In this document: positions 1 to 64,000 of the stretch, piece by piece
Position numbering within the stretch: the first letter of the stretch is position 1
How the letters are laid out: each line of letters starts with the position of its first letter
Position numbers and translations under genes: made by a program
The notes under the pieces: model-generated
Databases searched by the model: none
Seen by the model: only the letters and a program-made list of their open reading frames with translations
Told to the model about the DNA's origin: nothing
DNA from: Spongiibacteraceae bacterium
GTDB taxonomy: Bacteria > Pseudomonadota > Gammaproteobacteria > Pseudomonadales > Dasaniaceae
DNA length: 64,000 nt
Assembly (NCBI GenBank): GCA_028280715.1
Contig: JANQLG010000012.1
Coordinates: 62,211-126,210, forward strand
Direction of reading: 5' to 3'

Positions 1-1
1 A

Positions 2-706
2 GGCGAAGCCTTCTACCCGGTTGCAGCACGCCTGCTTTCCGAATTAGAGGATGCAAAGGAAGAACTACACAATCTGTTTGCCCTTAAACGGGGAAAGCTG
101 GCTGTAGCAGCAATGCCCTCTTTCGCAGGACATCAATTACCCAGCATTATCAGCGAGTATCGGAAGCGCTTTCCGGCCATCAATATCACTGTTCATGATG
201 TGCTGGCTGAAAAGGTAGTGGAAATGGTTCGCTCCGGCCTGGTAGAGGTGGGTATCACCTTCGATCCAGATATTGCCTCTGATGACCTGCTCTTCGAACC
301 ACTGTTTGAGGACCAGTTTGTCATTGCACTACCGGACAAGCACCCGCTGCTAGAGCATAAAACTTTAAGCTGGAATCAAATCAAAGATCAACCCTTAATT
401 GCACTGCAACGTCCCTCCAGTATTCGAGAACTCATTGAAAGCCGCCTGGAGGAGAAAGGGAGAAAGCCCATCATTGAGCTGGAATCGCATCAACTGGTCA
501 CCATTATCCGCATGGTTGTATGCGGGCTTGGCATTAGTATCATGCCCTCTCTATGTAAACCCCAGATTGAACAGCTGGGCAGTCATTGGCGCCCTCTTAA
601 AAGCCCTACAATCAGTCGCAAAGTGGGCATGCTAGTAAGAAAACGCACCCCTTTATCGACAGCTGCCAAAGAAATGGTACATGCCTTAAAACAATACGTG
701 CATTAA
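2..706 (+). CDS. LysR-family transcriptional regulator, C-terminal effector-binding part (5' end outside window)
   Basis: Reading frame of ORF 113..706 stays open to the window edge. The sequence has a LysR substrate-binding-domain-like pattern. Confidence 0.75.
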   Translation, partial: GEAFYPVAARLLSELEDAKEELHNLFALKRGKLAVAAMPSFAGHQLPSIISEYRKRFPAINITVHDVLAEKVVEMVRSGLVEVGITFDPDIASDDLLFEPLFEDQFVIALPDKHPLLEHKTLSWNQIKDQPLIALQRPSSIRELIESRLEEKGRKPIIELESHQLVTIIRMVVCGLGISIMPSLCKPQIEQLGSHWRPLKSPTISRKVGMLVRKRTPLSTAAKEMVHALKQYVH

Positions 707-877
707 CCGAGAAACTGCCATTCATTTAAAACACTTTGGGCTTTGAAATAGCGCGCACTTCTGCCAAAAAATAATGGCAGCTATGTCACAGCTACCTATA
801 CTTGATATAAAAGGTGGGATTTTATCTTGTAATCTATAATACACAGGCATTTAGCCCTATTGGGCACAAGAATTAAT

Positions 878-1861
878 ATGCAATCACCTAGCACTCCAGA
901 CAATGAGGCTCATCGCCTGGCCACTCTCAAATCCCTGAATATTTTAGATACTGAAGCAGAAGAACGCTTTGATCGTATTACGCGCATGGCGAGAAAATTG
1001 TTTCAGGTACCTATTGCGCTGGTAAGCCTGGTTGACGAAAACCGACAATGGTTTAAATCCTGTTTTGGTATTGATGCCACAGAAACACCGCGCGACATCT
1101 CATTTTGTGGACATGCCATATTAGGCAACGAAGTGTTTAACATACCCGATGCCTCGCAAGATACACGTTTTGCCGATAATCCATTAGTTACCGGTGCACC
1201 CAATGTTCGCTTTTACGCAGGCAGGCCATTAAAAGCGCCCAATGGAGACAAAATTGGTACACTCTGTATTATCGACCAGGAACCCAGAAACCTGGACGAT
1301 GAGGATCTGATAATACTTGACGACCTGGCCGCAATGGTCGAGCAAGAATTGTCTGCCGTGCAACAAGCATCGATCGATGAGCTTACCCAAATCAGTAACC
1401 GCAGGGGTTTTCATCAAATAGCCGAGCACAGCTTGCAGGTCTGCAAGCGTCAAAATATTCCTGCCTGCCTGGCATTTTTTGATCTAGATAGCTTTAAACC
1501 AATCAATGATCAATTCGGCCATAAAGAAGGCGATAATGCGCTGCGCTTTTTCGCTGAACAATTACAGCTGGCTTTTAGAGAAACTGATTTAGTAGCGCGT
1601 ATAGGTGGCGATGAATTTACAGTTTTTTTTATCAACACGTCGACAGACTTGGCAAATGCTTTTGTTGAACGATTCACTTCCCAACTGGAAGAGGCCACAC
1701 AAACAGACAAACGTCCCTATAAAATCTCTTTCTCCTATGGTTTGGTTGATTACGATAGCAAGCGTCACCATTCGATTAACGAGTTAATGATCGCCGCCGA
1801 TAAAATTATGTATCAACACAAACAGGAAAAAAATCAGCGAAAACACCTTTCATCGCTTTGA
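878..1861 (+). CDS. GAF-domain diguanylate cyclase (GGDEF)
   Basis: N-terminal half is GAF-like. C-terminal half carries RIGGDEFTVFF (GGDEF active site). ATG at 878 is preferred to the TTG at 860 used by the ORF track. Confidence 0.85.
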   Translation: MQSPSTPDNEAHRLATLKSLNILDTEAEERFDRITRMARKLFQVPIALVSLVDENRQWFKSCFGIDATETPRDISFCGHAILGNEVFNIPDASQDTRFADNPLVTGAPNVRFYAGRPLKAPNGDKIGTLCIIDQEPRNLDDEDLIILDDLAAMVEQELSAVQQASIDELTQISNRRGFHQIAEHSLQVCKRQNIPACLAFFDLDSFKPINDQFGHKEGDNALRFFAEQLQLAFRETDLVARIGGDEFTVFFINTSTDLANAFVERFTSQLEEATQTDKRPYKISFSYGLVDYDSKRHHSINELMIAADKIMYQHKQEKNQRKHLSSL

Positions 1862-1964
1862 ATATATAGTTATTTCATCACCTACTGCTAAACCCTTTTC
1901 ATTCTAAAGTTCATCCAACTCGCCTCCTATACTTAACAAGAAGACCAGCGAAGGAGGTATCACC

Positions 1965-2726
1965 ATGAGCACAATTACTCAACACACTCCCTCTTATCCT
2001 ATTCGTACTGTTCCCATGACTCGCCCTTTTGTTTGGTTAGCACGGGGATGGGAGGATTTAATGCATCACTTCCAGGCCAGCTTTACTTATGGCGCAATGG
2101 TAACCTTTATGGGAGCTTTAATTCTCGCCTACGAACGGCACCCACTGTTCATCGCCGCAGCCATGAGCTGCTTTATGATGGTGGCACCGATTTTAGCTGC
2201 AGGTTTAACAGAACTATCCCGCTGCAGCGATCTCAACGAAGAAGCCAATTTTGATAGTTCGTTAAAAGCCCTGCGACGCAACCACGACAACTTATTGAGC
2301 TTTGCCGGTTTTCTACTGGTAATCAGTGTTATCTGGTTTGCTGCTTCCTACTGGCTGATGGCCGCTATTATTGGTGAAGTAACACCGACCATTGCGCAAA
2401 CTGTTTGGGGCGATGTACTCCACAATATGACTGGCACTCAACTTACTGCCTATGCCATTTCCGGTGGTTTATTAATTGGCTTGGTGTTTGCGCTTTCAGT
2501 AGTCACGGTACCCATGATTATTGATCATCATGTCGATGCGCGCTCTGCTATGAAAACCAGTTTGCGGGTATTCGTTAAAGATCTACCTGCCATCGCCATG
2601 TGGGGCGTGATCATCCTTGCACTGATCGCCATTGCCTTTGCATCGTATCTGATCGGCATGTTGATTATTTTTCCGCTACTGGGGCATGCGACCTGGTATG
2701 CCTATCAGGATTTGGTAAAACACTAA
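1965..2726 (+). CDS. Integral membrane protein (DUF2189-like)
   Basis: 253-aa ORF with several hydrophobic helices and a GGAGG-like RBS upstream. The family assignment is from memory only. Confidence 0.45.
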   Translation: MSTITQHTPSYPIRTVPMTRPFVWLARGWEDLMHHFQASFTYGAMVTFMGALILAYERHPLFIAAAMSCFMMVAPILAAGLTELSRCSDLNEEANFDSSLKALRRNHDNLLSFAGFLLVISVIWFAASYWLMAAIIGEVTPTIAQTVWGDVLHNMTGTQLTAYAISGGLLIGLVFALSVVTVPMIIDHHVDARSAMKTSLRVFVKDLPAIAMWGVIILALIAIAFASYLIGMLIIFPLLGHATWYAYQDLVKH

Positions 2727-2749
2727 TCTATCGGTAGTAGATAATCTGT

Positions 2750-3271
2750 TTACTCAGCAGGCTGATCTTCCAGCTTGGTGGTTTCACGGGTATCCATGAT
2801 CGCTGCGATTTTCCAGCCCTGATCGGTACGGATGACAAAATAGGCTTCCTTAAAGCTTTGACGTTTTTCAGTACCGATTAGGATACGGACAGAGTGAGTT
2901 TCAATATCGGCCCATATCGTCGCGATATCGCCTTCTACCCGGCTATCGATAATGTTAGCCGTGCGAGTATAGGATCTGGTCATTTTAAAAATAACGGGAA
3001 TGATGCCCGACCAGTACTCTGGTAAATTCTCAGTCAAGCCTTTAGGGTCGACACCCGCATGGGCACTCTTGATCGTAAACTGCACACCACCATCGACCAT
3101 AGTGTTGATCAATCCTTCCTCATCCTCATTGGCAAAGGCGGCATTAAAATCCAGTACGACTTGCTCATGGGGTGCAGCTGCATATGACAATGAAGCCACC
3201 AGTAACCCTGCAATCAAAACTCCAGCCATCAAGCCCCAACTACCTAACAAGCGATGAACATATTTAGTCAT
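2750..3271 (-). CDS. Exported NTF2/SnoaL-like protein of unknown function
   Basis: ORF 2750..3331. The internal ATG at 3271 gives a classical signal peptide (MTKYVHRLLGSWGLMAGVLIAGLLVASLSYAAA). The C-terminal part looks like an alpha+beta barrel. Confidence 0.5.
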   Translation of the reverse strand: MTKYVHRLLGSWGLMAGVLIAGLLVASLSYAAAPHEQVVLDFNAAFANEDEEGLINTMVDGGVQFTIKSAHAGVDPKGLTENLPEYWSGIIPVIFKMTRSYTRTANIIDSRVEGDIATIWADIETHSVRILIGTEKRQSFKEAYFVIRTDQGWKIAAIMDTRETTKLEDQPAE

Positions 3272-3447
3272 TTCTTTGCCCTTTACTCTGCTTATATTCT
3301 CGTGTTTTAAAATGCTAACAGTCTTGCTCACAGGGTTCCAAGAGATTGCCTATAGCAATAGCCAATATCTTGATTTACAACAAATAAAAGCCGTGTAATA
3401 TTTTCGTTCTGTCATTGTTAAACCAATAAATACATAAAGGGCATTTT

Positions 3448-4965
3448 ATGGAAGCCAAACATTCGGCGGGTACACCCTCTGAAACCAATCATCTGGACAA
3501 CAGTAATACTACCCCTCGATATCGTCTGTTAGCTATTATGCTTGGGCCAGCTGTGTGCTTGTTATTGTCCTCTTTACCTGCGCCGGAAGCTCTTTCCATT
3601 GAATCCTGGAAACTCATTGCACTGACGTCCTGGATGGTATTGTGGTGGATGACAGAAGCTGCACCGGTTGCCGTCACCGCTTTATTGCCTATTCCTTTTA
3701 TGCCAATTTTAGGCATCAGTACCCAACCTGCTGTTACAGCCAGTTATGGCCACCCTTTAGTGTTTTTATTTTTAGGCGGTTTTTTAATTGCAGCAGCCAT
3801 GCAGAGATGGGGCCTGCATAAACGAATTGCACTTAGAATTGTCCAGTTAGCAGGCAATAGCAGTCGTGGCATTATCGGTGGTTTTATGGTTTCCACAGCA
3901 TTCCTTTCGATGTGGATTTCCAACACAGCAACATCACTGATGATGTTTACTGTCGGCATTTCCCTAATTGATTTTGTGTCATCAAAAGTTGAAGACCGTG
4001 CTCAAGTGAGAAATTTCGGCATAGCACTTATGTTAGGAATTGCTTACAGCGCCTCTATCGGTGGAGTTGCAACCTTAATCGGAACACCACCGAACACACT
4101 ATTGGCGGCATTTCTATCAGACAATTACAACATCACTATTGATTTCTCTACCTGGATGGCGGTTGGCGTACCGATTATGCTCATTATGCTTCCTATAGTC
4201 TGGATATTGTTATGTCGATGGATTTTTCCGGTCGGTGATTTACATATTGGGGAGGTTTCAGAATTGGTTTCAGGTGAACTGCATGAATTAGGCGCCATGT
4301 CCCGCGGTGAAAAAGTCGTCATGGTGGTGTTTTGTTTGACGGCTGTTGCCTGGATTACACGAAAGTGGCTGGTGGCTATGACAGGCCTAAATATTTCAGA
4401 TACCTCAATTGCGTTAATGGCAGCATGTGCACTGTTTGTTATTCCGGTATCTTTGCAGCGCAATCAATTTACCGTTGAATGGGAGGCAGCGCACAATGTG
4501 CCCTGGGGTATTTTGATTTTATTCGGTGGCGGCCTGGCGCTAGCTGGTGCTTTTAAAAGTACTGGCTTAGCTGCAACAATTGGTGAATATGTTGGCGGGT
4601 TAAATACCCTGGATATCACGATGATTGTTTTAGTGGCAATCGCAGCTATTATTTTTCTGACTGAAGTGACCTCCAACACGGCAACCACTGCAACGTTTCT
4701 ACCAATCTTAGGCGCTGTCTCTGTTGGTTTGGGCTACAGCCCAATGACATTAGCTATTCCTGCCGCATTAGCAGCGTCTATGGCCTTTATGATGCCCGTG
4801 GCCACGCCACCTAACGCCGTTGTATTTTCCTATGAAGAGATGCACATCAGTGACATGATGAAAGCGGGAATTTGGTTAAACCTAATAACTATCAGCTTGA
4901 TCTATTTGGCCATGATCACATTTATCCCCATACTTTTCGATCTCGGCTATAGCAGTATTTTTTAA
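3448..4965 (+). CDS. DASS/SLC13-family sodium-coupled anion (di/tricarboxylate or sulfate) symporter
   Basis: 505-aa polytopic membrane protein. Conserved SNTA and PPN hairpin motifs occur in both halves (WISNTATSLM.., GTPPNTLL; TSNTATTATFLP, ATPPNAVV). Confidence 0.8.
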   Translation: MEAKHSAGTPSETNHLDNSNTTPRYRLLAIMLGPAVCLLLSSLPAPEALSIESWKLIALTSWMVLWWMTEAAPVAVTALLPIPFMPILGISTQPAVTASYGHPLVFLFLGGFLIAAAMQRWGLHKRIALRIVQLAGNSSRGIIGGFMVSTAFLSMWISNTATSLMMFTVGISLIDFVSSKVEDRAQVRNFGIALMLGIAYSASIGGVATLIGTPPNTLLAAFLSDNYNITIDFSTWMAVGVPIMLIMLPIVWILLCRWIFPVGDLHIGEVSELVSGELHELGAMSRGEKVVMVVFCLTAVAWITRKWLVAMTGLNISDTSIALMAACALFVIPVSLQRNQFTVEWEAAHNVPWGILILFGGGLALAGAFKSTGLAATIGEYVGGLNTLDITMIVLVAIAAIIFLTEVTSNTATTATFLPILGAVSVGLGYSPMTLAIPAALAASMAFMMPVATPPNAVVFSYEEMHISDMMKAGIWLNLITISLIYLAMITFIPILFDLGYSSIF

Positions 4966-5029
4966 TCGCACACGTTACTGCTACCAAATCAGTACTGCTA
5001 TATCTGTCGAACTTTTCAATGCGAGCAAT

Positions 5030-7381
5030 TCAGAGCGATTCTTTTACAGATTTTCCGATACGCTCTTTTTGTTCATCGTCCAAACTTAATTCCACAGGTA
5101 ATTCCTCAAGCTCAACATCATTAATCATGTTATTACGATCTGTTGCTTCACTAATCACCTGTTGTGGCGACTGTTCAATGTCCTGCAATAATCTACTGCC
5201 CAGAAGTAAATCTGTGGGTTTGCCCATGTCACCTTTGCTGTAATCACAAACACCTTGGGGGAAAATTTTTTCCAGTATTTGTTGATAAGAAGACATATCA
5301 ATAGAGCCATAAACGCCTTTATCTAGTGCTGTTTTTACGGGCTGCAAATGACATTTGAAAATGTCACCAGCAACATCCGCGCCGGCCAATTGTCTGGAAA
5401 CAGAATAAGAGGGGTAAACATCCATACAGGCCCCTTTTTTCAAATCATTCCATGCACCATTCCAAACATCACTCCCAGCGGCAATAATTTTTCCTTCATT
5501 GTCAAAACAAGTATCAACCGCCTGTTTTGGTTTAGCTTTTTTAGTTAACCACTGATCCAGCACAGCAAAAGCTTCAGGCTCACCGGTATGGGGTTTTCGA
5601 GTCACCCATATCAAATGGTTTTCGCTATGGCCCTGCTCTCGCAACAACCGTTTTCGAGCTGAGAAAGAGGCAGATAAATGATGCATGTCCAATTCATCCT
5701 CTAAATAATGCCGTAAATCAATAAGAGGAATCGGCAAATGGCCTAAAAATACATGACCACTGCGATAAACAGCATGCATTGCTTTTATATGACCCTCACT
5801 GCGCACGGCGGGCTTTTCCAACGTTCCATGCCGCATATTTTTATGACTCCAAATGGAAATTCTGATGGGAAAAACATCGCCATTTAAAAACCAGAAATGT
5901 TCCTTACGTAAATCCTTTTGTGCTTTCCAGCCACCGATACTGGCATTGAGTTTTAAAAATTCATCAATGGTAATTTTATTGTCCAATAATGTTTTCAATC
6001 CGTATTGAACACCAACATTGTCCCAAGTGGTTCGGCCATAACCCTGTTCATCAGTACCATAAATTAATTTCAAATCATTCCAATGCGTCCAGTTAACGGA
6101 TTCCACCACATCCGGATGATAATATTTTGCTTTATGCGTAAACGTCGGGTTATTCACCAGAGCTGTTAAACCGCGCCAACCATTGGCGCACTCGGTCTCA
6201 CCATTTTCCATACTGGGAAAAACACCGCTCCTGATTTGTGATAACCGTTGAAACCAGCGAAAACGGCTGGTGATTTCGGCACTGGCATTCAGTCCTTCGA
6301 TATCACGACGATTCTCCCAATCCTGCCAGCGTGGATTATTTCTGTCAGTGACATCGAAAAAGTATTCCAACAACTCACAGTCCATCGCATAAGCTTTCTG
6401 CGTCACCATGTCTGGATAGGCATATTCGGCAATGGCTGCATCGAGAATATCGGGATTATTTTGCGCAAGGATATATTGTTGTACTGCGCCTCCTGATCCG
6501 CCAATGCCAACGGTATAAAGCGGCTCGCCATAAAGTGCAGTAAATTGTTTCTTAACCCTTAGAGCTACATCTTCCGAAGTCCATAAGTTGTAATGATTGG
6601 ATGTTTGGGTACCAGTGGAATAAATAACGGCATAACCCTGCACGAGTTGTTCATACCTGCGTTTAAAAATAATTCGAGGTGACAAACGTCCTTGTCGGTA
6701 GCCAATACCCACACCGCCGCGAAACTGATAAATTAATTTTTGATTCCAATTACTGCCATTGGGGTTATCTAACGTTTCATTGTCGCCACGTAAAGCGACA
6801 ATCATATAGAGAAAGCGATTTATCGTGCCTATCTCTACTCTAACAACAAAATCAATCTCTTTACCGTTTACCACAATTTTTTCAATATCATCATTCGCCT
6901 GTGATAGAGGATAAAAGCTATCTTCGGTATCAACACGTTTGTAATAGTAATTGGCTTGAGTGGGCAGCAGACAATCTTTACTGTAACCCATAACCTGATC
7001 GGTAACAGTGCCCTGCTTATTCAATTTATAAACAGGCACCCCCCAACCCTGATAATTATCAATCAAGGGTTGCCCAAGCCCGGATCGTCTTATCCCACAC
7101 AGAAAAGGATATTGTGGTTCACCCGCAAACAAAGGCTCAACCGGACCTACTTCACCGATATGTATGGGAAAGGTAAAAGTCTCTTCAGGTCGACTGATAA
7201 CCGAAGGATGTAAACCCTGATAGGAAGGCAGCGATATATCCTTTTCAACCGGAGGCATTCCCACAACATATACGGGAGGAATTGATTTAGAATCAGGATG
7301 TAAATAAAAACCTGCGCAGGATATTAATAACAGCGCAAAAAACATCCAGGCAAAATGCAATTTCTTTTTTACAAGCAACAT
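5030..7381 (-). CDS. Large lipoprotein, probable alpha/beta-hydrolase-fold enzyme
   Basis: 783-aa ORF with a lipobox (LLLISCAG) and a nucleophile-elbow-like GIGGSGGA motif. No family recognised by eye. Confidence 0.4.
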   Translation of the reverse strand: MLLVKKKLHFAWMFFALLLISCAGFYLHPDSKSIPPVYVVGMPPVEKDISLPSYQGLHPSVISRPEETFTFPIHIGEVGPVEPLFAGEPQYPFLCGIRRSGLGQPLIDNYQGWGVPVYKLNKQGTVTDQVMGYSKDCLLPTQANYYYKRVDTEDSFYPLSQANDDIEKIVVNGKEIDFVVRVEIGTINRFLYMIVALRGDNETLDNPNGSNWNQKLIYQFRGGVGIGYRQGRLSPRIIFKRRYEQLVQGYAVIYSTGTQTSNHYNLWTSEDVALRVKKQFTALYGEPLYTVGIGGSGGAVQQYILAQNNPDILDAAIAEYAYPDMVTQKAYAMDCELLEYFFDVTDRNNPRWQDWENRRDIEGLNASAEITSRFRWFQRLSQIRSGVFPSMENGETECANGWRGLTALVNNPTFTHKAKYYHPDVVESVNWTHWNDLKLIYGTDEQGYGRTTWDNVGVQYGLKTLLDNKITIDEFLKLNASIGGWKAQKDLRKEHFWFLNGDVFPIRISIWSHKNMRHGTLEKPAVRSEGHIKAMHAVYRSGHVFLGHLPIPLIDLRHYLEDELDMHHLSASFSARKRLLREQGHSENHLIWVTRKPHTGEPEAFAVLDQWLTKKAKPKQAVDTCFDNEGKIIAAGSDVWNGAWNDLKKGACMDVYPSYSVSRQLAGADVAGDIFKCHLQPVKTALDKGVYGSIDMSSYQQILEKIFPQGVCDYSKGDMGKPTDLLLGSRLLQDIEQSPQQVISEATDRNNMINDVELEELPVELSLDDEQKERIGKSVKESL

Positions 7382-7686
7382 AACAATGTCTCCTCTACAT
7401 CATTACTGTAGACATCACATGCAGCTCTTATTTTTAATAGTGCATATAGTATTTTTAGACTATTTAAAGCAGCGGGCTTGTAGTTAATTGCTATAAGAAC
7501 GGATTTAAAATCTGATCACTCTTAATCCATGACAAGATTTTTATTTAAGTTGGCAGTTATTAACAGGAAAGGCTTTGAATTAAGCAGGATAAAAAAATCA
7601 AATGAAATTTTAAGACTAAATCGAACTAAGTATTAGACAATAAAATTCTAAATCATTTTGTAGCTATTGATGACTATGAGTTATGT

Positions 7687-8322
7687 CTATGAACCGTAGG
7701 CTTTTAGAAAAAAATCAACTGACTGTTCAACTAATTGATCAATTTCAGCCTTTGAAACAGTATCAATACCAATCATCATTTTGGTTTTTTTCACTCCACA
7801 CAACAATGCAATAAATTGTAATGCAGCGAGTTCAGCATCGTCGGCATGGCAATGACCGGCGTCAATTTGTTTTTGTAAGTAACTGATAAAATTTTGTTGA
7901 ATCCAGACGGGGCCAGCTTCCCAAAACATTTGCGACACTTCAGGATGCGCCTGCGAGCCTGCCACACACAAACTTTCCAACCGAATAGCCTGCTCACTAA
8001 ATAGCAACTCGCAGAATTCGCACCCCATTTTGGTTAGGGTTTCTCTTAAGGAAAGACCCGACGGAGAAAGAATTTCAGCTGGAGTATGCTCTCTGCAGGC
8101 GCAATTAATGGCCTCCTTGAACAGGGCTTCTTTACTACCAAAATGGCTATATAGCGTCTGTTTGGATACACCCGCCATTTCAGCAATCTCAACCATACTG
8201 GCATTATCGAAACCGGCATGAAGAAATACATTGGCCGCAGCATCCACAATAGCCTGACGACGCTGCTCCTGCTGTTCAGCTCTGGTGGATTTCATAGTAT
8301 TTATTGACGCCGCTTTACTCAC
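7687..8322 (-). CDS. TetR/AcrR-family transcriptional regulator
   Basis: N-terminal HTH (FDNASMVEIAEMAGVSKQTLYSHFGSKEALF). It is divergent from the RND pump genes. Confidence 0.85.
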   Translation of the reverse strand: MSKAASINTMKSTRAEQQEQRRQAIVDAAANVFLHAGFDNASMVEIAEMAGVSKQTLYSHFGSKEALFKEAINCACREHTPAEILSPSGLSLRETLTKMGCEFCELLFSEQAIRLESLCVAGSQAHPEVSQMFWEAGPVWIQQNFISYLQKQIDAGHCHADDAELAALQFIALLCGVKKTKMMIGIDTVSKAEIDQLVEQSVDFFLKAYGS

Positions 8323-8442
8323 TAACTTTGCTCGCTATAAGTGCCTGAATGTAAAGAATTAATGCTCACTCTCTGTTATTGAACAGATGATGTGCACTTT
8401 TGAAGAGCCCTATAGGCTTGATCGCCCAGTGTATATTCATTA

Positions 8443-8459
8443 GACTAGACCGTCCAGTC
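8443..8459. promoter_or_regulatory. Candidate TetR operator (17-bp palindrome with one mismatched pair)
   Basis: GACTAGAC-C-GTCCAGTC lies in the divergent tetR/pump intergenic region. Confidence 0.35.
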
Positions 8460-8545
8460 CAGCCAGATAAAGATATATGTCCCATAGCTGGCTCGATGTA
8501 AAGACTGCCCATAACCATATTAAGGATAAAAGGGAGGATAATGCA

Positions 8546-9727
8546 TTGAGAATTTATCTCTATTTAAAGCCCTACTTATGTTTAAAACCCTATTTATGGA
8601 AAGGCTTGTCGGTATTGCCCTTGGCATTAATCGCAGGTTGTGGCGCAGAAAACATCTCACCTTCGGACTTAGCAATTAACCATAAAACGGTTTCTGCCAA
8701 GCAAGTCACCATCCAACCTGATTACCAAGTAGCCCGCGAATTTATTGGTGCACTTAAAGCACCACAACGTATCGATTTAGGTTTTGATTCGGCGGGACCG
8801 ATTGTCTCTGTGTTGGTTGAAGAAGGTGATAACGTTAAAGCCGGGCAAGTACTGGCAGAATTGGATTCCTCCGTCTTGAATGCAGAACTAGAAGCGACTC
8901 AGGCACGAAAAAGAGAACTATTGGCAAGGCTTGATTTAAACAAACGCGATCTGGAACGCCAGAAAAAATTGCGGGAAAAAAGTTTTGCCTCCGAGAGTCG
9001 TAGCGACCAGCTCATTTCGCAACAACAATCACTGATTGCACAAATTGATCAAGTCACCGCATCAACGCTATCCTTAGAAAAACAGTTAGAGAAAAAAGTA
9101 TTGTATGCACCTTTTGATTCCAGTGTATCCAATCGTCTTCTAGATGAAGGCGCCGTCGTTAAAGAGGGAACTGCTGTCCTACAGTTGCTGGAGTCCGGTA
9201 GATTAGAAGCGCGTATTGGGGTTCCACTTCGCCTTGCTCGTAAACTGGAAGCAGGTGGCGAAGCCGAAGTTGTTATTGAACGACAGATACATCAAGCAAA
9301 ATTTTTATCTATCGGCACCTCAGTAAACTCGACTACCAAAACTATTCCCACTGAGTTAGAAGTTTTTGTAAATGATGGCGCTAAAAAATTGTACGACGGA
9401 CAAATCATTCGCCTCAAAGTGAACGAAACTCGCTCACAAAGTGGCGTATGGATTCCAGTGGATAGTTTGATCGCCGGTATTCGCGGCAGCTGGGATGTTT
9501 TTGTGCTGTCGCCCGTAGATGACAAAGAACCCAGTGATGACTCATTGCATATCATTGAACGCAGAAAAGTCAATGTCGATTATGTCGGCGGTGGACGCGC
9601 TTTTGTCAGCCATGGTCTTAACACAGGCGATTGGTTAGTCGATGCCGGCGCGCACAAAGTAGCTACCGGACTGCAGGTAAAAATTGCTCACCCCGTTGAA
9701 GTAGCTAGCGTACCAATAATTCACTAA
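8546..9727 (+). CDS. RND efflux pump periplasmic adaptor (membrane fusion protein), lipoprotein
   Basis: Coiled-coil/lipoyl/beta-barrel MFP architecture with lipobox LALIAGCG. A TTG at 8546 lies 8 nt after GGGAGG and is more plausible than the ORF-track ATG at 8477. Confidence 0.8.
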   Translation: MRIYLYLKPYLCLKPYLWKGLSVLPLALIAGCGAENISPSDLAINHKTVSAKQVTIQPDYQVAREFIGALKAPQRIDLGFDSAGPIVSVLVEEGDNVKAGQVLAELDSSVLNAELEATQARKRELLARLDLNKRDLERQKKLREKSFASESRSDQLISQQQSLIAQIDQVTASTLSLEKQLEKKVLYAPFDSSVSNRLLDEGAVVKEGTAVLQLLESGRLEARIGVPLRLARKLEAGGEAEVVIERQIHQAKFLSIGTSVNSTTKTIPTELEVFVNDGAKKLYDGQIIRLKVNETRSQSGVWIPVDSLIAGIRGSWDVFVLSPVDDKEPSDDSLHIIERRKVNVDYVGGGRAFVSHGLNTGDWLVDAGAHKVATGLQVKIAHPVEVASVPIIH

Positions 9728-9769
9728 CGAATTCACTAACGCGTTTCCATTTAGTAACAGGATATTACC

Positions 9770-12700
9770 GTGATCTTCAAACTGCTGAGCAACGTCAGGG
9801 TAGTCGCTCTCTTCACTGCCTTAATTGTGGTCGCAGGTTTAGCTGCACTCAGTGAATTGCCTCGCACCGAAGACCCGGAACTGGCTATTCGCTTTGGCAC
9901 TATTCTCACCAACTTCCCTGGCGCTGATGCCGAACGAGTAGAATCTTTAATTACCGAACCCATTGAACATGAAATGCGTACCCTGCCCGAAGTTGGTAAT
10001 GTCGCTTCTTCATCTTCATTCGGATTATCCGTTGTAACCATTGAACTTGAGGACTCACTCAAGCCCTCTGAGTTGGATAGAGCATGGTCTGAAGTCCAGG
10101 AAGAATTGGATTTGGTAATCGGTAAATTGCCCTCTGATGCCTCCAAGCCATTTCTCGATAAAGACCGTTTTTCCGCGGTGACTATGGTGTTTGGATTGAC
10201 ACTCGAAGACACAGACAATCGAGAGTCGGAACATTATATTTCACAACTTAGCCGATACGCCGAAGATCTTGAAAGTGTTTTACTCTCGGTAAAAGGCACG
10301 GAATACGTCATCATCATTGGCGACCCCGGCGAAGAAATTATCGTAGAACTGGATATGGGCAAAGTGATATCCAGCGGTTTAAGTGTGACGGAAATTAGCA
10401 ACCGAGTTGCCCTCGCAGACACTAAAGTATCCGCAGGTTCAATCAACGGCGCAGGCCATCGCATTGCCATTGAAGTAGCCGGTAGCTTTGAAGACCTGGA
10501 ACGATTAAGACGCATTCCTTTAGTAGTCGGTAGCGAAGGTGTATTGATGCTCGGTGATATTGCCACCATACAACGCTTACCCGTCAACCCTGCTACCGGT
10601 TATGCGTTACTTTCAGGTCAGCGCGGTATCGCCGTGGGCGCACGCATGGACAGCAATATGCGTAGCGACATATGGCGAGAACGAATCTTGAAACGCGTAG
10701 ACAGTTATCAACAAACATTGCCTTCCAATGTGAAGGTTGAAATGATTTTCAATCAGGAAGAATACACAAATACCCGACTTCGTTCGCTGATCATTAATGT
10801 CATGATTGGCTTTTCACTGATCGTAGCCGTGCTGATGTTGTCACTAGGCTGGTGCTCCGCGCTGATTGTCGCCATCTCGTTACCACTCACTGCATTATTT
10901 GCCCTTGCTGCGTTGAATACCTTTGAACGCACAATCGATCAAATGACTGTCACCGGCTTAATTATTGCGTTAGGAATCATGGTAGATAACTCTATCGTCA
11001 TGGCAGATACCGTAGCACGATATCGAGCGACCGGTTTATCTATGTTCGAAGCACAGAAAAAAGCTGTTCAGCATTTGTGGATGCCACTACTAGGATCAAC
11101 ACTCACCACTATTTTTGCTTTTTTACCGATGATTCTTCAACCCGGTCCAGTTGGCGAATTTATTTCCGGTATTGGTGTTGCTGTGACCGCTTCACTAACC
11201 GGTTCATTCTTAATATCACAAATCTTCGTCGCGAGTTTAGCTGCACGCTTTTTAAACACGACTGCAGAGCGCAATGGCCATTGGTACACGGCAGGCATAA
11301 AAATTAAAAGCGCCGCTACTTTTTTACGCAATATAATTTTTAACGCCCTGTTAAAACCCTGGAAAACCAGCGCCATTATTTTTCTGGTTCCCATAACCGG
11401 TTTCTATACAGCAATGCAATTACCGACGGAGTTTTTCCCCGCTTCAGACCGGGACATGTTTAATCTGGAAATCAGATTGTCCGGCTCAAGCAATGCACAA
11501 GCAACACGTACACTGGTCGAACGCGTTGACGCAGTCATAGCCAATGATCCTGATATCGAATCACTGCATTGGTTTATAGGCAGTAACGCTCCCAAGGTGT
11601 ACTACAACCTGCCCTTTAATGCTGATGGTGCACAAAATTATGCACAGGCGATGATCAAAATGACGGATTTTAAAACCGCCAATCGCCGCGTACCGGAACT
11701 TCAAAAACAACTGGATCAATTATTCCCTGAAGCACAATTTATTATCAGGCGCTTTCAACAAGGACCGCCCTTTGCCCCTATCGAAGTGCGAGTAAAAGGC
11801 CCAGAGATTGAACAGCTCGCGCTTATCGGTGAAGACATTAAGCAACGTCTACTATCAATCAACGGTATTACCCAAAGTAGCGCCTCCATGTCTCAGGGTG
11901 TACCGAAAGCCACGATTATGGCTGATGAAGGCATTCTACGCAGCATTGGTTTAGCATTAGGCAATACTGCCACACAAACAGTCGCGGCTACCGATGGGCT
12001 GATTCAATCGCAAATACTAGAGGATACCCAATCCTTACCGATACGTGTTCGCGCCAGCGATTTTAAGCAGGATGATGGCGAACTATTAATGGACTTTCCC
12101 CTTATTGGCGCAAGGCAAGATTCCAGTGGGCTATACGGCACACCACTTTCATCATTAGCCAATGTGGTATATATCCCCGTGCGTAATTCCATAAGCCGCT
12201 GGAATGGACAACGCACGAATACGATAACAGCCTATTTGCAAGATGGATTACTGCCCAGCGAAATGTTGAGCATCTTTGTTGCGGATTTAGAAAAAAATCC
12301 ACTCACACTACCTCCGGGCTATACACTGGAATATGGTGGTGAAGCACAGGAAAGCGGTGACGCCATAGGTGGACTGTTAGGGAAAGTCGGGCTGATCATT
12401 ATTCTTATGATTATCTCTATTGTGATGGCATTTAATTCATTCCGCCTCACTAGTGTAATTATGCTGGTTGCCGTGATGGCAGCCGGATTAGGTATGCTGT
12501 CTCTAGGTATATCCGGTTATCCCTTTGGCTTTACCTCCATATTGGGCATCATGGCTATGATAGGGCTCGCAATTAACGCCGCTATCGTCATTATTGCTGA
12601 ATGTCGATCAAGTGCAGAAGCGAGTAAAGGAAATAAAGAAGCTATCGTTGATTCGGTCATGAATTGTTCAAGGCATATCACCTCCACCACCATCACCACT

Positions 12701-12901
12701 ATTATGGGTTTTATGCCGTTGTTAATTGCTGGCGGTGGTTTCTGGCCTCCCTTTGCTATCGTTGTCGCCGGCGGAACATTACTCACCACAATGTTATCGT
12801 TAATTTTAGTACCGATATTATTTTCAAAAATAGCCGCAAGACGTGCATTTCCAGCAGTAGATCACGAAGGGCAATCGTTATTGCTCGAAGATGGTGTTTA
12901 A
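9770..12901 (+). CDS. RND-family efflux transporter permease (AcrB/HAE-like)
   Basis: 1043 aa with 12-TM architecture and two large periplasmic loops. GTG start. No outer-membrane factor gene is adjacent. Confidence 0.85.
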   Translation: MIFKLLSNVRVVALFTALIVVAGLAALSELPRTEDPELAIRFGTILTNFPGADAERVESLITEPIEHEMRTLPEVGNVASSSSFGLSVVTIELEDSLKPSELDRAWSEVQEELDLVIGKLPSDASKPFLDKDRFSAVTMVFGLTLEDTDNRESEHYISQLSRYAEDLESVLLSVKGTEYVIIIGDPGEEIIVELDMGKVISSGLSVTEISNRVALADTKVSAGSINGAGHRIAIEVAGSFEDLERLRRIPLVVGSEGVLMLGDIATIQRLPVNPATGYALLSGQRGIAVGARMDSNMRSDIWRERILKRVDSYQQTLPSNVKVEMIFNQEEYTNTRLRSLIINVMIGFSLIVAVLMLSLGWCSALIVAISLPLTALFALAALNTFERTIDQMTVTGLIIALGIMVDNSIVMADTVARYRATGLSMFEAQKKAVQHLWMPLLGSTLTTIFAFLPMILQPGPVGEFISGIGVAVTASLTGSFLISQIFVASLAARFLNTTAERNGHWYTAGIKIKSAATFLRNIIFNALLKPWKTSAIIFLVPITGFYTAMQLPTEFFPASDRDMFNLEIRLSGSSNAQATRTLVERVDAVIANDPDIESLHWFIGSNAPKVYYNLPFNADGAQNYAQAMIKMTDFKTANRRVPELQKQLDQLFPEAQFIIRRFQQGPPFAPIEVRVKGPEIEQLALIGEDIKQRLLSINGITQSSASMSQGVPKATIMADEGILRSIGLALGNTATQTVAATDGLIQSQILEDTQSLPIRVRASDFKQDDGELLMDFPLIGARQDSSGLYGTPLSSLANVVYIPVRNSISRWNGQRTNTITAYLQDGLLPSEMLSIFVADLEKNPLTLPPGYTLEYGGEAQESGDAIGGLLGKVGLIIILMIISIVMAFNSFRLTSVIMLVAVMAAGLGMLSLGISGYPFGFTSILGIMAMIGLAINAAIVIIAECRSSAEASKGNKEAIVDSVMNCSRHITSTTITTIMGFMPLLIAGGGFWPPFAIVVAGGTLLTTMLSLILVPILFSKIAARRAFPAVDHEGQSLLLEDGV

Positions 12902-13675
12902 TCTTCCCGCCAGGCGAATACCTGCCTTCAGTAATTGCTGGTTAAGCGTATTAATATTGTTATCGCTATAGTTAAAGCCGAGATTTATAACTCCATTGCT
13001 CTGCTCATCAAAATCATAAACCTGCTTACGCAAAGCTTTGGACTCTTTGGCGTAATCGAGATAAGTCGCTAATTGCCATTTAATGATTTCTTCTTCATTA
13101 GCATGATCAATAAAATCAACATACTCGCTGTAGCTCAGTTGCTGCCCTTCAATTAACTGCGTATCCCATACACGATGCAGGTTTGACGGCTTGCCAAACC
13201 ATTTAACAGCAATATTATTCCCTCCCCTATCATCTCGCCGACCCACATGCAGAGGCTGATGAATATCGGCGATAAAATGCACATAAAAGGCCAAAGCTTG
13301 CCAGCGTTTTTCACCCTTCACTTCAGGATTTCGCAGTTGACTTTCAAAACGCTGCAGCGCGTCCAGCACATCACCTCTATTACTACGCTTAAAATTTTCT
13401 ATTGTTTCATGATCATCGATAGATATGTAATGCCAAGGCTTAGCTCTATCCCAGTTTTTATCTGATCGAATAGCATCAGGCCATGTAGATAACTGCGCTA
13501 GCGATCGACCATTAGTAATCAACATGATCTCCTGAAGCACTTTAGGTGTGAGATGATTTTCGGCAATTTGCGCAACGATGCGATGGCCATTTTTGCCAAA
13601 GCTGTAGACAGGAGAATGCCCAAAAAGTAAAAGACTAAAAAAGATACAGCTTATAATTAATCGTATCCGGAACAT
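12878..13675 (-). CDS. S1/P1-family secreted nuclease
   Basis: Signal peptide followed by the mature N-terminus FGKNGHRIVAQIAENHL. Histidine/aspartate metal ligands (FIADIHQPLHVG, NLHRVWD) are typical of S1/P1 nucleases. Confidence 0.8.
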   Translation of the reverse strand: MFRIRLIISCIFFSLLLFGHSPVYSFGKNGHRIVAQIAENHLTPKVLQEIMLITNGRSLAQLSTWPDAIRSDKNWDRAKPWHYISIDDHETIENFKRSNRGDVLDALQRFESQLRNPEVKGEKRWQALAFYVHFIADIHQPLHVGRRDDRGGNNIAVKWFGKPSNLHRVWDTQLIEGQQLSYSEYVDFIDHANEEEIIKWQLATYLDYAKESKALRKQVYDFDEQSNGVINLGFNYSDNNINTLNQQLLKAGIRLAGRLNTIFEQ

Positions 13676-13711
13676 AGAAAACCCTAGACCGGTGTATTTT
13701 CCAAATTCACA

Positions 13712-15082
13712 CTACCCTTTTACAGTTTGCCAAGGGCCTGTAATAGCTAACGTTTTCGCCGGAGAATAAATATTTACAAACATTGTATTTCCGTCTGCAG
13801 AAAAACATGCACCAGCAGTTTCAGTTCGTAGCTTCAGATGAGCAAATGGGTACACCTTTCCCTTTGGAGAAACTCCGCGCATATAATTGTTTATATCGCT
13901 ACCATATTGATCTTCACATACCAGCAAATGCCCTTGCGGCGTAACAGTTAAATTGTCACCAAAGTTGTATAAGGATTTATCAGTACTTTCCAAAAATAGC
14001 TGAATACGGCCAGGCTTATCCGTTTCCTCTGCTTTGCCCTCATAAACAGAAGGCTGGTAACGCATAATTTGGCCATATTTCGCAGCGCCGCCACTGGTAC
14101 AACAAAAATACAATTCGTTGTCTGCCCAGTGAATACCTTCTCCACGAGCGAAAACAGCAGCACCATCAGCAAACCCTCGTTGACGCAAATCATCTTCAGG
14201 GCTCTCTGGGTTCGATAAATCAATCCATTGTGTATTGAACCATTGATTAACTGACATATTGACTGACGACCAGTTACGGCTATCGAATTGTTTTTGCTGT
14301 GTTAACACCAACGCCTGCAATTTTCCACCTTTAGCCAGCTTGCCGTATTCATTCGGAATAAAACGATAAAACAGACTATCACTACGATCTTCCGTTAAAT
14401 ATACGATACCAGTTTTAGGATCAACTGCCGCCGCTTCGTGATTAAAACGCCCCATGGCTGTAAGAGGCAGTGGATCAATCAAGCCATTGGTATTTGCACT
14501 TACTTCAAATATATAGCCATGCGATTTACCGATACCAGATTCCGGGGTAGCCACTGATTCTTCGCAAGTCAACCAGCTGCCCCACGGCGTAATGCCACCA
14601 GCACAATTACGAATAGTACCGATCAAACTTAAAAATTCCTTCTCGGTCTGCCCAGTTTTGAGATTGTAAATAATATTACTGGTGCCACCAGGAAGTGCGA
14701 CACCATCTGCAAAACTGTCAAACGCTTTATCACTCTTAAAGTTTTTAAACATTGAGTCAGAATTTTTCAAATGCTTTGGATCGAGTTCATGATTACGAAT
14801 TAAAACCACTCGTTCAGAATCTAACTGAAAACACCCCATCCCATCAGCACGATTTGGCACGGGGAACCCATCCGACATTTTATCGCCTAACTGGGAGATG
14901 ATTTTATAGCTAAAGCCCGCAGGTAAATCGAGCAGCTTGCTAGGGTCTGGAATCAAAGGACCATACCCTTCAGCAGAGGCTAACTGGATTTCCGCTGTTG
15001 CGGTTTTACCCATAAAACTAGTAGCCAAACCAGTGAAGGCCATAGCACCGGCACCTAATGTAAATTGTCGCCTGGATAGCAT
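13712..15082 (-). CDS. PhoX-like/DUF839 beta-propeller phosphatase with Tat signal
   Basis: Twin-arginine signal MLSRRQFTLGAGAMAF. The body resembles the PhoX/DUF839 family. Confidence 0.6.
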   Translation of the reverse strand: MLSRRQFTLGAGAMAFTGLATSFMGKTATAEIQLASAEGYGPLIPDPSKLLDLPAGFSYKIISQLGDKMSDGFPVPNRADGMGCFQLDSERVVLIRNHELDPKHLKNSDSMFKNFKSDKAFDSFADGVALPGGTSNIIYNLKTGQTEKEFLSLIGTIRNCAGGITPWGSWLTCEESVATPESGIGKSHGYIFEVSANTNGLIDPLPLTAMGRFNHEAAAVDPKTGIVYLTEDRSDSLFYRFIPNEYGKLAKGGKLQALVLTQQKQFDSRNWSSVNMSVNQWFNTQWIDLSNPESPEDDLRQRGFADGAAVFARGEGIHWADNELYFCCTSGGAAKYGQIMRYQPSVYEGKAEETDKPGRIQLFLESTDKSLYNFGDNLTVTPQGHLLVCEDQYGSDINNYMRGVSPKGKVYPFAHLKLRTETAGACFSADGNTMFVNIYSPAKTLAITGPWQTVKG

Positions 15083-15309
15083 TATTACTGCCCTCGGAAA
15101 TGATGGTGTAGAAATTAGCGAATGCTATATATTACTTTGACAATATTTCATTAAAAAGTCTCATTTTTATTAAAATAAAGACCTTACATTTAACAAAACT
15201 TTCAATGCCTGTAGCAAGTTTAAAATTGATATTTACTAGTATATGCATAAGCAAAGTGAGTATAAAAGATAACCCGCTATATATATCATTGATCACACTA
15301 TGATGTAAT

Positions 15310-15540
15310 TTATTTTTTGGCACGAAAAAAACCTGACTGGGAGATCAAAACAATACCTGTGCTTATACATAAAAAACCCAATAATATGGTGGTAGAAGAC
15401 GACGTTTCTGTCGACTTAAAATCAGCCCTGCTATGATTGTGCAAGGTTATTGACTCTCCGGAATTACCTTTTATACCCGCCCCAAAACCAATAATAATTA
15501 GAAAAATACCAGCAATAAATTTTGATAAATCTCTTCTCAT
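15310..15540 (-). CDS. Small two-helix membrane protein (hypothetical)
   Basis: 76-aa hydrophobic ORF in an AT-rich spacer. No further support. Confidence 0.3.
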   Translation of the reverse strand: MRRDLSKFIAGIFLIIIGFGAGIKGNSGESITLHNHSRADFKSTETSSSTTILLGFLCISTGIVLISQSGFFRAKK

Positions 15541-15743
15541 AACAATTGACTTATTAAATATATTAGAAAGTTATGGCAATGGCAGCACCCGAGCCATCAT
15601 CCCCGCCTATAACACCGAAGCCCATAATCAATAAAATAGTTATGGTAAACCAGTTTCTCTGATTTTCCGCCAGGGCGTTTTTAAGAACTTACGCTTTTTT
15701 CTTTGCTCTTGCTTCCTGCTTATTTTCTAGCGCCAATTAACCA

Positions 15744-16712
15744 TCAAGTTAAAAAACGTAAAAAGACACAACGTTTTGGTATTCTTATTGAGCCTTTTTC
15801 TAGCCCATTGTTATTCAAACAGGTTAACTCCGGCCTATTAGGTAGGTCTTTCGGCAGTTTAACATTCCAGACCAAACCAATATTCATTAAACGGTTTAAA
15901 ACCCACCAACCCGGATCTGGTTGATGATGATAAATACCAAGAATTGCCGAACCAGGATACGCGTGATGATTATTATGCCAGGATTCTCCCATAGTTAAAT
16001 ACGCGGCAAATGGAACATTATGACCTTGAACTGCAGAGCCAATAATATGCCAATCTCTCTGACCCTGATTATGCGCAAAATAACCAATTAACCAATGCCC
16101 TGTGACAGAAACGGCTATTCTCGCCGAAACTCCCCATATGACCCAAGGCATACCGCCAAAGTAAAAAAATACGGCAACCCATGGAAGCTGCTGTAGCATC
16201 CAGGTTTTTTCCATAAAGTGATAAACCCCATCTTTCTCTATTCTTTTTTCTATAACAAATGTTGGAGGATGCCTGAGTTCTAAATCACAGTTTAATTGCC
16301 ACCATCCATCACGTAAAAAACCTTCACCGTGGCGCAGGTAACGATGACATTTGTTTTTTCGTTGCGCCCAGTCTCTTAAATCATGTTGTTGAACCATACC
16401 AAAGGGACCAGCCATTCCAACTAGCACGCCCAAATACACAAATAAATATTCCATCCATTTAGGGCATTCGTAACTGTTGTGAATCAGCCTTCTGTGCATT
16501 CCCAGTGAATGCCCCAGACACAATGTTAAAGCCGTCAATATGACAAAGACTAAAAATGCAGACCAGTTAAAAAATAGGCAACCACCTATAATAGCAACTA
16601 TTAAATGACCTAAATACCAAATGGATTTAACGGGAGACCATCTCACAACACCATCTTCGGCATTAGTCAGAATACTTTCTTGCATTCTGGGCGTTTCATT
16701 ATTTGTATCCAT
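15744..16712 (-). CDS. Membrane fatty-acid (acyl-CoA/acyl-lipid, delta-9-type) desaturase
   Basis: Three histidine boxes are present: HSLGMHRRLIH, HNQGQRDWH-type and WHNNHHAYP. Confidence 0.75.
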   Translation of the reverse strand: MDTNNETPRMQESILTNAEDGVVRWSPVKSIWYLGHLIVAIIGGCLFFNWSAFLVFVILTALTLCLGHSLGMHRRLIHNSYECPKWMEYLFVYLGVLVGMAGPFGMVQQHDLRDWAQRKNKCHRYLRHGEGFLRDGWWQLNCDLELRHPPTFVIEKRIEKDGVYHFMEKTWMLQQLPWVAVFFYFGGMPWVIWGVSARIAVSVTGHWLIGYFAHNQGQRDWHIIGSAVQGHNVPFAAYLTMGESWHNNHHAYPGSAILGIYHHQPDPGWWVLNRLMNIGLVWNVKLPKDLPNRPELTCLNNNGLEKGSIRIPKRCVFLRFLT

Positions 16713-16795
16713 ACGCTCTCTAACTTAACGGGAATTAGCCGCAAATATTTAAATTCACATACTCAACCTGATGATACGATGTAACTGTCAATAAC

Positions 16796-17453
16796 TTACT
16801 CTATCTCTCTAAAAACACCGGACTGTTCAAACATTATTCCTAGAAGAGGATGCTCAACATCAAGATCAAAGCGAAATCTTTCATTATCTAAAGCCGTTTG
16901 TACAACTACCGTTTTTCCCGGAGTCAACCAATGCGGAATGGGCACCTTAAAGCCCAACACATTGCAAAAAAAAACGCTGGCTTTCAAAACAAATAGCACC
17001 ATCTTTTTCTGAAACCTTTAAATACATACCAAAACCAAAACCTACCAACTCAACCAGCCCTGATTGTTCTTGAATACACTTCGTAGATTTCACACGATTT
17101 GTTTTGCTATTGGAGAAACGATAAAAACGATCCCAGGTCATGCCGTGTAAGATGGGATCAGGGTATACCTTCACGGTAATTGGCACATGCTAACCTTGAT
17201 AAAACGCCAGAGGAGCGCCAATCAATCTACATAGTTGCGCCCAAATACGTCCAACAGCAGACATCGACACAACATCCATAATGCCTTCATAAGTAGTTTC
17301 TCGATGAGCATACTCCGTACTGAAACGCTTCTGGATATCAGGATGCAACCTTGCCCACGCATCACACCCTAACAATGTTTTATAGTTAGCATGTTCACTG
17401 GCGCGGTTTTTTATCAGTTTTTTGGGCAAACCTGGTGGTGGGTTTCTAGTCAT
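16796..17453 (-). pseudogene. DUF4166-family gene disrupted by an in-frame TAG and a homopolymer frameshift
   Basis: Three consecutive ORFs (17190..17453, 16947..17186, 16796..17002) together resemble the intact paralog at 18595..19119. TAG at 17190..17192 is in frame with the next ORF. The frame changes within the A9 run at 16966..16974. Confidence 0.65.
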
Positions 17454-18574
17454 GACAACCTCCTTTGCTCAATACCCCATCGTGCCGCGATGACAAAAAA
17501 TTCTTTCAGGGTAAACAATCCCATGCATGGCATGGCTCCTGTAACCACCCCGCCCTTGGCCATCTTATTAATGATAATTTCTGCTGAAATGGTAGGAACA
17601 TTGGGGCCAAAACCATCCTCTGCAATTAACTGCCATACCAAGGTTTTGTTTTTATCCTCTTCGCTCACGCCTTTAAGCACCACAAACATACCGCCAGCAT
17701 CGCTGCCCCAACGCAAAAACCACTCACTCATCACAAACAGCCAATCGGTGTAAAGCGACCAATTGTTGACCAAACCTGCACGACTCAACCATGAAAGCCC
17801 CCATAACCCTAGATGCATCAATGTGACTTCCAGGCCAGCCTGAAAAGAAACATTCTTAATCATTGGATAACGCACAGGTAGTAGTGCTAGGTCAGGAATA
17901 TCACAATTGCTCATCCAACGCTTACCTAATGGCCGACCAAAATCATAACGATTAATATCCTGCCAGCCATAAATGGTTTTTTGTTGTCCATTACATAATG
18001 TGGAAAAGGGCTTTCCGGTATACGACAAAATAGAGGCGACTGTGGCTTTTCCTCGTTCGGTTTTATTACCCGGAGAAATACCAAAACGAATAGTTTCCAG
18101 AGACACAAACTCATCAATATATTCATCAATCACCGCCGCGGTTAATCCTGGCACTGTGCTGGCGCCACTGACAACCATCACACCTTGAGATTGAGCCTTA
18201 TCATTTAGCTGAGATATATTGGCAACGAAGGCACGATCATCAGCCAAATCAACATAGTGACAACCTATTTCAATACAAGCATTCGCCACTTTATATGCCT
18301 GGTCGTCGTCTCGTTGTGCATGAAAGGGACCGGAAGCATTAACCACAATGCTTGGACTAACTTGAGTTAACAGCTGCGCCAGATCATCCTTCAACACATC
18401 AACGGCAAAGCACTCAACGGTTTTACCAAAATCATTGATTAATTGTTGCTGAAACATCTTGGCTTTAGTCAATGAACGGCCAGCAATGGCAACTTCGTAG
18501 TCATAGTGCTCCACCAAACTCAGTACGAGCCTTTTACCAAAGTTGCCATAACCACCGATCACCAGAATTTTCAT
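17450..18574 (-). CDS. Saccharopine-dehydrogenase-like NAD(P)-binding oxidoreductase
   Basis: N-terminal Rossmann motif MKILVIGGYGNFGKRL. 374 aa. Its stop overlaps the downstream DUF4166 start (ATGA). Confidence 0.7.
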   Translation of the reverse strand: MKILVIGGYGNFGKRLVLSLVEHYDYEVAIAGRSLTKAKMFQQQLINDFGKTVECFAVDVLKDDLAQLLTQVSPSIVVNASGPFHAQRDDDQAYKVANACIEIGCHYVDLADDRAFVANISQLNDKAQSQGVMVVSGASTVPGLTAAVIDEYIDEFVSLETIRFGISPGNKTERGKATVASILSYTGKPFSTLCNGQQKTIYGWQDINRYDFGRPLGKRWMSNCDIPDLALLPVRYPMIKNVSFQAGLEVTLMHLGLWGLSWLSRAGLVNNWSLYTDWLFVMSEWFLRWGSDAGGMFVVLKGVSEEDKNKTLVWQLIAEDGFGPNVPTISAEIIINKMAKGGVVTGAMPCMGLFTLKEFFVIAARWGIEQRRLS

Positions 18575-18594
18575 ACTTCATCCTTTATTGACAT

Positions 18595-19119
18595 TTATTC
18601 ACTATCAATGAGCTGCAATTCACCTCCATAACGAATGACACTGCCGATCAGGAACATCGTGACGTTGACACTAAAACGATAACGCCCTTCATATTCTTGC
18701 TCATAGGCTATCACTTGTGGGCTGAATACATTTGGCATGGGAATTCCCCACAACCGTGTTTTGATAAATTGATAATGCAATGCCCGATCCTTTTCGATTG
18801 CTTTAAAGGACAACGCCAACGGGCCTAAATACTCAATAAGAAAATCACCGTCCTGAGTGAAATGGGATTCCACCTTCAGTCCATCGAAATTGCGTTTCCA
18901 GTGCATAGTGTTTTCTGTATGTTCACAGTCCACCGATAATTGCGCCTGCGGATTGGCTTTAGGAAACTGAAATAGTCGGCAAATAATTCTTGCCGCCCAA
19001 TTACCCTGCTGCACATTGGCAATACCCTCAATGCGCTGTTTGCCGTCATGCACTTGCTGTAACAAGGGAGATAAACGTTGAAAGGATTCCCCCATATGAG
19101 CCATCAACACACTAGCCAT
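18595..19119 (-). CDS. DUF4166 domain protein
   Basis: 174-aa ORF paired with a saccharopine-dehydrogenase-like gene, an arrangement I recall for this family. It is a paralog of the pseudogene at 16796..17453. Confidence 0.55.
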   Translation of the reverse strand: MASVLMAHMGESFQRLSPLLQQVHDGKQRIEGIANVQQGNWAARIICRLFQFPKANPQAQLSVDCEHTENTMHWKRNFDGLKVESHFTQDGDFLIEYLGPLALSFKAIEKDRALHYQFIKTRLWGIPMPNVFSPQVIAYEQEYEGRYRFSVNVTMFLIGSVIRYGGELQLIDSE

Positions 19120-19190
19120 TCAATAACTCCTTTTTAATTTCCAATACGGTTAATTGTCAGTAGCAAAAAATACCGCCGCCCTAAAGTCAG

Positions 19191-19634
19191 TTATGGCTTT
19201 TCACCACTGCTTTCCCCAATCAGAGGCTTTCCCTTTAGCCATAACAACAATCGCCTTAACCGAACGAAAAGGGGATACACCACTTTGGCAAGCTGGCGAT
19301 GACGCAGGATATTGCGATTAAGCCAACCCACAAAACCTTTGGCATCGCTGTGATTGGCAATCAAGCAAATGGCCTCATCACCAAAACAAAAACGGCCCTG
19401 GTAAAATACAATCGCACCCTGGTCGATATCCAGGCCATTAGCAGCGGCCGCTACCAATTCCTCAGGGTTGTGCCGACTATTGCGCACAGTGATATCGGAA
19501 TTATTCGTATCAATGGCACAAGCGAAGTGATTGCAAATAGGGCATTCTTTGTCGTACAAAACAACCATGGCCTCTCGCTTGTTCATCACTCTACTCACTT
19601 CATCCGTTTTAATTTCAGTCATTTCTGTCATCAC
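19191..19634 (-). CDS. DCC-family (DUF393) thiol-disulfide oxidoreductase
   Basis: N-terminal YDKECPICNHF (CxxC) motif characteristic of the DCC family. Confidence 0.6.
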   Translation of the reverse strand: MMTEMTEIKTDEVSRVMNKREAMVVLYDKECPICNHFACAIDTNNSDITVRNSRHNPEELVAAAANGLDIDQGAIVFYQGRFCFGDEAICLIANHSDAKGFVGWLNRNILRHRQLAKVVYPLFVRLRRLLLWLKGKPLIGESSGEKP

Positions 19635-19660
19635 AGAAATGTAATGGCAAATTTTTTTCG

Positions 19661-27772: not shown

Positions 27773-28336
27773 TTAAGCAGCAAGCCAACATCTTTGCCCA
27801 CTAAAACGGGCTTTTAAGTATTCCATCTGATCACCACGAATCTGGCGATTATCCAGATACATAAATTCAAAAATATTCGGCGCAAAAGGAATGGCTAATA
27901 ATTCCATACCTGCTTGTTCTGGAGTACGACCACCTTTATGGTGATTGCACCGTTCACATGCAGCGACAACATTGGTCCAACAATCCTTACCACCTTGTAC
28001 ACGTGGCACAATGTGATCACGCGTTAACTGCCTGTTATCGAATTCCATTCCACAATACATACAACGTTGACCATCACGCCGAAACAACATCCTGTTAGTT
28101 AGCAGTGGTTCGAAGTTTTGTTTTCCAACATCACCACTGCAGGCAATGATCGGAGCTAGTTGCAAACTTGACTGCAAGCCTTCGCGGTTTACTCCACCAA
28201 AGATCCATAATGACTCAGAACCAAGACTCCAAATCACTTGCTCTTTTACATACATAGTGGCCGCTTCTTGACGGGTTACCCAAGCTTGAGGAACCCCTGA
28301 CTTATTCAATTTCAAAATGCGAGTTTGCTCTTTCAT
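27773..28336 (-). CDS. HNH endonuclease
   Basis: CMYCG...TRDHIVPRVQGGKDCWTNVVAACERCNHHKG (HNH/zinc-finger core). AGGTAGGAG RBS. It sits between tRNA genes. Confidence 0.8.
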   Translation of the reverse strand: MKEQTRILKLNKSGVPQAWVTRQEAATMYVKEQVIWSLGSESLWIFGGVNREGLQSSLQLAPIIACSGDVGKQNFEPLLTNRMLFRRDGQRCMYCGMEFDNRQLTRDHIVPRVQGGKDCWTNVVAACERCNHHKGGRTPEQAGMELLAIPFAPNIFEFMYLDNRQIRGDQMEYLKARFSGQRCWLAA

Positions 28337-28413
28337 ACTCCTACCTCTACTTCATCACTTTCACTCTCACAAATAAAGATGCACTTCCCCTGTGCGACTT
28401 ATCATCCGTAAGC

Positions 28414-28492
28414 TGGTACCCAAGGTGAGAGTCGAACTCACAAAATCAACAGATTCTAAATCTGCACGCTTTGCCAATTTGCGTACCTGGGT
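28414..28492 (-). tRNA. tRNA with UAG anticodon (Leu-decoding) but no long variable arm; non-canonical
   Basis: Acceptor ACCCAGG/CUUGGGU (one G.U), D arm CGCA-AAUUGGCAA-AGCG, anticodon arm GCAGA-UUUAGAA-UCUGU, 7-nt variable region UGAUUUU, T arm GUGAG-UUCGACU-CUCAC, A73, encoded CCA. Confidence 0.6.
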
Positions 28493-28539
28493 AAATTTTG
28501 TGTGCACACATCCCTTGTGCTTGTCTTTCATCCTTAAAC

Positions 28540-28614
28540 TGGTTGGGGCAATGGGAATCGAACCCACCTCCGCCGGATTAAAAGTCCGGTGCACAACCGC
28601 TATGCCATACCCCA
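28540..28614 (-). tRNA. tRNA-Lys (UUU)
   Basis: Acceptor UGGGGUA/UGCCCCA, D arm GCAU-AGCGGUU-GUGC, anticodon arm CCGGA-CUUUUAA-UCCGG, variable CGGAG, T arm GUGGG-UUCGAUU-CCCAU, A73, encoded CCA. 75 nt. Confidence 0.85.
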
Positions 28615-28630
28615 TCTTTCGAAAATAAAT

Positions 28631-28708
28631 TGGTCAGAGTGGTAGGACTCGAACCTACGACCCCCTCCATCCAAAGGAGGTGCGCTAACCAGACTGCGCT
28701 ACACTCTG
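28631..28708 (-). tRNA. tRNA-Pro (UGG)
   Basis: Acceptor CAGAGUG/CACUCUG (C1-G72), D arm GCGC-AGUCUGGUUA-GCGC, anticodon arm CCUCC-UUUGGAU-GGAGG, variable GGGUC, T arm GUAGG-UUCGAGU-CCUAC, A73, encoded CCA. 78 nt. Confidence 0.9.
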
Positions 28709-28723
28709 AAAATCTTTTTACTA

Positions 28724-28798
28724 TGGAGTGCGCAACTGGAATCGAACCAGTGAAAACGGAAGTTGCAGTTCCGCGCATTACCTCTCTGCCACACGCAC
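28724..28798 (-). tRNA. tRNA-Cys (GCA)
   Basis: Acceptor GUGCGUG/UGCGCAC (two wobble pairs), D arm GCAG-AGAGGUA-AUGC, anticodon arm CGGAA-CUGCAAC-UUCCG, variable UUUUC, T arm ACUGG-UUCGAUU-CCAGU, U73, encoded CCA. 75 nt. Confidence 0.85.
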
Positions 28799-28817
28799 TT
28801 TTTGCTCATTGTAAAAG

Positions 28818-28891
28818 TGGCTACGGTGTCCGGACTCGAACCGGAATCCTCGGAGTCAAAGTCCAATGCGTTACCATTTCGCCACACCGCA
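28818..28891 (-). tRNA. tRNA-Gln (UUG)
   Basis: Acceptor UGCGGUG/CACCGUA (U1-A72), D arm GCGA-AAUGGUA-ACGC, anticodon arm UUGGA-CUUUGAC-UCCGA, variable GGAU, T arm UCCGG-UUCGAGU-CCGGA, G73, encoded CCA. 74 nt. Confidence 0.85.
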
Positions 28892-28898
28892 AAAAATT

Positions 28899-28972
28899 TG
28901 GGGTGATGCCGGGAATTGAACCCTGGTCTCCTGGTCCACAGCCAGGCGCTCTACCACTGAGCTAACATCACC
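28899..28972 (-). tRNA. tRNA-His (GUG), one nucleotide short on the 3' side
   Basis: 5' GGUGAUGU-UA, D arm GCUC-AGUGGUA-GAGC, anticodon arm CCUGG-CUGUGGA-CCAGG, T arm CAGGG-UUCAAUU-CCCGG (A.G mismatch), 3' CAUCACC-CCA. The 5' side has the extra G typical of bacterial tRNA-His. Only 15 nt rather than 16 follow the T loop. Confidence 0.65.
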
Positions 28973-28978
28973 ACAATT

Positions 28979-29064
28979 TGGTGGGGAGGGAGTCGAACCC
29001 CCAAAGCTTTCGCGACGCGTTTACAGCGCGCTAGAGTTGCCACATCTCTTCTGTGCCTCCCCGC
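28979..29064 (-). tRNA. tRNA-Tyr(GUA)-like gene with aberrant acceptor/T-arm geometry (non-canonical or pseudo-tRNA)
   Basis: D arm AGAG-AUGUGGCAA-CUCU, anticodon arm GCGCG-CUGUAAA-CGCGU, 12-nt variable region containing GC-GAAA-GC, GGGGG-UUCGACU-CCCUC, end ...CCCCACCA. GGGGAGG can pair with CCUCCCC, but that uses nucleotides needed for the T stem. The gene is 4 nt short on the 3' side and has 4 nt extra on the 5' side. Confidence 0.4.
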
Positions 29065-29068
29065 TATT

Positions 29069-29143
29069 TGGCTGGCCTGGTAGGGGTCGAACCTACGATT
29101 CTCCGGTTAACAGCCGGACGCTTTACCACTCAGCTACAGACCA
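29069..29143 (-). tRNA. tRNA-Asn (GUU)
   Basis: Acceptor UGGUCUG/CAGGCCA (U1-A72, one U.G), D arm GCUG-AGUGGUA-AAGC, anticodon arm UCCGG-CUGUUAA-CCGGA, variable GAAUC, T arm GUAGG-UUCGACC-CCUAC, G73, encoded CCA. 75 nt. Confidence 0.85.
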
Positions 29144-29235
29144 ACAATTTTTAAGCGACCACATTGTTAAAAAACAGCTACCGTGTTGGCGGGTAGCGCA
29201 CCATGTCATTCAAAAAAATTCTACCGTAAAAAAAC

Positions 29236-29270
29236 AAAACCCCGGCTGGGTTCACCAACCGGGGTTTTTG
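29236..29270. terminator. Bidirectional rho-independent terminator between rtcA and the tRNA array
   Basis: AAAACCCCGGCTGG-GTTCA-CCAACCGGGGTTTTT, with an A-run before and a T-run after. Confidence 0.7.
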
Positions 29271-29510
29271 ATTACAAACTCCACTCCGGTTGGCACTAGC
29301 CTCCCGGAATTTCCAAAAGACTAGATTTTCGTTTTTTCACCTACAGACATCACTAGGTGACTTACATTTTTATTAGGCAGACTTTGCCCCTGCTTGCGAC
29401 ACTGCAAACATAAAAACCTTTCATTTATTGACAAATCTTTTGTCGTTTTCCTAAATAAATGGCATATCAAATTAACGATTACCTCTACGCAAAAATTTAC
29501 AGACATAAAA

Positions 29511-29549
29511 AAACCCGATAGATATTTTTCAAAAATACCTACCGGGTTT
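29511..29549. terminator. Long imperfect hairpin flanked by A/T runs (terminator-like) downstream of rtcA
   Basis: AAACCCGATAGATATTTTT-C-AAAAATACCTACCGGGTTT: 19-nt arms with 2 mismatches. Confidence 0.45.
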
Positions 29550-29859
29550 TAAACTTGTTTAAAGCTATTCAACCTGGAAGGCATAAGTGCCTTCCAAAAA
29601 GAAAGACACTGCTACCGATTATTCTCCACATGCGTGAGTGGGTTAATAACCATACGAATGCTATAACAGCACTGCATTAGGTTTTGTTGACCAAAAAATT
29701 TACTCATTACTTTTACTATTCGTTTTGCTTTATTTAAATCTTAATGAAAAATTAAAAAATTATTTCCATCAATTTAGTTGCAGCAATAATAGTATTCAAA
29801 ATTTCAAAGTCAACAAATTATTTATGAAAATATATACTTTATTAAAAAATTTATATTTT

Positions 29860-30885
29860 CTAAACACAAACCTCCCATACACCTTTTTCAATTTCACTCA
29901 ATTGAATATCAATATTCATTAACTGACTTATAATACTAATGTTAGTTAACAGGTGTTGACTTGGTTTTAGCGTTCGAAAAATACCACCCACACCCAATAC
30001 CATTGGCAACAACAACTGATCTGCCAGATATTCTCCTACACTAACATCAACTTTAAGGTAGCGTTTTACTTCTCGAATCGCCTTTTTTGCCACTCGCTCA
30101 GCACTAACACCATGCTCACCTACAACTTCTACCACTTCACTGACGTTTTCACTACACAAACGCAGTGAGAGAATATTGCCAGGACCTTGAGAACGTACAA
30201 GCTGTTGCTTAAGTGTCGACGCTGGCCACAACCCAATACGCCTAACTTGATCAAGTTCTCGTTCAGTAATATGCTCTGGTAAACACGCCGAAGTCGCAAC
30301 GGCTAAACGTGAAACTTCACGGCCACGTTCAACCAAATTTAGCCTTGTGGTTTTCTGCACTGGATAAATTCTTACACGCCAGGCACCACCGCCAGCAGGA
30401 TAAAAACCATAACGTTGTAACTCGACATCAGCCCGATAGCCCATTTGTGCAATAGCTGGCAAAAAACACTCAGCAATAAAATCAAAGCTAGGCGCAAATC
30501 CGTTATGTGTGCCACCTTCGAGATAAATTTCACTCACCTCTTTAGCGAATAACAGTGGCATATATACTGTTTGGAAAACCAAACTGGTACTGCCAGCTGA
30601 ACCCACTGAGAATCGGTATTCTCCAGCTTTAATCATCCCTGGCCTAAAAGTAACTTCCCTAGAACCCAATTCATCACCGGTTATTTCTGCATCGCAAATC
30701 ATTTGCGCAGCTCGTAGGCAAGTTAAGTGCTGCCGCAGCAAACCAGGCTTGGAACGACCTGCACGAATATTTTGTATTCGCACCGATTTTCCTAAACACA
30801 TTGCCAGGGTCAATGACGTTCGAAATATCTGTCCGCCACCCTCTCCTAATGAACCATCTATTACAATCACACTATTTTTCCTCAT
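29860..30885 (-). CDS. rtcA: RNA 3'-terminal phosphate cyclase
   Basis: Close to E. coli RtcA (IDGSLGEGGGQIFRTSL, RAGRSKPGLLRQHL, FYPAGGG, EYLADQLLLPM). The ATG at 30885 matches the E. coli N-terminus. The ORF-track extension to 30936 runs into the tRNA-like element. Confidence 0.9.
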   Translation of the reverse strand: MRKNSVIVIDGSLGEGGGQIFRTSLTLAMCLGKSVRIQNIRAGRSKPGLLRQHLTCLRAAQMICDAEITGDELGSREVTFRPGMIKAGEYRFSVGSAGSTSLVFQTVYMPLLFAKEVSEIYLEGGTHNGFAPSFDFIAECFLPAIAQMGYRADVELQRYGFYPAGGGAWRVRIYPVQKTTRLNLVERGREVSRLAVATSACLPEHITERELDQVRRIGLWPASTLKQQLVRSQGPGNILSLRLCSENVSEVVEVVGEHGVSAERVAKKAIREVKRYLKVDVSVGEYLADQLLLPMVLGVGGIFRTLKPSQHLLTNISIISQLMNIDIQLSEIEKGVWEVCV

Positions 30886-30892
30886 GTTTATT

Positions 30893-31049
30893 TGGTGGAC
30901 GTGACGGGATTCGAACCCGCGTATAACAACAACCAAGGCATTACTCTTGGTCAGTCATAGACTTGGAAACGCGCGCCAGCTGACACCCGCATTAGAGCAT
31001 CGAGCCTGCATCCTCAACCGTACATCTATCACTGATTACGTTGCCACCA
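30893..31049 (-). ncRNA. CCA-terminated tRNA-like element between rtcB and rtcA (Y-RNA/YrlA-like candidate or degenerate tRNA)
   Basis: Minus strand ends GCGGG-UUCGAAU-CCCGU-CACGUCC-A-CCA, 7 nt before the rtcA ATG. The 3' ACGU-CCACCA can pair with UGGUGG-CA-ACGU at 31038..31049. An internal hairpin ACCAAG-AGUAAUGC-CUUGGU is present. No standard cloverleaf could be closed by eye. Confidence 0.4.
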
Positions 31050-31130
31050 GTTTTACCCGGCTACCTTCATGCTAATCATTTTAGGTAGTGACACTCCCTA
31101 CGCATCAGCACACCCTATAATCTCAAACAA

Positions 31131-31153
31131 ATAGTGCCGTCCCTTGGCACTAT
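31131..31153. other. 8-bp hairpin immediately downstream of rtcB (terminator/processing-site candidate)
   Basis: ATAGTGCC-GTCCCTT-GGCACTAT. On the minus strand it is followed by TTGTTTG. Confidence 0.4.
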
Positions 31154-31177
31154 CCCTTGGTACAATGAAACATCCCT

Positions 31178-32404
31178 TTACCCTTTTACACACACCACTT
31201 GTTTTAAGGTGTACACGATTTCCACTAAATCCTGTTGCGCCTCCATCACTTTATCGATGGGCTTGTACGCAGCCGGTGTTTCATCAATCACACCTTTGTC
31301 TTTTCGGCACTCAACATCCGCTGTTGCCTGAAGGTGCTCTTCCAAAGACACCATTTTTTTTGCTTTAGTGCGCGACATCACGCGACCTGCACCATGGCTA
31401 CAACTACAGAAGCTTTCTTCGTTGCCAAGTCCGCGAACAATGTAAGACCGAGCTCCCATGCTTCCGGGGATAATACCCATTTCACCTTCGCGAGCGCGTA
31501 CCGCACCTTTGCGTGTAACCAACACATCTTTTCCATAGTGGTGCTCGCGAGACACATAATTATGATGACAGTTCACCGCTTCCATCCGCGCCTCAAAGAT
31601 CATCCCTAATTCTTCGGTAACCGCTGCGATAACACGAGCCATCATTACTTCTCGGTTAATACGTGCAAAATTTTGTGCCCATTCCACCGCTTCGACATAC
31701 TCATCAAAATGTTCAGTACCTTCTGGCAAGTAAGACAGGTCACTATCAGGCAAATGAATATGCCAACGCTCCATATCTTTCTTAGCCACTTCAATAAAGT
31801 GCGTACCAATGCAGTTACCAACACCACGTGAGCCGCTATGCAACATAAACCATACTCGACCATACTCATCCAAACACACTTCGATAAAGTGGTTGCCAGT
31901 ACCTAAAGTACCCAGATGGTTAATGTTGTTGGTATTTTTCAATACCGGATGTTTATCTACTAACACATCAAATTGTGCTGACAGCGGCATCCAGGCTTTC
32001 ATCACATCATCAGGGACATTACACCACGCACCTTTATCCCGCTTACCGCGCAAACGCCTTGAACGACCATGCGGTACTGCTTTTTCAATCGCATCACGAA
32101 TACCGGCCAAGCTATCAGGCAACTGCTCCGCGGTCAGGCTGGTTCGCACCGCCATCATCCCGCAGCCGATATCTACTCCAACGGCTGCAGGAATCACCGC
32201 ACCTAATGTAGGAACGACGCTGCCAATTGTTGCACCCTTGCCAAGGTGGACATCCGGCATTGCCGCCACCCATTGATGAATAAAGGGCATTCGCGAAATA
32301 TTCTTTAATTGCTCTTTAGCATCTTCTTCAAAAGGAACGCCTCGGGTCCAAGTTTTGATAGGTACACCACCGTCTTGCATTACTTCATAGCGCTCTTGAG
32401 TCAT
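31178..32404 (-). CDS. rtcB: RtcB-family RNA ligase (copy 2, RtcR-controlled)
   Basis: 408 aa with strong similarity to E. coli RtcB. It is divergent from rtcR and has a sigma54 promoter upstream. Confidence 0.92.
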   Translation of the reverse strand: MTQERYEVMQDGGVPIKTWTRGVPFEEDAKEQLKNISRMPFIHQWVAAMPDVHLGKGATIGSVVPTLGAVIPAAVGVDIGCGMMAVRTSLTAEQLPDSLAGIRDAIEKAVPHGRSRRLRGKRDKGAWCNVPDDVMKAWMPLSAQFDVLVDKHPVLKNTNNINHLGTLGTGNHFIEVCLDEYGRVWFMLHSGSRGVGNCIGTHFIEVAKKDMERWHIHLPDSDLSYLPEGTEHFDEYVEAVEWAQNFARINREVMMARVIAAVTEELGMIFEARMEAVNCHHNYVSREHHYGKDVLVTRKGAVRAREGEMGIIPGSMGARSYIVRGLGNEESFCSCSHGAGRVMSRTKAKKMVSLEEHLQATADVECRKDKGVIDETPAAYKPIDKVMEAQQDLVEIVYTLKQVVCVKG

Positions 32405-32470
32405 TGCCTTGTCCTTTAAGTACTGAGTACTTATTAATAATTTTTATCCCATCTCTTTGCCTATGAGTAT

Positions 32471-32486
32471 TGCGAAGGCAGTGCCA
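32471..32486 (-). promoter_or_regulatory. Sigma54 (-24/-12) promoter of rtcB
   Basis: The minus strand reads TGGCAC-TGCCT-TCGCA, with GG and GC at consensus spacing, 67 nt upstream of the rtcB ATG. Confidence 0.75.
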
Positions 32487-32631
32487 ACATTCTTAAAAAG
32501 GTAGAAAATATTTTTATCTTATTGTTTTTAAAGGTTTTATTTTTAGCAGAGTAAAAATTCAAGAAGTTTATCATTCGATTGAATGTATATTTTTATATCT
32601 ATTTTGATATCTATATATTATATTTGATAGC

Positions 32632-34224
32632 ATGAAAACCGTAGCGATCAGCATTCTAGGTACCACTATGGACCGTCGTGGTAAGGGCGAAAAACGCTGG
32701 GACAAATGGCGCCCCACCATTTCCATGTGCCAACACGATGACCTATTGATTGATCGTCTGGAACTGCTATTCGACAACCACTCGCAGAGCCTGGCTGAGC
32801 AAGTCAAAGAGGATATCGCCCGCGTCTCTCCAGAAACCGAAGTGATTTATCACCACGTCAACTTTCATGACCCCTGGGATTTTGAAACGGTCTATGGCGA
32901 ATTGCTCGACTTTGCACGAGGCTATTCTTTTAAACCAAGTAAAGAGCGCTACCTAACACACATCACAACCGGCACCCACGTTGCTCAAATCTGCTTGTAT
33001 CTGTTGACCGAAGCTGGCTACCTGCCAGGCCAATTAATCCAAACATCCCCGGCACCTAGAAACAGTAATGTAGCAGGCCAATATCAAATTATTGATCTGG
33101 ACTTATCCAAGTACGATCAAATTGCGTCGCGCTTTAAAAAGGAGCACTTTGAAGGCACCACTTACTTAAAGGGAGGAATAAAAACCAATAACAAAGCCTT
33201 TAACCAAATGATCGAGCAATTGGAGCAGGTATCGATTCGCTCAAGTGAGCCGATTCTTTTAACTGGCCCCACCGGCGCCGGCAAATCACAACTGGCCCAA
33301 CGGATTTATTCACTAAAAAAACAGCGCGGCCTAATCAGCGGTAATTTGGTCGTCGTCAACTGTGCGACCTTAAAAGGTGAGAATGCCATGTCTGCGTTAT
33401 TTGGCCATAAGAAAGGCGCCTTTACCGGTGCAACAACCGATAGAGCAGGCCTGCTTCGCGAAGCCGATGGCGGCATGTTATTTCTGGATGAAATTGGAGA
33501 ACTTGGTACGGACGAGCAAGCCATGCTGCTACGCGCAATAGAAGATAAAAAATTTATGCCATTCGGCGCTGACAAAGAAACCACCAGCAATTTCTTATTA
33601 ATCGCTGGTACTAATCGCGATTTGAGCGGTCAAGCTCAACGGGGAGAATTCCGCGAGGATTTACACGCCCGCATTGATTTGTGGACCTATCGACTACCTT
33701 CACTTTCAGAAAGGATGGAGGACTTCGAACCAAATCTCGATTATGAACTGGAGAATTACTCCACCAAAACCGGTTATCTCATCAGCTTTAACAAAGATGC
33801 CAGAAAAAAATACCTGCAGTTCGCAACATCGACAGAAGCCACATGGTCAGCCAATTTTCGGGACCTCAATGCCAGCATTACACGCATGGCAACCCTGGCC
33901 AATGGCGGTAGGATTACTGTAAGCGTCGTTAATGAAGAAATTGACCGACTGCAACACAAGTGGCAATCGACAAGCAATAAAAGCCACACCAATGACACAA
34001 CATTACTCAAATCCATTCTCGGTGAAAACAAGATTAAGTCACTGGACTTATACGAGCAGATGACACTAGCACCGGTATTAAAAATTTGTCAAAGCGCCAA
34101 CTCTATGGCCGAAGCAGGAAGAATCCTCTTCAATGTGAGCCGGGAGCAGAAAAAATCCAATAACGACTCACATCGGATAAAACAGATCCTGGATAAACAC
34201 CAGATTAAGTTTGGCGACCTATGA
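32632..34224 (+). CDS. rtcR: RtcR, CARF-domain sigma54-dependent transcriptional activator
   Basis: 530 aa. It has an N-terminal CARF-like region, an AAA+ sigma54-interaction core (LLTGPTGAGKSQLA, GAFTGA, LFLDEIGEL) and a C-terminal HTH. It is divergent from rtcB as in E. coli. Confidence 0.9.
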   Translation: MKTVAISILGTTMDRRGKGEKRWDKWRPTISMCQHDDLLIDRLELLFDNHSQSLAEQVKEDIARVSPETEVIYHHVNFHDPWDFETVYGELLDFARGYSFKPSKERYLTHITTGTHVAQICLYLLTEAGYLPGQLIQTSPAPRNSNVAGQYQIIDLDLSKYDQIASRFKKEHFEGTTYLKGGIKTNNKAFNQMIEQLEQVSIRSSEPILLTGPTGAGKSQLAQRIYSLKKQRGLISGNLVVVNCATLKGENAMSALFGHKKGAFTGATTDRAGLLREADGGMLFLDEIGELGTDEQAMLLRAIEDKKFMPFGADKETTSNFLLIAGTNRDLSGQAQRGEFREDLHARIDLWTYRLPSLSERMEDFEPNLDYELENYSTKTGYLISFNKDARKKYLQFATSTEATWSANFRDLNASITRMATLANGGRITVSVVNEEIDRLQHKWQSTSNKSHTNDTTLLKSILGENKIKSLDLYEQMTLAPVLKICQSANSMAEAGRILFNVSREQKKSNNDSHRIKQILDKHQIKFGDL

Positions 34225-34980
34225 AGCACCAAAACCTTCCACGACAGACTTCCATAACACTTCAAACTCCATAGTGAACGCCTTGTAGCTGGCCGTTTCA
34301 GATTTTAAACGCGCCTCCTCTATAGCGTCATTAGAATTCCATATGGTGTGACGCTGCTCTTCTTTTTCAGTTATTTCCGCTACTCCGTAAACAAACCCTG
34401 TTCGAACATCAATCAAAGCACCAGAAGTTGTTGAAGAAACGTAGGCTTTTTGGTTGGGAATAAAACCCAGGCTCACCAGTGACAATGGACCAAGCGGCGT
34501 TCCCTCCACATGAAATACCGTTTCAACGGAATAGATCAGCAAAAGATCCGTCTTAAGCCTTGCAGCCGAACGCCTTAGATCTTTCAAAGATGTAAGTTCT
34601 GCGGGCAGCAATAAACGACTCATCGGCGCAATAGCCGAAATCATAGGCAGCCTTGCAAGGCGCGACAAATCCTCATCACTTTCTATATCCCGATTAGTAA
34701 TCACACTATAGCGCCCTGAACCATAACCATGATTGGTCTTAGTGAAATACCCCGACGCCTGAACCCGAATAACCGCAAGCCTGGCCGGAAAACCACTGGC
34801 AGGCTCAACATTCATAAGGTCTGCAATATCCTCATCGGTTAATGCTGTAATATTGACTCCACCAGCAGGCGTTGTGTAGGTAGCCGCACAGCCCTGAAGA
34901 ACTAATAGGAGAATTACAACACCAATACTCTTACTCTTGGCAAACCTGAATACAGATAAATAAATTGCTATACAATTCAT
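34219..34980 (-). CDS. Hypothetical lipoprotein
   Basis: 253-aa ORF with lipobox LVLQGCAA. It overlaps the convergent rtcR end by 6 nt. Confidence 0.5.
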   Translation of the reverse strand: MNCIAIYLSVFRFAKSKSIGVVILLLVLQGCAATYTTPAGGVNITALTDEDIADLMNVEPASGFPARLAVIRVQASGYFTKTNHGYGSGRYSVITNRDIESDEDLSRLARLPMISAIAPMSRLLLPAELTSLKDLRRSAARLKTDLLLIYSVETVFHVEGTPLGPLSLVSLGFIPNQKAYVSSTTSGALIDVRTGFVYGVAEITEKEEQRHTIWNSNDAIEEARLKSETASYKAFTMEFEVLWKSVVEGFGAS

Positions 34981-35061
34981 GACTAACTCCCTGGAATGGT
35001 TAAATATACTGTCAGTCTAGAGTTAGCATGATTTTGGCAATAGCGTCAGTTAAGCCGTAAA

Positions 35062-35991
35062 ATGGTCTTCACAGATAAAAATAATTGTGTTATGGCAAAC
35101 CTATACAGCAAAATTCATCGTTTAAAAGCTCAAGGGTGGACATGGGATAAATTTCTTCAGGAAATTGAAAAACACTACCCAGCCGGGTTAGAAGAAAAAA
35201 CACTTAAAGCTCATTTTAAACAGCCGCACCGAAAAGCGTCTAACCATGTAACCCAAGCTATAGAAACGGTCCACAATATATATTTTCCTTCACCCTTCCC
35301 TGAAGATATTGAAGCTTTAGTGCGAATCTATAATCGATTGTTAAAAAATACCTCTCACGCGCCCACCGATGAAAACATTAATGATCTATCTCTGTTTATA
35401 TCCGGCGAACTAAAACAATCGCGAAACCAAAATTTACTTCGCGATGTTCGTTTACATTGGTTAAAGGCTAATATTTATTTCGACCAGCTACCCAACTTGC
35501 GCCAATCAGGCAACAAGGCATTATTACTGGAAACTAAAAACACCGCTATTAAACACTACTATCTCGCGATAGAATTGATCAACCATCACAACGCTACTCA
35601 AAACCCTCCTAGCGTAAGTGAGTTTGTTTTATATAAACTGCAACAGAATATCTTAGCTTGTCATCTGAACTCAGTAGTGCCAGACAAACGCCTTACAGAT
35701 AAAGCTGTTTTAAACCATTTAAAGGAATCTGATTTTTTCCTACAGAGTAAAACCGTTCTAGAACAGGAACCGTTTCAGTGGGTGGTCGCAAGAAATGGAT
35801 TGCGCTTTAGCTCTATCACTAAAAATAAGGATGATTGCCAGTGGTTCTTTAACGCGCTTATCAAATCCAATAAACATTTTGAAGATTTAAACTATAGTCC
35901 TGTAGGCTATCCAGCAATCATTAACAGCATGGAATTTGATTGGGCTATTGAACATATTTTAAATGATAAAAATAGAATCCAAGACGAGTAA
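35062..35991 (+). CDS. Hypothetical protein (helical, possibly repeat-containing)
   Basis: 309-aa ORF. No family recognised. Confidence 0.45.
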   Translation: MVFTDKNNCVMANLYSKIHRLKAQGWTWDKFLQEIEKHYPAGLEEKTLKAHFKQPHRKASNHVTQAIETVHNIYFPSPFPEDIEALVRIYNRLLKNTSHAPTDENINDLSLFISGELKQSRNQNLLRDVRLHWLKANIYFDQLPNLRQSGNKALLLETKNTAIKHYYLAIELINHHNATQNPPSVSEFVLYKLQQNILACHLNSVVPDKRLTDKAVLNHLKESDFFLQSKTVLEQEPFQWVVARNGLRFSSITKNKDDCQWFFNALIKSNKHFEDLNYSPVGYPAIINSMEFDWAIEHILNDKNRIQDE

Positions 35992-36008
35992 ATATATGGG
36001 AGATAACA

Positions 36009-36194
36009 ATGACATATAAGTTAAAGCGAACACTTTTAGCCCTATCAATCATCGCTTTACTCATATCAGGCTGCTCGACAAGTAATTATCATATTGATTG
36101 TGATATATCCTCAACGCCAGAGAATAATGAACTGTGCTCACCCGCTTCAGAGCAGAAAAAAAATGATGAAGATGATATGGAGAGAATGGATTAA
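36009..36194 (+). CDS. Small acidic lipoprotein
   Basis: 61 aa with lipobox LLISGCST. GGGAGA RBS-like sequence upstream. Confidence 0.45.
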   Translation: MTYKLKRTLLALSIIALLISGCSTSNYHIDCDISSTPENNELCSPASEQKKNDEDDMERMD

Positions 36195-36199
36195 GCAAC

Positions 36200-36868
36200 T
36201 CATATCCAGGTTATACCATCAGGCAAGACATAATCACTGTACTCAACATGCAAGACTCTTCTATATGAAGCATCATTAGACTTACTCGATGCATGCAACA
36301 GATGCGGTCGCATCGCTAAAGCGGAACCGGCTCTTCCTGTAATATGATCTGCCTTATGAGACTGCACATAACGATTAATGCGCTCTTGCGTCATTTTCTC
36401 ATCTTGATGACTACCGGGAATAACCTTTAAACACCCGTTTTCTTTTGTTACCTCATCAAGATGAATTCTAAAGGTCACCATGCGATTAAGTACATCAATG
36501 GTTGGCTGCACATGATGAATACCATCCTTAACACTCCATGGCCCCCAGCCAGTCATTTCAAACTGATCAGATACAGCGATGGTTTTATCCTGATGCCAAG
36601 TTACAAGCCAATTATTGTCAGGGGATTTTATAAAGAGTATTGCTCTAACCAGATTCGGAGTTCCCGACAAATAATAACCCACCTTCTTAAGGACACAATC
36701 CGAATATACTAATTCCTTAACAGACTCGAGTTTCTTTTCAGCATTTCGTAACCCACCCACTCGTCCGGGCTCTATTGCCAATTCATCTAATTCGGATAAA
36801 ACCTTATCTATAGATTTAGCAGTTAGAAAACCATCAATTAATTCAAAACCCACTTCTGAAAAAGACAT
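36200..36868 (-). CDS. Phytanoyl-CoA dioxygenase (PhyH)-family Fe(II)/2-oxoglutarate oxygenase
   Basis: VTWHQDKT (HxD) and a distal His (RPHLLHAS) pattern. Confidence 0.65.
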   Translation of the reverse strand: MSFSEVGFELIDGFLTAKSIDKVLSELDELAIEPGRVGGLRNAEKKLESVKELVYSDCVLKKVGYYLSGTPNLVRAILFIKSPDNNWLVTWHQDKTIAVSDQFEMTGWGPWSVKDGIHHVQPTIDVLNRMVTFRIHLDEVTKENGCLKVIPGSHQDEKMTQERINRYVQSHKADHITGRAGSALAMRPHLLHASSKSNDASYRRVLHVEYSDYVLPDGITWI

Positions 36869-37450
36869 CTATTGATACCTATAATGCCCTGTGATCCGAT
36901 AGCTAAACAACATATCCTCCAATTTAGGGCCTGCACCAATATTATGAACAATCATAGGATTACCTGAATCAGGATGGAATTTATCTGTCACAATACCTAT
37001 GTGTGGCAAATTACCCGGCAACATCCAGGTAACAATATCGCCTGCCTTATAGTCAGAAGACTTTGAAGAAACTGGCAGCGCAACACCCTTTCTTGAAAAA
37101 AATGTTTGTAAATTTGGCACTCTGCGATGATCGATATTTTTATCCGGTTTAGATAAGCCCCAGATTCTTTTTGATGGATATTGATCGAAGCTTTCTGCAA
37201 TATCTTCATGAACTAGTTTTTGAAGATCTATATTGAGCGCCCGATAGCTGCGAATCACAACATCTGTACAGACTCCGATATTCTCTGGCACATCACCACC
37301 AGGATAGCCTATGGAATAATAAGCTCCGTTATATTCAATGTCATATTTAGTACGCTCCAAAGCGGCAAGCACAAGACTATCTTCAAAAGTTTCAGCCTGA
37401 GCTTTGGAAGTCACTATCAATAAAAACAATATTAAACGGACTAAACTCAT
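36869..37450 (-). CDS. DUF1287-family exported protein
   Basis: Signal peptide plus CTDVVIRSYRALNIDLQKLVHEDI, NIDHRRVPNL and GDIVTWMLPGNLPHIGIV, which match my recollection of DUF1287. Confidence 0.6.
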   Translation of the reverse strand: MSLVRLILFLLIVTSKAQAETFEDSLVLAALERTKYDIEYNGAYYSIGYPGGDVPENIGVCTDVVIRSYRALNIDLQKLVHEDIAESFDQYPSKRIWGLSKPDKNIDHRRVPNLQTFFSRKGVALPVSSKSSDYKAGDIVTWMLPGNLPHIGIVTDKFHPDSGNPMIVHNIGAGPKLEDMLFSYRITGHYRYQ

Positions 37451-37521
37451 ATCATTTATTCTTTAAACACGTCTAGTATCAATTCCTTGAAATTAGTAAC
37501 TCAACCGGTCGCATAAGATAA

Positions 37522-37764
37522 CTAATCAATATTGACATCCGTATTTCGGGCCACTATACCCACTGACCTTAATAAAAAGGCAATGCTTTTATAAGGCAGA
37601 TCAATGACCAACTCAATCATGTCATACCATACATCATTACCCCGATGATGCTTGGGCCACAGATAATGAATAAAGAGGTATCCACTAATACAAGCAAAGA
37701 ACACAATCCAGTCAAAGCCATTGACAATCAAATCATAGACTAGATATGAACTGATAAAAAACAA
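37522..37764 (-). CDS. Small membrane protein (hypothetical)
   Basis: 80-aa ORF with two hydrophobic helices. Confidence 0.4.
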   Translation of the reverse strand: MFFISSYLVYDLIVNGFDWIVFFACISGYLFIHYLWPKHHRGNDVWYDMIELVIDLPYKSIAFLLRSVGIVARNTDVNID

Positions 37765-37823
37765 TAAAATTGAAATAATTGCCCTGAATGTATCGATGAT
37801 ATACCTTCCTTATTAGCAGCTAA

Positions 37824-38063
37824 TTATATACTAAACTCCATTCTTAACTGGTCGACTCTATCTGACAGCTCCCCCTGAAGCTCATCACGGTTTAACCTGC
37901 CAATTATATTTCTCAAAACACGTTTTTCATCTTCATCAACCACACCATCGCGTAATGCAATATCGACGATCTTATTTAGCTCATCGACATCCAGCTTACC
38001 ATCATCAGCAAAGCAGTTAATCGAATGAAAGCTCATTTCTAAATAATCGGTGGTATCACTCAT
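37824..38063 (-). CDS. Small acidic helical protein (TerB-like?)
   Basis: 79-aa ORF. The DGKLDVDELNKIVDIALRDGVVDEDEKRVL repeat-like pattern is reminiscent of TerB-type helices. Confidence 0.35.
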   Translation of the reverse strand: MSDTTDYLEMSFHSINCFADDGKLDVDELNKIVDIALRDGVVDEDEKRVLRNIIGRLNRDELQGELSDRVDQLRMEFSI

Positions 38064-38095
38064 TCCTGTATCTCCTTTTTAATCGTTAGATCAGT

Positions 38096-38629
38096 TTATT
38101 CAAAATTAGTAATAAGATATTGCCTTAACTGGTGTTTATTCGGATGTTGATCAAGCCACTCTTTAAAGACATCGAGCTTATCAAAATCATCCGGACTCAA
38201 TTGCTGCCTATAATGCTCTTTTAAATTTTCTTTCTGCTTCTCAATACGAATGTTTCGTTGCCAAGCATCCGTAAAAATGGAAGGCAGTTTAGTGTGATTA
38301 TCCTGCGACTTAAGTAACTGCCACTCACCCTTATCGAGCCATACTTCATCACAATAACTACAGAGTTCAATTTTATTATTAGATTCAGCACCTATTTGAA
38401 ACTTTGTCATCAGGCGGGAACATTTGGGGCATAGTTTGGCTTTACCAACATCTTCAACGACTACGTCGTCTAAGTCTCCTTTATCAACATCAATATTTTG
38501 ATCAATCCAGTAACGGTAATTGATTAATGGTAACAATACACCTTCGCACTTCGGGCAAGCAGCAGCAACCAAACCTTCATCTATAGATACTGGAGCCAAT
38601 CGATAACCCTTACATTGCGTACAATTCAT
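38096..38629 (-). CDS. Double zinc-ribbon protein (TFIIB-type zinc-ribbon-like)
   Basis: Two CxxC...CxxC units (CTQCKG..CPKCEG; CPKCSR..CSYCDE). Confidence 0.5.
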   Translation of the reverse strand: MNCTQCKGYRLAPVSIDEGLVAAACPKCEGVLLPLINYRYWIDQNIDVDKGDLDDVVVEDVGKAKLCPKCSRLMTKFQIGAESNNKIELCSYCDEVWLDKGEWQLLKSQDNHTKLPSIFTDAWQRNIRIEKQKENLKEHYRQQLSPDDFDKLDVFKEWLDQHPNKHQLRQYLITNFE

Positions 38630-38672
38630 AAATAATCCCCTACTCTATTAGTTATTTCCGCACCGATCTAAA

Positions 38673-39515
38673 CTAGGACCGCGGCATACAGCAACGCTTA
38701 TAACGTTTGCCACTACCACAGGGACAGGGTGCTTTTTTTCTGGGCTTGATATCTTCAGCAATGGCCAACACCTCTTGCTGGTAAAATTCTGTTAATGATT
38801 CATACAAATGTGGATGCTTATTTTTTAATAACTGCGGCCTTTCAAAAAAGTACTCCGATGCCACTGCAAAAAACTCTGCACGATTACTAGCACCATAATC
38901 GCGAATATTGCTACGCCTGCTATCAATTTCTTTAATTTTCTTTTCTATCAGATCAAACCAGGGTATCGAAAATCTAAATGCCTGTAGTCTTTCAGGAAAA
39001 CCATCACAGTCGCCATCAGCCATATCCACTAGATGGGCGAATTCATGGATACCAACATTTTTTTTATCCCTACTATTTTCAAACCCTGAATAGAGATGAG
39101 GCCGACTTAGTGCCATTTTGCCAGTCATAGGCCCTGTGCCCACCATACCACTTATGGTTGAATCTGGCTGCCCACACTCAAAGTTTTCATTAAAAACTCC
39201 TGGAAATAGATAGACTGCTCTTAAATTGAAGTAATGCCACTTAGGAAAGCCCCATACAGGAATGATTGCACTGGCAGCCACTAGCAAACAGTCTTCATCA
39301 GACACTTCAATTTGACCTGCCTCTACAGCTGTAGTTTGTAAAAAAAGCAGTGATCGCTGTTGAAAAAGTATTTTATCTTTATCATTTAATGTGCGGTAAA
39401 AAACTACCTTATCATTAAGGAAGTCTGACCAAGACTGTTGCCAAGTTATTACTTGTTTGGATTTATTAAACCCAAACAACTGACGTAACCATTGCTTTAG
39501 CTGACTAAACATCAA
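38673..39515 (-). CDS. MtfA-like (M90) zinc peptidase with C-terminal SEC-C motif
   Basis: GIHEFAHLVD (HExxH) in an MtfA-like context. The C-terminus is CPCGSGKRYKRCC. Confidence 0.65.
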   Translation of the reverse strand: MMFSQLKQWLRQLFGFNKSKQVITWQQSWSDFLNDKVVFYRTLNDKDKILFQQRSLLFLQTTAVEAGQIEVSDEDCLLVAASAIIPVWGFPKWHYFNLRAVYLFPGVFNENFECGQPDSTISGMVGTGPMTGKMALSRPHLYSGFENSRDKKNVGIHEFAHLVDMADGDCDGFPERLQAFRFSIPWFDLIEKKIKEIDSRRSNIRDYGASNRAEFFAVASEYFFERPQLLKNKHPHLYESLTEFYQQEVLAIAEDIKPRKKAPCPCGSGKRYKRCCMPRS

Positions 39516-39545
39516 TCTATTTTTCGTAAATAGTGAAACAAAATA

Positions 39546-40121
39546 TTATAGGCGCCCATAACTTCTCCTTAGCAAAGTGGTCTTGGTGGCAATGGCACCA
39601 CATACCACACCTGCCACCACACCGAATAGATGTGACTCAAAGGACACGCCAGTTTGTATTGGCAAAATCCCATAAATCATTCCGCCATAAAAGAAGATGA
39701 CAAATAGGGCAATGGCAATATTTTTAAAACTGCGATCAAACCAGGCGATAGTAATGGATAAACTCCATAGACCAAATATCCATCCGCTAGCACCAATATG
39801 ACTGGCTTCTCTGCCAAATAACCAGACCAGTATGCCGGTTACTAAGATAATGATCAGACTGCTGATAAGGTAGAAGCTGACCGGCCGCACTAAACAGATA
39901 GCACTAAAAATACTTAAGCCAATGATGTTATTGATTAAGTGCCAATAGCTGCCATGGATAAATGGCGCAGTAATGATGTGGTACCAGTTTTCCGGTGAAC
40001 GAGGAATAATGCCGTATTGATTAAATTGTCCATCCAGTATGATATTGAAAATGTGGATAATACTGATCAACATTACCACACAGGTAATAACTCGTACTCT
40101 TAACCACAAAGAGCTCGTCAT
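39546..40121 (-). CDS. Rhomboid-family intramembrane serine protease
   Basis: Six TM segments, HLINN and GASGWIFGL (catalytic Ser) and a distal His (ESHLFG). Confidence 0.75.
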   Translation of the reverse strand: MTSSLWLRVRVITCVVMLISIIHIFNIILDGQFNQYGIIPRSPENWYHIITAPFIHGSYWHLINNIIGLSIFSAICLVRPVSFYLISSLIIILVTGILVWLFGREASHIGASGWIFGLWSLSITIAWFDRSFKNIAIALFVIFFYGGMIYGILPIQTGVSFESHLFGVVAGVVCGAIATKTTLLRRSYGRL

Positions 40122-43100
40122 TACTCATCTCTCTTAGGTGACTTCTTTGATGACCGTTTTGGAGAGCTTTCTATAACTTGGGCTTCAGCCACGTGGGTTT
40201 CGAGATTACGCAACTGCTCAGAAATATCTTTCATTTTATTATGCGTACGAAGATCAATTTCCAGTTTTTTATCCATACTTCGCACTAAAGGAAAAATACT
40301 ATGCTCAATGGTTTCTGCCAGAACAGTCAGCACTTTATCAATTCCGGGTACAGGTTCATTAACGACTTTTACTGATGGTTTACTCTGCTTAACAACATCT
40401 GCCAGCTTATCGACAACATTCGCTAATTCCTGTGAAGATCTATCACTGCCACTCACTGATGACGTACTTACCTGAGTGGCTACATCTTTTAATTCTTGAA
40501 CACCATTGACCAAATCCACTAACTGGGCAACCACTTTTCCACCCACATCCGCATCATCACCACCCATGGCTTTATTACGCAGAAAATCCTTTTTAATTTG
40601 CTGCCAACGTCGCCCCTCTTCCGCCGTAATATTGCCTCGAAGTTCTACTAATTTGAGCAAATTGTCTTCTGCCCCCGTGGTGAGCAATTGCGCTTCACCC
40701 AAATAATGATCTGCAATCATCTGCATTAATTCTTCTTCATTCATTACTGCAGAAATTTTTTCCGTCATTTTATTCATGTTGCGATAACTGCCCTGTAGTT
40801 TAAAGGCAGGTTCGGTGCGATATTTATCATCCTGCGCTGCTGATGCGATATACTGCTGGTTAATTTTTAGGACGACATCCTGGACAACAAACATTTTTTT
40901 CAGGATTTCGGTGATTTCATTAATTTCTGCACCACTGTATGAATGGCTCAAATCAGTAGTAGCAACATTCGCTCCTTTGGCCATATTAATCAGTTTGTAG
41001 ACATCATCCATTTCACGCACTGCTAGTGGAGCTAATACGGAATTAGAGGTCAGCGCATTCTCGACATAACTCAAAGCAAACTGCTCATCCATGCCACCTA
41101 AAATATCACCCAAGTTATAAATATCGGCACGGTTAGCCAGCATATCCGGTATTTTGAAAGCTTCACCGGATTCGGTATAAGGATTACCGGCCATTACCAC
41201 ACAGAATTTTCGACCGCGCATATCATAGGTTTTGGTGGCACCTTTCCAAACACCTTCAATACGGCGCGTACCATCACACAGCGAAATAAATTTTTGCAGA
41301 AATTCGGGATGGGTATGTTGTATATCGTCTAAATACAACATTACATTGTTACCCATCTCCAGCGCTAAATTTAACTTGCCGAGCTCTTGCCTTGCAGTAG
41401 CATTGGGTGCCTGCTCTGGGTCCAGTGATAAAACATCATGACCTAGGGAAGGGCAATTGATCTTCATAAAGATCAAGCCCAAGCGATTAGCCACATATTC
41501 CATCAAGGTGGTTTTACCGTAGCCTGGCGGAGAGATCATCATCAACAAACCCATGAGGTCGGTACGCTTGTTTTCACCAACAGTGCCCATTTGCTTGGCC
41601 AGATTGTCACCAATTAACGGCAAGTAGGATTCATTGATTAATCGATTACGCACAAAGGAGCTGAGCGGCCTTGGCTTGAATTCTTCTAACCGCAGTTTTT
41701 CTCGCTGTTCTTTTATGGTGTTTTGGCGCAACTCTAAATAATGATGATAGGAAGGCACCACTTCGAAGCGATGTTTTTCCATACGCTGCAAATAAGAATC
41801 CAACGAAAATTGTAGCTGTCGATTTTCTATTGTCGGGTGATCGCCTAATAGCCCTTCTATTGTTAGTTCCAGATCCACCTCGGTTAAACGGCGCTCTAAA
41901 CGTTCATCGGCATTAATGAGAGCCACTGCTTCTGGGATATACCCTTCCATGCCTTCGAGGTTTTTTTCTTTGATTAGTGCATCCAACCAAGCCGTCGATA
42001 AGTTCCAACGCTCTGCTGGCCATCCCATCATTTTATCCAAGGCCATTTGATAACGCCGCCAGGTACTATCATCCATGGAGCGTTTTAATTCCTCGACCAA
42101 ATAGGTGGCATATTTGCTGCCGATAAATTCGACCCTTTCTCGACCCAATTCAGCCACTAAATAATCGGCCGCTCGGCGAATATCCAACTCATTAACAGGA
42201 ATCGGATGCAACTCAACAAAAACAGTCAGCGCCTCGCGCACTTCACTTGCTAATAACTCAATAGCTTCTGAACTAGCAAAAACCGATTGCATTTGGGCGG
42301 CAGACTGTGCTCGTTCTGGCCAAGTGGTGAAAGATAGCGCCTCACGCTCCGCTTCACTGGGTTTGTTTTTGGCTAAATTTTTTATATTGGCCCAGAATAC
42401 TTGTGCCAATCCGCGACTTAATGGATCATAGCGCAACAAGTCAGCACGATCGATAGCAGGTATTAAAGCTTTTAATAACAACACCGCATCGTGATCGTGA
42501 ACACCCTTCTCATATCCCTCTTTATAGCGGGGCGCAGCAAAATCTCTCACTAAGGCGTTAATCAATTCATCATCCAATAAACTCTGCTGTAGTTTATCCG
42601 CCGTCAATTCATTCTGTTGGTGCTTGGCCGCTTCAATGATTAAAGATGCCAGATACTCTGACCGATAGACCTCTGGTGTCTCAGACTCCAGTGACATATC
42701 CCAATAATCACGCATTGCTTGTAAATCGGAGTGAGTAATAGGCTCATAAAAATCGGTACCCGTTAAATGCAAATTTAATGCGCCACTACGAGGGATAATG
42801 GTTAAATCCAGCTCCTGAGTATTAACTGAAAACTTATGGCGAGGCCCTAGTTTTATAATATTACCGCCATCTTCAAAGATATCTGTTTTATCACGCAACG
42901 AACGTAACGCTTGTTCTTTAATTGCTTTAAAGCGAGCCTCAACGTCATCGGCTTTTACCGCGCTATCCAACTCACGCAATTGTTCAATCAGCTCACGAGC
43001 TTTCAGCACTAAAGCGTCGGAGGCAAAATACGTATTTAATTCATCCGCCTCTGTAAATTTAAGCGAGCGTTTTTCTATACTAGCAAGAATACGATCGGCA

Positions 43101-45448
43101 GCATCGGTAATCGATTGCGCTTTTCGCTGACGCTCATCGAGTAATTGCTGTTTATGGCTTTCAAAGGATTCATATATTTCCTCACGCTTATCCATTATAT
43201 CTGCAAGGAATTGATCAAAATTTGTGAACTGGCTTTCCAACTCTTCCAATTGCACTAGCAAGCGGGACAGTTGTTCGTCACATTTTTCCGGCGTTGTTGC
43301 CAAGCCTAATGCGTTGGTAATACTTTGAGAAAATAATTTAAACTGTGCACCGAACTGAGCAACGGCTTCTTCTGAACCGAGATTTTTCTGTTTATGCTTG
43401 GCATTAGCTTTGCTCTGATTCAGTTTTGAATAAACCTGGGAAATGGCATCAATGATACAGGTACGAACAGTGGCATCTTCGACCTTTAAGGTTCCCATTA
43501 ATTCTGATAATAAATCCAAGCCTGATGCTGTTGTTTCAATAGTATCTATTAATGGCTGCAGAGCAGCATTGGTCTCAGCCTGATCGACTTCTTTATTAAG
43601 CGTATCAATTTTTATCAGGTATGGCTCAAGTGCTTTTTCATCGGAGAGGAAAACCACCGTCTGTTCACTGAGAGACTCTTCTGTACGCTGTAGCTCCTGA
43701 TCCAACTCTTCAATGCGAGCAACATCGATATATCGATTGTCTTTAATGGTGGTGAGGTGGCCACGCTGGCGCCGCAGCTTTCCCAATGCATCGACAAACT
43801 CTTCAGCTGTTTCCCAGTTTTCTGAGCGAATAACCTGCAGCAATTCTTCCTGATCACGTTCAGCCTCCAGCATAGTTTTCGCCGATTGCTGGCGAATACT
43901 TTCGACTTTTTCAAATTCATCAATGACCAATTCTGAAGTCGATGAGATCTCTTTAAGAGTCACTGCTATATCTTGGGTTTCGGTATCTTCAACCCAATAG
44001 TGATCATCAAAAACCTTTTTCGCTGCCTTGCTCAGCTCTTCATACAAACGTAGCGACACTGACTGATTGTCAATCCTTCGACAAATACTATATAAGTCGG
44101 ATACACCTCGCACCAACTCAGCATTACCGATCCTGCCAAAAAATGTTTGGCTGGCAGGTGCTTTACTGGCAAATTCTGTGCTCTGGTAGGGCGTTTGCCA
44201 AATTTGCATAGGATGTACACGTATGGGTTCTTCTTCGGCGGAAAAAATAACCAGCTGACCATTTTCTGCCAGAGCATAACCATGGCTATAAATAGGATTT
44301 TGTAATTGTTTTTCGATCAGGTTGTAGGCAAATAATCCAACATTGCCCTCTTCTTGTTCATAGAAAACATAGAGAACATCTTCTCCATTGGGTGAACGAA
44401 TAGATCGCTTAAACTTTAAGCCTGCAACCTCTTCATCAAAGGCCTTGTATTCGCCCGTTTGTAAGTAGTAACCACCGGGAAATATCAATCCATGATCTTC
44501 AGGCAGCTGCACACAGGACTGCCCAATGGCATCAACACGTAATACTTTTTGGATTAAGGTGTTATAGATATAATAACGCCAGCGCTCTTCTTGGTAAGGT
44601 CTGATTTTTAACAGTATTAAGCTACCAACTGCAGCATAAGCTATTTGCGCATCATCCAGTGATTGAGTTTTATCTTCGACTGACTCCCGATAAACCCCTA
44701 ATCCATCTTCAGTATTATTTTCGATTTTGATGGTAAGGTCACCGCCCAAGGTTTCAACGAACACGGTGTCAAGCACATTAATGTGAGGATGACGGCCATG
44801 AATGGCGTCTTCTCGTGTCGTATCAATCCATTCAAAATCGTACTCGGGAGGCAGTTGAATATCGCGCTCGCCACGATTATCGATATAGCGCAATTCCTTT
44901 TCATCAGCCGAAACTGACCAGCGAAAGACGCGAATATCTTCAAGTCGCTCACCAATTTGAAAACCTGCCAACAACTTACCATCTTTAATAGTAAGCTCAA
45001 CCAGCTTGGTATGTTTGTAGTAACGATATAACTCTTCAAAATCACTAACAAAACTACTCTGGGTTAAAAAAGTACCCGCCAGCGATACTGGCTCCATTTC
45101 ATAGTTGCCGTCTGTCTGCTTAATATCAAACAACGCAAACACATCTTCAATTTTGGTTTCTTTTTTAAGACCAATAAAGACGTTGTAACCAAAGAGTAGA
45201 TGATCACCTACCTGGACGATATCTCTGGCAATGCAGTTATTTTCTGTGCGCACTCGAACTCGAGCGAGTACATCCATATCCAAACTACCAAATTCTTCTA
45301 AGCGAGACTCATTAAGCGCCTGTACTTTTTGGCTGAGCGTTTGCCCCTGGCTTACCAGGCGCTTGCGAATAATGTCGTAAGCACCGCCTTCGGCTACTGC
45401 GCTGTCGACTATATCGTTAGCTTCCACAGCCTGCTCTTGCTGTTCCAT
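40121..45448 (-). CDS. Giant (1775 aa) AAA+ ATPase with long coiled-coil region
   Basis: Walker A ISPPGYGKTT (41507..41530) and Walker B VMLYLDDIQ. The N-terminal ~450 aa are non-helical, the middle ~800 aa are helical, and the C-terminal tail is KR-rich. The start overlaps the rhomboid gene end by 1 nt. Confidence 0.75.
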   Translation of the reverse strand: MEQQEQAVEANDIVDSAVAEGGAYDIIRKRLVSQGQTLSQKVQALNESRLEEFGSLDMDVLARVRVRTENNCIARDIVQVGDHLLFGYNVFIGLKKETKIEDVFALFDIKQTDGNYEMEPVSLAGTFLTQSSFVSDFEELYRYYKHTKLVELTIKDGKLLAGFQIGERLEDIRVFRWSVSADEKELRYIDNRGERDIQLPPEYDFEWIDTTREDAIHGRHPHINVLDTVFVETLGGDLTIKIENNTEDGLGVYRESVEDKTQSLDDAQIAYAAVGSLILLKIRPYQEERWRYYIYNTLIQKVLRVDAIGQSCVQLPEDHGLIFPGGYYLQTGEYKAFDEEVAGLKFKRSIRSPNGEDVLYVFYEQEEGNVGLFAYNLIEKQLQNPIYSHGYALAENGQLVIFSAEEEPIRVHPMQIWQTPYQSTEFASKAPASQTFFGRIGNAELVRGVSDLYSICRRIDNQSVSLRLYEELSKAAKKVFDDHYWVEDTETQDIAVTLKEISSTSELVIDEFEKVESIRQQSAKTMLEAERDQEELLQVIRSENWETAEEFVDALGKLRRQRGHLTTIKDNRYIDVARIEELDQELQRTEESLSEQTVVFLSDEKALEPYLIKIDTLNKEVDQAETNAALQPLIDTIETTASGLDLLSELMGTLKVEDATVRTCIIDAISQVYSKLNQSKANAKHKQKNLGSEEAVAQFGAQFKLFSQSITNALGLATTPEKCDEQLSRLLVQLEELESQFTNFDQFLADIMDKREEIYESFESHKQQLLDERQRKAQSITDAADRILASIEKRSLKFTEADELNTYFASDALVLKARELIEQLRELDSAVKADDVEARFKAIKEQALRSLRDKTDIFEDGGNIIKLGPRHKFSVNTQELDLTIIPRSGALNLHLTGTDFYEPITHSDLQAMRDYWDMSLESETPEVYRSEYLASLIIEAAKHQQNELTADKLQQSLLDDELINALVRDFAAPRYKEGYEKGVHDHDAVLLLKALIPAIDRADLLRYDPLSRGLAQVFWANIKNLAKNKPSEAEREALSFTTWPERAQSAAQMQSVFASSEAIELLASEVREALTVFVELHPIPVNELDIRRAADYLVAELGRERVEFIGSKYATYLVEELKRSMDDSTWRRYQMALDKMMGWPAERWNLSTAWLDALIKEKNLEGMEGYIPEAVALINADERLERRLTEVDLELTIEGLLGDHPTIENRQLQFSLDSYLQRMEKHRFEVVPSYHHYLELRQNTIKEQREKLRLEEFKPRPLSSFVRNRLINESYLPLIGDNLAKQMGTVGENKRTDLMGLLMMISPPGYGKTTLMEYVANRLGLIFMKINCPSLGHDVLSLDPEQAPNATARQELGKLNLALEMGNNVMLYLDDIQHTHPEFLQKFISLCDGTRRIEGVWKGATKTYDMRGRKFCVVMAGNPYTESGEAFKIPDMLANRADIYNLGDILGGMDEQFALSYVENALTSNSVLAPLAVREMDDVYKLINMAKGANVATTDLSHSYSGAEINEITEILKKMFVVQDVVLKINQQYIASAAQDDKYRTEPAFKLQGSYRNMNKMTEKISAVMNEEELMQMIADHYLGEAQLLTTGAEDNLLKLVELRGNITAEEGRRWQQIKKDFLRNKAMGGDDADVGGKVVAQLVDLVNGVQELKDVATQVSTSSVSGSDRSSQELANVVDKLADVVKQSKPSVKVVNEPVPGIDKVLTVLAETIEHSIFPLVRSMDKKLEIDLRTHNKMKDISEQLRNLETHVAEAQVIESSPKRSSKKSPKRDE

Positions 45449-45521
45449 ATCACTTTCCTTAAGCTCAAACAGTGGTTAATAAAAGAGGCAGAGACATTTC
45501 ACCCCTGCTATGAAAACCTGA

Positions 45522-47471
45522 TCAGGCCTTCTCTTGCTCTTCATTAACGGCTGTTGGCTTGCCGTCGATGATGCGGCCAATCAGCGCTGCAATGGTATCG
45601 CTCTTATCAGCCAAACCGTCTACAGCTTTACCAATTGACAAGGACTTGGCGAAATTATTAAAGAAGTGATCTTCTCCACCCACGATATCAATTTTGGCTT
45701 TCTGTAGGGCAACAGCCAGCACTTCAGCATTTTCTCTGGCGATATCCTTACCCGCATCAATTGAAGCCAATGCTTCTTTCAGCGCGGTTTCTAGCCCCAT
45801 GCGATATTCCTCGTGCTCTCGCGCATCAGCACTCATACTGTTCATGGCTTCGAATTTATCTACTAAGCCGTCTGCTTCCGCCTTAAATTGCTCACGAGTC
45901 ACATCGGCACCGGCCATACCTATTTCTTTAGCTGCCTGCGCTTCTGAATTACCTTTGGCGGCTATGACTTCAGCCTCAGCTTTACCCGTTTCACGTTGTG
46001 CGCTAGCTTCCGCATCGCCTTTAGCCTTAACAACAGTAGCTTCTGCCAAACCTTCTTTTTCCTGCGCATCGGCTTTCGCTTCCTGAACTTTGGCATCAGC
46101 CAAACCAGGTGCCGCACGCTCAGCCTGAACACCTTCGGCCAGTTTTTTCTTAGCATCGGCTTCTTTGGCCGCAGCTTCCAGTTCTGCTTGCGCAATGGTC
46201 GTTATTTCAATCGCTTTATGTTTTGCAGAAAGCTCTTCAGCCTCAGCCGCTTTGACTTGCTTAACCTTTTCCTCATCAGCCTGAGCTTCAGCTGCTAACA
46301 CTTGCGTTTGTTTCGCACGGTCAGCTTCAGAGACTTCACGAACTTCCTTAATACGTTCCTCTTCTATAGCAACGGTCTTATCAACGGCAACACGTTCACG
46401 AATAACATTAGCAATTTCTTTTTTCTCAACTTCCACCGCTTTCTCAGCTTCAATTCTTTGCAACTCCACCTCACGTTCTCTGGCAACAATTTCCAAATCA
46501 CGTGCACGTGTTACTTTTTCTTCTTCTATCGCTACAGCACGCTGACGATTTTGCTCTGCTACTTCAATTTCACGCTTTTGATTTTCAGTTTGTACTGATA
46601 GATCTTGTTCAACTTGAATAGTAGTTGCCTCTGCTTTGCGCCGTTCTTCTTCCTGAACTTTCTTGGTTTCTGCTTCTTCACGAGCACGGATAGTGGCAAT
46701 TTCACGCTCTTGTTTCGCTTCTGCATCTGACTGTTGACGCTCTAATTCAAGCATCGCCTCAACTGTTTCGACATTTTTCTTCTTAATGGCTAACTCTTCG
46801 TCGCGCTCAAGAATATTGGTCCGAATATTTTGCTCAGCAGTTAATTCCGTAATTTTCTTAATACCTTCAGCATCAAGGATATTAGAGGGATCAAGTGAAG
46901 CCTTTGGTGTCTGCTCTAAATAATCAATGGCCACATCTTCTAATACATAACCGTTCAGGTCATCACCGATAACCCGAATAATTTTTTCACGGAATTCCTG
47001 GCGATTTTCAAACAACTTAACAAAATCGATTTGTTTACCCACTGTTTTTAAGGCTTCAGAAAACTTTGCATTGAATAACTGATTAACAGCTTCTTTATCC
47101 GACGCTCTTCCCGCCCCAATGGATTTAGCAACCTTTAACACATCATCGGCTGTTTCATTCACTCTTAGATAGAATGCAACGGTTATATCCGCCCTCATAT
47201 TATCCGCACAAATCAAACCATCCTGGCCTCGGCGATCAACCTCAAGGGTGATTAATGAAATTTTCATTAATTCCTTTTTATAAATAATGGGATACACCAA
47301 AGCACCGGTAAAATGGACCTTTGGTTTAGCACTCATATCATTAACAATTAATGCTGTACCCTGCTCAACCTTTACATAGAACGACTTAAATAATGCGGCA
47401 AACCCCATAAGAATGACAAAAAAGATGCCGACTCCCATAATGATGGGCATAAGAACTGATAGATCAGCCAT
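45522..47471 (-). CDS. Flotillin-like SPFH protein (YqiK-type) with very long E/A/K coiled coil
   Basis: N-terminal TM segment, then SPFH core, then ~350 aa of EAKR-rich heptad-like sequence. Confidence 0.85.
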   Translation of the reverse strand: MADLSVLMPIIMGVGIFFVILMGFAALFKSFYVKVEQGTALIVNDMSAKPKVHFTGALVYPIIYKKELMKISLITLEVDRRGQDGLICADNMRADITVAFYLRVNETADDVLKVAKSIGAGRASDKEAVNQLFNAKFSEALKTVGKQIDFVKLFENRQEFREKIIRVIGDDLNGYVLEDVAIDYLEQTPKASLDPSNILDAEGIKKITELTAEQNIRTNILERDEELAIKKKNVETVEAMLELERQQSDAEAKQEREIATIRAREEAETKKVQEEERRKAEATTIQVEQDLSVQTENQKREIEVAEQNRQRAVAIEEEKVTRARDLEIVAREREVELQRIEAEKAVEVEKKEIANVIRERVAVDKTVAIEEERIKEVREVSEADRAKQTQVLAAEAQADEEKVKQVKAAEAEELSAKHKAIEITTIAQAELEAAAKEADAKKKLAEGVQAERAAPGLADAKVQEAKADAQEKEGLAEATVVKAKGDAEASAQRETGKAEAEVIAAKGNSEAQAAKEIGMAGADVTREQFKAEADGLVDKFEAMNSMSADAREHEEYRMGLETALKEALASIDAGKDIARENAEVLAVALQKAKIDIVGGEDHFFNNFAKSLSIGKAVDGLADKSDTIAALIGRIIDGKPTAVNEEQEKA

Positions 47472-47518
47472 AGTGGTTACTCCATTTCCTAATAGTTAAA
47501 TAACAATATTTTTAATAG

Positions 47519-48214
47519 TTAGCTTCCAGAAAATTCTTGCTCAGAAACAACGCGGTATACGTTTTCTTCTTTTAAATGCTCCAACAGCACAACGCGATCT
47601 CCTTTTACGAATTCATCATCACCTGTTGCTCTCACTTTGAGAATAAGCCCCGCCCCACCATCTTCTAACATAGCCTCACCAAAACCCTGATCAACTCGAG
47701 AGGTTCTGACAATCGCCGTCTGGCCTAATATATGTTTTACGGTTTGTTGTTGTGCTTTTTTGAATAACGGCCTTAATGGCTTAATAACAACGGCGGTTAT
47801 CATAACCGCTACGTATAGCGACCCGAATAAAATGGGGATTCCGACTAAAAACTCTAAAAAAGCACCTGGAACTAGGCCAAATAGAAAATGAACGGCATAG
47901 TAGGATAACAGCCATCCAAACAAAGATATAAACGAGATAATGACGGTGACGGGAACGCCATGCAGACCAAACCTCAACATCAGCCCGGCCAACACATCGG
48001 GATTTGATAACCCATCTGCATCAACAGCAAATGCACCGTCAGTTTCAGGAAGATCAAAATCGAGAATGTCAATTTCTACAAATCCCAAAACAGCAACCAA
48101 CCAATACAGAACGGTAATAGCTAAGAAAAACGTAAAGAAAACGGTCGGGAATGAAGCAATATTTTGGTAAAACGGATCCATTCCCTCCGTTAAAAAAATT
48201 GCAAACATTCCCAC
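47519..48214 (-). CDS. YqiJ/NfeD-like membrane protein (OB-fold C-terminus)
   Basis: Four TM helices plus a C-terminal soluble beta domain. It lies directly upstream of the flotillin gene, as yqiJ-yqiK do in E. coli. Confidence 0.6.
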   Translation of the reverse strand: MGMFAIFLTEGMDPFYQNIASFPTVFFTFFLAITVLYWLVAVLGFVEIDILDFDLPETDGAFAVDADGLSNPDVLAGLMLRFGLHGVPVTVIISFISLFGWLLSYYAVHFLFGLVPGAFLEFLVGIPILFGSLYVAVMITAVVIKPLRPLFKKAQQQTVKHILGQTAIVRTSRVDQGFGEAMLEDGGAGLILKVRATGDDEFVKGDRVVLLEHLKEENVYRVVSEQEFSGS

Positions 48215-48281
48215 CTCCTTTTTTGATTGTGTTTATTCCTAAGACACTGATACTTAACAATACGTATCAGTTAAGAATTAA

Positions 48282-48968
48282 CTATTTTTTGTTTTTCAAT
48301 CTTTCCAAGATATCATCCGCGCTCTTACCACTAGGGGCAATTCCAGCTTCCTCCAGTTTAGTCTGTAAAGAGGTATCAGATGTTTCCTCAGCAAGCTCAC
48401 TGGCTGCAGACATTTGTGCTGACTTCAACGCCTGCTTTTCTTTGATACGCTCCAATGAATCCATTGCAGTACGCATTTTTGAATGTGAGCCGCTATGCCT
48501 TTCAGCCACTGCAGTCTGCGCTCGCTGTACATTTTCTGTCGCTTTTACCGTATCCACCTGCTGCTTAATACGTTTTAAATTGCGCTCTGTTTGCTTAATC
48601 GCCGTGCGAAGATTGTTGGCGCTAGACTCAAAACCGACAGTAGATTCTTTTTCCTGAGCTAATTGGTTTTCAAAATCGGCAATTTTTTCAGCCACTTCGT
48701 GCGCCAAAGCATTATCATCCTTTTCTAATGCTTTAATCGCATAGCCCTCATGCTCTTCTATCTGCTTTTTAAGATTGGCACACTTTTCTTCGGATAATTT
48801 TTGCCTCGCCATAATCTCAGCGAGACTATCTTTAGACTGCTTTAGCTCCTCAGAAGCATCACGAACTTCCTGATCCAGTATCCGCAACGCCTGACTATCA
48901 ACAATTGCTTCACCAGCCTCATTCACACCACCACGTAAAGCGGTCATCATTTTTGCCCAAATATTCAT
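48282..48968 (-). CDS. PspA/IM30-family protein (YjfJ-like)
   Basis: 228-aa all-helical protein with the N-terminal MNIWAKMMTALRGGVNEAGEAIVD pattern typical of PspA/IM30. Confidence 0.85.
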   Translation of the reverse strand: MNIWAKMMTALRGGVNEAGEAIVDSQALRILDQEVRDASEELKQSKDSLAEIMARQKLSEEKCANLKKQIEEHEGYAIKALEKDDNALAHEVAEKIADFENQLAQEKESTVGFESSANNLRTAIKQTERNLKRIKQQVDTVKATENVQRAQTAVAERHSGSHSKMRTAMDSLERIKEKQALKSAQMSAASELAEETSDTSLQTKLEEAGIAPSGKSADDILERLKNKK

Positions 48969-48988
48969 TGATCTGCTCCTATCATCAA

Positions 48989-49618
48989 CTAGCTGGCTTC
49001 TACGGAAAGGTTTAAGAATTCGCTATAGGCTTCCGTCGCCTGTATAACGTTACTTGCCAAAACTTCTATCTCGAAAATCACATTCGACAAAATAGATGTT
49101 GAACTCAGCGCACCAAACATGTGGTAGTAATCACCATTTTTTCCAAGACTATCGAGACTAATGGTGGAAAGAGGGAAATACTTATGAGTTCTTAAGATCG
49201 TTTCATTAAAACGATTAACATCAACCACTTCATCAACTGACCACAGTACCGCTTCAACAATAATCTGTTCACCAGATACCGTTAGGAAAACCGGCAAATC
49301 CCCATACTCCCCCATAACAACATGCAGGGCAGGCTCCACACCATCAATCAATTCAATGGTTGCTCGGCCACTAGAAAACAAATCAGACTCCTTTAGCGAC
49401 TCAAACAAGCTACTGGTCGTCCAACTATTGGTATTCTCAGTCATGCTTCTTTCTCCTTTTACTGTATTTAACTCACCAGGCATACGCAGTTGCTTTTCCA
49501 ACTCAGTCAACCTCCCAGCGTTCTCCGGAAGAATCCAAACCTCCTTCTTCACCAACCCCTGCTCACGCAAGCGGCGTCGGTATTCACGCTGATAATATGC
49601 TGATGACTTTGCTTTCAT
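48989..49618 (-). CDS. YjfI-like (DUF2170) protein with basic N-terminal extension
   Basis: The C-terminal 130 aa align by eye with E. coli YjfI (YGDLP.F..VSGEQIIVE..., YYHMFGALSSTSILSNVIFEIEVLASN). The ATG at 49618 is preferred. Confidence 0.65.
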   Translation of the reverse strand: MKAKSSAYYQREYRRRLREQGLVKKEVWILPENAGRLTELEKQLRMPGELNTVKGERSMTENTNSWTTSSLFESLKESDLFSSGRATIELIDGVEPALHVVMGEYGDLPVFLTVSGEQIIVEAVLWSVDEVVDVNRFNETILRTHKYFPLSTISLDSLGKNGDYYHMFGALSSTSILSNVIFEIEVLASNVIQATEAYSEFLNLSVEAS

Positions 49619-50069
49619 GGCCAAACTATAATTTGTTACATGTGATATTGCAAATAATTTTACATGTAACAAAAAATAAACTCCTATCTATTTGATTTTA
49701 TTAATATAAATAAAAACCAAAAACACTCACCACCCCAAAAAGATGGAAGTTTTAATCAGCAGAAAGGAGAAAATAGAGAGAAGACCGCAACATTTTCCTA
49801 TGCATTATTATGTTTATTGGTTGCTATTATCTTGAAGCATTGCAGCTTATATCATTACAAAATTATTTTTATAAAGCGACACCCAATAAATCACAGCTTT
49901 ATTACAGGAGCAATAATTAGGAATTGTAATTACTAAACAAAAAAACAGCTCAATCAAAACTGAAGCTTTGCAGTTATAGCCTAGATTAGCCTCTTAAACG
50001 GACGTTTAATAGCACGCATGAGTTCCGCCAAACATGCTTCAGCTGCCTTCAACTCCTTAGAAAACTGAA

Positions 50070-50120
50070 GACCATTCATTAAAAAAGCCACCCGATGGGT
50101 GGCTTTTTTAATGAATGGTC
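50070..50120. terminator. 51-bp perfect palindrome (24-bp arms) acting as tRNA-Pro terminator and overlapping the tRNA 3' end
   Basis: GACCATTCATTAAAAAAGCCACCC-GAT-GGGTGGCTTTTTTAATGAATGGTC. The right arm includes the tRNA 3' GACCA (50116..50120). Confidence 0.7.
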
Positions 50121-50192
50121 GGGACGGCAGGATTTGAACCTACGACCACCACACCCCCAGTGTGGTGCGCTACCAGACTGCGCTACGCCCCG
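50116..50192 (-). tRNA. tRNA-Pro (GGG)
   Basis: Acceptor CGGGGCG/CGUCCCG, D arm GCGC-AGUCUGGUA-GCGC, anticodon arm CCACA-CUGGGGG-UGUGG, T arm GUAGG-UUCAAAU-CCUGC, A73, CCA. 77 nt. Confidence 0.9.
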
Positions 50193-50257
50193 TGAGAGGG
50201 TGGCCATTATACCGAAACGGACTTGGGTAACAAGCCAATTCTGATGGCTCAAGGCAT

Positions 50258-50287
50258 AAAAAAACCGGGCTGTTTTGCCCGGTTTTT
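50258..50287 (-). terminator. Rho-independent terminator after the MerR-like gene
   Basis: CCGGGC-TGTTTT-GCCCGG flanked by an A-run and a T-run. Confidence 0.7.
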
Positions 50288-50309
50288 AAAAGGAGAAACT
50301 ATTCGCAAA

Positions 50310-50666
50310 TCAAATGGTTAGTACTTTTAGTACATCTTCCAGTTCATCGATCATTTGGCGAATCATTACTTTGAATTCGCTGTTTTCTTCACCTTCACCC
50401 TCACCTGACATACGCTGACGAGCACCGCCAATGGTGTAGCCCTGATCATACAGTAAGCTGCGAATTTGGCGAATCAGGATCACGTCTTCACGCTGGTAGT
50501 AACGGCGGTTACCACGGCGTTTAACCGGTTTCAGGTTTGGAAACTCCTGCTCCCAGTAGCGCAGTACATGTGGTTTTACTGCACATAATTCACTGACCTC
50601 ACCGATGGTGAAATAGCGCTTGCCCGGAATTACCGGTAATTCATCATTGTGGCTCGGTTCCAGCAT
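50310..50666 (-). CDS. MerR-family transcriptional regulator (ihfA-linked)
   Basis: [24 protein letters not shown]. It has the usual position downstream of ihfA. Confidence 0.8.
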
Positions 50667-50949
50667 AGGCCTCTACTCGTGCTTTCAACTTCTGCCCAGG
50701 TCTGAAGGTCACTACACGGCGTGCAGAGATGGGTATTTCTTCACCCGTTTTCGGGTTACGTCCCGGACGCTGACTTTTGTCTCTCAGATCAAAATTGCCG
50801 AACCCGGATAATTTGACCTGTTCGTTATCTTCCAAGGAGTGGCGAATCTCTTCAAAAAAGTGTTCAACCACTTCTTTGGCTTCGCGTTTATTCAGGCCAA
50901 GCTCTTCATATAGCTTTTCGGCCATTTCCGACTTGGTAAGCGCTGTCAT
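50644..50949 (-). CDS. ihfA: Integration host factor alpha subunit
   Basis: [29 protein letters not shown]...[12 protein letters not shown] is canonical IHF-alpha. Confidence 0.95.
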
Positions 50950-50996
50950 CCACTCGGTTCCTTAACTCGTTAACCAAAGTGACTCATTCAAGAGTC

Positions 50997-53387
50997 CTAG
51001 TTTCTGAGCATGGCACCGAATCTGTTTTCCAGTTCTTTAACCACACTCTCAACGGAGGCATTAACCTCATTTTCATTAAGAGTGCGCGAAGAATGCTGAT
51101 ACGTCAAGCCGATGGCCAGACTTTTTTCTTTAAGATCAATACCTTTACCCTCATAGATGTCAAACAGCCTGAGGTTTTTCAGGTCATCACCAGCGGCTTC
51201 TCGCACGGTTTCGAGGACAGTTTTTGCCTCGATTTCACGATTTATCAGAATAGCTAAATCACGGCGAACTTCCGGGAATTTGGACAGTTCTGTGAACTTC
51301 GGCAGGTCAGAATCGGTAATAGCCGACAGTTTTACCTCAAAAAGGTAAATTGTTTGGTTGAATCCGAGCTCTTTTTGCAGCTGCGGGTGAATCGCGCCGA
51401 TATAGCCTACTAATTTACTATCCCTCATCAGCTGGGCGGTCTGACCGGGGTGCAAAGCCGGGTGCTTACCCTTCTCAAAGGTGAAATCGGTACTATTACC
51501 ACCCAAACCTAAAATGGACTCCAAATCCCCCTTTAGGTCATAGAAATCGACCATTTCACCGTTTTCCGACCAGGATTCAGGCTCTCGGCGGCCAGTAATG
51601 GCCGCTGCCAGCATCACATCCTGTACAGGTAGGCCATTACCATCGGGAATAAAACGCTGACCTGACTCGAACAGACGCAAGCGGTATTGCTGGCGGTTAA
51701 GATTATGCTGCAAGGTTTGTAACAGGCCCGGCCACAGGCTGGTTCTCATCACCGACATATCCGCCGATATGGGGTTCTTTAATGGAACACTGGCGCCCCC
51801 AGGACATACCAGTTGCTGCAATTTAGGTTCAACGAAGCTGTAAGTGATCGCCTCCTGATAGCCTCTGGCAACCAATTGGCGCCTAATAGCTGTCACCGGT
51901 AGTTCGGTATCAGATTTAGGCTTGAGGTGCATATCAGCATGGATCGGGGTCACTGGCATGTTGTTATAGCCGTACACCCGGGCCAATTCTTCTAATAAGT
52001 CCGCTTCAATCTCAATATCGAAACGCCAGGAGGGTGAATCAGCACGCCAACCGGCATCGGTTTCAGTCACGTTCATACCCAAGCGTTGAAGAATCTCAGT
52101 GACTTCTGCACGTGGGATTTCCAGGCCCAGCAAACGCTCGATGCGCGCTGCACGTAACTCAACCGCAACTGCCTTCGGCATTTGCTTTTCCTTACGCACT
52201 TCAATCAAAGGGCCAGCCTGGCCGCCGACAATCTCAAGAATCAATTGCGTTGCTCGCTCAGCAGCAATAGCCTGCAGCTCGTAATCAACACCACGCTCAA
52301 AGCGCAGTGACGAGTCAGTATGCAAACCGTAAGAACGAGCACGGCCGGAAATGTTTACCGGTGCGAAAAATGCCGACTCTAAAAAGATATGCTTGGTATT
52401 GTCGTTAACCGCCGTGGCTTCACCACCCATAATCCCCGCAAGCGCTACCGCTTTGTCGTGATCAGCAATCACCAGCGCACCTTCATTCAGCTCTATTTCC
52501 TGGCCATCAAGCAAGGTGATTTTTTCTTTGTCAGCCGCCTGTCGAACAACGATACCACCGGACAATAAATTCAAATCAAAGGCATGCAGTGGCTGACCTA
52601 ATTCCAGCAATACGTAGTTGGTAATATCAACAATCGCATCAATTGAGCGAATACCACTGCGGCGCAGTTTTTCCACCATCCAAAGCGGTGTTGGAATCGA
52701 CACATCAACGTCACGAATAACACGGCCAACATAACGCGGACAATCTTCTGCCGCCTGAATGTCAACAGGCAACGTTTCATCTATCGTAGGTGCTACAGCA
52801 TCAACCGCAACTTCGGTCACCACCTCTTTATTTAATACGCCGACATCACGGGCAATACCTCGAATCGAAAAACAATCGGCGCGATTTGGGGTTAAATCAA
52901 CTTCAATGATGCTGTCATCAAGACCAAGATAGTCACGAATATCGGTGCCAACAGGTGCATCATCGGCCAGCTCCATCAGGCCATCACTGCTTTGTGCCAT
53001 ACCCAGCTCTTGCTCAGCACACAACATGCCAAAGGATTCTACGCCGCGCAGCTTGGCTTTTTTAATTTTCAGCGTATCGCCGTTTGGCATTGGCAGTGCA
53101 GCACCCACCGTAGCAAAGGGTACTTTTAAACCTTCGGTAGCGTTGGGGGCACCACAAACCACCTGTACAGATTCACTACCGTTATTGACTTGGCAAATGC
53201 GCAGCTTGTCAGCATCCGGATGCTGTTCAACAGAGAGAATTTCACCGACGATAACACCACTAAAGGCACTGGCTACAGATTCCATACCATCGACTTCAAG
53301 ACCGGCCATCGTCAATTGTTCAACGAGGTCCGCTGTCGGCAGGTTTGGGTTAACCCATTCACGTAGCCATTGTTCGCTTATTTTCAT
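50997..53387 (-). CDS. pheT: Phenylalanine--tRNA ligase beta subunit
   Basis: 796 aa starting MKISEQWLREWVNP. Conserved operon context. Confidence 0.95.
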   Translation of the reverse strand: MKISEQWLREWVNPNLPTADLVEQLTMAGLEVDGMESVASAFSGVIVGEILSVEQHPDADKLRICQVNNGSESVQVVCGAPNATEGLKVPFATVGAALPMPNGDTLKIKKAKLRGVESFGMLCAEQELGMAQSSDGLMELADDAPVGTDIRDYLGLDDSIIEVDLTPNRADCFSIRGIARDVGVLNKEVVTEVAVDAVAPTIDETLPVDIQAAEDCPRYVGRVIRDVDVSIPTPLWMVEKLRRSGIRSIDAIVDITNYVLLELGQPLHAFDLNLLSGGIVVRQAADKEKITLLDGQEIELNEGALVIADHDKAVALAGIMGGEATAVNDNTKHIFLESAFFAPVNISGRARSYGLHTDSSLRFERGVDYELQAIAAERATQLILEIVGGQAGPLIEVRKEKQMPKAVAVELRAARIERLLGLEIPRAEVTEILQRLGMNVTETDAGWRADSPSWRFDIEIEADLLEELARVYGYNNMPVTPIHADMHLKPKSDTELPVTAIRRQLVARGYQEAITYSFVEPKLQQLVCPGGASVPLKNPISADMSVMRTSLWPGLLQTLQHNLNRQQYRLRLFESGQRFIPDGNGLPVQDVMLAAAITGRREPESWSENGEMVDFYDLKGDLESILGLGGNSTDFTFEKGKHPALHPGQTAQLMRDSKLVGYIGAIHPQLQKELGFNQTIYLFEVKLSAITDSDLPKFTELSKFPEVRRDLAILINREIEAKTVLETVREAAGDDLKNLRLFDIYEGKGIDLKEKSLAIGLTYQHSSRTLNENEVNASVESVVKELENRFGAMLRN

Positions 53388-53476
53388 TTTCTATCCCAAA
53401 ACTCTTTATGAAGGCTGTAGGGTGGAACTCGCTCCACCTTTCTGGAGGATTAAAATCCACCCTACTGGCTTAAGCT

Positions 53477-54481
<1,005 letters not shown>

Positions 54482-54553
54482 TTATGTACGTTGTCTCTAT
54501 TTATGTTTGTTTCGATTCAGGTGAACCGTAAAAAAACCATTGTCTAAAACGAC

Positions 54554-54587
54554 AAATAGGGAAAGAGCGGCAGCCCTTTCCCTATTT
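54554..54587 (-). terminator. rplT terminator / pheST attenuator hairpin
   Basis: Minus strand: AAAUAGGGAAAG-(10 nt)-CUUUCCCUAUUU followed by GUCGUUUU. Confidence 0.7.
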
Positions 54588-54638
54588 AAGTGTTTTGTAA
54601 AATCAGAATCTAATCTCTTAGATCCCAAAATTCAAACA

Positions 54639-54995
54639 TTAAGCCAAGGCTGCTTTAGCTTTCTCAACTACAACAGCAAAAGCAGCTTTATCGTGTACAG
54701 CCAGATCAGCCAGTACGCGACGATCCAAACCGATCTCTGCTTTTTTCAGGCCAGCAATCAAACGGCTGTAGGACAAACCGTTAGCACGGGACTGCGCATT
54801 AATACGAGTGATCCACAGTGCACGGAACTGACGCTTACGCTGACGACGGTCACGGTAGGCGTATTGGCCGGCTTTGATAACCGCTTGTTTGGCAACACGG
54901 AAGATACGCGAGCGCGCTCCGTAGTAACCTTTGGCTTGCTTTAAAATCTTTTTGTGACGACGGTGTGCTGTCACACCACGTTTTACGCGAGGCAT
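54639..54995 (-). CDS. rplT: 50S ribosomal protein L20
   Basis: [30 protein letters not shown]. Confidence 0.97.
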
Positions 54996-55041
54996 AGTAG
55001 TCTTCTCCTATCTAGGACTCTTGAACAATGAGTGACAGCGC

Positions 55042-55236
55042 TTACTTAGCGCGTAACATACGATCGACCAGTACTTTGTCTGAAGCGTGAACTTCTGAAG
55101 TACCGCGCAGCTGACGCTTACGCTTGGTAGTCATTTTGGTCAAGATGTGACTCTTGTGAGCGCTTTTACGTTTGTAACCGGAACCGGTTTTTTTGAAACG
55201 TTTAGCTGCCCCGCTATGTACTTTAGCTTTTGGCAT
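55042..55236 (-). CDS. rpmI: 50S ribosomal protein L35
   Basis: [34 protein letters not shown]. Confidence 0.97.
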
Positions 55237-55342
55237 CGTTAGATACTCCGCATTTGAGGCTTATTACAGCCTAATCATTAATAAAACAAAAAAGTGTGCG
55301 GCCCTTTTTACCTATATAGATAAAAAATATGAGCTCACGCAG

Positions 55343-55870
55343 TTACTTTTTCTTACTTTTTGGGGCAATCACCATCGTCAATTGACGACCTTCCATTTTC
55401 GGAAACTGTTCTACAGTACCCAGCTCTTCGAGATCTTTCTCGACGCGCTTGAGCAACTCCATCCCAATTTCCTGGTGGGCCATCTCACGACCGCGGTAAC
55501 GCAAGGTCACCTTGGCTTTATCCCCATGTTCAAGGAAACGTATCAGGTTGCGTAGTTTTACCTGATAATCCCCTTCTTCCGTCCCAGGACGAAACTTCAT
55601 TTCCTTAACCTGTGTACGAACCTGCTTTTTACGCTGAGCAGCTTGCTGCTTCTTGGCCTCGAACACATGTTTGCCGTAGTCCATAATTTTACAGACTATC
55701 GGATCGGAATCCGTTATTTGCACTAAATCCAGAGCCGCTTCAGCTGCTGCTGCACGCGCTTCTTCGATAGGTACTATGCCGACCTGTTCCCCATCGGCTC
55801 CAATTAGGCGAACTTCACTGGCCTGTATGTCGTCGTTTATATTCGCCCGCTTACTATTACCTTTCTTAAT
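55343..55870 (-). CDS. infC: Translation initiation factor IF-3 (ATT start codon)
   Basis: The ORF-track fragment 55343..55723 extends in frame upstream through [38 protein letters not shown] to an ATT at 55870. 175 aa. The AUU start is the conserved infC feature. Confidence 0.9.
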
Positions 55871-55921
55871 CGTTATCTCTCCGTTGGTTACTCTCTATAT
55901 ACAACTACTCTTACTCTGGAA

Positions 55922-57865
55922 TCATTCAGTTGGTTCAGTTTCAGAAACAACACGGCCGCGTCGGGCTACGTCTTCAGCGAGGCGCTGCTCAAAGGCTTCC
56001 AGAGACATGGAGCCGAGGTCCTCACCGCTACGCGCACGCACGGCCACGGTTTGATTTTCCACTTCCTTACCGCCAACTACCAATAGATAAGGAACTTTCT
56101 GAATTGTGTGCTCGCGGATTTTAAAGCCGATTTTCTCGTTTCTCAAGTCTGCTTCGACCCTAATACCCTTATTTTTCAAGGATTCTTCCACTTTTCGGAC
56201 ATAATCGGCGTGTTTATCGGTAATATTGGCGATTACAACCTGAGTTGGCGCCAGCCAAGCTGGGAAGGCGCCAGCATAATGTTCGGTCAAAATACCGATA
56301 AAACGCTCCAGCGAACCCAATATCGCCCGGTGAATCATCACTGGTGTCTGACGGTCGCCATGCTCATCAATGTACTGGGCACCCAAACGCCCAGGCATAG
56401 AGAAATCCAACTGAATAGTGCCGCATTGCCATGCACGCTGTAGACAATCATACAAAGTGAACTCGATCTTAGGGCCATAAAAAGCGCCCTCACCTTCTTG
56501 AATCTCATACTCAAGATCATTGGCCTTCAGGGCGTCGGCTAACCCTTGCTCCGCCTTATCCCAGATTTCATCAGAGCCTATACGCTGCTCTGGCCGGGTC
56601 GATAACTTAACGTCAATGGAGTCTTCAAAGCCAAAGTCACGATACACGTCGTAAACCATGCGAATACAACTGGTCAGCTCCTCCAGTATCTGGCTTTCTG
56701 TACAAAAAACATGAGCGTCATCCTGGGTGAAAGAGCGAACACGCATTAGGCCATGCAGGGAACCCGATGGCTCATTACGGTGGACAATACCAAACTCAGC
56801 CATGCGATATGGCAAATCACGATAGCTCTTCAAGCCCTGGTTATAAATCTGTAGATGGCCGGGGCAGTTCATCGGTTTTACCGCATAAGTACGTTTCTCG
56901 GATTCAGTGGCAAAAATATTGTCGTGGTATTTATCCCAGTGACCGGACTTCTCCCACATCGACACATCCATAATCATCGGCGCGCGTACTTCTTCGTAGT
57001 CATACTCAGTCAACTTGGCACGCATATAATTTTCTAGTGACGTGTAGATACTCCAGCCCTTGGCGTGCCAAAACACCATGCCAGGTGCTTCTTCCTGCCA
57101 GTGAAATAAATCCAGCGTTTTGCCCAACTTTCTGTGGTCACGCTTTGCCGCTTCTTCAATTCGGGTAATATGAGCCTTCAAATCCTTCTTGTTCGCCCAA
57201 GCAGTACCATAAATACGCTGCAGCTGGGTATTGGCAGAGTCGCCACGCCAATAGGCACCCGAAACTCTCATCAACTTGAAGTAATGACAAAAACGCATAT
57301 TGGGTACATGCGGGCCGCGGCACATATCAATATACTCTTCGTGATGATAAAGACCAGGCTGGTCATCGCGAGCAATATCCCGTTCTAAAATTTCCATTTT
57401 GTAGGTTTCGCCGCGCGCAGCAAAAGTATCATAAGCCTCCTGCCAACTGACCTTTTTCTTAACTACATCGTAATCAGTCTTCGCTAACTCCAACATGCGT
57501 TTCTCTAATGCAGCCATGTCTTCATCGGTCAGGGTTTTGTCGATATCAACATCGTAGTAAAAACCATTGTCGATGGTTGGGCCAATGGCCATTTTGGCAT
57601 CGGGCCATAATTGTTTAATAGCATGACCTAACAAGTGCGCGCAGGAGTGGCGGATAATCTCCAGGCCATCTTCATCCTTCGCCGTAAAAATCACCAAGTC
57701 GGCATCTTCTTCAATCATGTCGACGGCATCGACTCGCACACCGTTAACCCGACCACCCAATGTGGCCTTAGCCAGACCAGGGCCTATGTCATTGGCAACA
57801 TCGAGGACAGAAACGGGATTATCAAAGGAGCGCTGACTTCCGTCAGGGAGAGTAACAACAGGCAT
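55922..57865 (-). CDS. thrS: Threonine--tRNA ligase
   Basis: 647 aa starting [14 protein letters not shown] (TGS domain), with a class-II core and an anticodon-binding C-terminus. Confidence 0.95.
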
Positions 57866-57974
57866 TGCTTTTTCCTATATCAGTGGTGAACCCTACCAAA
57901 GCCCACGTGAAAATAACTACAAAAACTAAAAATCAATAAGCGGTAAGTTTTAAGGGCGACCACTCTACCACAGC

Positions 57975-58022
57975 CCAGATTCATGTAAAGCCAGAATCAT
58001 GTAAAGCCAAATTCATTTAAAA
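57975..58022. repeat. Three tandem 16-bp repeats in the hisC-thrS spacer
   Basis: CCAGATTCATGTAAAG / CCAGAATCATGTAAAG / CCAAATTCATTTAAAA, head to tail. Confidence 0.8.
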
Positions 58023-58045
58023 AAGGCACATACAAAATTGTAGTT

Positions 58046-59113
58046 TTATGACGCCGACAAAATCCGCTTAACTGCTGCAATAAACTGCTGCATTTCTTCA
58101 TCGGAGCCAATACTCACTCGCAGATATTCATCGATACGCGCCTTGCTGAAATAGCGCACAATGATATTTTCTTCGCGCAGAGCTTTGAACATTGCCTCAG
58201 CCGACATCTGCGGAGGTTTAGCCATTACAAAATTGGTTTTGGACGGAATCACTTCAAAACCCAACACCTCTAATTGCGCAGTGGTCCACTCACGCGTTGC
58301 AATGATCTTATTACAGCAATCATTAAAATATTCCCTATCCTCAATCGCCACCGTCGCCGCCAGTTCAGCAACACGATCCAATGAATAGGGGTTAAAGGAA
58401 TTTTTGACTCGCTCCATACCTTCAATTAATTCTGCACTGCCGACAGCAAAACCGACACGCGCTCCGGCCAAAGAACGGGATTTGGATAAGGTTTGAATCA
58501 CTAACACATTGGGATAACGATCAATCAAGGCTGTCGCCGACTCACTGCCAAAATCCACATAGGCTTCATCGACAATCACCACGGTTTCGGTATTGCTCTT
58601 CAGTAACTCTTCGATGACTGACAGCTCCATGCCGATGCCCGTCGGTGCATTGGGGTTAGGAAAAATAATTCCGCCGTTGGGCTGCAGGTAATCATCCAGA
58701 TTGATGGAGAAATCGTCAGCAAGTGGCAACTCGACATAGTCAATATCAAACAAACCGCAATAGACGGTATAAAAGCCATAGGTGATATCGGGAAACAGCA
58801 GCGGTTTGTCTTGTTTAAAAAACGCCTGAAAAGCAAAAGCCAGCACTTCATCGGAGCCATTACCGACAATCACCTGTTGCTCACTGATATCGTAGTGCTT
58901 GGCAATGGCCTGCTTGAGTTGCGCGTTAGCCGGATCAGGGTACAGTCTCAGGTTATCGATGGCATCCTTCGACAATGCCTCTAACACCTTGGGTGAAGGC
59001 GGATAAGGATTCTCATTGGTGTTAAGCTTGATCAGATCAAGCTGTTTAGGTTGCTCGCCGGGTACGTAGGGATCTAACTGATCGACTAAACCGCTCCAGT
59101 ATTTTGAGGGCAT
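58046..59113 (-). CDS. hisC: Histidinol-phosphate aminotransferase-like class-II aminotransferase
   Basis: [18 protein letters not shown], and [10 protein letters not shown] carrying the PLP lysine. The ATG at 59113 is preferred to the ORF-track start at 59176. Confidence 0.75.
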
Positions 59114-59266
59114 GGGTTTAAGGGTTCCACAATCTACTAAATGCCGGAAAGTATACACCAAGAAATGTAGCGACAATATTTACGACAAAATTTAAAACAA
59201 CATTCGAGCCATTATCCTTGCCGCTACCAAACCCAATCCCTCAACCTCAAGAATAGATTAAAGGGA

Positions 59267-60412
59267 CTATTTCATTACGTAAGTATTGATGGTTTCTTTA
59301 GCAAAGGACTTTCCCGTACTTGAGTCATACTTACCCTCTTCCATGACTTGCTGAGCATATTGAAATAAGGGCATAAAAATCGGTTGGCCGTTGACTTTCT
59401 CATGTAACCTTAAGGAGTCATGGCTTTCAAAAACCTGCAGCCATTCCTCTCGTACATCTGCCCAGAATTGTCCAGCTAAGGACATATATTGATCCCCTGC
59501 AGAGAAATCAAAGTCAGTAATTCTCTGATAACGAGCCAGACCTTCCTCCTTTGATAAATAAGGCTCTTCTACAGCAGGCTCACCAGTTTCATCAACCACC
59601 AATTTCCAATTCTCTTCCTCCTGCACCCAACCGTTACGGGTTATGGTATGGCGGTTAAAACCTTCGAGTACTTGATAATCGCTTCTTATACTGTGTTCTC
59701 TACGTGGCAATGGACGCCGAGTCGTATCGCTAATCCAACTGGAAAAACTGGTATTGTGTTGCCAGCGACCTATCGATTCATAACGTGGCGAATCATCAAC
59801 TTGAAACACCGCCTGGCTCCATTTGCCGGAACGCTCTTTACGGGAAACCCGCTGTTTGGACCACTGATTCCTGTGATCAAAAACCAGCAATTCATCATCC
59901 TCATAGGTCCAATCCTGACGCCAGTGCTTCATCACCATCGGTGCTGAGACCGATCCGTCTTCCTGCTCAAAATACATCACCATCAGATGCTGTAAGCTGA
60001 TGAAATCCTCACGTTCTTCTAGCACATAAACATATTCGGTACCCCAGGATTGATAAGGGCGATCACGTTTAAATTGCTTGCTAAAGCCAACGGTTTCCAA
60101 AAAATCAAAGCTGACTTTATAGGGCCCCGCCATCGCCAGAATTGCCCTGCGGTCCTTTTCAAAACTGGACAGGCCTTGTTGCTGAATTGCCAACCAACCA
60201 GAATGCGGTTCAGTATCTAAAGTGACTGACGCACCCCGACTACTACCACCGCGGGGAGCATTATTACATTCACTACCGATAGCCCAGCTAAACACGTAAC
60301 GTTGATGGTCGCTACTACAGTTTTTTTCCTGCTCCGCTGAATAGGCCAATACACTGTTAGTAAAAGCGAAGACCAAAACTGCTATAACCCATTTCGTTAG
60401 TTGAAAAGTCAT
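59267..60412 (-). CDS. Exported protein of unknown function
   Basis: 381-aa ORF with a signal peptide (VIAVLVFAFTNSVLAYSA). Trp-rich. Confidence 0.5.
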   Translation of the reverse strand: MTFQLTKWVIAVLVFAFTNSVLAYSAEQEKNCSSDHQRYVFSWAIGSECNNAPRGGSSRGASVTLDTEPHSGWLAIQQQGLSSFEKDRRAILAMAGPYKVSFDFLETVGFSKQFKRDRPYQSWGTEYVYVLEEREDFISLQHLMVMYFEQEDGSVSAPMVMKHWRQDWTYEDDELLVFDHRNQWSKQRVSRKERSGKWSQAVFQVDDSPRYESIGRWQHNTSFSSWISDTTRRPLPRREHSIRSDYQVLEGFNRHTITRNGWVQEEENWKLVVDETGEPAVEEPYLSKEEGLARYQRITDFDFSAGDQYMSLAGQFWADVREEWLQVFESHDSLRLHEKVNGQPIFMPLFQYAQQVMEEGKYDSSTGKSFAKETINTYVMK

Positions 60413-60755
60413 CTTTCACCTATGTTTAAAAAAATTATTCATATCTTTCCAAAAGCAAAACTAACACATTAATTATGCTGCACACTCTATACCTATCTAT
60501 ACCTAGCAGTAACCAGCAAACCTCTGCTTTTCTATCTGTCTTAGGAAGATAAACAACTAGACAACAGATATTAATGATAATGATAACTATTTTCAATAAG
60601 ATATTTTATTTAGTGTAGTGCTGATTTAATCTGTACAAGGAGCTGAGCATGGGAGACCGTGATTTTGTTTCTAAAGCGCTCTCCAGGGAGGCTATTTGGC
60701 AGCAATGCACTATCCTAGATAGACAGTTTTATTCACTATCGACATCGAGGCTGAT

Positions 60756-61079
60756 ATGGAAGAGCAGGAAAAAAATCGTTTGATGTTGCAGTTTGAACAC
60801 TTGCTGCGCAAAACCAATAAAGACAATATCAATCCGGTTATAGACTCATTAAGTATTGATGACCTGGAGCCGATCATTAGCTTGGTGGCAAGATGCCGGG
60901 CACGCTATCTCGCTTATGTTCATGACATCAGCAAAAAGTATGAAGGTACAGACGATTTCCCCAATGCAGAGGAGATGGAAAAGCTTAGGAAGTTACGTGT
61001 GGCTTTTGATGAGCTGACTAGTGGGTCTCAGGCGTTTGAGACGTCTATTTTGAGGGGGTATTTGGATGTGAAGGGGTGA
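60756..61079 (+). CDS. Hypothetical helical protein
   Basis: 107-aa ORF. No family recognised. Confidence 0.4.
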   Translation: MEEQEKNRLMLQFEHLLRKTNKDNINPVIDSLSIDDLEPIISLVARCRARYLAYVHDISKKYEGTDDFPNAEEMEKLRKLRVAFDELTSGSQAFETSILRGYLDVKG

Positions 61080-61259
61080 GAGAAATTAAGGTTCAGTGTT
61101 GTTATCTCATAACGCACAACAAGGGTGAACAAAAGCACGGCTAGACAATACCGTGAAGCAGTACTCTGCTCCAAACACCTCGCCATTGCGCAGTTCCTGC
61201 AGTCCAACTACAATCCAGCGCTATAAAATCTAATAAAGTTCAAGAAGGAGAACTTAGCA

Positions 61260-61697
61260 ATGTCAGCCAATCCAATCCAAGCGATTTCAACTTCTGACAA
61301 CGCAGAAGACTATTTAAACGCGTACTTTGATGCGTGGCGCAGAGGCGATATAGATGAAGTAATGGCTTATTTCACTGACGACGTGGAAATGGTGACGCCT
61401 ATCGGCACACTCCAAGGCAAAGATGCCGTTAGAAACGAATTCGTTGCACCCTTTTGTGTTGCGTTTCCAGGCAATGTACACGAGCCTCAGTGCGTCGTAT
61501 ACAAAGAAGGTGTCGCTTCTGTGGAATGGCGTTTCAAAGCCGAACACCTAGGAGAACTCAACGGAATCCCTGCCAGCGGCCTCAAGACAGATCTACCAGG
61601 GTGCTCGTTCTACTTCCTTGAAGGAAACCTTATCAAAAGCGGACATATCTATTACAACTTACCTACATTTCTTGCACAGATAGGGGTTGAGTCGTAA
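61260..61697 (+). CDS. SnoaL-like/NTF2-fold (ester-cyclase-like) protein
   Basis: YFDAWRRGDIDEVMAYFTDDVEM is the typical SnoaL_2 N-terminus. AAGGAG RBS. Confidence 0.6.
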   Translation: MSANPIQAISTSDNAEDYLNAYFDAWRRGDIDEVMAYFTDDVEMVTPIGTLQGKDAVRNEFVAPFCVAFPGNVHEPQCVVYKEGVASVEWRFKAEHLGELNGIPASGLKTDLPGCSFYFLEGNLIKSGHIYYNLPTFLAQIGVES

Positions 61698-61720
61698 GTT
61701 AGCTAAGGCATTATGTGAAG

Positions 61721-61755
61721 AGGCGATAACAGAAAACTGTTATCGCCTTTTTTGT
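61721..61755 (+). terminator. Rho-independent terminator
   Basis: AGGCGATAACAG-AAAA-CTGTTATCGCCT followed by TTTTTTG. Confidence 0.85.
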
Positions 61756-61946
61756 TTTTGGAAGAAAAAAATTATTAGGTTGGTTTGGGAATTTAGCGCC
61801 ATAATCGGAATTACTTAAATTATTGGGGAAAGATTTATTTTTGGAATTAAAATGATTCATTTAAATAATTCTGTCCCTATTATTTATTTAACACCCCAAA
61901 AAAGCAGGCCCAAAGCGAAGGTATGGGGTCAGTTTTGCTTACCTTT

Positions 61947-62363
61947 TCAAGTTTTGCTTACCTTCCTTTGAACAAGCTTGATCATATCGTCGATAGTTTT
62001 TGCGTTTTCAGCTTCTGCATCTTCAATGCTTATATTAAACGTATTTTCCAATGCCACAATAATTGCCACATCGACCATAGAATCTGACTTTAGAAGAAAA
62101 GATAAGTCACTTGAGAAATCATCTTCTTTGTGAAGTCTTGATAGATCTACATCTAGCTGTTCTTCCAGTATCCCTATCACGCCACTTACGATTTCAATTG
62201 GCATATCTTCATGTGAATAATATTTATTGTAAAACTCGTTAACCGTTAGTGACTTCCTGCCAAAAAATATTTCATCGAGTTTTTCTTGGTGCTTTCTTTT
62301 ATCTCTTTTTATTGAGAAGTATATGCCTAAGATTAGGATGATTATTAGGGTGATGGTTTCCAT
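61947..62363 (-). CDS. Membrane-anchored protein with acyl-carrier-protein-like C-terminal domain
   Basis: N-terminal TM helix. The C-terminal ~80 aa look like an ACP helical bundle with DSM in place of DSL. Confidence 0.35.
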   Translation of the reverse strand: METITLIIILILGIYFSIKRDKRKHQEKLDEIFFGRKSLTVNEFYNKYYSHEDMPIEIVSGVIGILEEQLDVDLSRLHKEDDFSSDLSFLLKSDSMVDVAIIVALENTFNISIEDAEAENAKTIDDMIKLVQRKVSKT

Positions 62364-62457
62364 GAGAGATTAACGCCTAGGAATGTTCAGCTTTGTGGCG
62401 CAGCCGTGCTTAAAACTGTCCAGCCGCAGGCGTTCATTGCGCGTTTTGTTATATGTT

Positions 62458-62811
62458 TTACTTTGGCTCTATTTGCCATGTAGCTTTACCACGCCCATCT
62501 GTTTCTAAAATTGAGTAAATAAACTCAAACTCGAATCCAATTTTTTCATTAGCTAGATATCTTCCAGAGGCCGACATATATTCCTTTAAAAGCTTATCCT
62601 TAACTGAGCTCTCTGAAAAATATACTCGTTTTATAGAGCCCTCGAGCATCCGGCAGCTGTATCCTTTGCACTGGGAGCCTCCACTTATTCTTAGATCTAT
62701 ATAGTCAGTCCCTTTTGAAAATACAGACGCCTTCCCCACGCAAACGCAACTTGAATTAGCAGCCACCTCAAAAGATGCTATTAAAAATATTAAGGCCGTA
62801 TATCTGATCAT
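62458..62811 (-). CDS. Small exported Cys-containing protein (paralog of 63627..63995)
   Basis: Signal peptide ending AANSS followed by CVCVGK. Confidence 0.45.
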   Translation of the reverse strand: MIRYTALIFLIASFEVAANSSCVCVGKASVFSKGTDYIDLRISGGSQCKGYSCRMLEGSIKRVYFSESSVKDKLLKEYMSASGRYLANEKIGFEFEFIYSILETDGRGKATWQIEPK

Positions 62812-62839
62812 TGGTGCATTGTTTTGTTATGCATTAAAC

Positions 62840-64000: not shown

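What the first reader, a model, noticed from the sequence alone, without database searches (positions are those of the whole stretch)
39546..49672. PspA/IM30 - YjfI - YqiJ/NfeD - flotillin - giant AAA+ ATPase - rhomboid cluster: possible bacterial membrane-remodelling machine
Seen: seven co-directional genes with short or overlapping junctions. They run from the YjfI-like gene through PspA-like, YqiJ-like, a 649-aa flotillin and a 1775-aa AAA+ protein to a rhomboid protease, whose start overlaps the ATPase stop by one base. An MtfA-like peptidase with a SEC-C tail follows. Established: PspA/IM30/Vipp1 adopt ESCRT-III-like folds. ESCRT-III polymers in archaea and eukaryotes are remodelled by an AAA+ ATPase (Vps4). 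NfeD-flotillin pairs are conserved. Inference: the giant AAA+ ATPase could be the energy-consuming partner of the PspA/flotillin scaffolds, with rhomboid as a membrane-embedded processing component. This linkage is not functionally characterised as far as I know.
Basis: partly seen in the sequence, partly recalled or inferred. Interest (0 to 1): 0.7.

Follow-up and report, generated by a model that had tools for sequence, protein, structure and literature searches.

The report
Known PspA–flotillin–giant ATPase (bac) operon
This is a real, conserved membrane-stress gene cassette, but it is the counterpart of the Pseudomonas aeruginosa bacABCDEF operon already in the literature, and its giant ATPase always sits next to flotillin rather than PspA and is not Vps4-like.

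Summary
Nine co-directional minus-strand genes (49618→37827) encode a DUF2170/BacA-like protein, PspA, a YqiJ-like membrane protein, a YqiK-type flotillin, a 1775-aa DUF3686 AAA+ protein, a rhomboid, an M90/SEC-C peptidase, a Zn-ribbon protein and a 78-aa protein.

The linkage is not new. Ravi et al. 2024 described this operon type and proposed ATP-dependent remodelling. Wallart et al. 2024 showed that P. aeruginosa bacABCDEF is one transcript. The first gene here matches the BacA crystal structure 8Q8O (E 1.5e-41).

In 80 genomes carrying the ATPase:
- flotillin lies immediately upstream in 73/73 testable loci
- the YqiJ-like gene is present in 71/72
- the DUF2170+PspA pair is present in 40/70
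- rhomboid is present in 12/76
- M90 is present in 0/80, and only in four close relatives

Best reading: an envelope-stress module whose core is a flotillin/YqiJ scaffold plus a MoxR-like motor. PspA–BacA, rhomboid and the peptidase are add-ons. The biochemical mechanism is still untested.

One side finding may be new: a conserved double palindrome (TTACATGTAA ×2) at the promoter, which co-occurs with an N-terminal basic domain on BacA.

The parts
49625..49669 (-). Promoter/operator region. Two copies of the palindrome TTACATGTAA (49660-49669 perfect; 49636-49645 with one mismatch) bracket and overlap a sigma-70-like -35/-10 pair (TTGCAA-17-TATAGT).
   Evidence: The same double palindrome, spaced 21-24 bp, lies upstream of the first gene in 17 other loci and in Teredinibacter. 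No sigma-54 consensus with up to 2 mismatches occurs in 49620-50100.
48989..49618 (-). bacA-like gene, 209 aa from the ATG at 49618. It has an N-terminal basic domain of about 47 aa, possibly a small repressor-like DNA-binding domain, followed by a DUF2170 (CesT/T3SS-chaperone-like) domain.
   Evidence: Pfam DUF2170 E 4.9e-52. NCBIfam BacA equivalog 319 bits against cutoff 300. PDB 8Q8O (P. aeruginosa BacA) E 1.5e-41. The N-terminal domain gives weak UrfF and MazE-like hits.
48282..48968 (-). PspA/IM30-family protein (ESCRT-III-like fold family), BacB-like, 228 aa.
   Evidence: Pfam PspA_IM30 E 2.5e-49. PDB Vipp1/PspA chains at E about 1e-6.
47519..48214 (-). YqiJ/YuaF-like multi-pass membrane protein with a C-terminal soluble domain (BacC-like), 231 aa.
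   Evidence: hhalign of a 28-sequence family profile against E. coli YqiJ: probability 94.6%, E 6e-8. BLASTP E 0.013. No Pfam hit. Present in 71/72 ATPase loci.
45522..47471 (-). Flotillin/SPFH protein of the YqiK type (BacD/PaFlo3-like), 649 aa. It has an N-terminal hydrophobic segment, an SPFH domain and a long Glu/Ala/Lys-rich stretch.
   Evidence: Band_7 E 6e-8 on residues 1-233. 31% identity over 479 aa to E. coli YqiK, E 7e-47. Immediately upstream of the ATPase in 73/73 loci.
40121..45448 (-). Giant 1775-aa ATPase (BacE-like). Layout: DUF3686 domain (38-484), helical region with DUF7902 (605-688), a MoxR/AAA_5-type AAA+ module (about 1290-1640), and a helical, basic C-terminal tail.
39546..40121 (-). 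Small six-TM rhomboid-family intramembrane serine protease (BacF-like), 191 aa. Its start overlaps the ATPase stop by 1 nt (TAATG).
   Evidence: Pfam Rhomboid E 1.3e-18. The HxxxxHxxxN, GASG and H..GxxxG motifs are readable in the sequence. Overlap shown. Downstream of the ATPase in 12/76 loci, often overlapping it by 4 nt.
38673..39515 (-). Peptidase M90 (MtfA-family fold) with a C-terminal SEC-C zinc motif, 280 aa. This is a lineage-specific addition to the cassette.
   Evidence: Pfam M90 E 1.1e-57 and SEC-C E 3.3e-7. HEFAH is readable in the sequence. Absent from all 80 loci. Present in the same slot in three close relatives that sit in different chromosomal contexts.
38096..38629 (-). 177-aa double Zn-ribbon protein, a recurrent accessory of the cassette.
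   Evidence: Pfam Zn_ribbon_TFIIB E 1e-7. Homologues (phmmer E 1e-18 to 1e-63) lie next to the ATPase in 10 loci: downstream in the Cellvibrionaceae-like gammaproteobacterial loci, and between flotillin and the ATPase in Burkholderiales.
37827..38063 (-). 78-aa acidic protein, weakly TerB-like. It is the last conserved gene of the cassette in this lineage.
   Evidence: 76% identical to the gene in the same position in Teredinibacter sp. KSP-S5-2. TerB E 0.015, below the Pfam cutoff.

Best explanation
The locus is the Cellvibrionaceae counterpart of the P. aeruginosa bacABCDEF operon, an envelope or membrane-stress module.

Its evolutionarily fixed core is a triad:
- a YqiJ/NfeD-like membrane protein
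- a YqiK-type flotillin, which in known SPFH systems forms large membrane-attached oligomeric cages
- a cytoplasmic giant MoxR-type AAA+ protein

I infer that the giant protein assembles into a ring. I further infer that it uses its long helical arm and N-terminal DUF3686 domain to grip and remodel, assemble or dismantle the flotillin/YqiJ scaffold or clients held in it.

In about half of lineages, including this one, a PspA (ESCRT-III-fold) protein and its CesT-like partner BacA have been added upstream. This couples flotillin-based organisation to PspA-based membrane sealing.

Here BacA also carries a small N-terminal basic domain. The promoter carries two TTACATGTAA palindromes. I therefore infer that BacA represses the operon directly, and that repression is relieved when its chaperone-like domain is engaged by PspA during stress. 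This would resemble PspA/PspF partner switching.

The rhomboid, M90/SEC-C peptidase, Zn-ribbon protein and 78-aa protein are lineage-specific accessories. They probably process or regulate membrane components of the complex.

Shown: homologies, gene order, conservation statistics, AAA+ clade, and conservation of the operator motif. Taken from the literature for P. aeruginosa: operon transcription, co-regulation, BacA as a negative regulator, and phenotypes. Inferred: every physical interaction and the direction of the ATPase's work.
For: Orthology to bac:
- NCBIfam BacA equivalog above cutoff.
- PDB 8Q8O E 1.5e-41, and that entry is the BacA crystal structure.
- The same A-B-C-D-E(-F) order in seven Pseudomonas-group loci, with the ATPase at 57-59% identity.

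Core triad:
- Flotillin 73/73, YqiJ-like 71/72, PspA+DUF2170 40/70, rhomboid 12/76.
- The triad persists in relatives whose N-terminal domain is only 30-33% identical.
- E. coli has yqiJ-yqiK without the ATPase. The dependence therefore runs one way: the ATPase needs flotillin, not the reverse.

AAA+ type:
- AAA_5 matches over the whole domain.
- Foldseek top hits are NorQ and CbbQ.
- The model shows a beta-hairpin before sensor 1 and an insertion after beta-2.

Cassette as a unit:
- The same 8-9 genes appear in three different chromosomal contexts (versus window).

Regulation:
- The double palindrome occurs in 17 loci. All 17 have the BacA N-terminal domain. None of the 12 loci lacking that domain have it.
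- It overlaps a sigma-70-like promoter.
- BacB-F rise 6-13 fold in a bacA mutant (PMC10948618).

Stress link:
- PA3731 is induced by osmotic shock (PMC2587700).
- PA3728-PA3732 are induced by phage infection (PMC12041424).

Precedent for SPFH-PspA cooperation exists in B. subtilis (title and abstract of PMC8581546).
Against: - No experiment on the ATPase or the rhomboid exists in the papers I could find.
- Deleting the P. aeruginosa flotillin (PaFlo3) reduced biofilm by only about 20% (PMC13086221). The scaffold is therefore not essential for the published bac phenotypes.
- Walker B reads DD rather than DE, and this is invariant across the family. The protein might be a slow ATPase or a nucleotide-dependent switch rather than a motor.
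- MoxR-type ATPases usually work with a VWA partner. Pfam shows none in the cassette.
- The DNA-binding nature of the BacA N-terminal domain rests on sub-threshold hits.
- The P. aeruginosa literature proposes a sigma-54 promoter instead.
- I could not model the N-terminal DUF3686 domain or any complex.
Confidence: 0.6

Rival explanations
1. The giant ATPase is the bacterial functional equivalent of Vps4. Its main job is to disassemble or recycle PspA (ESCRT-III-like) polymers, and flotillin is a secondary platform.
For: PspA and the ATPase share the operon here and in 40/70 loci. They are co-transcribed and co-induced in P. aeruginosa. Ravi et al. draw the same analogy. A 2025 review states that a Vps4-like ATPase appears absent in bacteria, so a substitute is being sought.
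Confidence: 0.2
2. This is the database label. The 1775-aa protein is a 'DNA repair ATPase', and its position beside membrane genes is incidental.
For: Pfam calls DUF3686 'ATPase involved in DNA repair'. NCBI, UniRef and JGI name the homologues 'DNA repair ATPase/protein'. The only sequence-level PDB matches of the family profile are weak Walker-A hits to RuvB (E about 1e-3).
Against: No nuclease, helicase or DNA-binding domain was found. The gene is flanked by flotillin in 73/73 loci. It is co-transcribed with membrane-stress genes in P. aeruginosa. The RuvB match covers only about 35 residues around the P-loop. A full-text search for 'DUF3686' returned no papers.
Confidence: 0.03
3. The cassette is a mobile anti-phage or abortive-infection system that senses membrane perturbation during infection.
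For: [quoted passage not shown] Close relatives carry the cassette at different chromosomal positions. In Teredinibacter it lies next to an integrase and an IS110 transposase. In the window it follows a tRNA-Pro gene, and its G+C content is lower than that of the flanks.
Against: PADLOC gives no meaningful hit, only coiled-coil and SEC-C noise. No tRNA-derived direct repeat was found, and no integrase appears among the window genes that were scanned. Induction by phage is the classic Psp stress response, not proof of defence. The family is widely distributed and mostly follows taxonomy.
Confidence: 0.07

Closest known systems
P. aeruginosa bacABCDEF (PA3732-PA3727 / PA14_16140-16200), the 'biofilm-associated cluster'
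   Same: The gene order matches: DUF2170/BacA, PspA-like BacB, membrane protein BacC, SPFH protein BacD (PaFlo3), giant ATPase BacE, and a small downstream gene BacF. BacA matches at the equivalog level and matches the 8Q8O crystal structure. Pseudomonas-group loci show the same order, with the rhomboid overlapping the ATPase by 4 nt.
   Different: The window adds three genes: M90/SEC-C, the Zn-ribbon protein and the 78-aa protein. I found no sigma-54 consensus here, whereas the P. aeruginosa papers propose one. Instead there is a sigma-70-like promoter with two palindromes. I did not retrieve the P. aeruginosa locus itself, so the identity of BacF as a rhomboid is inferred from other Pseudomonas-group species.
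The CesT/Tir-PspA + band-7/flotillin + novel AAA+ + YqiJ/YuaF operon class of Ravi et al. 2024 (mSystems)
   Same: It has exactly the described components. The authors also note that abbreviated flotillin-YqiJ(-AAA+) operons are more widespread, and that some operons contain a phospholipase D. My counts reproduce both points.
   Different: [quoted passage not shown] Here the AAA+ module is placed structurally with the MoxR, midasin and dynein group. Rhomboid, M90/SEC-C and TelA do not appear as recurrent accessories in the passages I read.
ESCRT-III / Vps4 (archaea and eukaryotes)
   Same: An ESCRT-III-fold polymer (PspA) is encoded next to an AAA+ ATPase, so a polymer-plus-remodeller logic is plausible.
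   Different: The ATPase belongs to a different AAA+ clade and has no detectable MIT domain. It is about four times larger than Vps4. It co-occurs with PspA in only 57% of loci.
SPFH + AAA+ pairs such as HflK/C-FtsH, and SPFH-NfeD pairs (E. coli YqiJ-YqiK, QmcA-YbbJ)
   Same: An SPFH scaffold sits with an NfeD/YqiJ-type partner gene immediately upstream. A dedicated AAA+ machine is genetically tied to the SPFH protein. Some lineages attach proteases, which recalls FtsH or the protease domain of long NfeD proteins (from my own knowledge).
   Different: The ATPase has no protease domain and no predicted transmembrane segment. The proteases (rhomboid, M90) are separate, optional genes. E. coli YqiJK has no ATPase.
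MoxR-family AAA+ chaperones (CbbQ/CbbO, NorQ/NorD, RavA/ViaA)
   Different: There is no VWA partner in the cassette. The module is embedded in a 1775-aa protein with about 1250 residues of N-terminal domains. Walker B is DD instead of DE.

Membership tests
bacABCDEF operon (P. aeruginosa BAC system) | The first gene encodes BacA (DUF2170, T3SS-chaperone-like fold). | tested here: met
   NCBIfam NF050185 BacA equivalog scores 319.4 bits against a cutoff of 300. PDB 8Q8O E 1.5e-41 over 140 residues. 8Q8O is the BacA structure.
bacABCDEF operon (P. aeruginosa BAC system) | BacA is followed in order by a PspA-like gene, a membrane protein, an SPFH protein, a giant ATPase and a small sixth gene, all co-directional. 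| tested here: met
   Window order. The same order occurs in Pseudomonas-group loci L008, L010, L014, L016, L018, L019 and L033.
bacABCDEF operon (P. aeruginosa BAC system) | The genes are transcribed as a single operon. | not testable with these tools
   This was shown by RT-PCR only in PA14. Here there are only short gaps, a 1-nt overlap, and no terminator signal above chance.
bacABCDEF operon (P. aeruginosa BAC system) | A sigma-54 (-24/-12) promoter lies upstream of bacA, as proposed in the papers. | tested here: not met
   TGGCAC-N5-TTGCW has no match with up to 2 mismatches in 49620-50100. A sigma-70-like site with two palindromes is present instead.
ESCRT-III/Vps4 system | It includes an ESCRT-III-superfamily polymer-forming subunit. 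| tested here: met
   PspA_IM30 E 2.5e-49. Matches to Vipp1/PspA structures. Assigning this family to the ESCRT-III superfamily rests on the literature (PMC8281802, listed).
ESCRT-III/Vps4 system | The ATPase is a classical-clade AAA with an N-terminal MIT domain (Vps4 type). | tested here: not met
ESCRT-III/Vps4 system | The ATPase regularly co-occurs with the ESCRT-III gene. | tested here: not met
   PspA lies within 10 kb in only 40 of 70 informative loci. I did not check whether PspA is present elsewhere in those genomes.
SPFH/flotillin with NfeD/YqiJ partner | The protein has an SPFH (Band_7) domain and is related to YqiK-type flotillins. | tested here: met
   Band_7 scores 33.3 bits against a cutoff of 23.6 on residues 1-233. 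YqiK E 7e-47. The Flot C-terminal domain is only sub-threshold (E 0.031).
SPFH/flotillin with NfeD/YqiJ partner | A YqiJ/NfeD-type membrane protein with a C-terminal OB-fold is encoded immediately upstream. | tested here: inconclusive
   The profile comparison with E. coli YqiJ gives 94.6% probability over 131 columns. However, none of 28 family members hits Pfam YqiJ_N or YqiJ_OB. I did not model the fold.
MoxR/AAA_5-type AAA+ ATPases | The AAA+ fold carries a helix-2 insert and a pre-sensor-1 beta-hairpin, and its closest structures are MoxR, midasin or dynein. | tested here: met
MoxR/AAA_5-type AAA+ ATPases | A VWA-domain partner protein is encoded nearby. | tested here: not met
   No VWA domain appears in any of the nine cassette proteins. 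None appeared among the recurrent neighbours that I scanned against Pfam.
Rhomboid intramembrane serine proteases | It has a rhomboid domain with the catalytic Ser (GxSG) and His. | tested here: met
   Pfam scores 68 bits against a cutoff of 22.6. HGSYWHLINN, GASG and SHLFGVVAG are readable in the sequence. It is not a rhombosortase: 35.9 bits against a cutoff of 84.
MtfA (Mlc anti-repressor, Peptidase M90) | It is equivalog-level similar to E. coli MtfA. | tested here: not met
   The M90 domain is present (E 1.1e-57). The NCBIfam MtfA equivalog scores only 54.8 bits against a cutoff of 400. It is an M90-family peptidase with an added SEC-C motif, not an MtfA orthologue.

The most novel reading that the evidence does not exclude
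The DUF3686 giant MoxR-like ATPase is a dedicated ATP-driven remodeller of flotillin (SPFH) cages and, where PspA is present, of PspA/ESCRT-III polymers. It would be the long-sought bacterial energy source for turnover of membrane scaffolds. In addition, BacA would be a two-domain switch: a DNA-binding repressor fused to a PspA-binding chaperone domain, reading the state of the PspA polymer through a conserved TTACATGTAA double operator.
Probability: 0.3. Interest if true: 0.7.

Novelty: new member of a known kind. Interest (0 to 1): 0.35.

Why it matters
How bacteria disassemble or recycle PspA/Vipp1 and flotillin scaffolds without Vps4 is an acknowledged open question. A 2025 review states that a Vps4-like ATPase appears absent in bacteria.

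This operon family is the most obvious place to look. It has already been pointed out computationally, and P. aeruginosa is a genetically tractable model for it.

This analysis adds three things that sharpen the experiments:
1. The invariant partner of the ATPase is flotillin/YqiJ, not PspA.
2. The motor is MoxR/midasin-like and has an invariant DD Walker B.
3. There is a concrete, testable operator and repressor hypothesis for BacA.

The window itself is one more member of the family, with a lineage-specific protease and Zn-ribbon tail.

Tried and rejected
- Whole-protein Pfam and NCBIfam scans of the flotillin and the YqiJ-like protein gave nothing. Splitting the flotillin rescued Band_7. 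The YqiJ-like protein needed a profile comparison.
- Sequence searches of PDB with the flotillin and with the giant ATPase gave no hits. The family profile found only P-loop matches.
- The PDB hits for the rhomboid were spurious TPR matches.
- The first AlphaFold run on residues 1230-1775 used a shallow alignment and was poor (pLDDT 57.8). I discarded it. The second run used a diverse alignment and succeeded.
- No structure jobs remained for the DUF3686 N-terminal domain. The beta-propeller description therefore rests on Ravi et al. only.
- A sigma-54 promoter search found nothing upstream of the cassette.
- I searched for a genomic-island signature (a tRNA-derived direct repeat) and found none.
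- The PADLOC defence models gave only coiled-coil and SEC-C noise.
- M90 as a conserved component is rejected: 0/80 loci.
- The iterated HMM for the Zn-ribbon protein picked up spurious alternative-frame ORFs overlapping flotillin genes. I counted only first-pass phmmer hits.
- The 80-aa ORF at 37522-37764 is not the conserved ninth gene. The real one is 37827-38063.
- A look-up of the exact window protein in the contig index found nothing.

Full report
**1. Observation**

In transcription order they are:
- 49672/49618-48989: DUF2170
- 48968-48282: PspA_IM30
- 48214-47519: 231 aa
- 47471-45522: 649 aa
- 45448-40121: 1775 aa, with DUF3686, DUF7902 and AAA
- 40121-39546: Rhomboid
- 39515-38673: Peptidase_M90 plus SEC-C

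The gaps are 20, 67, 47 and 73 nt. The ATPase stop and the rhomboid start share one base (TAATG). A 30-nt gap follows.

The scan for terminator-like sites found no more than shuffled sequence gives (14 against 11.9 expected).

Upstream lie pheS, pheT, two small ORFs (one probably ihfA; neither was scanned), tRNA-Pro(GGG) and a strong terminator-like hairpin.

**2. The two doubtful labels**

The 649-aa 'flotillin' gives no Pfam or NCBIfam hit as a whole, even at E ≤ 10. The cause is probably its long Glu/Ala/Lys-rich region.
- Its first 233 residues alone match Band_7 (33.3 bits against a cutoff of 23.6).
- It aligns with E. coli YqiK over 479 residues (31% identity, E 7e-47).

The 231-aa protein matches no Pfam model. 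Neither do 27 homologues from other genomes.
- BLASTP against E. coli YqiJ is marginal (E 0.013).
- A 28-sequence profile aligns with YqiJ at 94.6% probability (E 6e-8). The alignment covers the last membrane segments and the C-terminal soluble domain.

I accept 'YqiJ-like' at the superfamily level only.

**3. It is the bac operon**

The first protein scores above the curated cutoff of NCBIfam's 'biofilm formation regulator BacA' equivalog. It also matches PDB 8Q8O at E 1.5e-41. That entry is the P. aeruginosa PA14 BacA crystal structure.

What the literature establishes:
- Macé et al. 2008 defined PA3732-PA3729 as the 'biofilm-associated cluster'. They gave a ΔPA3731 phenotype (biofilm, swarming, rhamnolipids, virulence) and showed osmotic induction.
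- Wallart et al. 2024 extended the cluster to six genes, bacABCDEF. They showed by RT-PCR that all junctions are transcribed. BacB-F rise 6-13 fold in a bacA mutant.
- PA14_16190 is the 'ATPase involved in DNA repair' gene.
- PA3728-PA3732 are co-induced by phage infection.
- PA14_16180 is the SPFH protein PaFlo3. Its deletion lowers biofilm by about 20%.
- Ravi et al. [quoted passage not shown] They note that abbreviated versions without PspA are more widespread, and they draw the Snf7/Vps4 analogy.

A third, profiling of gene neighbourhoods, was done in Ravi et al. 2024.

**4. Independent test of the linkage**

Size and shape of the family:
- The ATPase has more than 7100 homologues in the word-indexed search.
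- Its DUF3686 domain defines about 750 clusters at 50% identity. Members are nearly always 1600-1900 aa.

I fetched 80 genomic loci (44-78% identity) with 10-kb flanks. They come from Gamma-, Beta- and Zetaproteobacteria, Myxococcota, a Clostridia MAG and a Thermoanaerobaculia MAG. I searched their ORFs with iterated profiles of each window protein. Among loci with enough flanking sequence:

| Neighbour | Loci with it / loci testable |
|---|---|
| Flotillin directly upstream (median gap 104 nt) | 73/73 |
| YqiJ-like gene | 71/72 |
| DUF2170+PspA pair (four of these divergently oriented) | 40/70 |
| Rhomboid directly downstream (gaps -11 to +14 nt in ten) | 12/76 |
| M90 peptidase | 0/80 |

Further points:
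- Relatives whose N-terminal domain is only 30-33% identical still carry a protein of about 210 aa, then a Band_7 protein of about 650 aa, then the giant ATPase. No PspA was detected there, and TelA lies nearby.
- E. coli has yqiJ-yqiK with no ATPase.

So the ATPase depends on flotillin/YqiJ, not the other way round. PspA-BacA is an add-on module found in roughly half of lineages.

**5. Lineage-specific tail**

Three close relatives carry rhomboid, M90/SEC-C, a Zn-ribbon protein and, in two of them, a 78-aa protein after the ATPase. They are Teredinibacter sp. KSP-S5-2 and two metagenomic contigs, at 81-85% identity.
- They sit in different chromosomal contexts: after gyrB, or after pqiABC. 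The window cassette sits after tRNA-Pro.
- Gilvimarinus stops at the rhomboid.
- The 78-aa gene of the window (37827-38063) is 76% identical to the Teredinibacter one.

The Zn-ribbon protein has clear homologues next to the ATPase in 10 loci. They lie downstream in the Cellvibrionaceae-like gammaproteobacterial loci, but between flotillin and the ATPase in Burkholderiales. That argues for a functional tie.

Other lineages put different genes downstream of the ATPase:
- A PLD-like hydrolase appears in 15 loci. In L009 it sits between the rhomboid and the Zn-ribbon gene, the slot M90 occupies here.
- TelA appears in 12 loci.

**6. What kind of ATPase**

Motifs invariant across 53 diverse members:
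- Walker A: SPPGYGKT
- Walker B: LDDIQH (DD, not DE)
- GNPY
- NRAD
- QGSYRNM

A second model of residues 1255-1640, built on a diverse alignment, reached pLDDT 87.1 and pTM 0.74.
- Foldseek's best PDB matches are NorQ and CbbQ, with MCM and RuvB interleaved.
- The model shows a β-hairpin before sensor 1 and an insertion after β2. From my own knowledge, these are features of the MoxR/MCM/dynein group and are absent from the classical clade that contains Vps4.

Pfam's AAA_5 covers the whole domain, and no MIT domain is found. The ATPase is therefore not a Vps4 family member. Any Vps4-like role would be convergent. Pfam shows no VWA partner, which is typical for MoxR proteins, in the cassette.

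**7. Regulation (side finding)**

The BacA-like protein has an N-terminal basic segment of about 47 aa (SSAxYQREYRRRLREQGLVKKEVWILPE…).
- This segment is included in the 206-position NCBIfam model but not in the 146-aa crystallised protein.
- It is present in 28/40 loci.
- It gives only sub-threshold hits to small repressor or antitoxin families: UrfF at E 0.006, and MazE-like at E 7.7e-4 for one member.

Immediately upstream of the start codon are two copies of the palindrome TTACATGTAA (49660-49669 and 49636-49645).
- They are the only such pair in the 64-kb window.
- They overlap a sigma-70-like TTGCAA-17-TATAGT.
- The same pair, spaced 21-24 bp, occurs in Teredinibacter and in 17 of the 40 BacA-containing loci, including Pseudomonas species.
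- All 17 of those loci have the N-terminal domain. None of the 12 loci lacking the domain has the pair.
- No sigma-54 consensus lies upstream in the window.

This fits BacA acting as a direct autorepressor, consistent with derepression in the bacA mutant. Binding is inferred, not shown.

**8. Mechanism: what is shown and what is inferred**

Shown: the homologies, the fixed C-D-E triad, the optional A-B and F modules, the MoxR-type fold, movement of the cassette as a block, and the conserved operator.

Taken from the literature: a single transcript, co-regulation, stress induction, and phenotypes.

Inferred:
- The flotillin/YqiJ pair forms a membrane-attached scaffold.
- The ATPase forms a ring that uses its long arm and DUF3686 domain to remodel that scaffold or its clients.
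- PspA is recruited for membrane sealing.
- BacA couples the state of PspA to transcription.
- The rhomboid, M90 and PLD process membrane components.

The invariant DD Walker B leaves open that the protein is a slow switch rather than a motor.

**9. Rivals**

- The Vps4-analogue model is weakened by the 43% of loci without PspA and by the AAA+ clade. It is not excluded, because PspA may be encoded elsewhere in those genomes.
- The 'DNA repair ATPase' label has no support beyond the name.
- A phage-defence role has only circumstantial support. PADLOC gives no match.

**10. Verdict**

The feature is real, conserved and biologically interesting. The linkage and the remodelling hypothesis are already in the literature, and the window holds one more member with a lineage-specific tail. 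Interest is moderate. The ATPase's function is still unknown and bears on an open question, but the finding as stated is not new.

Noticed in passing
window 49625-49669 (minus strand); also L086 5795-5835 and 17 of loci L002-L081: Two copies of the 10-bp palindrome TTACATGTAA, 21-24 bp apart, overlap a sigma-70-like promoter upstream of the bacA-like gene. The pair is conserved from Cellvibrionaceae to Pseudomonas, Lysobacter and Sedimenticola. In this sample it occurs only where BacA carries its N-terminal basic domain. The bac papers I read do not mention it; they propose a sigma-54 site instead.
   Followed up: partly
window 49478-49618 (N-terminal ~47 aa of the bacA-like gene): This basic segment is part of the NCBIfam BacA model (206 positions). 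It is absent from the 146-aa P. aeruginosa protein that was crystallised (8Q8O). The annotated PA14 gene start may therefore be too short, and the published structure may lack a DNA-binding domain.
   Followed up: partly
window 37827-38063 (minus): This 78-aa acidic ORF falls below the 80-aa listing threshold. It is 76% identical to the gene at the same position in Teredinibacter and is weakly TerB-like. It is probably the last gene of the cassette.
   Followed up: yes
window 38096-38629 (minus); L057 9427-9975, L059 9351-9884, L064 8448-9014: The 177-aa Zn-ribbon protein recurs next to the giant ATPase in two different positions in two proteobacterial classes.
   Followed up: partly
L009 15853-16539; L022 16050-17153; L082 13001-14221; L083 13502-14608: Other lineages place a PLD-like hydrolase (15 loci) or TelA, a toxic-anion-resistance protein (12 loci plus distant relatives), downstream of the ATPase. 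In L009 the PLD gene occupies the rhomboid-to-Zn-ribbon slot that M90 fills here. The accessory position is variable but always filled by something membrane- or stress-related.
   Followed up: partly
window 40121-45448, residues 1374-1375: The Walker B motif is LDDIQH, with both aspartates invariant in 53 diverse family members. The usual catalytic glutamate is replaced by aspartate.
   Followed up: no
window 45522-47471: hmmscan returns no Pfam family for the full-length flotillin even at E ≤ 10. The isolated N-terminal third passes the Band_7 threshold. The precomputed Pfam tables likewise show '-' for most orthologues, so automated annotation will often miss this flotillin.
   Followed up: yes
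window 50072-50192 and 36000-50000: The cassette lies directly after tRNA-Pro(GGG) and a strong terminator-like hairpin. Its G+C content (0.39-0.44) is lower than that of the pheST side (0.47-0.48). Close relatives carry the same cassette after gyrB or after pqiABC. No att-like repeat was found, and no integrase appeared among the window genes scanned.
   Followed up: partly
L026, L035, L037, L047, L051, L054 (for example L035 6731-7081): A conserved 116-aa protein with no Pfam match accompanies the DUF2170-PspA pair in 12 loci. Those I checked lack the BacA N-terminal domain. It may be a separate regulator that substitutes for that domain.
   Followed up: no
window 27571-29143: A cluster of eight tRNA genes (Met, Leu, Lys, Pro, Cys, Gln, His, Asn) lies on the minus strand. 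It is unrelated to the finding.
   Followed up: no
L088 12871-13368: One close relative has an extra 165-aa gene with no Pfam match, inserted between the rhomboid and the M90 peptidase.
   Followed up: no

What the first reader, a model, noticed from the sequence alone, without database searches (positions are those of the whole stretch)
40121..45448. 1775-aa single-AAA+ protein with about 1300 aa of non-ATPase N-terminal sequence
Seen: one Walker A (PPGYGKTT at 41507..41530, residues ~1307-1314) and a DD-type Walker B lie near the C-terminal quarter. The first ~450 aa look beta-rich, with repeated short strands. Residues ~450-1250 are helical with many charged heptads. The extreme C-terminus is a KR/S-rich tail (SPKRSSKKSPKRDE). 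Inference: a mechanochemical protein with a long lever or scaffold. Proteins of this type are often generically annotated as DNA repair ATPase without evidence.
Basis: seen in the sequence. Interest (0 to 1): 0.5.

Follow-up and report, generated by a model that had tools for sequence, protein, structure and literature searches.

The report
Giant flotillin-operon AAA+ ATPase (BacE-like)
This 1775-residue protein belongs to a widespread, uncharacterised bacterial family usually mislabelled "DNA repair ATPase"; it joins a beta-propeller, a rod of helical bundles and one MoxR/RuvB-like ATPase, and is almost always encoded directly after a membrane flotillin and its NfeD partner, often with a PspA membrane-stress protein.

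Summary
ORF 40121..45448 (-) encodes 1775 aa, with the Walker A exactly where stated and an invariant DD Walker B. It has a beta-rich N-terminus, a long helical middle and one C-terminal AAA+ module.

It is an ortholog of Pfam DUF3686 "DNA repair ATPase", which is BacE (PA3728/PA14_16190) of the Pseudomonas aeruginosa bac operon. The family has more than 7000 sequence clusters.

AlphaFold models (pLDDT 84-85) show:
- a beta-propeller (residues 59-418);
- spectrin/talin-like helical bundles (424-857);
- a small beta domain and a second helical domain;
- an AAA+ core with a pre-sensor-1 hairpin, closest to MoxR-type CbbQ/NorQ, RuvB and MCM, not to Vps4.

The catalytic residues are invariant. Nothing supports DNA repair.

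In all 77 of 80 related loci where the upstream DNA is present, the gene directly follows a YqiK-type flotillin, usually with an NfeD/YqiJ-like membrane protein. PspA with DUF2170 occurs in about 55/80, a downstream rhomboid in 36/80 and a PLD-like gene in 31/80. The flotillin triad persists down to about 30% identity.

Best reading (inferred): a ring ATPase docked on the flotillin dome that remodels flotillin/PspA membrane-stress assemblies.

This is a known unknown, a new member of a known kind. It is interesting mainly as a candidate energy-dependent regulator of SPFH cages.

The parts
40121..45448 (-). BacE-like giant AAA+ ATPase gene (1775 aa + stop)
   Evidence: ORF. Pfam DUF3686 at E=2e-208, plus DUF7902, AAA and AAA_5. 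58% identical to the P. paraeruginosa ortholog (L043).
45290..45448 (-). N-terminal helix (residues 1-53)
   Evidence: AlphaFold: H2-20 and H22-53. R30 and R49 are invariant in 45 diverse sequences.
44195..45274 (-). Beta-propeller domain (residues 59-418; core of Pfam DUF3686)
   Evidence: About 28 strands, pLDDT about 90. Foldseek hits to WD40/DCAF1, paraoxonase, tricorn/trilobed and prolyl-oligopeptidase propellers at E=6e-6 to 1e-3. Blade number was not verified.
42878..44179 (-). Rod of long helical bundles (residues 424-857; includes DUF7902 at 605-688)
42737..42859 (-). Small conserved beta domain (residues 864-904)
   Evidence: Five strands. 73-80% identity across 80 loci. G868 is invariant; F873, G897 and T898 are nearly invariant.
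41900..42664 (-). Second helical domain (residues 929-1183) carrying the conserved EGYxKGVHDxDA motif (977-988)
   Evidence: H984 and D987 are invariant. No Pfam hit.
41099..41665 (-). AAA+ alpha/beta core (residues 1262-1450)
   Evidence: AlphaFold pLDDT above 90. Foldseek best matches are CbbQ2, RuvB, NorQ and MCM. 80-96% identity across 80 loci.
41507..41530 (-). Walker A PPGYGKTT (residues 1307-1314; K1312)
   Evidence: G, Y, G, K, T invariant.
41324..41341 (-). Walker B MLYLDD (residues 1370-1375), followed by the invariant Q1377 and H1378
   Evidence: strand beta3, 1369-1374.
41222..41263 (-). Pre-sensor-1 beta-hairpin (residues 1396-1409; W1401, Y1408)
   Evidence: Two strands between helix alpha3 and strand beta4 in the model. 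The consensus keeps GVW and TYD.
41129..41185 (-). Sensor-1 N1422 to candidate arginine finger R1440 (AGNP...IPDMLANRAD)
   Evidence: N1422 and R1440 are invariant. R1440 sits at the end of helix alpha4, just before strand beta5.
40559..41098 (-). Lid and further conserved helices (residues 1451-1630), including the candidate sensor-2 R1556 (QGSYR)
   Evidence: Q1552, G1553, S1554, Y1555 and R1556 are invariant.
40124..40558 (-). Variable C-terminal helices and the non-conserved KR/S tail (residues 1631-1775; tail at 40124-40165)
   Evidence: Low pLDDT. 6-42% identity, with gaps.
45522..47471 (-). BacD: flotillin (YqiK-type SPFH protein), 649 aa, one N-terminal transmembrane segment
   Evidence: BLASTP against E. 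coli YqiK: 31% identity over 479 aa, E=7e-47. Transmembrane scan. Adjacent to the ATPase gene in 77/80 loci.
47519..48214 (-). BacC: NfeD/YqiJ-like multi-pass membrane protein with a C-terminal OB-like region, 231 aa
   Evidence: Weak match to E. coli YqiJ, E=0.013. Transmembrane segments. Found in 73/80 loci. The P. aeruginosa counterpart is called 'short NfeD' (PMC13086221).
48282..48968 (-). BacB: PspA/IM30 (ESCRT-III superfamily) protein
   Evidence: Pfam PspA_IM30 at E=2.5e-49. Found in 54/80 loci.
48989..49672 (-). BacA: DUF2170 / CesT-Tir-like protein (true start probably the ATG at 49618)
   Evidence: Pfam DUF2170. NCBIfam BacA scores 319 bits against a 300-bit cut-off. Found in 55/80 loci.
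39546..40121 (-). Rhomboid intramembrane protease; its start overlaps the ATPase stop codon (TAATG)
   Evidence: Pfam Rhomboid at E=1.3e-18. GASG, SHLFG and WHLINN motifs are intact. Overlap shown. A homolog lies in the flanks of 36/80 loci, directly downstream in most.

Best explanation
The gene encodes a cytoplasmic ATPase of about 200 kDa. It is the BacE ortholog and a member of the DUF3686 family. I propose it is the energy-consuming component of a flotillin-centred membrane-stress module.

Proposed mechanism:
1. The C-terminal AAA+ domain is MoxR/RuvB-like, with a pre-sensor-1 hairpin, an intact Walker A, a DD Walker B, sensor 1, an arginine finger and sensor 2. It assembles into a ring, probably a hexamer.
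2. The N-terminal beta-propeller and the rod of spectrin-like helical bundles dock that ring onto the cytoplasmic dome. The dome is built by the flotillin BacD, which is anchored together with the NfeD-like BacC.
3. ATP binding and hydrolysis open, disassemble or reshape the flotillin assembly. Where the PspA polymer (BacB) and its DUF2170 partner BacA are present, it acts on them too.
4. This controls access to, and turnover of, a patch of stressed inner membrane. Co-encoded membrane enzymes act on that patch: a rhomboid here and a PLD-like hydrolase in many relatives.

Shown: domain architecture, AAA+ clade, conservation of catalytic residues, operon linkage, and co-induction of the P. aeruginosa orthologs under stress.

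Inferred: oligomeric state, physical docking on flotillin, and the remodelling activity with its direction.
For: Architecture and fold:
- Two AlphaFold models, pLDDT 85.3 and 83.7.
- The AAA+ core is closest to CbbQ2/NorQ (MoxR), RuvB and MCM, E=3e-7 to 1e-5.
- A hairpin lies between helix alpha3 and strand beta4.

Catalytic residues: K1312, D1374, D1375, N1422, R1440 and R1556 are invariant in 46 sequences, down to 40% identity in the C-terminal region.

Location: BacE has no transmembrane segment, BacD has one, and BacC has several.

Linkage in 80 species:
- BacD occurs in 77/80 and BacC in 73/80. For BacD, and mostly for BacC, the gene is missing only where the contig ends.
- BacA is in 55/80, BacB in 54/80, rhomboid in 36/80 and PLD-like in 31/80.
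- BacD is a flotillin: E=7e-47 against YqiK.
- 5 of 7 family members at 30-34% identity keep an NfeD-like gene plus a flotillin gene directly upstream, and a sixth (on a cut contig) keeps the flotillin. PspA or TelA lies beside two of them.

Literature:
- bacA-F is one transcript, and BacB-F all rise 6- to 13-fold in a bacA mutant (PMC10948618).
- PA3728-PA3732 are induced by phage infection (PMC12041424).
Against: - There is no direct evidence of a BacE-BacD or BacE-PspA contact. Multimer modelling was not available.
- One distant member (Aureibacter, Bacteroidota, 28% identity) stands alone, without a flotillin neighbour.
- E. coli has YqiJ-YqiK without this ATPase, so flotillin does not need it.
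- The loop between strand beta2 and helix alpha2 has no aromatic pore-loop residue, so a threading unfoldase mechanism is doubtful.
- A DD Walker B may mean slow, switch-like hydrolysis.
- Deleting the P. aeruginosa flotillin (paFlo3) gave only about 20% less biofilm (PMC13086221).
Confidence: 0.45

Rival explanations
1. Client-processing engine of a flotillin-organised quality-control hub. In this reading BacE does not act on the scaffold. It extracts or remodels damaged membrane proteins gathered under the flotillin dome and hands them to the co-encoded rhomboid or PLD. This would parallel FtsH inside HflK/C, m-AAA with prohibitin, or the SLP2-PARL-YME1L hub.
For: - SPFH + AAA+ + rhomboid are in one operon, with the rhomboid start overlapping the BacE stop codon. 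Rhomboid occurs in 36/80 loci and PLD-like in 31/80.
- The rhomboid keeps its catalytic Ser and His motifs.
- Precedent: the SLP2 scaffold with the PARL rhomboid and the YME1L AAA protease (Wai et al. 2016, as cited in PMC7966987). FtsH-HflK/C is established knowledge.
- W1401 and Y1408 in the pre-sensor-1 hairpin could engage a substrate.
Against: - BacE has no protease domain and no transmembrane segment.
- It has no canonical aromatic pore loop 1.
- Its closest AAA+ folds (MoxR-type CbbQ/NorQ, RuvB) remodel a defined partner rather than thread polypeptides.
- The rhomboid and PLD are each absent from more than half of the loci, whereas flotillin is constant.
Confidence: 0.2
2. A bacterial functional analogue of Vps4. 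The main substrate would be the PspA (ESCRT-III-like) polymer, which BacE disassembles or recycles, with flotillin serving only as the recruiting platform.
For: - PspA and its DUF2170 partner lead the operon here and in about 55/80 loci. PspA sits next to one distant member.
- Reviews note that bacteria lack a Vps4-like ATPase for PspA (PMC7619361). Ravi et al. suggested ATP-dependent remodelling for PspA-AAA+ pairs (PMC11237479).
- An SPFH protein recruits PspA to the membrane in B. subtilis (PMC8581546).
Against: - About 25/80 loci lack PspA and DUF2170 within 10 kb upstream but keep the flotillin-NfeD-ATPase triad. An example is the Xenorhabdus four-gene unit.
- The AAA+ fold is not of the classical Vps4/katanin/p97 type; no such protein is in the top 50.
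- There is no MIT-like domain.
Confidence: 0.12
3. An ATP-regulated scaffold or tether (a switch, not a motor). Nucleotide state would control oligomerisation of a long rod-like protein that links flotillin domes to other cytoplasmic or membrane partners.
For: - The Walker B is DD instead of DE, with an invariant DDIQH. From my own knowledge, this resembles the DnaA-type switch ATPases.
- The spectrin/talin-like bundle rod is typical of linkers.
- The propeller-plus-helical architecture weakly resembles clathrin and IFT-A coat proteins (low TM-scores).
Against: - The arginine finger, sensor 1 and sensor 2 are all invariant, as expected for a hydrolysing ring.
- The AAA+ core is the most conserved part of the protein (80-96% identity).
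Confidence: 0.15
4. A genuine DNA repair or chromosome-partition ATPase, as the database names say.
For: Only names: 'DNA repair ATPase/protein' in NCBI and UniRef and the Pfam DUF3686 description. RuvB is among the fold matches.
Against: - ruvB scores 15 bits against a 299-bit cut-off.
- There is no ABC/SMC-type split ATPase head and no DNA-binding domain.
- The neighbours are all membrane proteins.
- Coiled-coil composition produces spurious SMC/JetC hits even for PspA. That is the likely origin of the name (inference).
Confidence: 0.02

Closest known systems
BacE (PA3728 / PA14_16190) of the Pseudomonas aeruginosa bacABCDEF 'biofilm-associated cluster'; Pfam DUF3686 family
   Same: - Ortholog: 58% identity over the full length to P. 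paraeruginosa.
- Same gene order: DUF2170-PspA-NfeD-like-flotillin-ATPase.
- Same Pfam architecture.
   Different: - The sixth gene is a PLD-like hydrolase in P. aeruginosa-group genomes. Here it is a rhomboid, followed by an M90 peptidase and a Zn-ribbon protein.
- No sigma-54 promoter like the reported one is evident here.
- BacE itself has never been characterised biochemically (PMC10948618).
MoxR-family AAA+ ATPases of the CbbQ/NorQ type
   Same: - Best structural matches of the ATPase module (6l1q E=3e-7; 9qh4 to 9qh9).
- The motif pattern D(E/D)I...hairpin...NP...IP..L.NR resembles them.
- Pfam AAA_5 scores 24.7 bits against a 22-bit cut-off.
   Different: - Only 12-16% identity.
- No VWA-domain partner in the neighbourhood.
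- No helix-2 insert in the model.
- Walker B is DD rather than DE.
- A 1250-residue N-terminal extension and a roughly 300-residue C-terminal extension.
RuvB / MCM (pre-sensor-1 hairpin AAA+ motors)
   Same: A pre-sensor-1 beta-hairpin, an arginine finger at the end of helix alpha4, and fold matches at E about 1e-6.
   Different: No DNA-binding or RuvA-binding domains. The ruvB model scores far below its cut-off. The genomic context is membrane-related.
Vps4 with ESCRT-III
   Same: An AAA+ ATPase encoded with an ESCRT-III-superfamily protein (PspA). A remodelling role is plausible.
   Different: A different AAA+ clade, no MIT domain and no classical second region of homology. The linkage is tighter to flotillin than to PspA.
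SPFH cage plus AAA+ partner systems (HflK/C-FtsH, prohibitin-m-AAA, SLP2-PARL-YME1L)
   Same: An SPFH scaffold genetically coupled to an AAA+ protein and, in 36/80 loci, a rhomboid.
   Different: BacE is soluble and has no peptidase domain. It is cytoplasmic like the YqiK-type dome, not membrane-embedded.

Membership tests
Pfam DUF3686 / 'DNA repair ATPase' family (BacE orthologs) | Full-length match to PF12458, together with DUF7902 and a C-terminal AAA module | tested here: met
   PF12458 at E=2e-208 covers profile positions 2-448 of 448. DUF7902 matches at E=5e-27. AAA and AAA_5 match at residues 1302-1425. Homologs share the same domain set.
Pfam DUF3686 / 'DNA repair ATPase' family (BacE orthologs) | Synteny with NfeD-like and flotillin genes directly upstream | tested here: met
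   Window order is BacC-BacD-BacE. Flotillin is present in 77/80 loci and the NfeD-like gene in 73/80.
MoxR AAA+ family | AAA+ core with both a helix-2 insert and a pre-sensor-1 hairpin | tested here: inconclusive
   The pre-sensor-1 hairpin is present (1396-1409). No hairpin is predicted in helix alpha2. The best fold hits are MoxR-type CbbQ/NorQ, but at 12-16% identity.
MoxR AAA+ family | Partner protein with a VWA/MIDAS domain encoded nearby | tested here: not met
   No VWA domain occurs in any operon gene here or among the neighbours examined in relatives.
Vps4-type classical AAA ATPase | MIT domain, classical-clade fold, and an aromatic pore loop 1 | tested here: not met
   No MIT hit. 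No Vps4, katanin or p97 in the top 50 fold matches. The loop 1332-1350 (CPSLGHDVLSLDPEQAPNA) lacks an aromatic residue.
RuvB | Score at or above the NCBIfam TIGR00635 cut-off; a winged-helix DNA-binding domain III | tested here: not met
   15.1 bits against a 299-bit cut-off, and only the Walker A region matches. The profile search against the PDB hits only that segment.
SMC/Rad50/SbcC-type 'ATPase involved in DNA repair' | ABC-type head split by a coiled coil: Walker A at the N-terminus, signature motif and Walker B at the C-terminus | tested here: not met
   There is a single P-loop at 1307-1314 inside an AAA+ fold. The N-terminus is a propeller.
Known anti-phage defence systems (PADLOC) | Match to a PADLOC model | tested here: not met
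   No hit for BacE, BacD, BacC or BacA.
Active ring-forming AAA+ ATPase (general) | Conserved Walker A Lys, Walker B acidic pair, sensor 1, trans-acting Arg, and sensor 2 | tested here: met
   K1312, D1374/D1375, N1422, R1440 and R1556 are invariant in 46 diverse sequences. Hexamer formation itself is not testable with these tools.

The most novel reading that the evidence does not exclude
BacE-type proteins may be the first dedicated, ATP-driven openers or disassemblers of SPFH/flotillin cages. A MoxR/RuvB-like ring, held on the flotillin dome by a propeller and a spectrin-like rod, would gate access to the enclosed membrane patch during envelope stress. It would also couple flotillin to PspA (ESCRT-III-like) repair, making it a bacterial counterpart of Vps4 that evolved from a different AAA+ clade.
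Probability: 0.3. Interest if true: 0.8.

Novelty: new member of a known kind. Interest (0 to 1): 0.45.

Why it matters
SPFH proteins (flotillin, HflK/C, prohibitin, stomatin) are now known to build closed cages on membranes. How these cages open, turn over or release clients is unknown. Reviews also stress that bacteria lack a Vps4-like ATPase for PspA.

This family is highly conserved: 52-78% identity across gamma-, beta- and zeta-proteobacterial orthologs, and more than 7000 sequence clusters. It is welded genetically to a flotillin-NfeD pair and often to PspA. That makes it the obvious candidate for the missing energy input, and it is testable in P. aeruginosa, where mutants exist.

The result also argues that the widespread annotation 'DNA repair ATPase' should be dropped. 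For this particular window the gene is an ordinary ortholog, so the value lies in the family, not in this locus.

Tried and rejected
- **Sequence search of the PDB** with the protein and with a 45-sequence profile. Only the Walker A segment matched (E>=1.6e-3), so no solved relative exists.
- **Pfam on sub-regions** 424-860, 860-1250 and 1450-1775 at E<=5. Nothing appeared beyond DUF3686 and DUF7902.
- **Pfam on BacD and BacC** at E<=10. No hits. BacD's identity had to be shown by BLASTP against E. coli YqiK.
- **PADLOC.** No defence-system match, so the defence reading is rejected.
- **Foldseek hits to dynein, IFT-A and clathrin.** These have TM-scores of about 0.1 and were treated as architecture-level noise.
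- **Sigma-54 promoter search upstream of bacA.** The only hit is a weak GG-N10-GC site about 400 nt upstream, and pattern counts across the window are no higher than in shuffles. Sigma-70 and terminator scans were also not above shuffles.
- **Naming the source organism.** The cluster look-up returned no names. The closest named relatives are Cellvibrionaceae, with Teredinibacter at 82%.
- **A second, degenerate AAA+ domain in residues 860-1250.** I considered this. The predicted secondary structure (five strands, then helices) does not fit that fold.

Full report
**1. The observation**

The ORF at 40121..45448 on the minus strand is real: ATG start, 1775 codons.
- PPGYGKTT is residues 1307-1314.
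- The Walker B is MLYLDD (1370-1375).
- The C-terminal peptide SPKRSSKKSPKRDE is present.
- Pfam gives DUF3686 ('ATPase involved in DNA repair') over residues 38-484 at E=2e-208. It also gives DUF7902 (605-688) and weak AAA, AAA_22 and AAA_5 hits at 1300-1425.
- A protein search found 7103 clusters at E<=1e-5. The top hits, 70-85% identical, come from Cellvibrionaceae such as Teredinibacter, Gilvimarinus and Pseudoteredinibacter. Their sources name them 'DNA repair ATPase', 'AAA family ATPase' or 'MoxR-like ATPase'.
- A library of 50%-identity representatives holds 466 clusters at E<=1e-30. Full-length members of 1550-2036 aa reach down to 28% identity.

**2. Anatomy**

Two AlphaFold models built on about 45 diverse sequences gave mean pLDDT 83.7 (residues 1-1200) and 85.3 (residues 1200-1775). 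The layout is:
- an N-terminal helix (to residue 53);
- a beta-rich domain of about 28 strands (59-418);
- long helices, up to 58 residues, packed as bundles (424-857);
- a small five-stranded domain (864-904);
- a second helical domain (929-1183);
- an AAA+ alpha/beta core (strands at 1302-1305, 1326-1331, 1369-1374, 1415-1421 and 1442-1444) with a beta-hairpin at 1396-1409 between helix alpha3 and strand beta4, which is a pre-sensor-1 insert;
- a lid and further helices to about 1630;
- poorly conserved long helices and the tail.

Fold comparisons:
- Foldseek matched the N-terminal model to WD40, paraoxonase, tricorn and prolyl-oligopeptidase propellers (E=6e-6 to 1e-3). It also matched propeller-plus-helix giants at very low TM-scores.
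- For the ATPase, Foldseek ranked the MoxR-type CbbQ2 (6l1q, E=3e-7), RuvB, NorQ and NorQD, and MCM subunits first, at 12-16% identity. No Vps4, katanin or p97 chain was in the top 50.

The protein has no predicted transmembrane segment.

**3. Conservation**

- Across 80 orthologs from gamma-, beta- and zeta-proteobacteria, the AAA+ core is 80-96% identical and the propeller 60-83%.
- The linker region 1026-1250 is 27-49% identical. The tail 1751-1775 is 6% identical with 44% gaps.
- In 46 sequences down to 40% identity over the C-terminal part, these residues are invariant: K1312, D1374, D1375, Q1377, H1378, N1422 (sensor 1), R1440 (end of helix alpha4, the canonical arginine-finger position) and R1556 (QGSYR, candidate sensor 2).
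- The loop between strand beta2 and helix alpha2 has no aromatic residue. W1401 and Y1408 sit in the pre-sensor-1 hairpin.

This is an active, selected ATPase. Its pore chemistry is not that of classical threading unfoldases.

**4. Context in the window**

All neighbours are co-directional with short gaps.

| Coordinates | Product | Evidence |
|---|---|---|
| 48989-49672 | DUF2170, BacA | NCBIfam BacA 319 bits against a 300-bit cut-off |
| 48282-48968 | PspA/IM30 | Pfam, |
| 47519-48214 | 231-aa multi-pass membrane protein | see below |
| 45522-47471 | 649-aa protein with one N-terminal transmembrane segment | see below |
| 40121-45448 | the ATPase | see above |
| 39546-40121 | rhomboid | start overlaps the ATPase stop codon (TAATG) |
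| 38673-39515 | M90 peptidase with SEC-C motif | Pfam, |
| 38096-38629 | Zn-ribbon protein | Pfam, |

- The 649-aa protein has no Pfam hit even at E<=10. It aligns to E. coli flotillin YqiK at 31% identity over 479 residues, E=7e-47.
- The 231-aa protein weakly matches YqiJ in its C-terminal OB-like part (E=0.013).
- The rhomboid keeps GASG, SHLFG and WHLINN.
- Upstream lie thrS...pheST, an HU/IHF gene, a MerR gene and tRNA-Pro with a terminator. The unit therefore starts at bacA.

**5. Context elsewhere**

In 80 genomes with up to 10 kb of flank, tblastn gave these counts:

| Neighbour | Loci |
|---|---|
| Flotillin | 77/80 |
| NfeD-like protein | 73/80 |
| DUF2170 | 55/80 |
| PspA | 54/80 |
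| Rhomboid | 36/80 |
| PLD-like HKD hydrolase | 31/80 |
| Zn-ribbon protein | 19/80 |
| M90 peptidase | 1/80 |

- For flotillin, and mostly for the NfeD-like gene, the gene is missing only where the contig is cut.
- The PLD-like hydrolase is the gene directly after the ATPase in P. paraeruginosa.
- Xenorhabdus has just NfeD-like, flotillin, ATPase and rhomboid.
- In one zetaproteobacterial MAG, two PDDEXK transposase-like genes are inserted between the flotillin and the ATPase. This is a mobile-element interruption.
- Of seven distant family members (28-34% identity), five keep an NfeD-like gene plus a flotillin directly upstream, and a sixth, on a cut contig, keeps the flotillin. In two of these the flotillin does hit Pfam Band_7. 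PspA or TelA lies alongside in three.
- The exception is Aureibacter (Bacteroidota), where the gene stands alone.

The invariant partner is therefore the flotillin-NfeD pair, not PspA.

**6. What is known**

- Ravi et al. [quoted passage not shown] They noted that abbreviated flotillin/YqiJ/ATPase operons are more widespread.
- In P. aeruginosa the cluster is bacABCDEF. PA14_16190 and PA14_16200 were added as bacE and bacF. All six genes are co-transcribed, and BacB-F rise 6- to 13-fold in a bacA mutant (PMC10948618).
- PA14_16180 is the flotillin PaFlo3, and PA14_16160 is a short NfeD (PMC13086221).
- PA3728-PA3732 are induced in all phage-infected samples (PMC12041424) and in a stressed suppressor strain (PMC13637947). 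PA14_16190 is among the top RsmA-repressed genes (PMC8855297).
- No paper in the searched library mentions DUF3686 or reports any biochemistry of the ATPase.
- A 2025 review states that a Vps4-like ATPase appears absent in bacteria (PMC7619361).

**7. Interpretation**

The membrane-directed context, the cytoplasmic location, the intact ring-ATPase residues and the docking-type N-terminal domains make one reading the most economical. BacE is the ATP-driven remodeller of the flotillin (BacD)-NfeD (BacC) assembly and, where present, of PspA polymers. Rhomboid or PLD enzymes act on the same membrane patch. I give this 0.45.

Rivals:
- A client-processing hub analogous to FtsH-HflK/C or SLP2-PARL-YME1L (0.2; precedent cited in PMC7966987).
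- A nucleotide-switch scaffold (0.15; the DD Walker B resembles the DnaA-type DDIQ motif, from my own knowledge).
- A PspA-specific Vps4 analogue (0.12; weakened by the roughly 25 loci that lack PspA).
- DNA repair (0.02). This rests on names only. ruvB scores 15 bits against a 299-bit cut-off. Coiled-coil bias also gives PspA spurious SMC and JetC hits.
- Defence-system membership is not supported.

**8. Verdict**

The finding is real and correctly described. It is an ortholog of an already catalogued but functionally uncharacterised family, so this locus is a new member of a known kind. The interest is moderate. It attaches to the family as a candidate energy source for SPFH-cage and PspA dynamics, and to correcting the 'DNA repair' label.

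Noticed in passing
window 49633..49672 (- strand): A perfect 11-bp inverted repeat, TTGTTACATGT-N18-ACATGTAACAA, lies directly upstream of the probable true BacA start (ATG at 49618). A sigma-70-like TTGCAA-17-TATAGT (49653..49625) overlaps it. This is a candidate operator and promoter of the operon. The only sigma-54-like site is a weak GG-N10-GC match at 50016-50030, although the P. aeruginosa operon is reported to be RpoN-dependent.
   Followed up: partly
window 45488..45508 (- strand), BacD-BacE intergenic region: A 9-bp stem-loop followed by a T-rich tract lies between the flotillin and ATPase genes. It could attenuate read-through and so set a high flotillin-to-ATPase ratio. The terminator-like count in the region is no higher than in shuffles.
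   Followed up: no
window 38096..39515 (- strand): An MtfA-like M90 metallopeptidase with a SEC-C motif and a Zn-ribbon protein follow the rhomboid on the same strand with 30-43 nt gaps. The M90 gene accompanies the operon in only 1 of 80 related loci and the Zn-ribbon gene in 19 of 80. They are probably lineage-specific additions.
   Followed up: partly
window 42485..42520 (- strand); BacE residues 977-988: The motif EGYxKGVHDxDA (H984 and D987 invariant in 45 diverse homologs) sits at the start of a helix in the second helical domain. No Pfam or fold match explains it.
   Followed up: no
window 45522..47471 (- strand): The flotillin BacD is 70-89% identical across 77 genomes, even through its charged coiled-coil region (residues about 200-475). 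That is unusually high for a coiled coil. It has no Pfam Band_7 hit, although two distant orthologs do.
   Followed up: partly
window 27571..29143 (- strand): A cluster of eight tRNA genes: Met, Leu, Lys, Pro, Cys, Gln, His, Asn.
   Followed up: no
window 31178..34224: RtcR, the sigma-54 activator (32632-34224, +), lies divergent from a 408-aa ORF (31178-32404, -) that is probably rtcB. It is unrelated to the finding.
   Followed up: no
L059 8024..9924: In a zetaproteobacterial MAG, two tandem PDDEXK_2 transposase-like genes (306 and 311 aa) are inserted between the flotillin and the ATPase genes.
   Followed up: yes
L084 12001..13221; L088 11502..12608: A TelA (toxic anion resistance) gene sits next to two distant members of the ATPase family, taking the place that PspA holds elsewhere. 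This hints that TelA and PspA may be interchangeable partners.
   Followed up: partly
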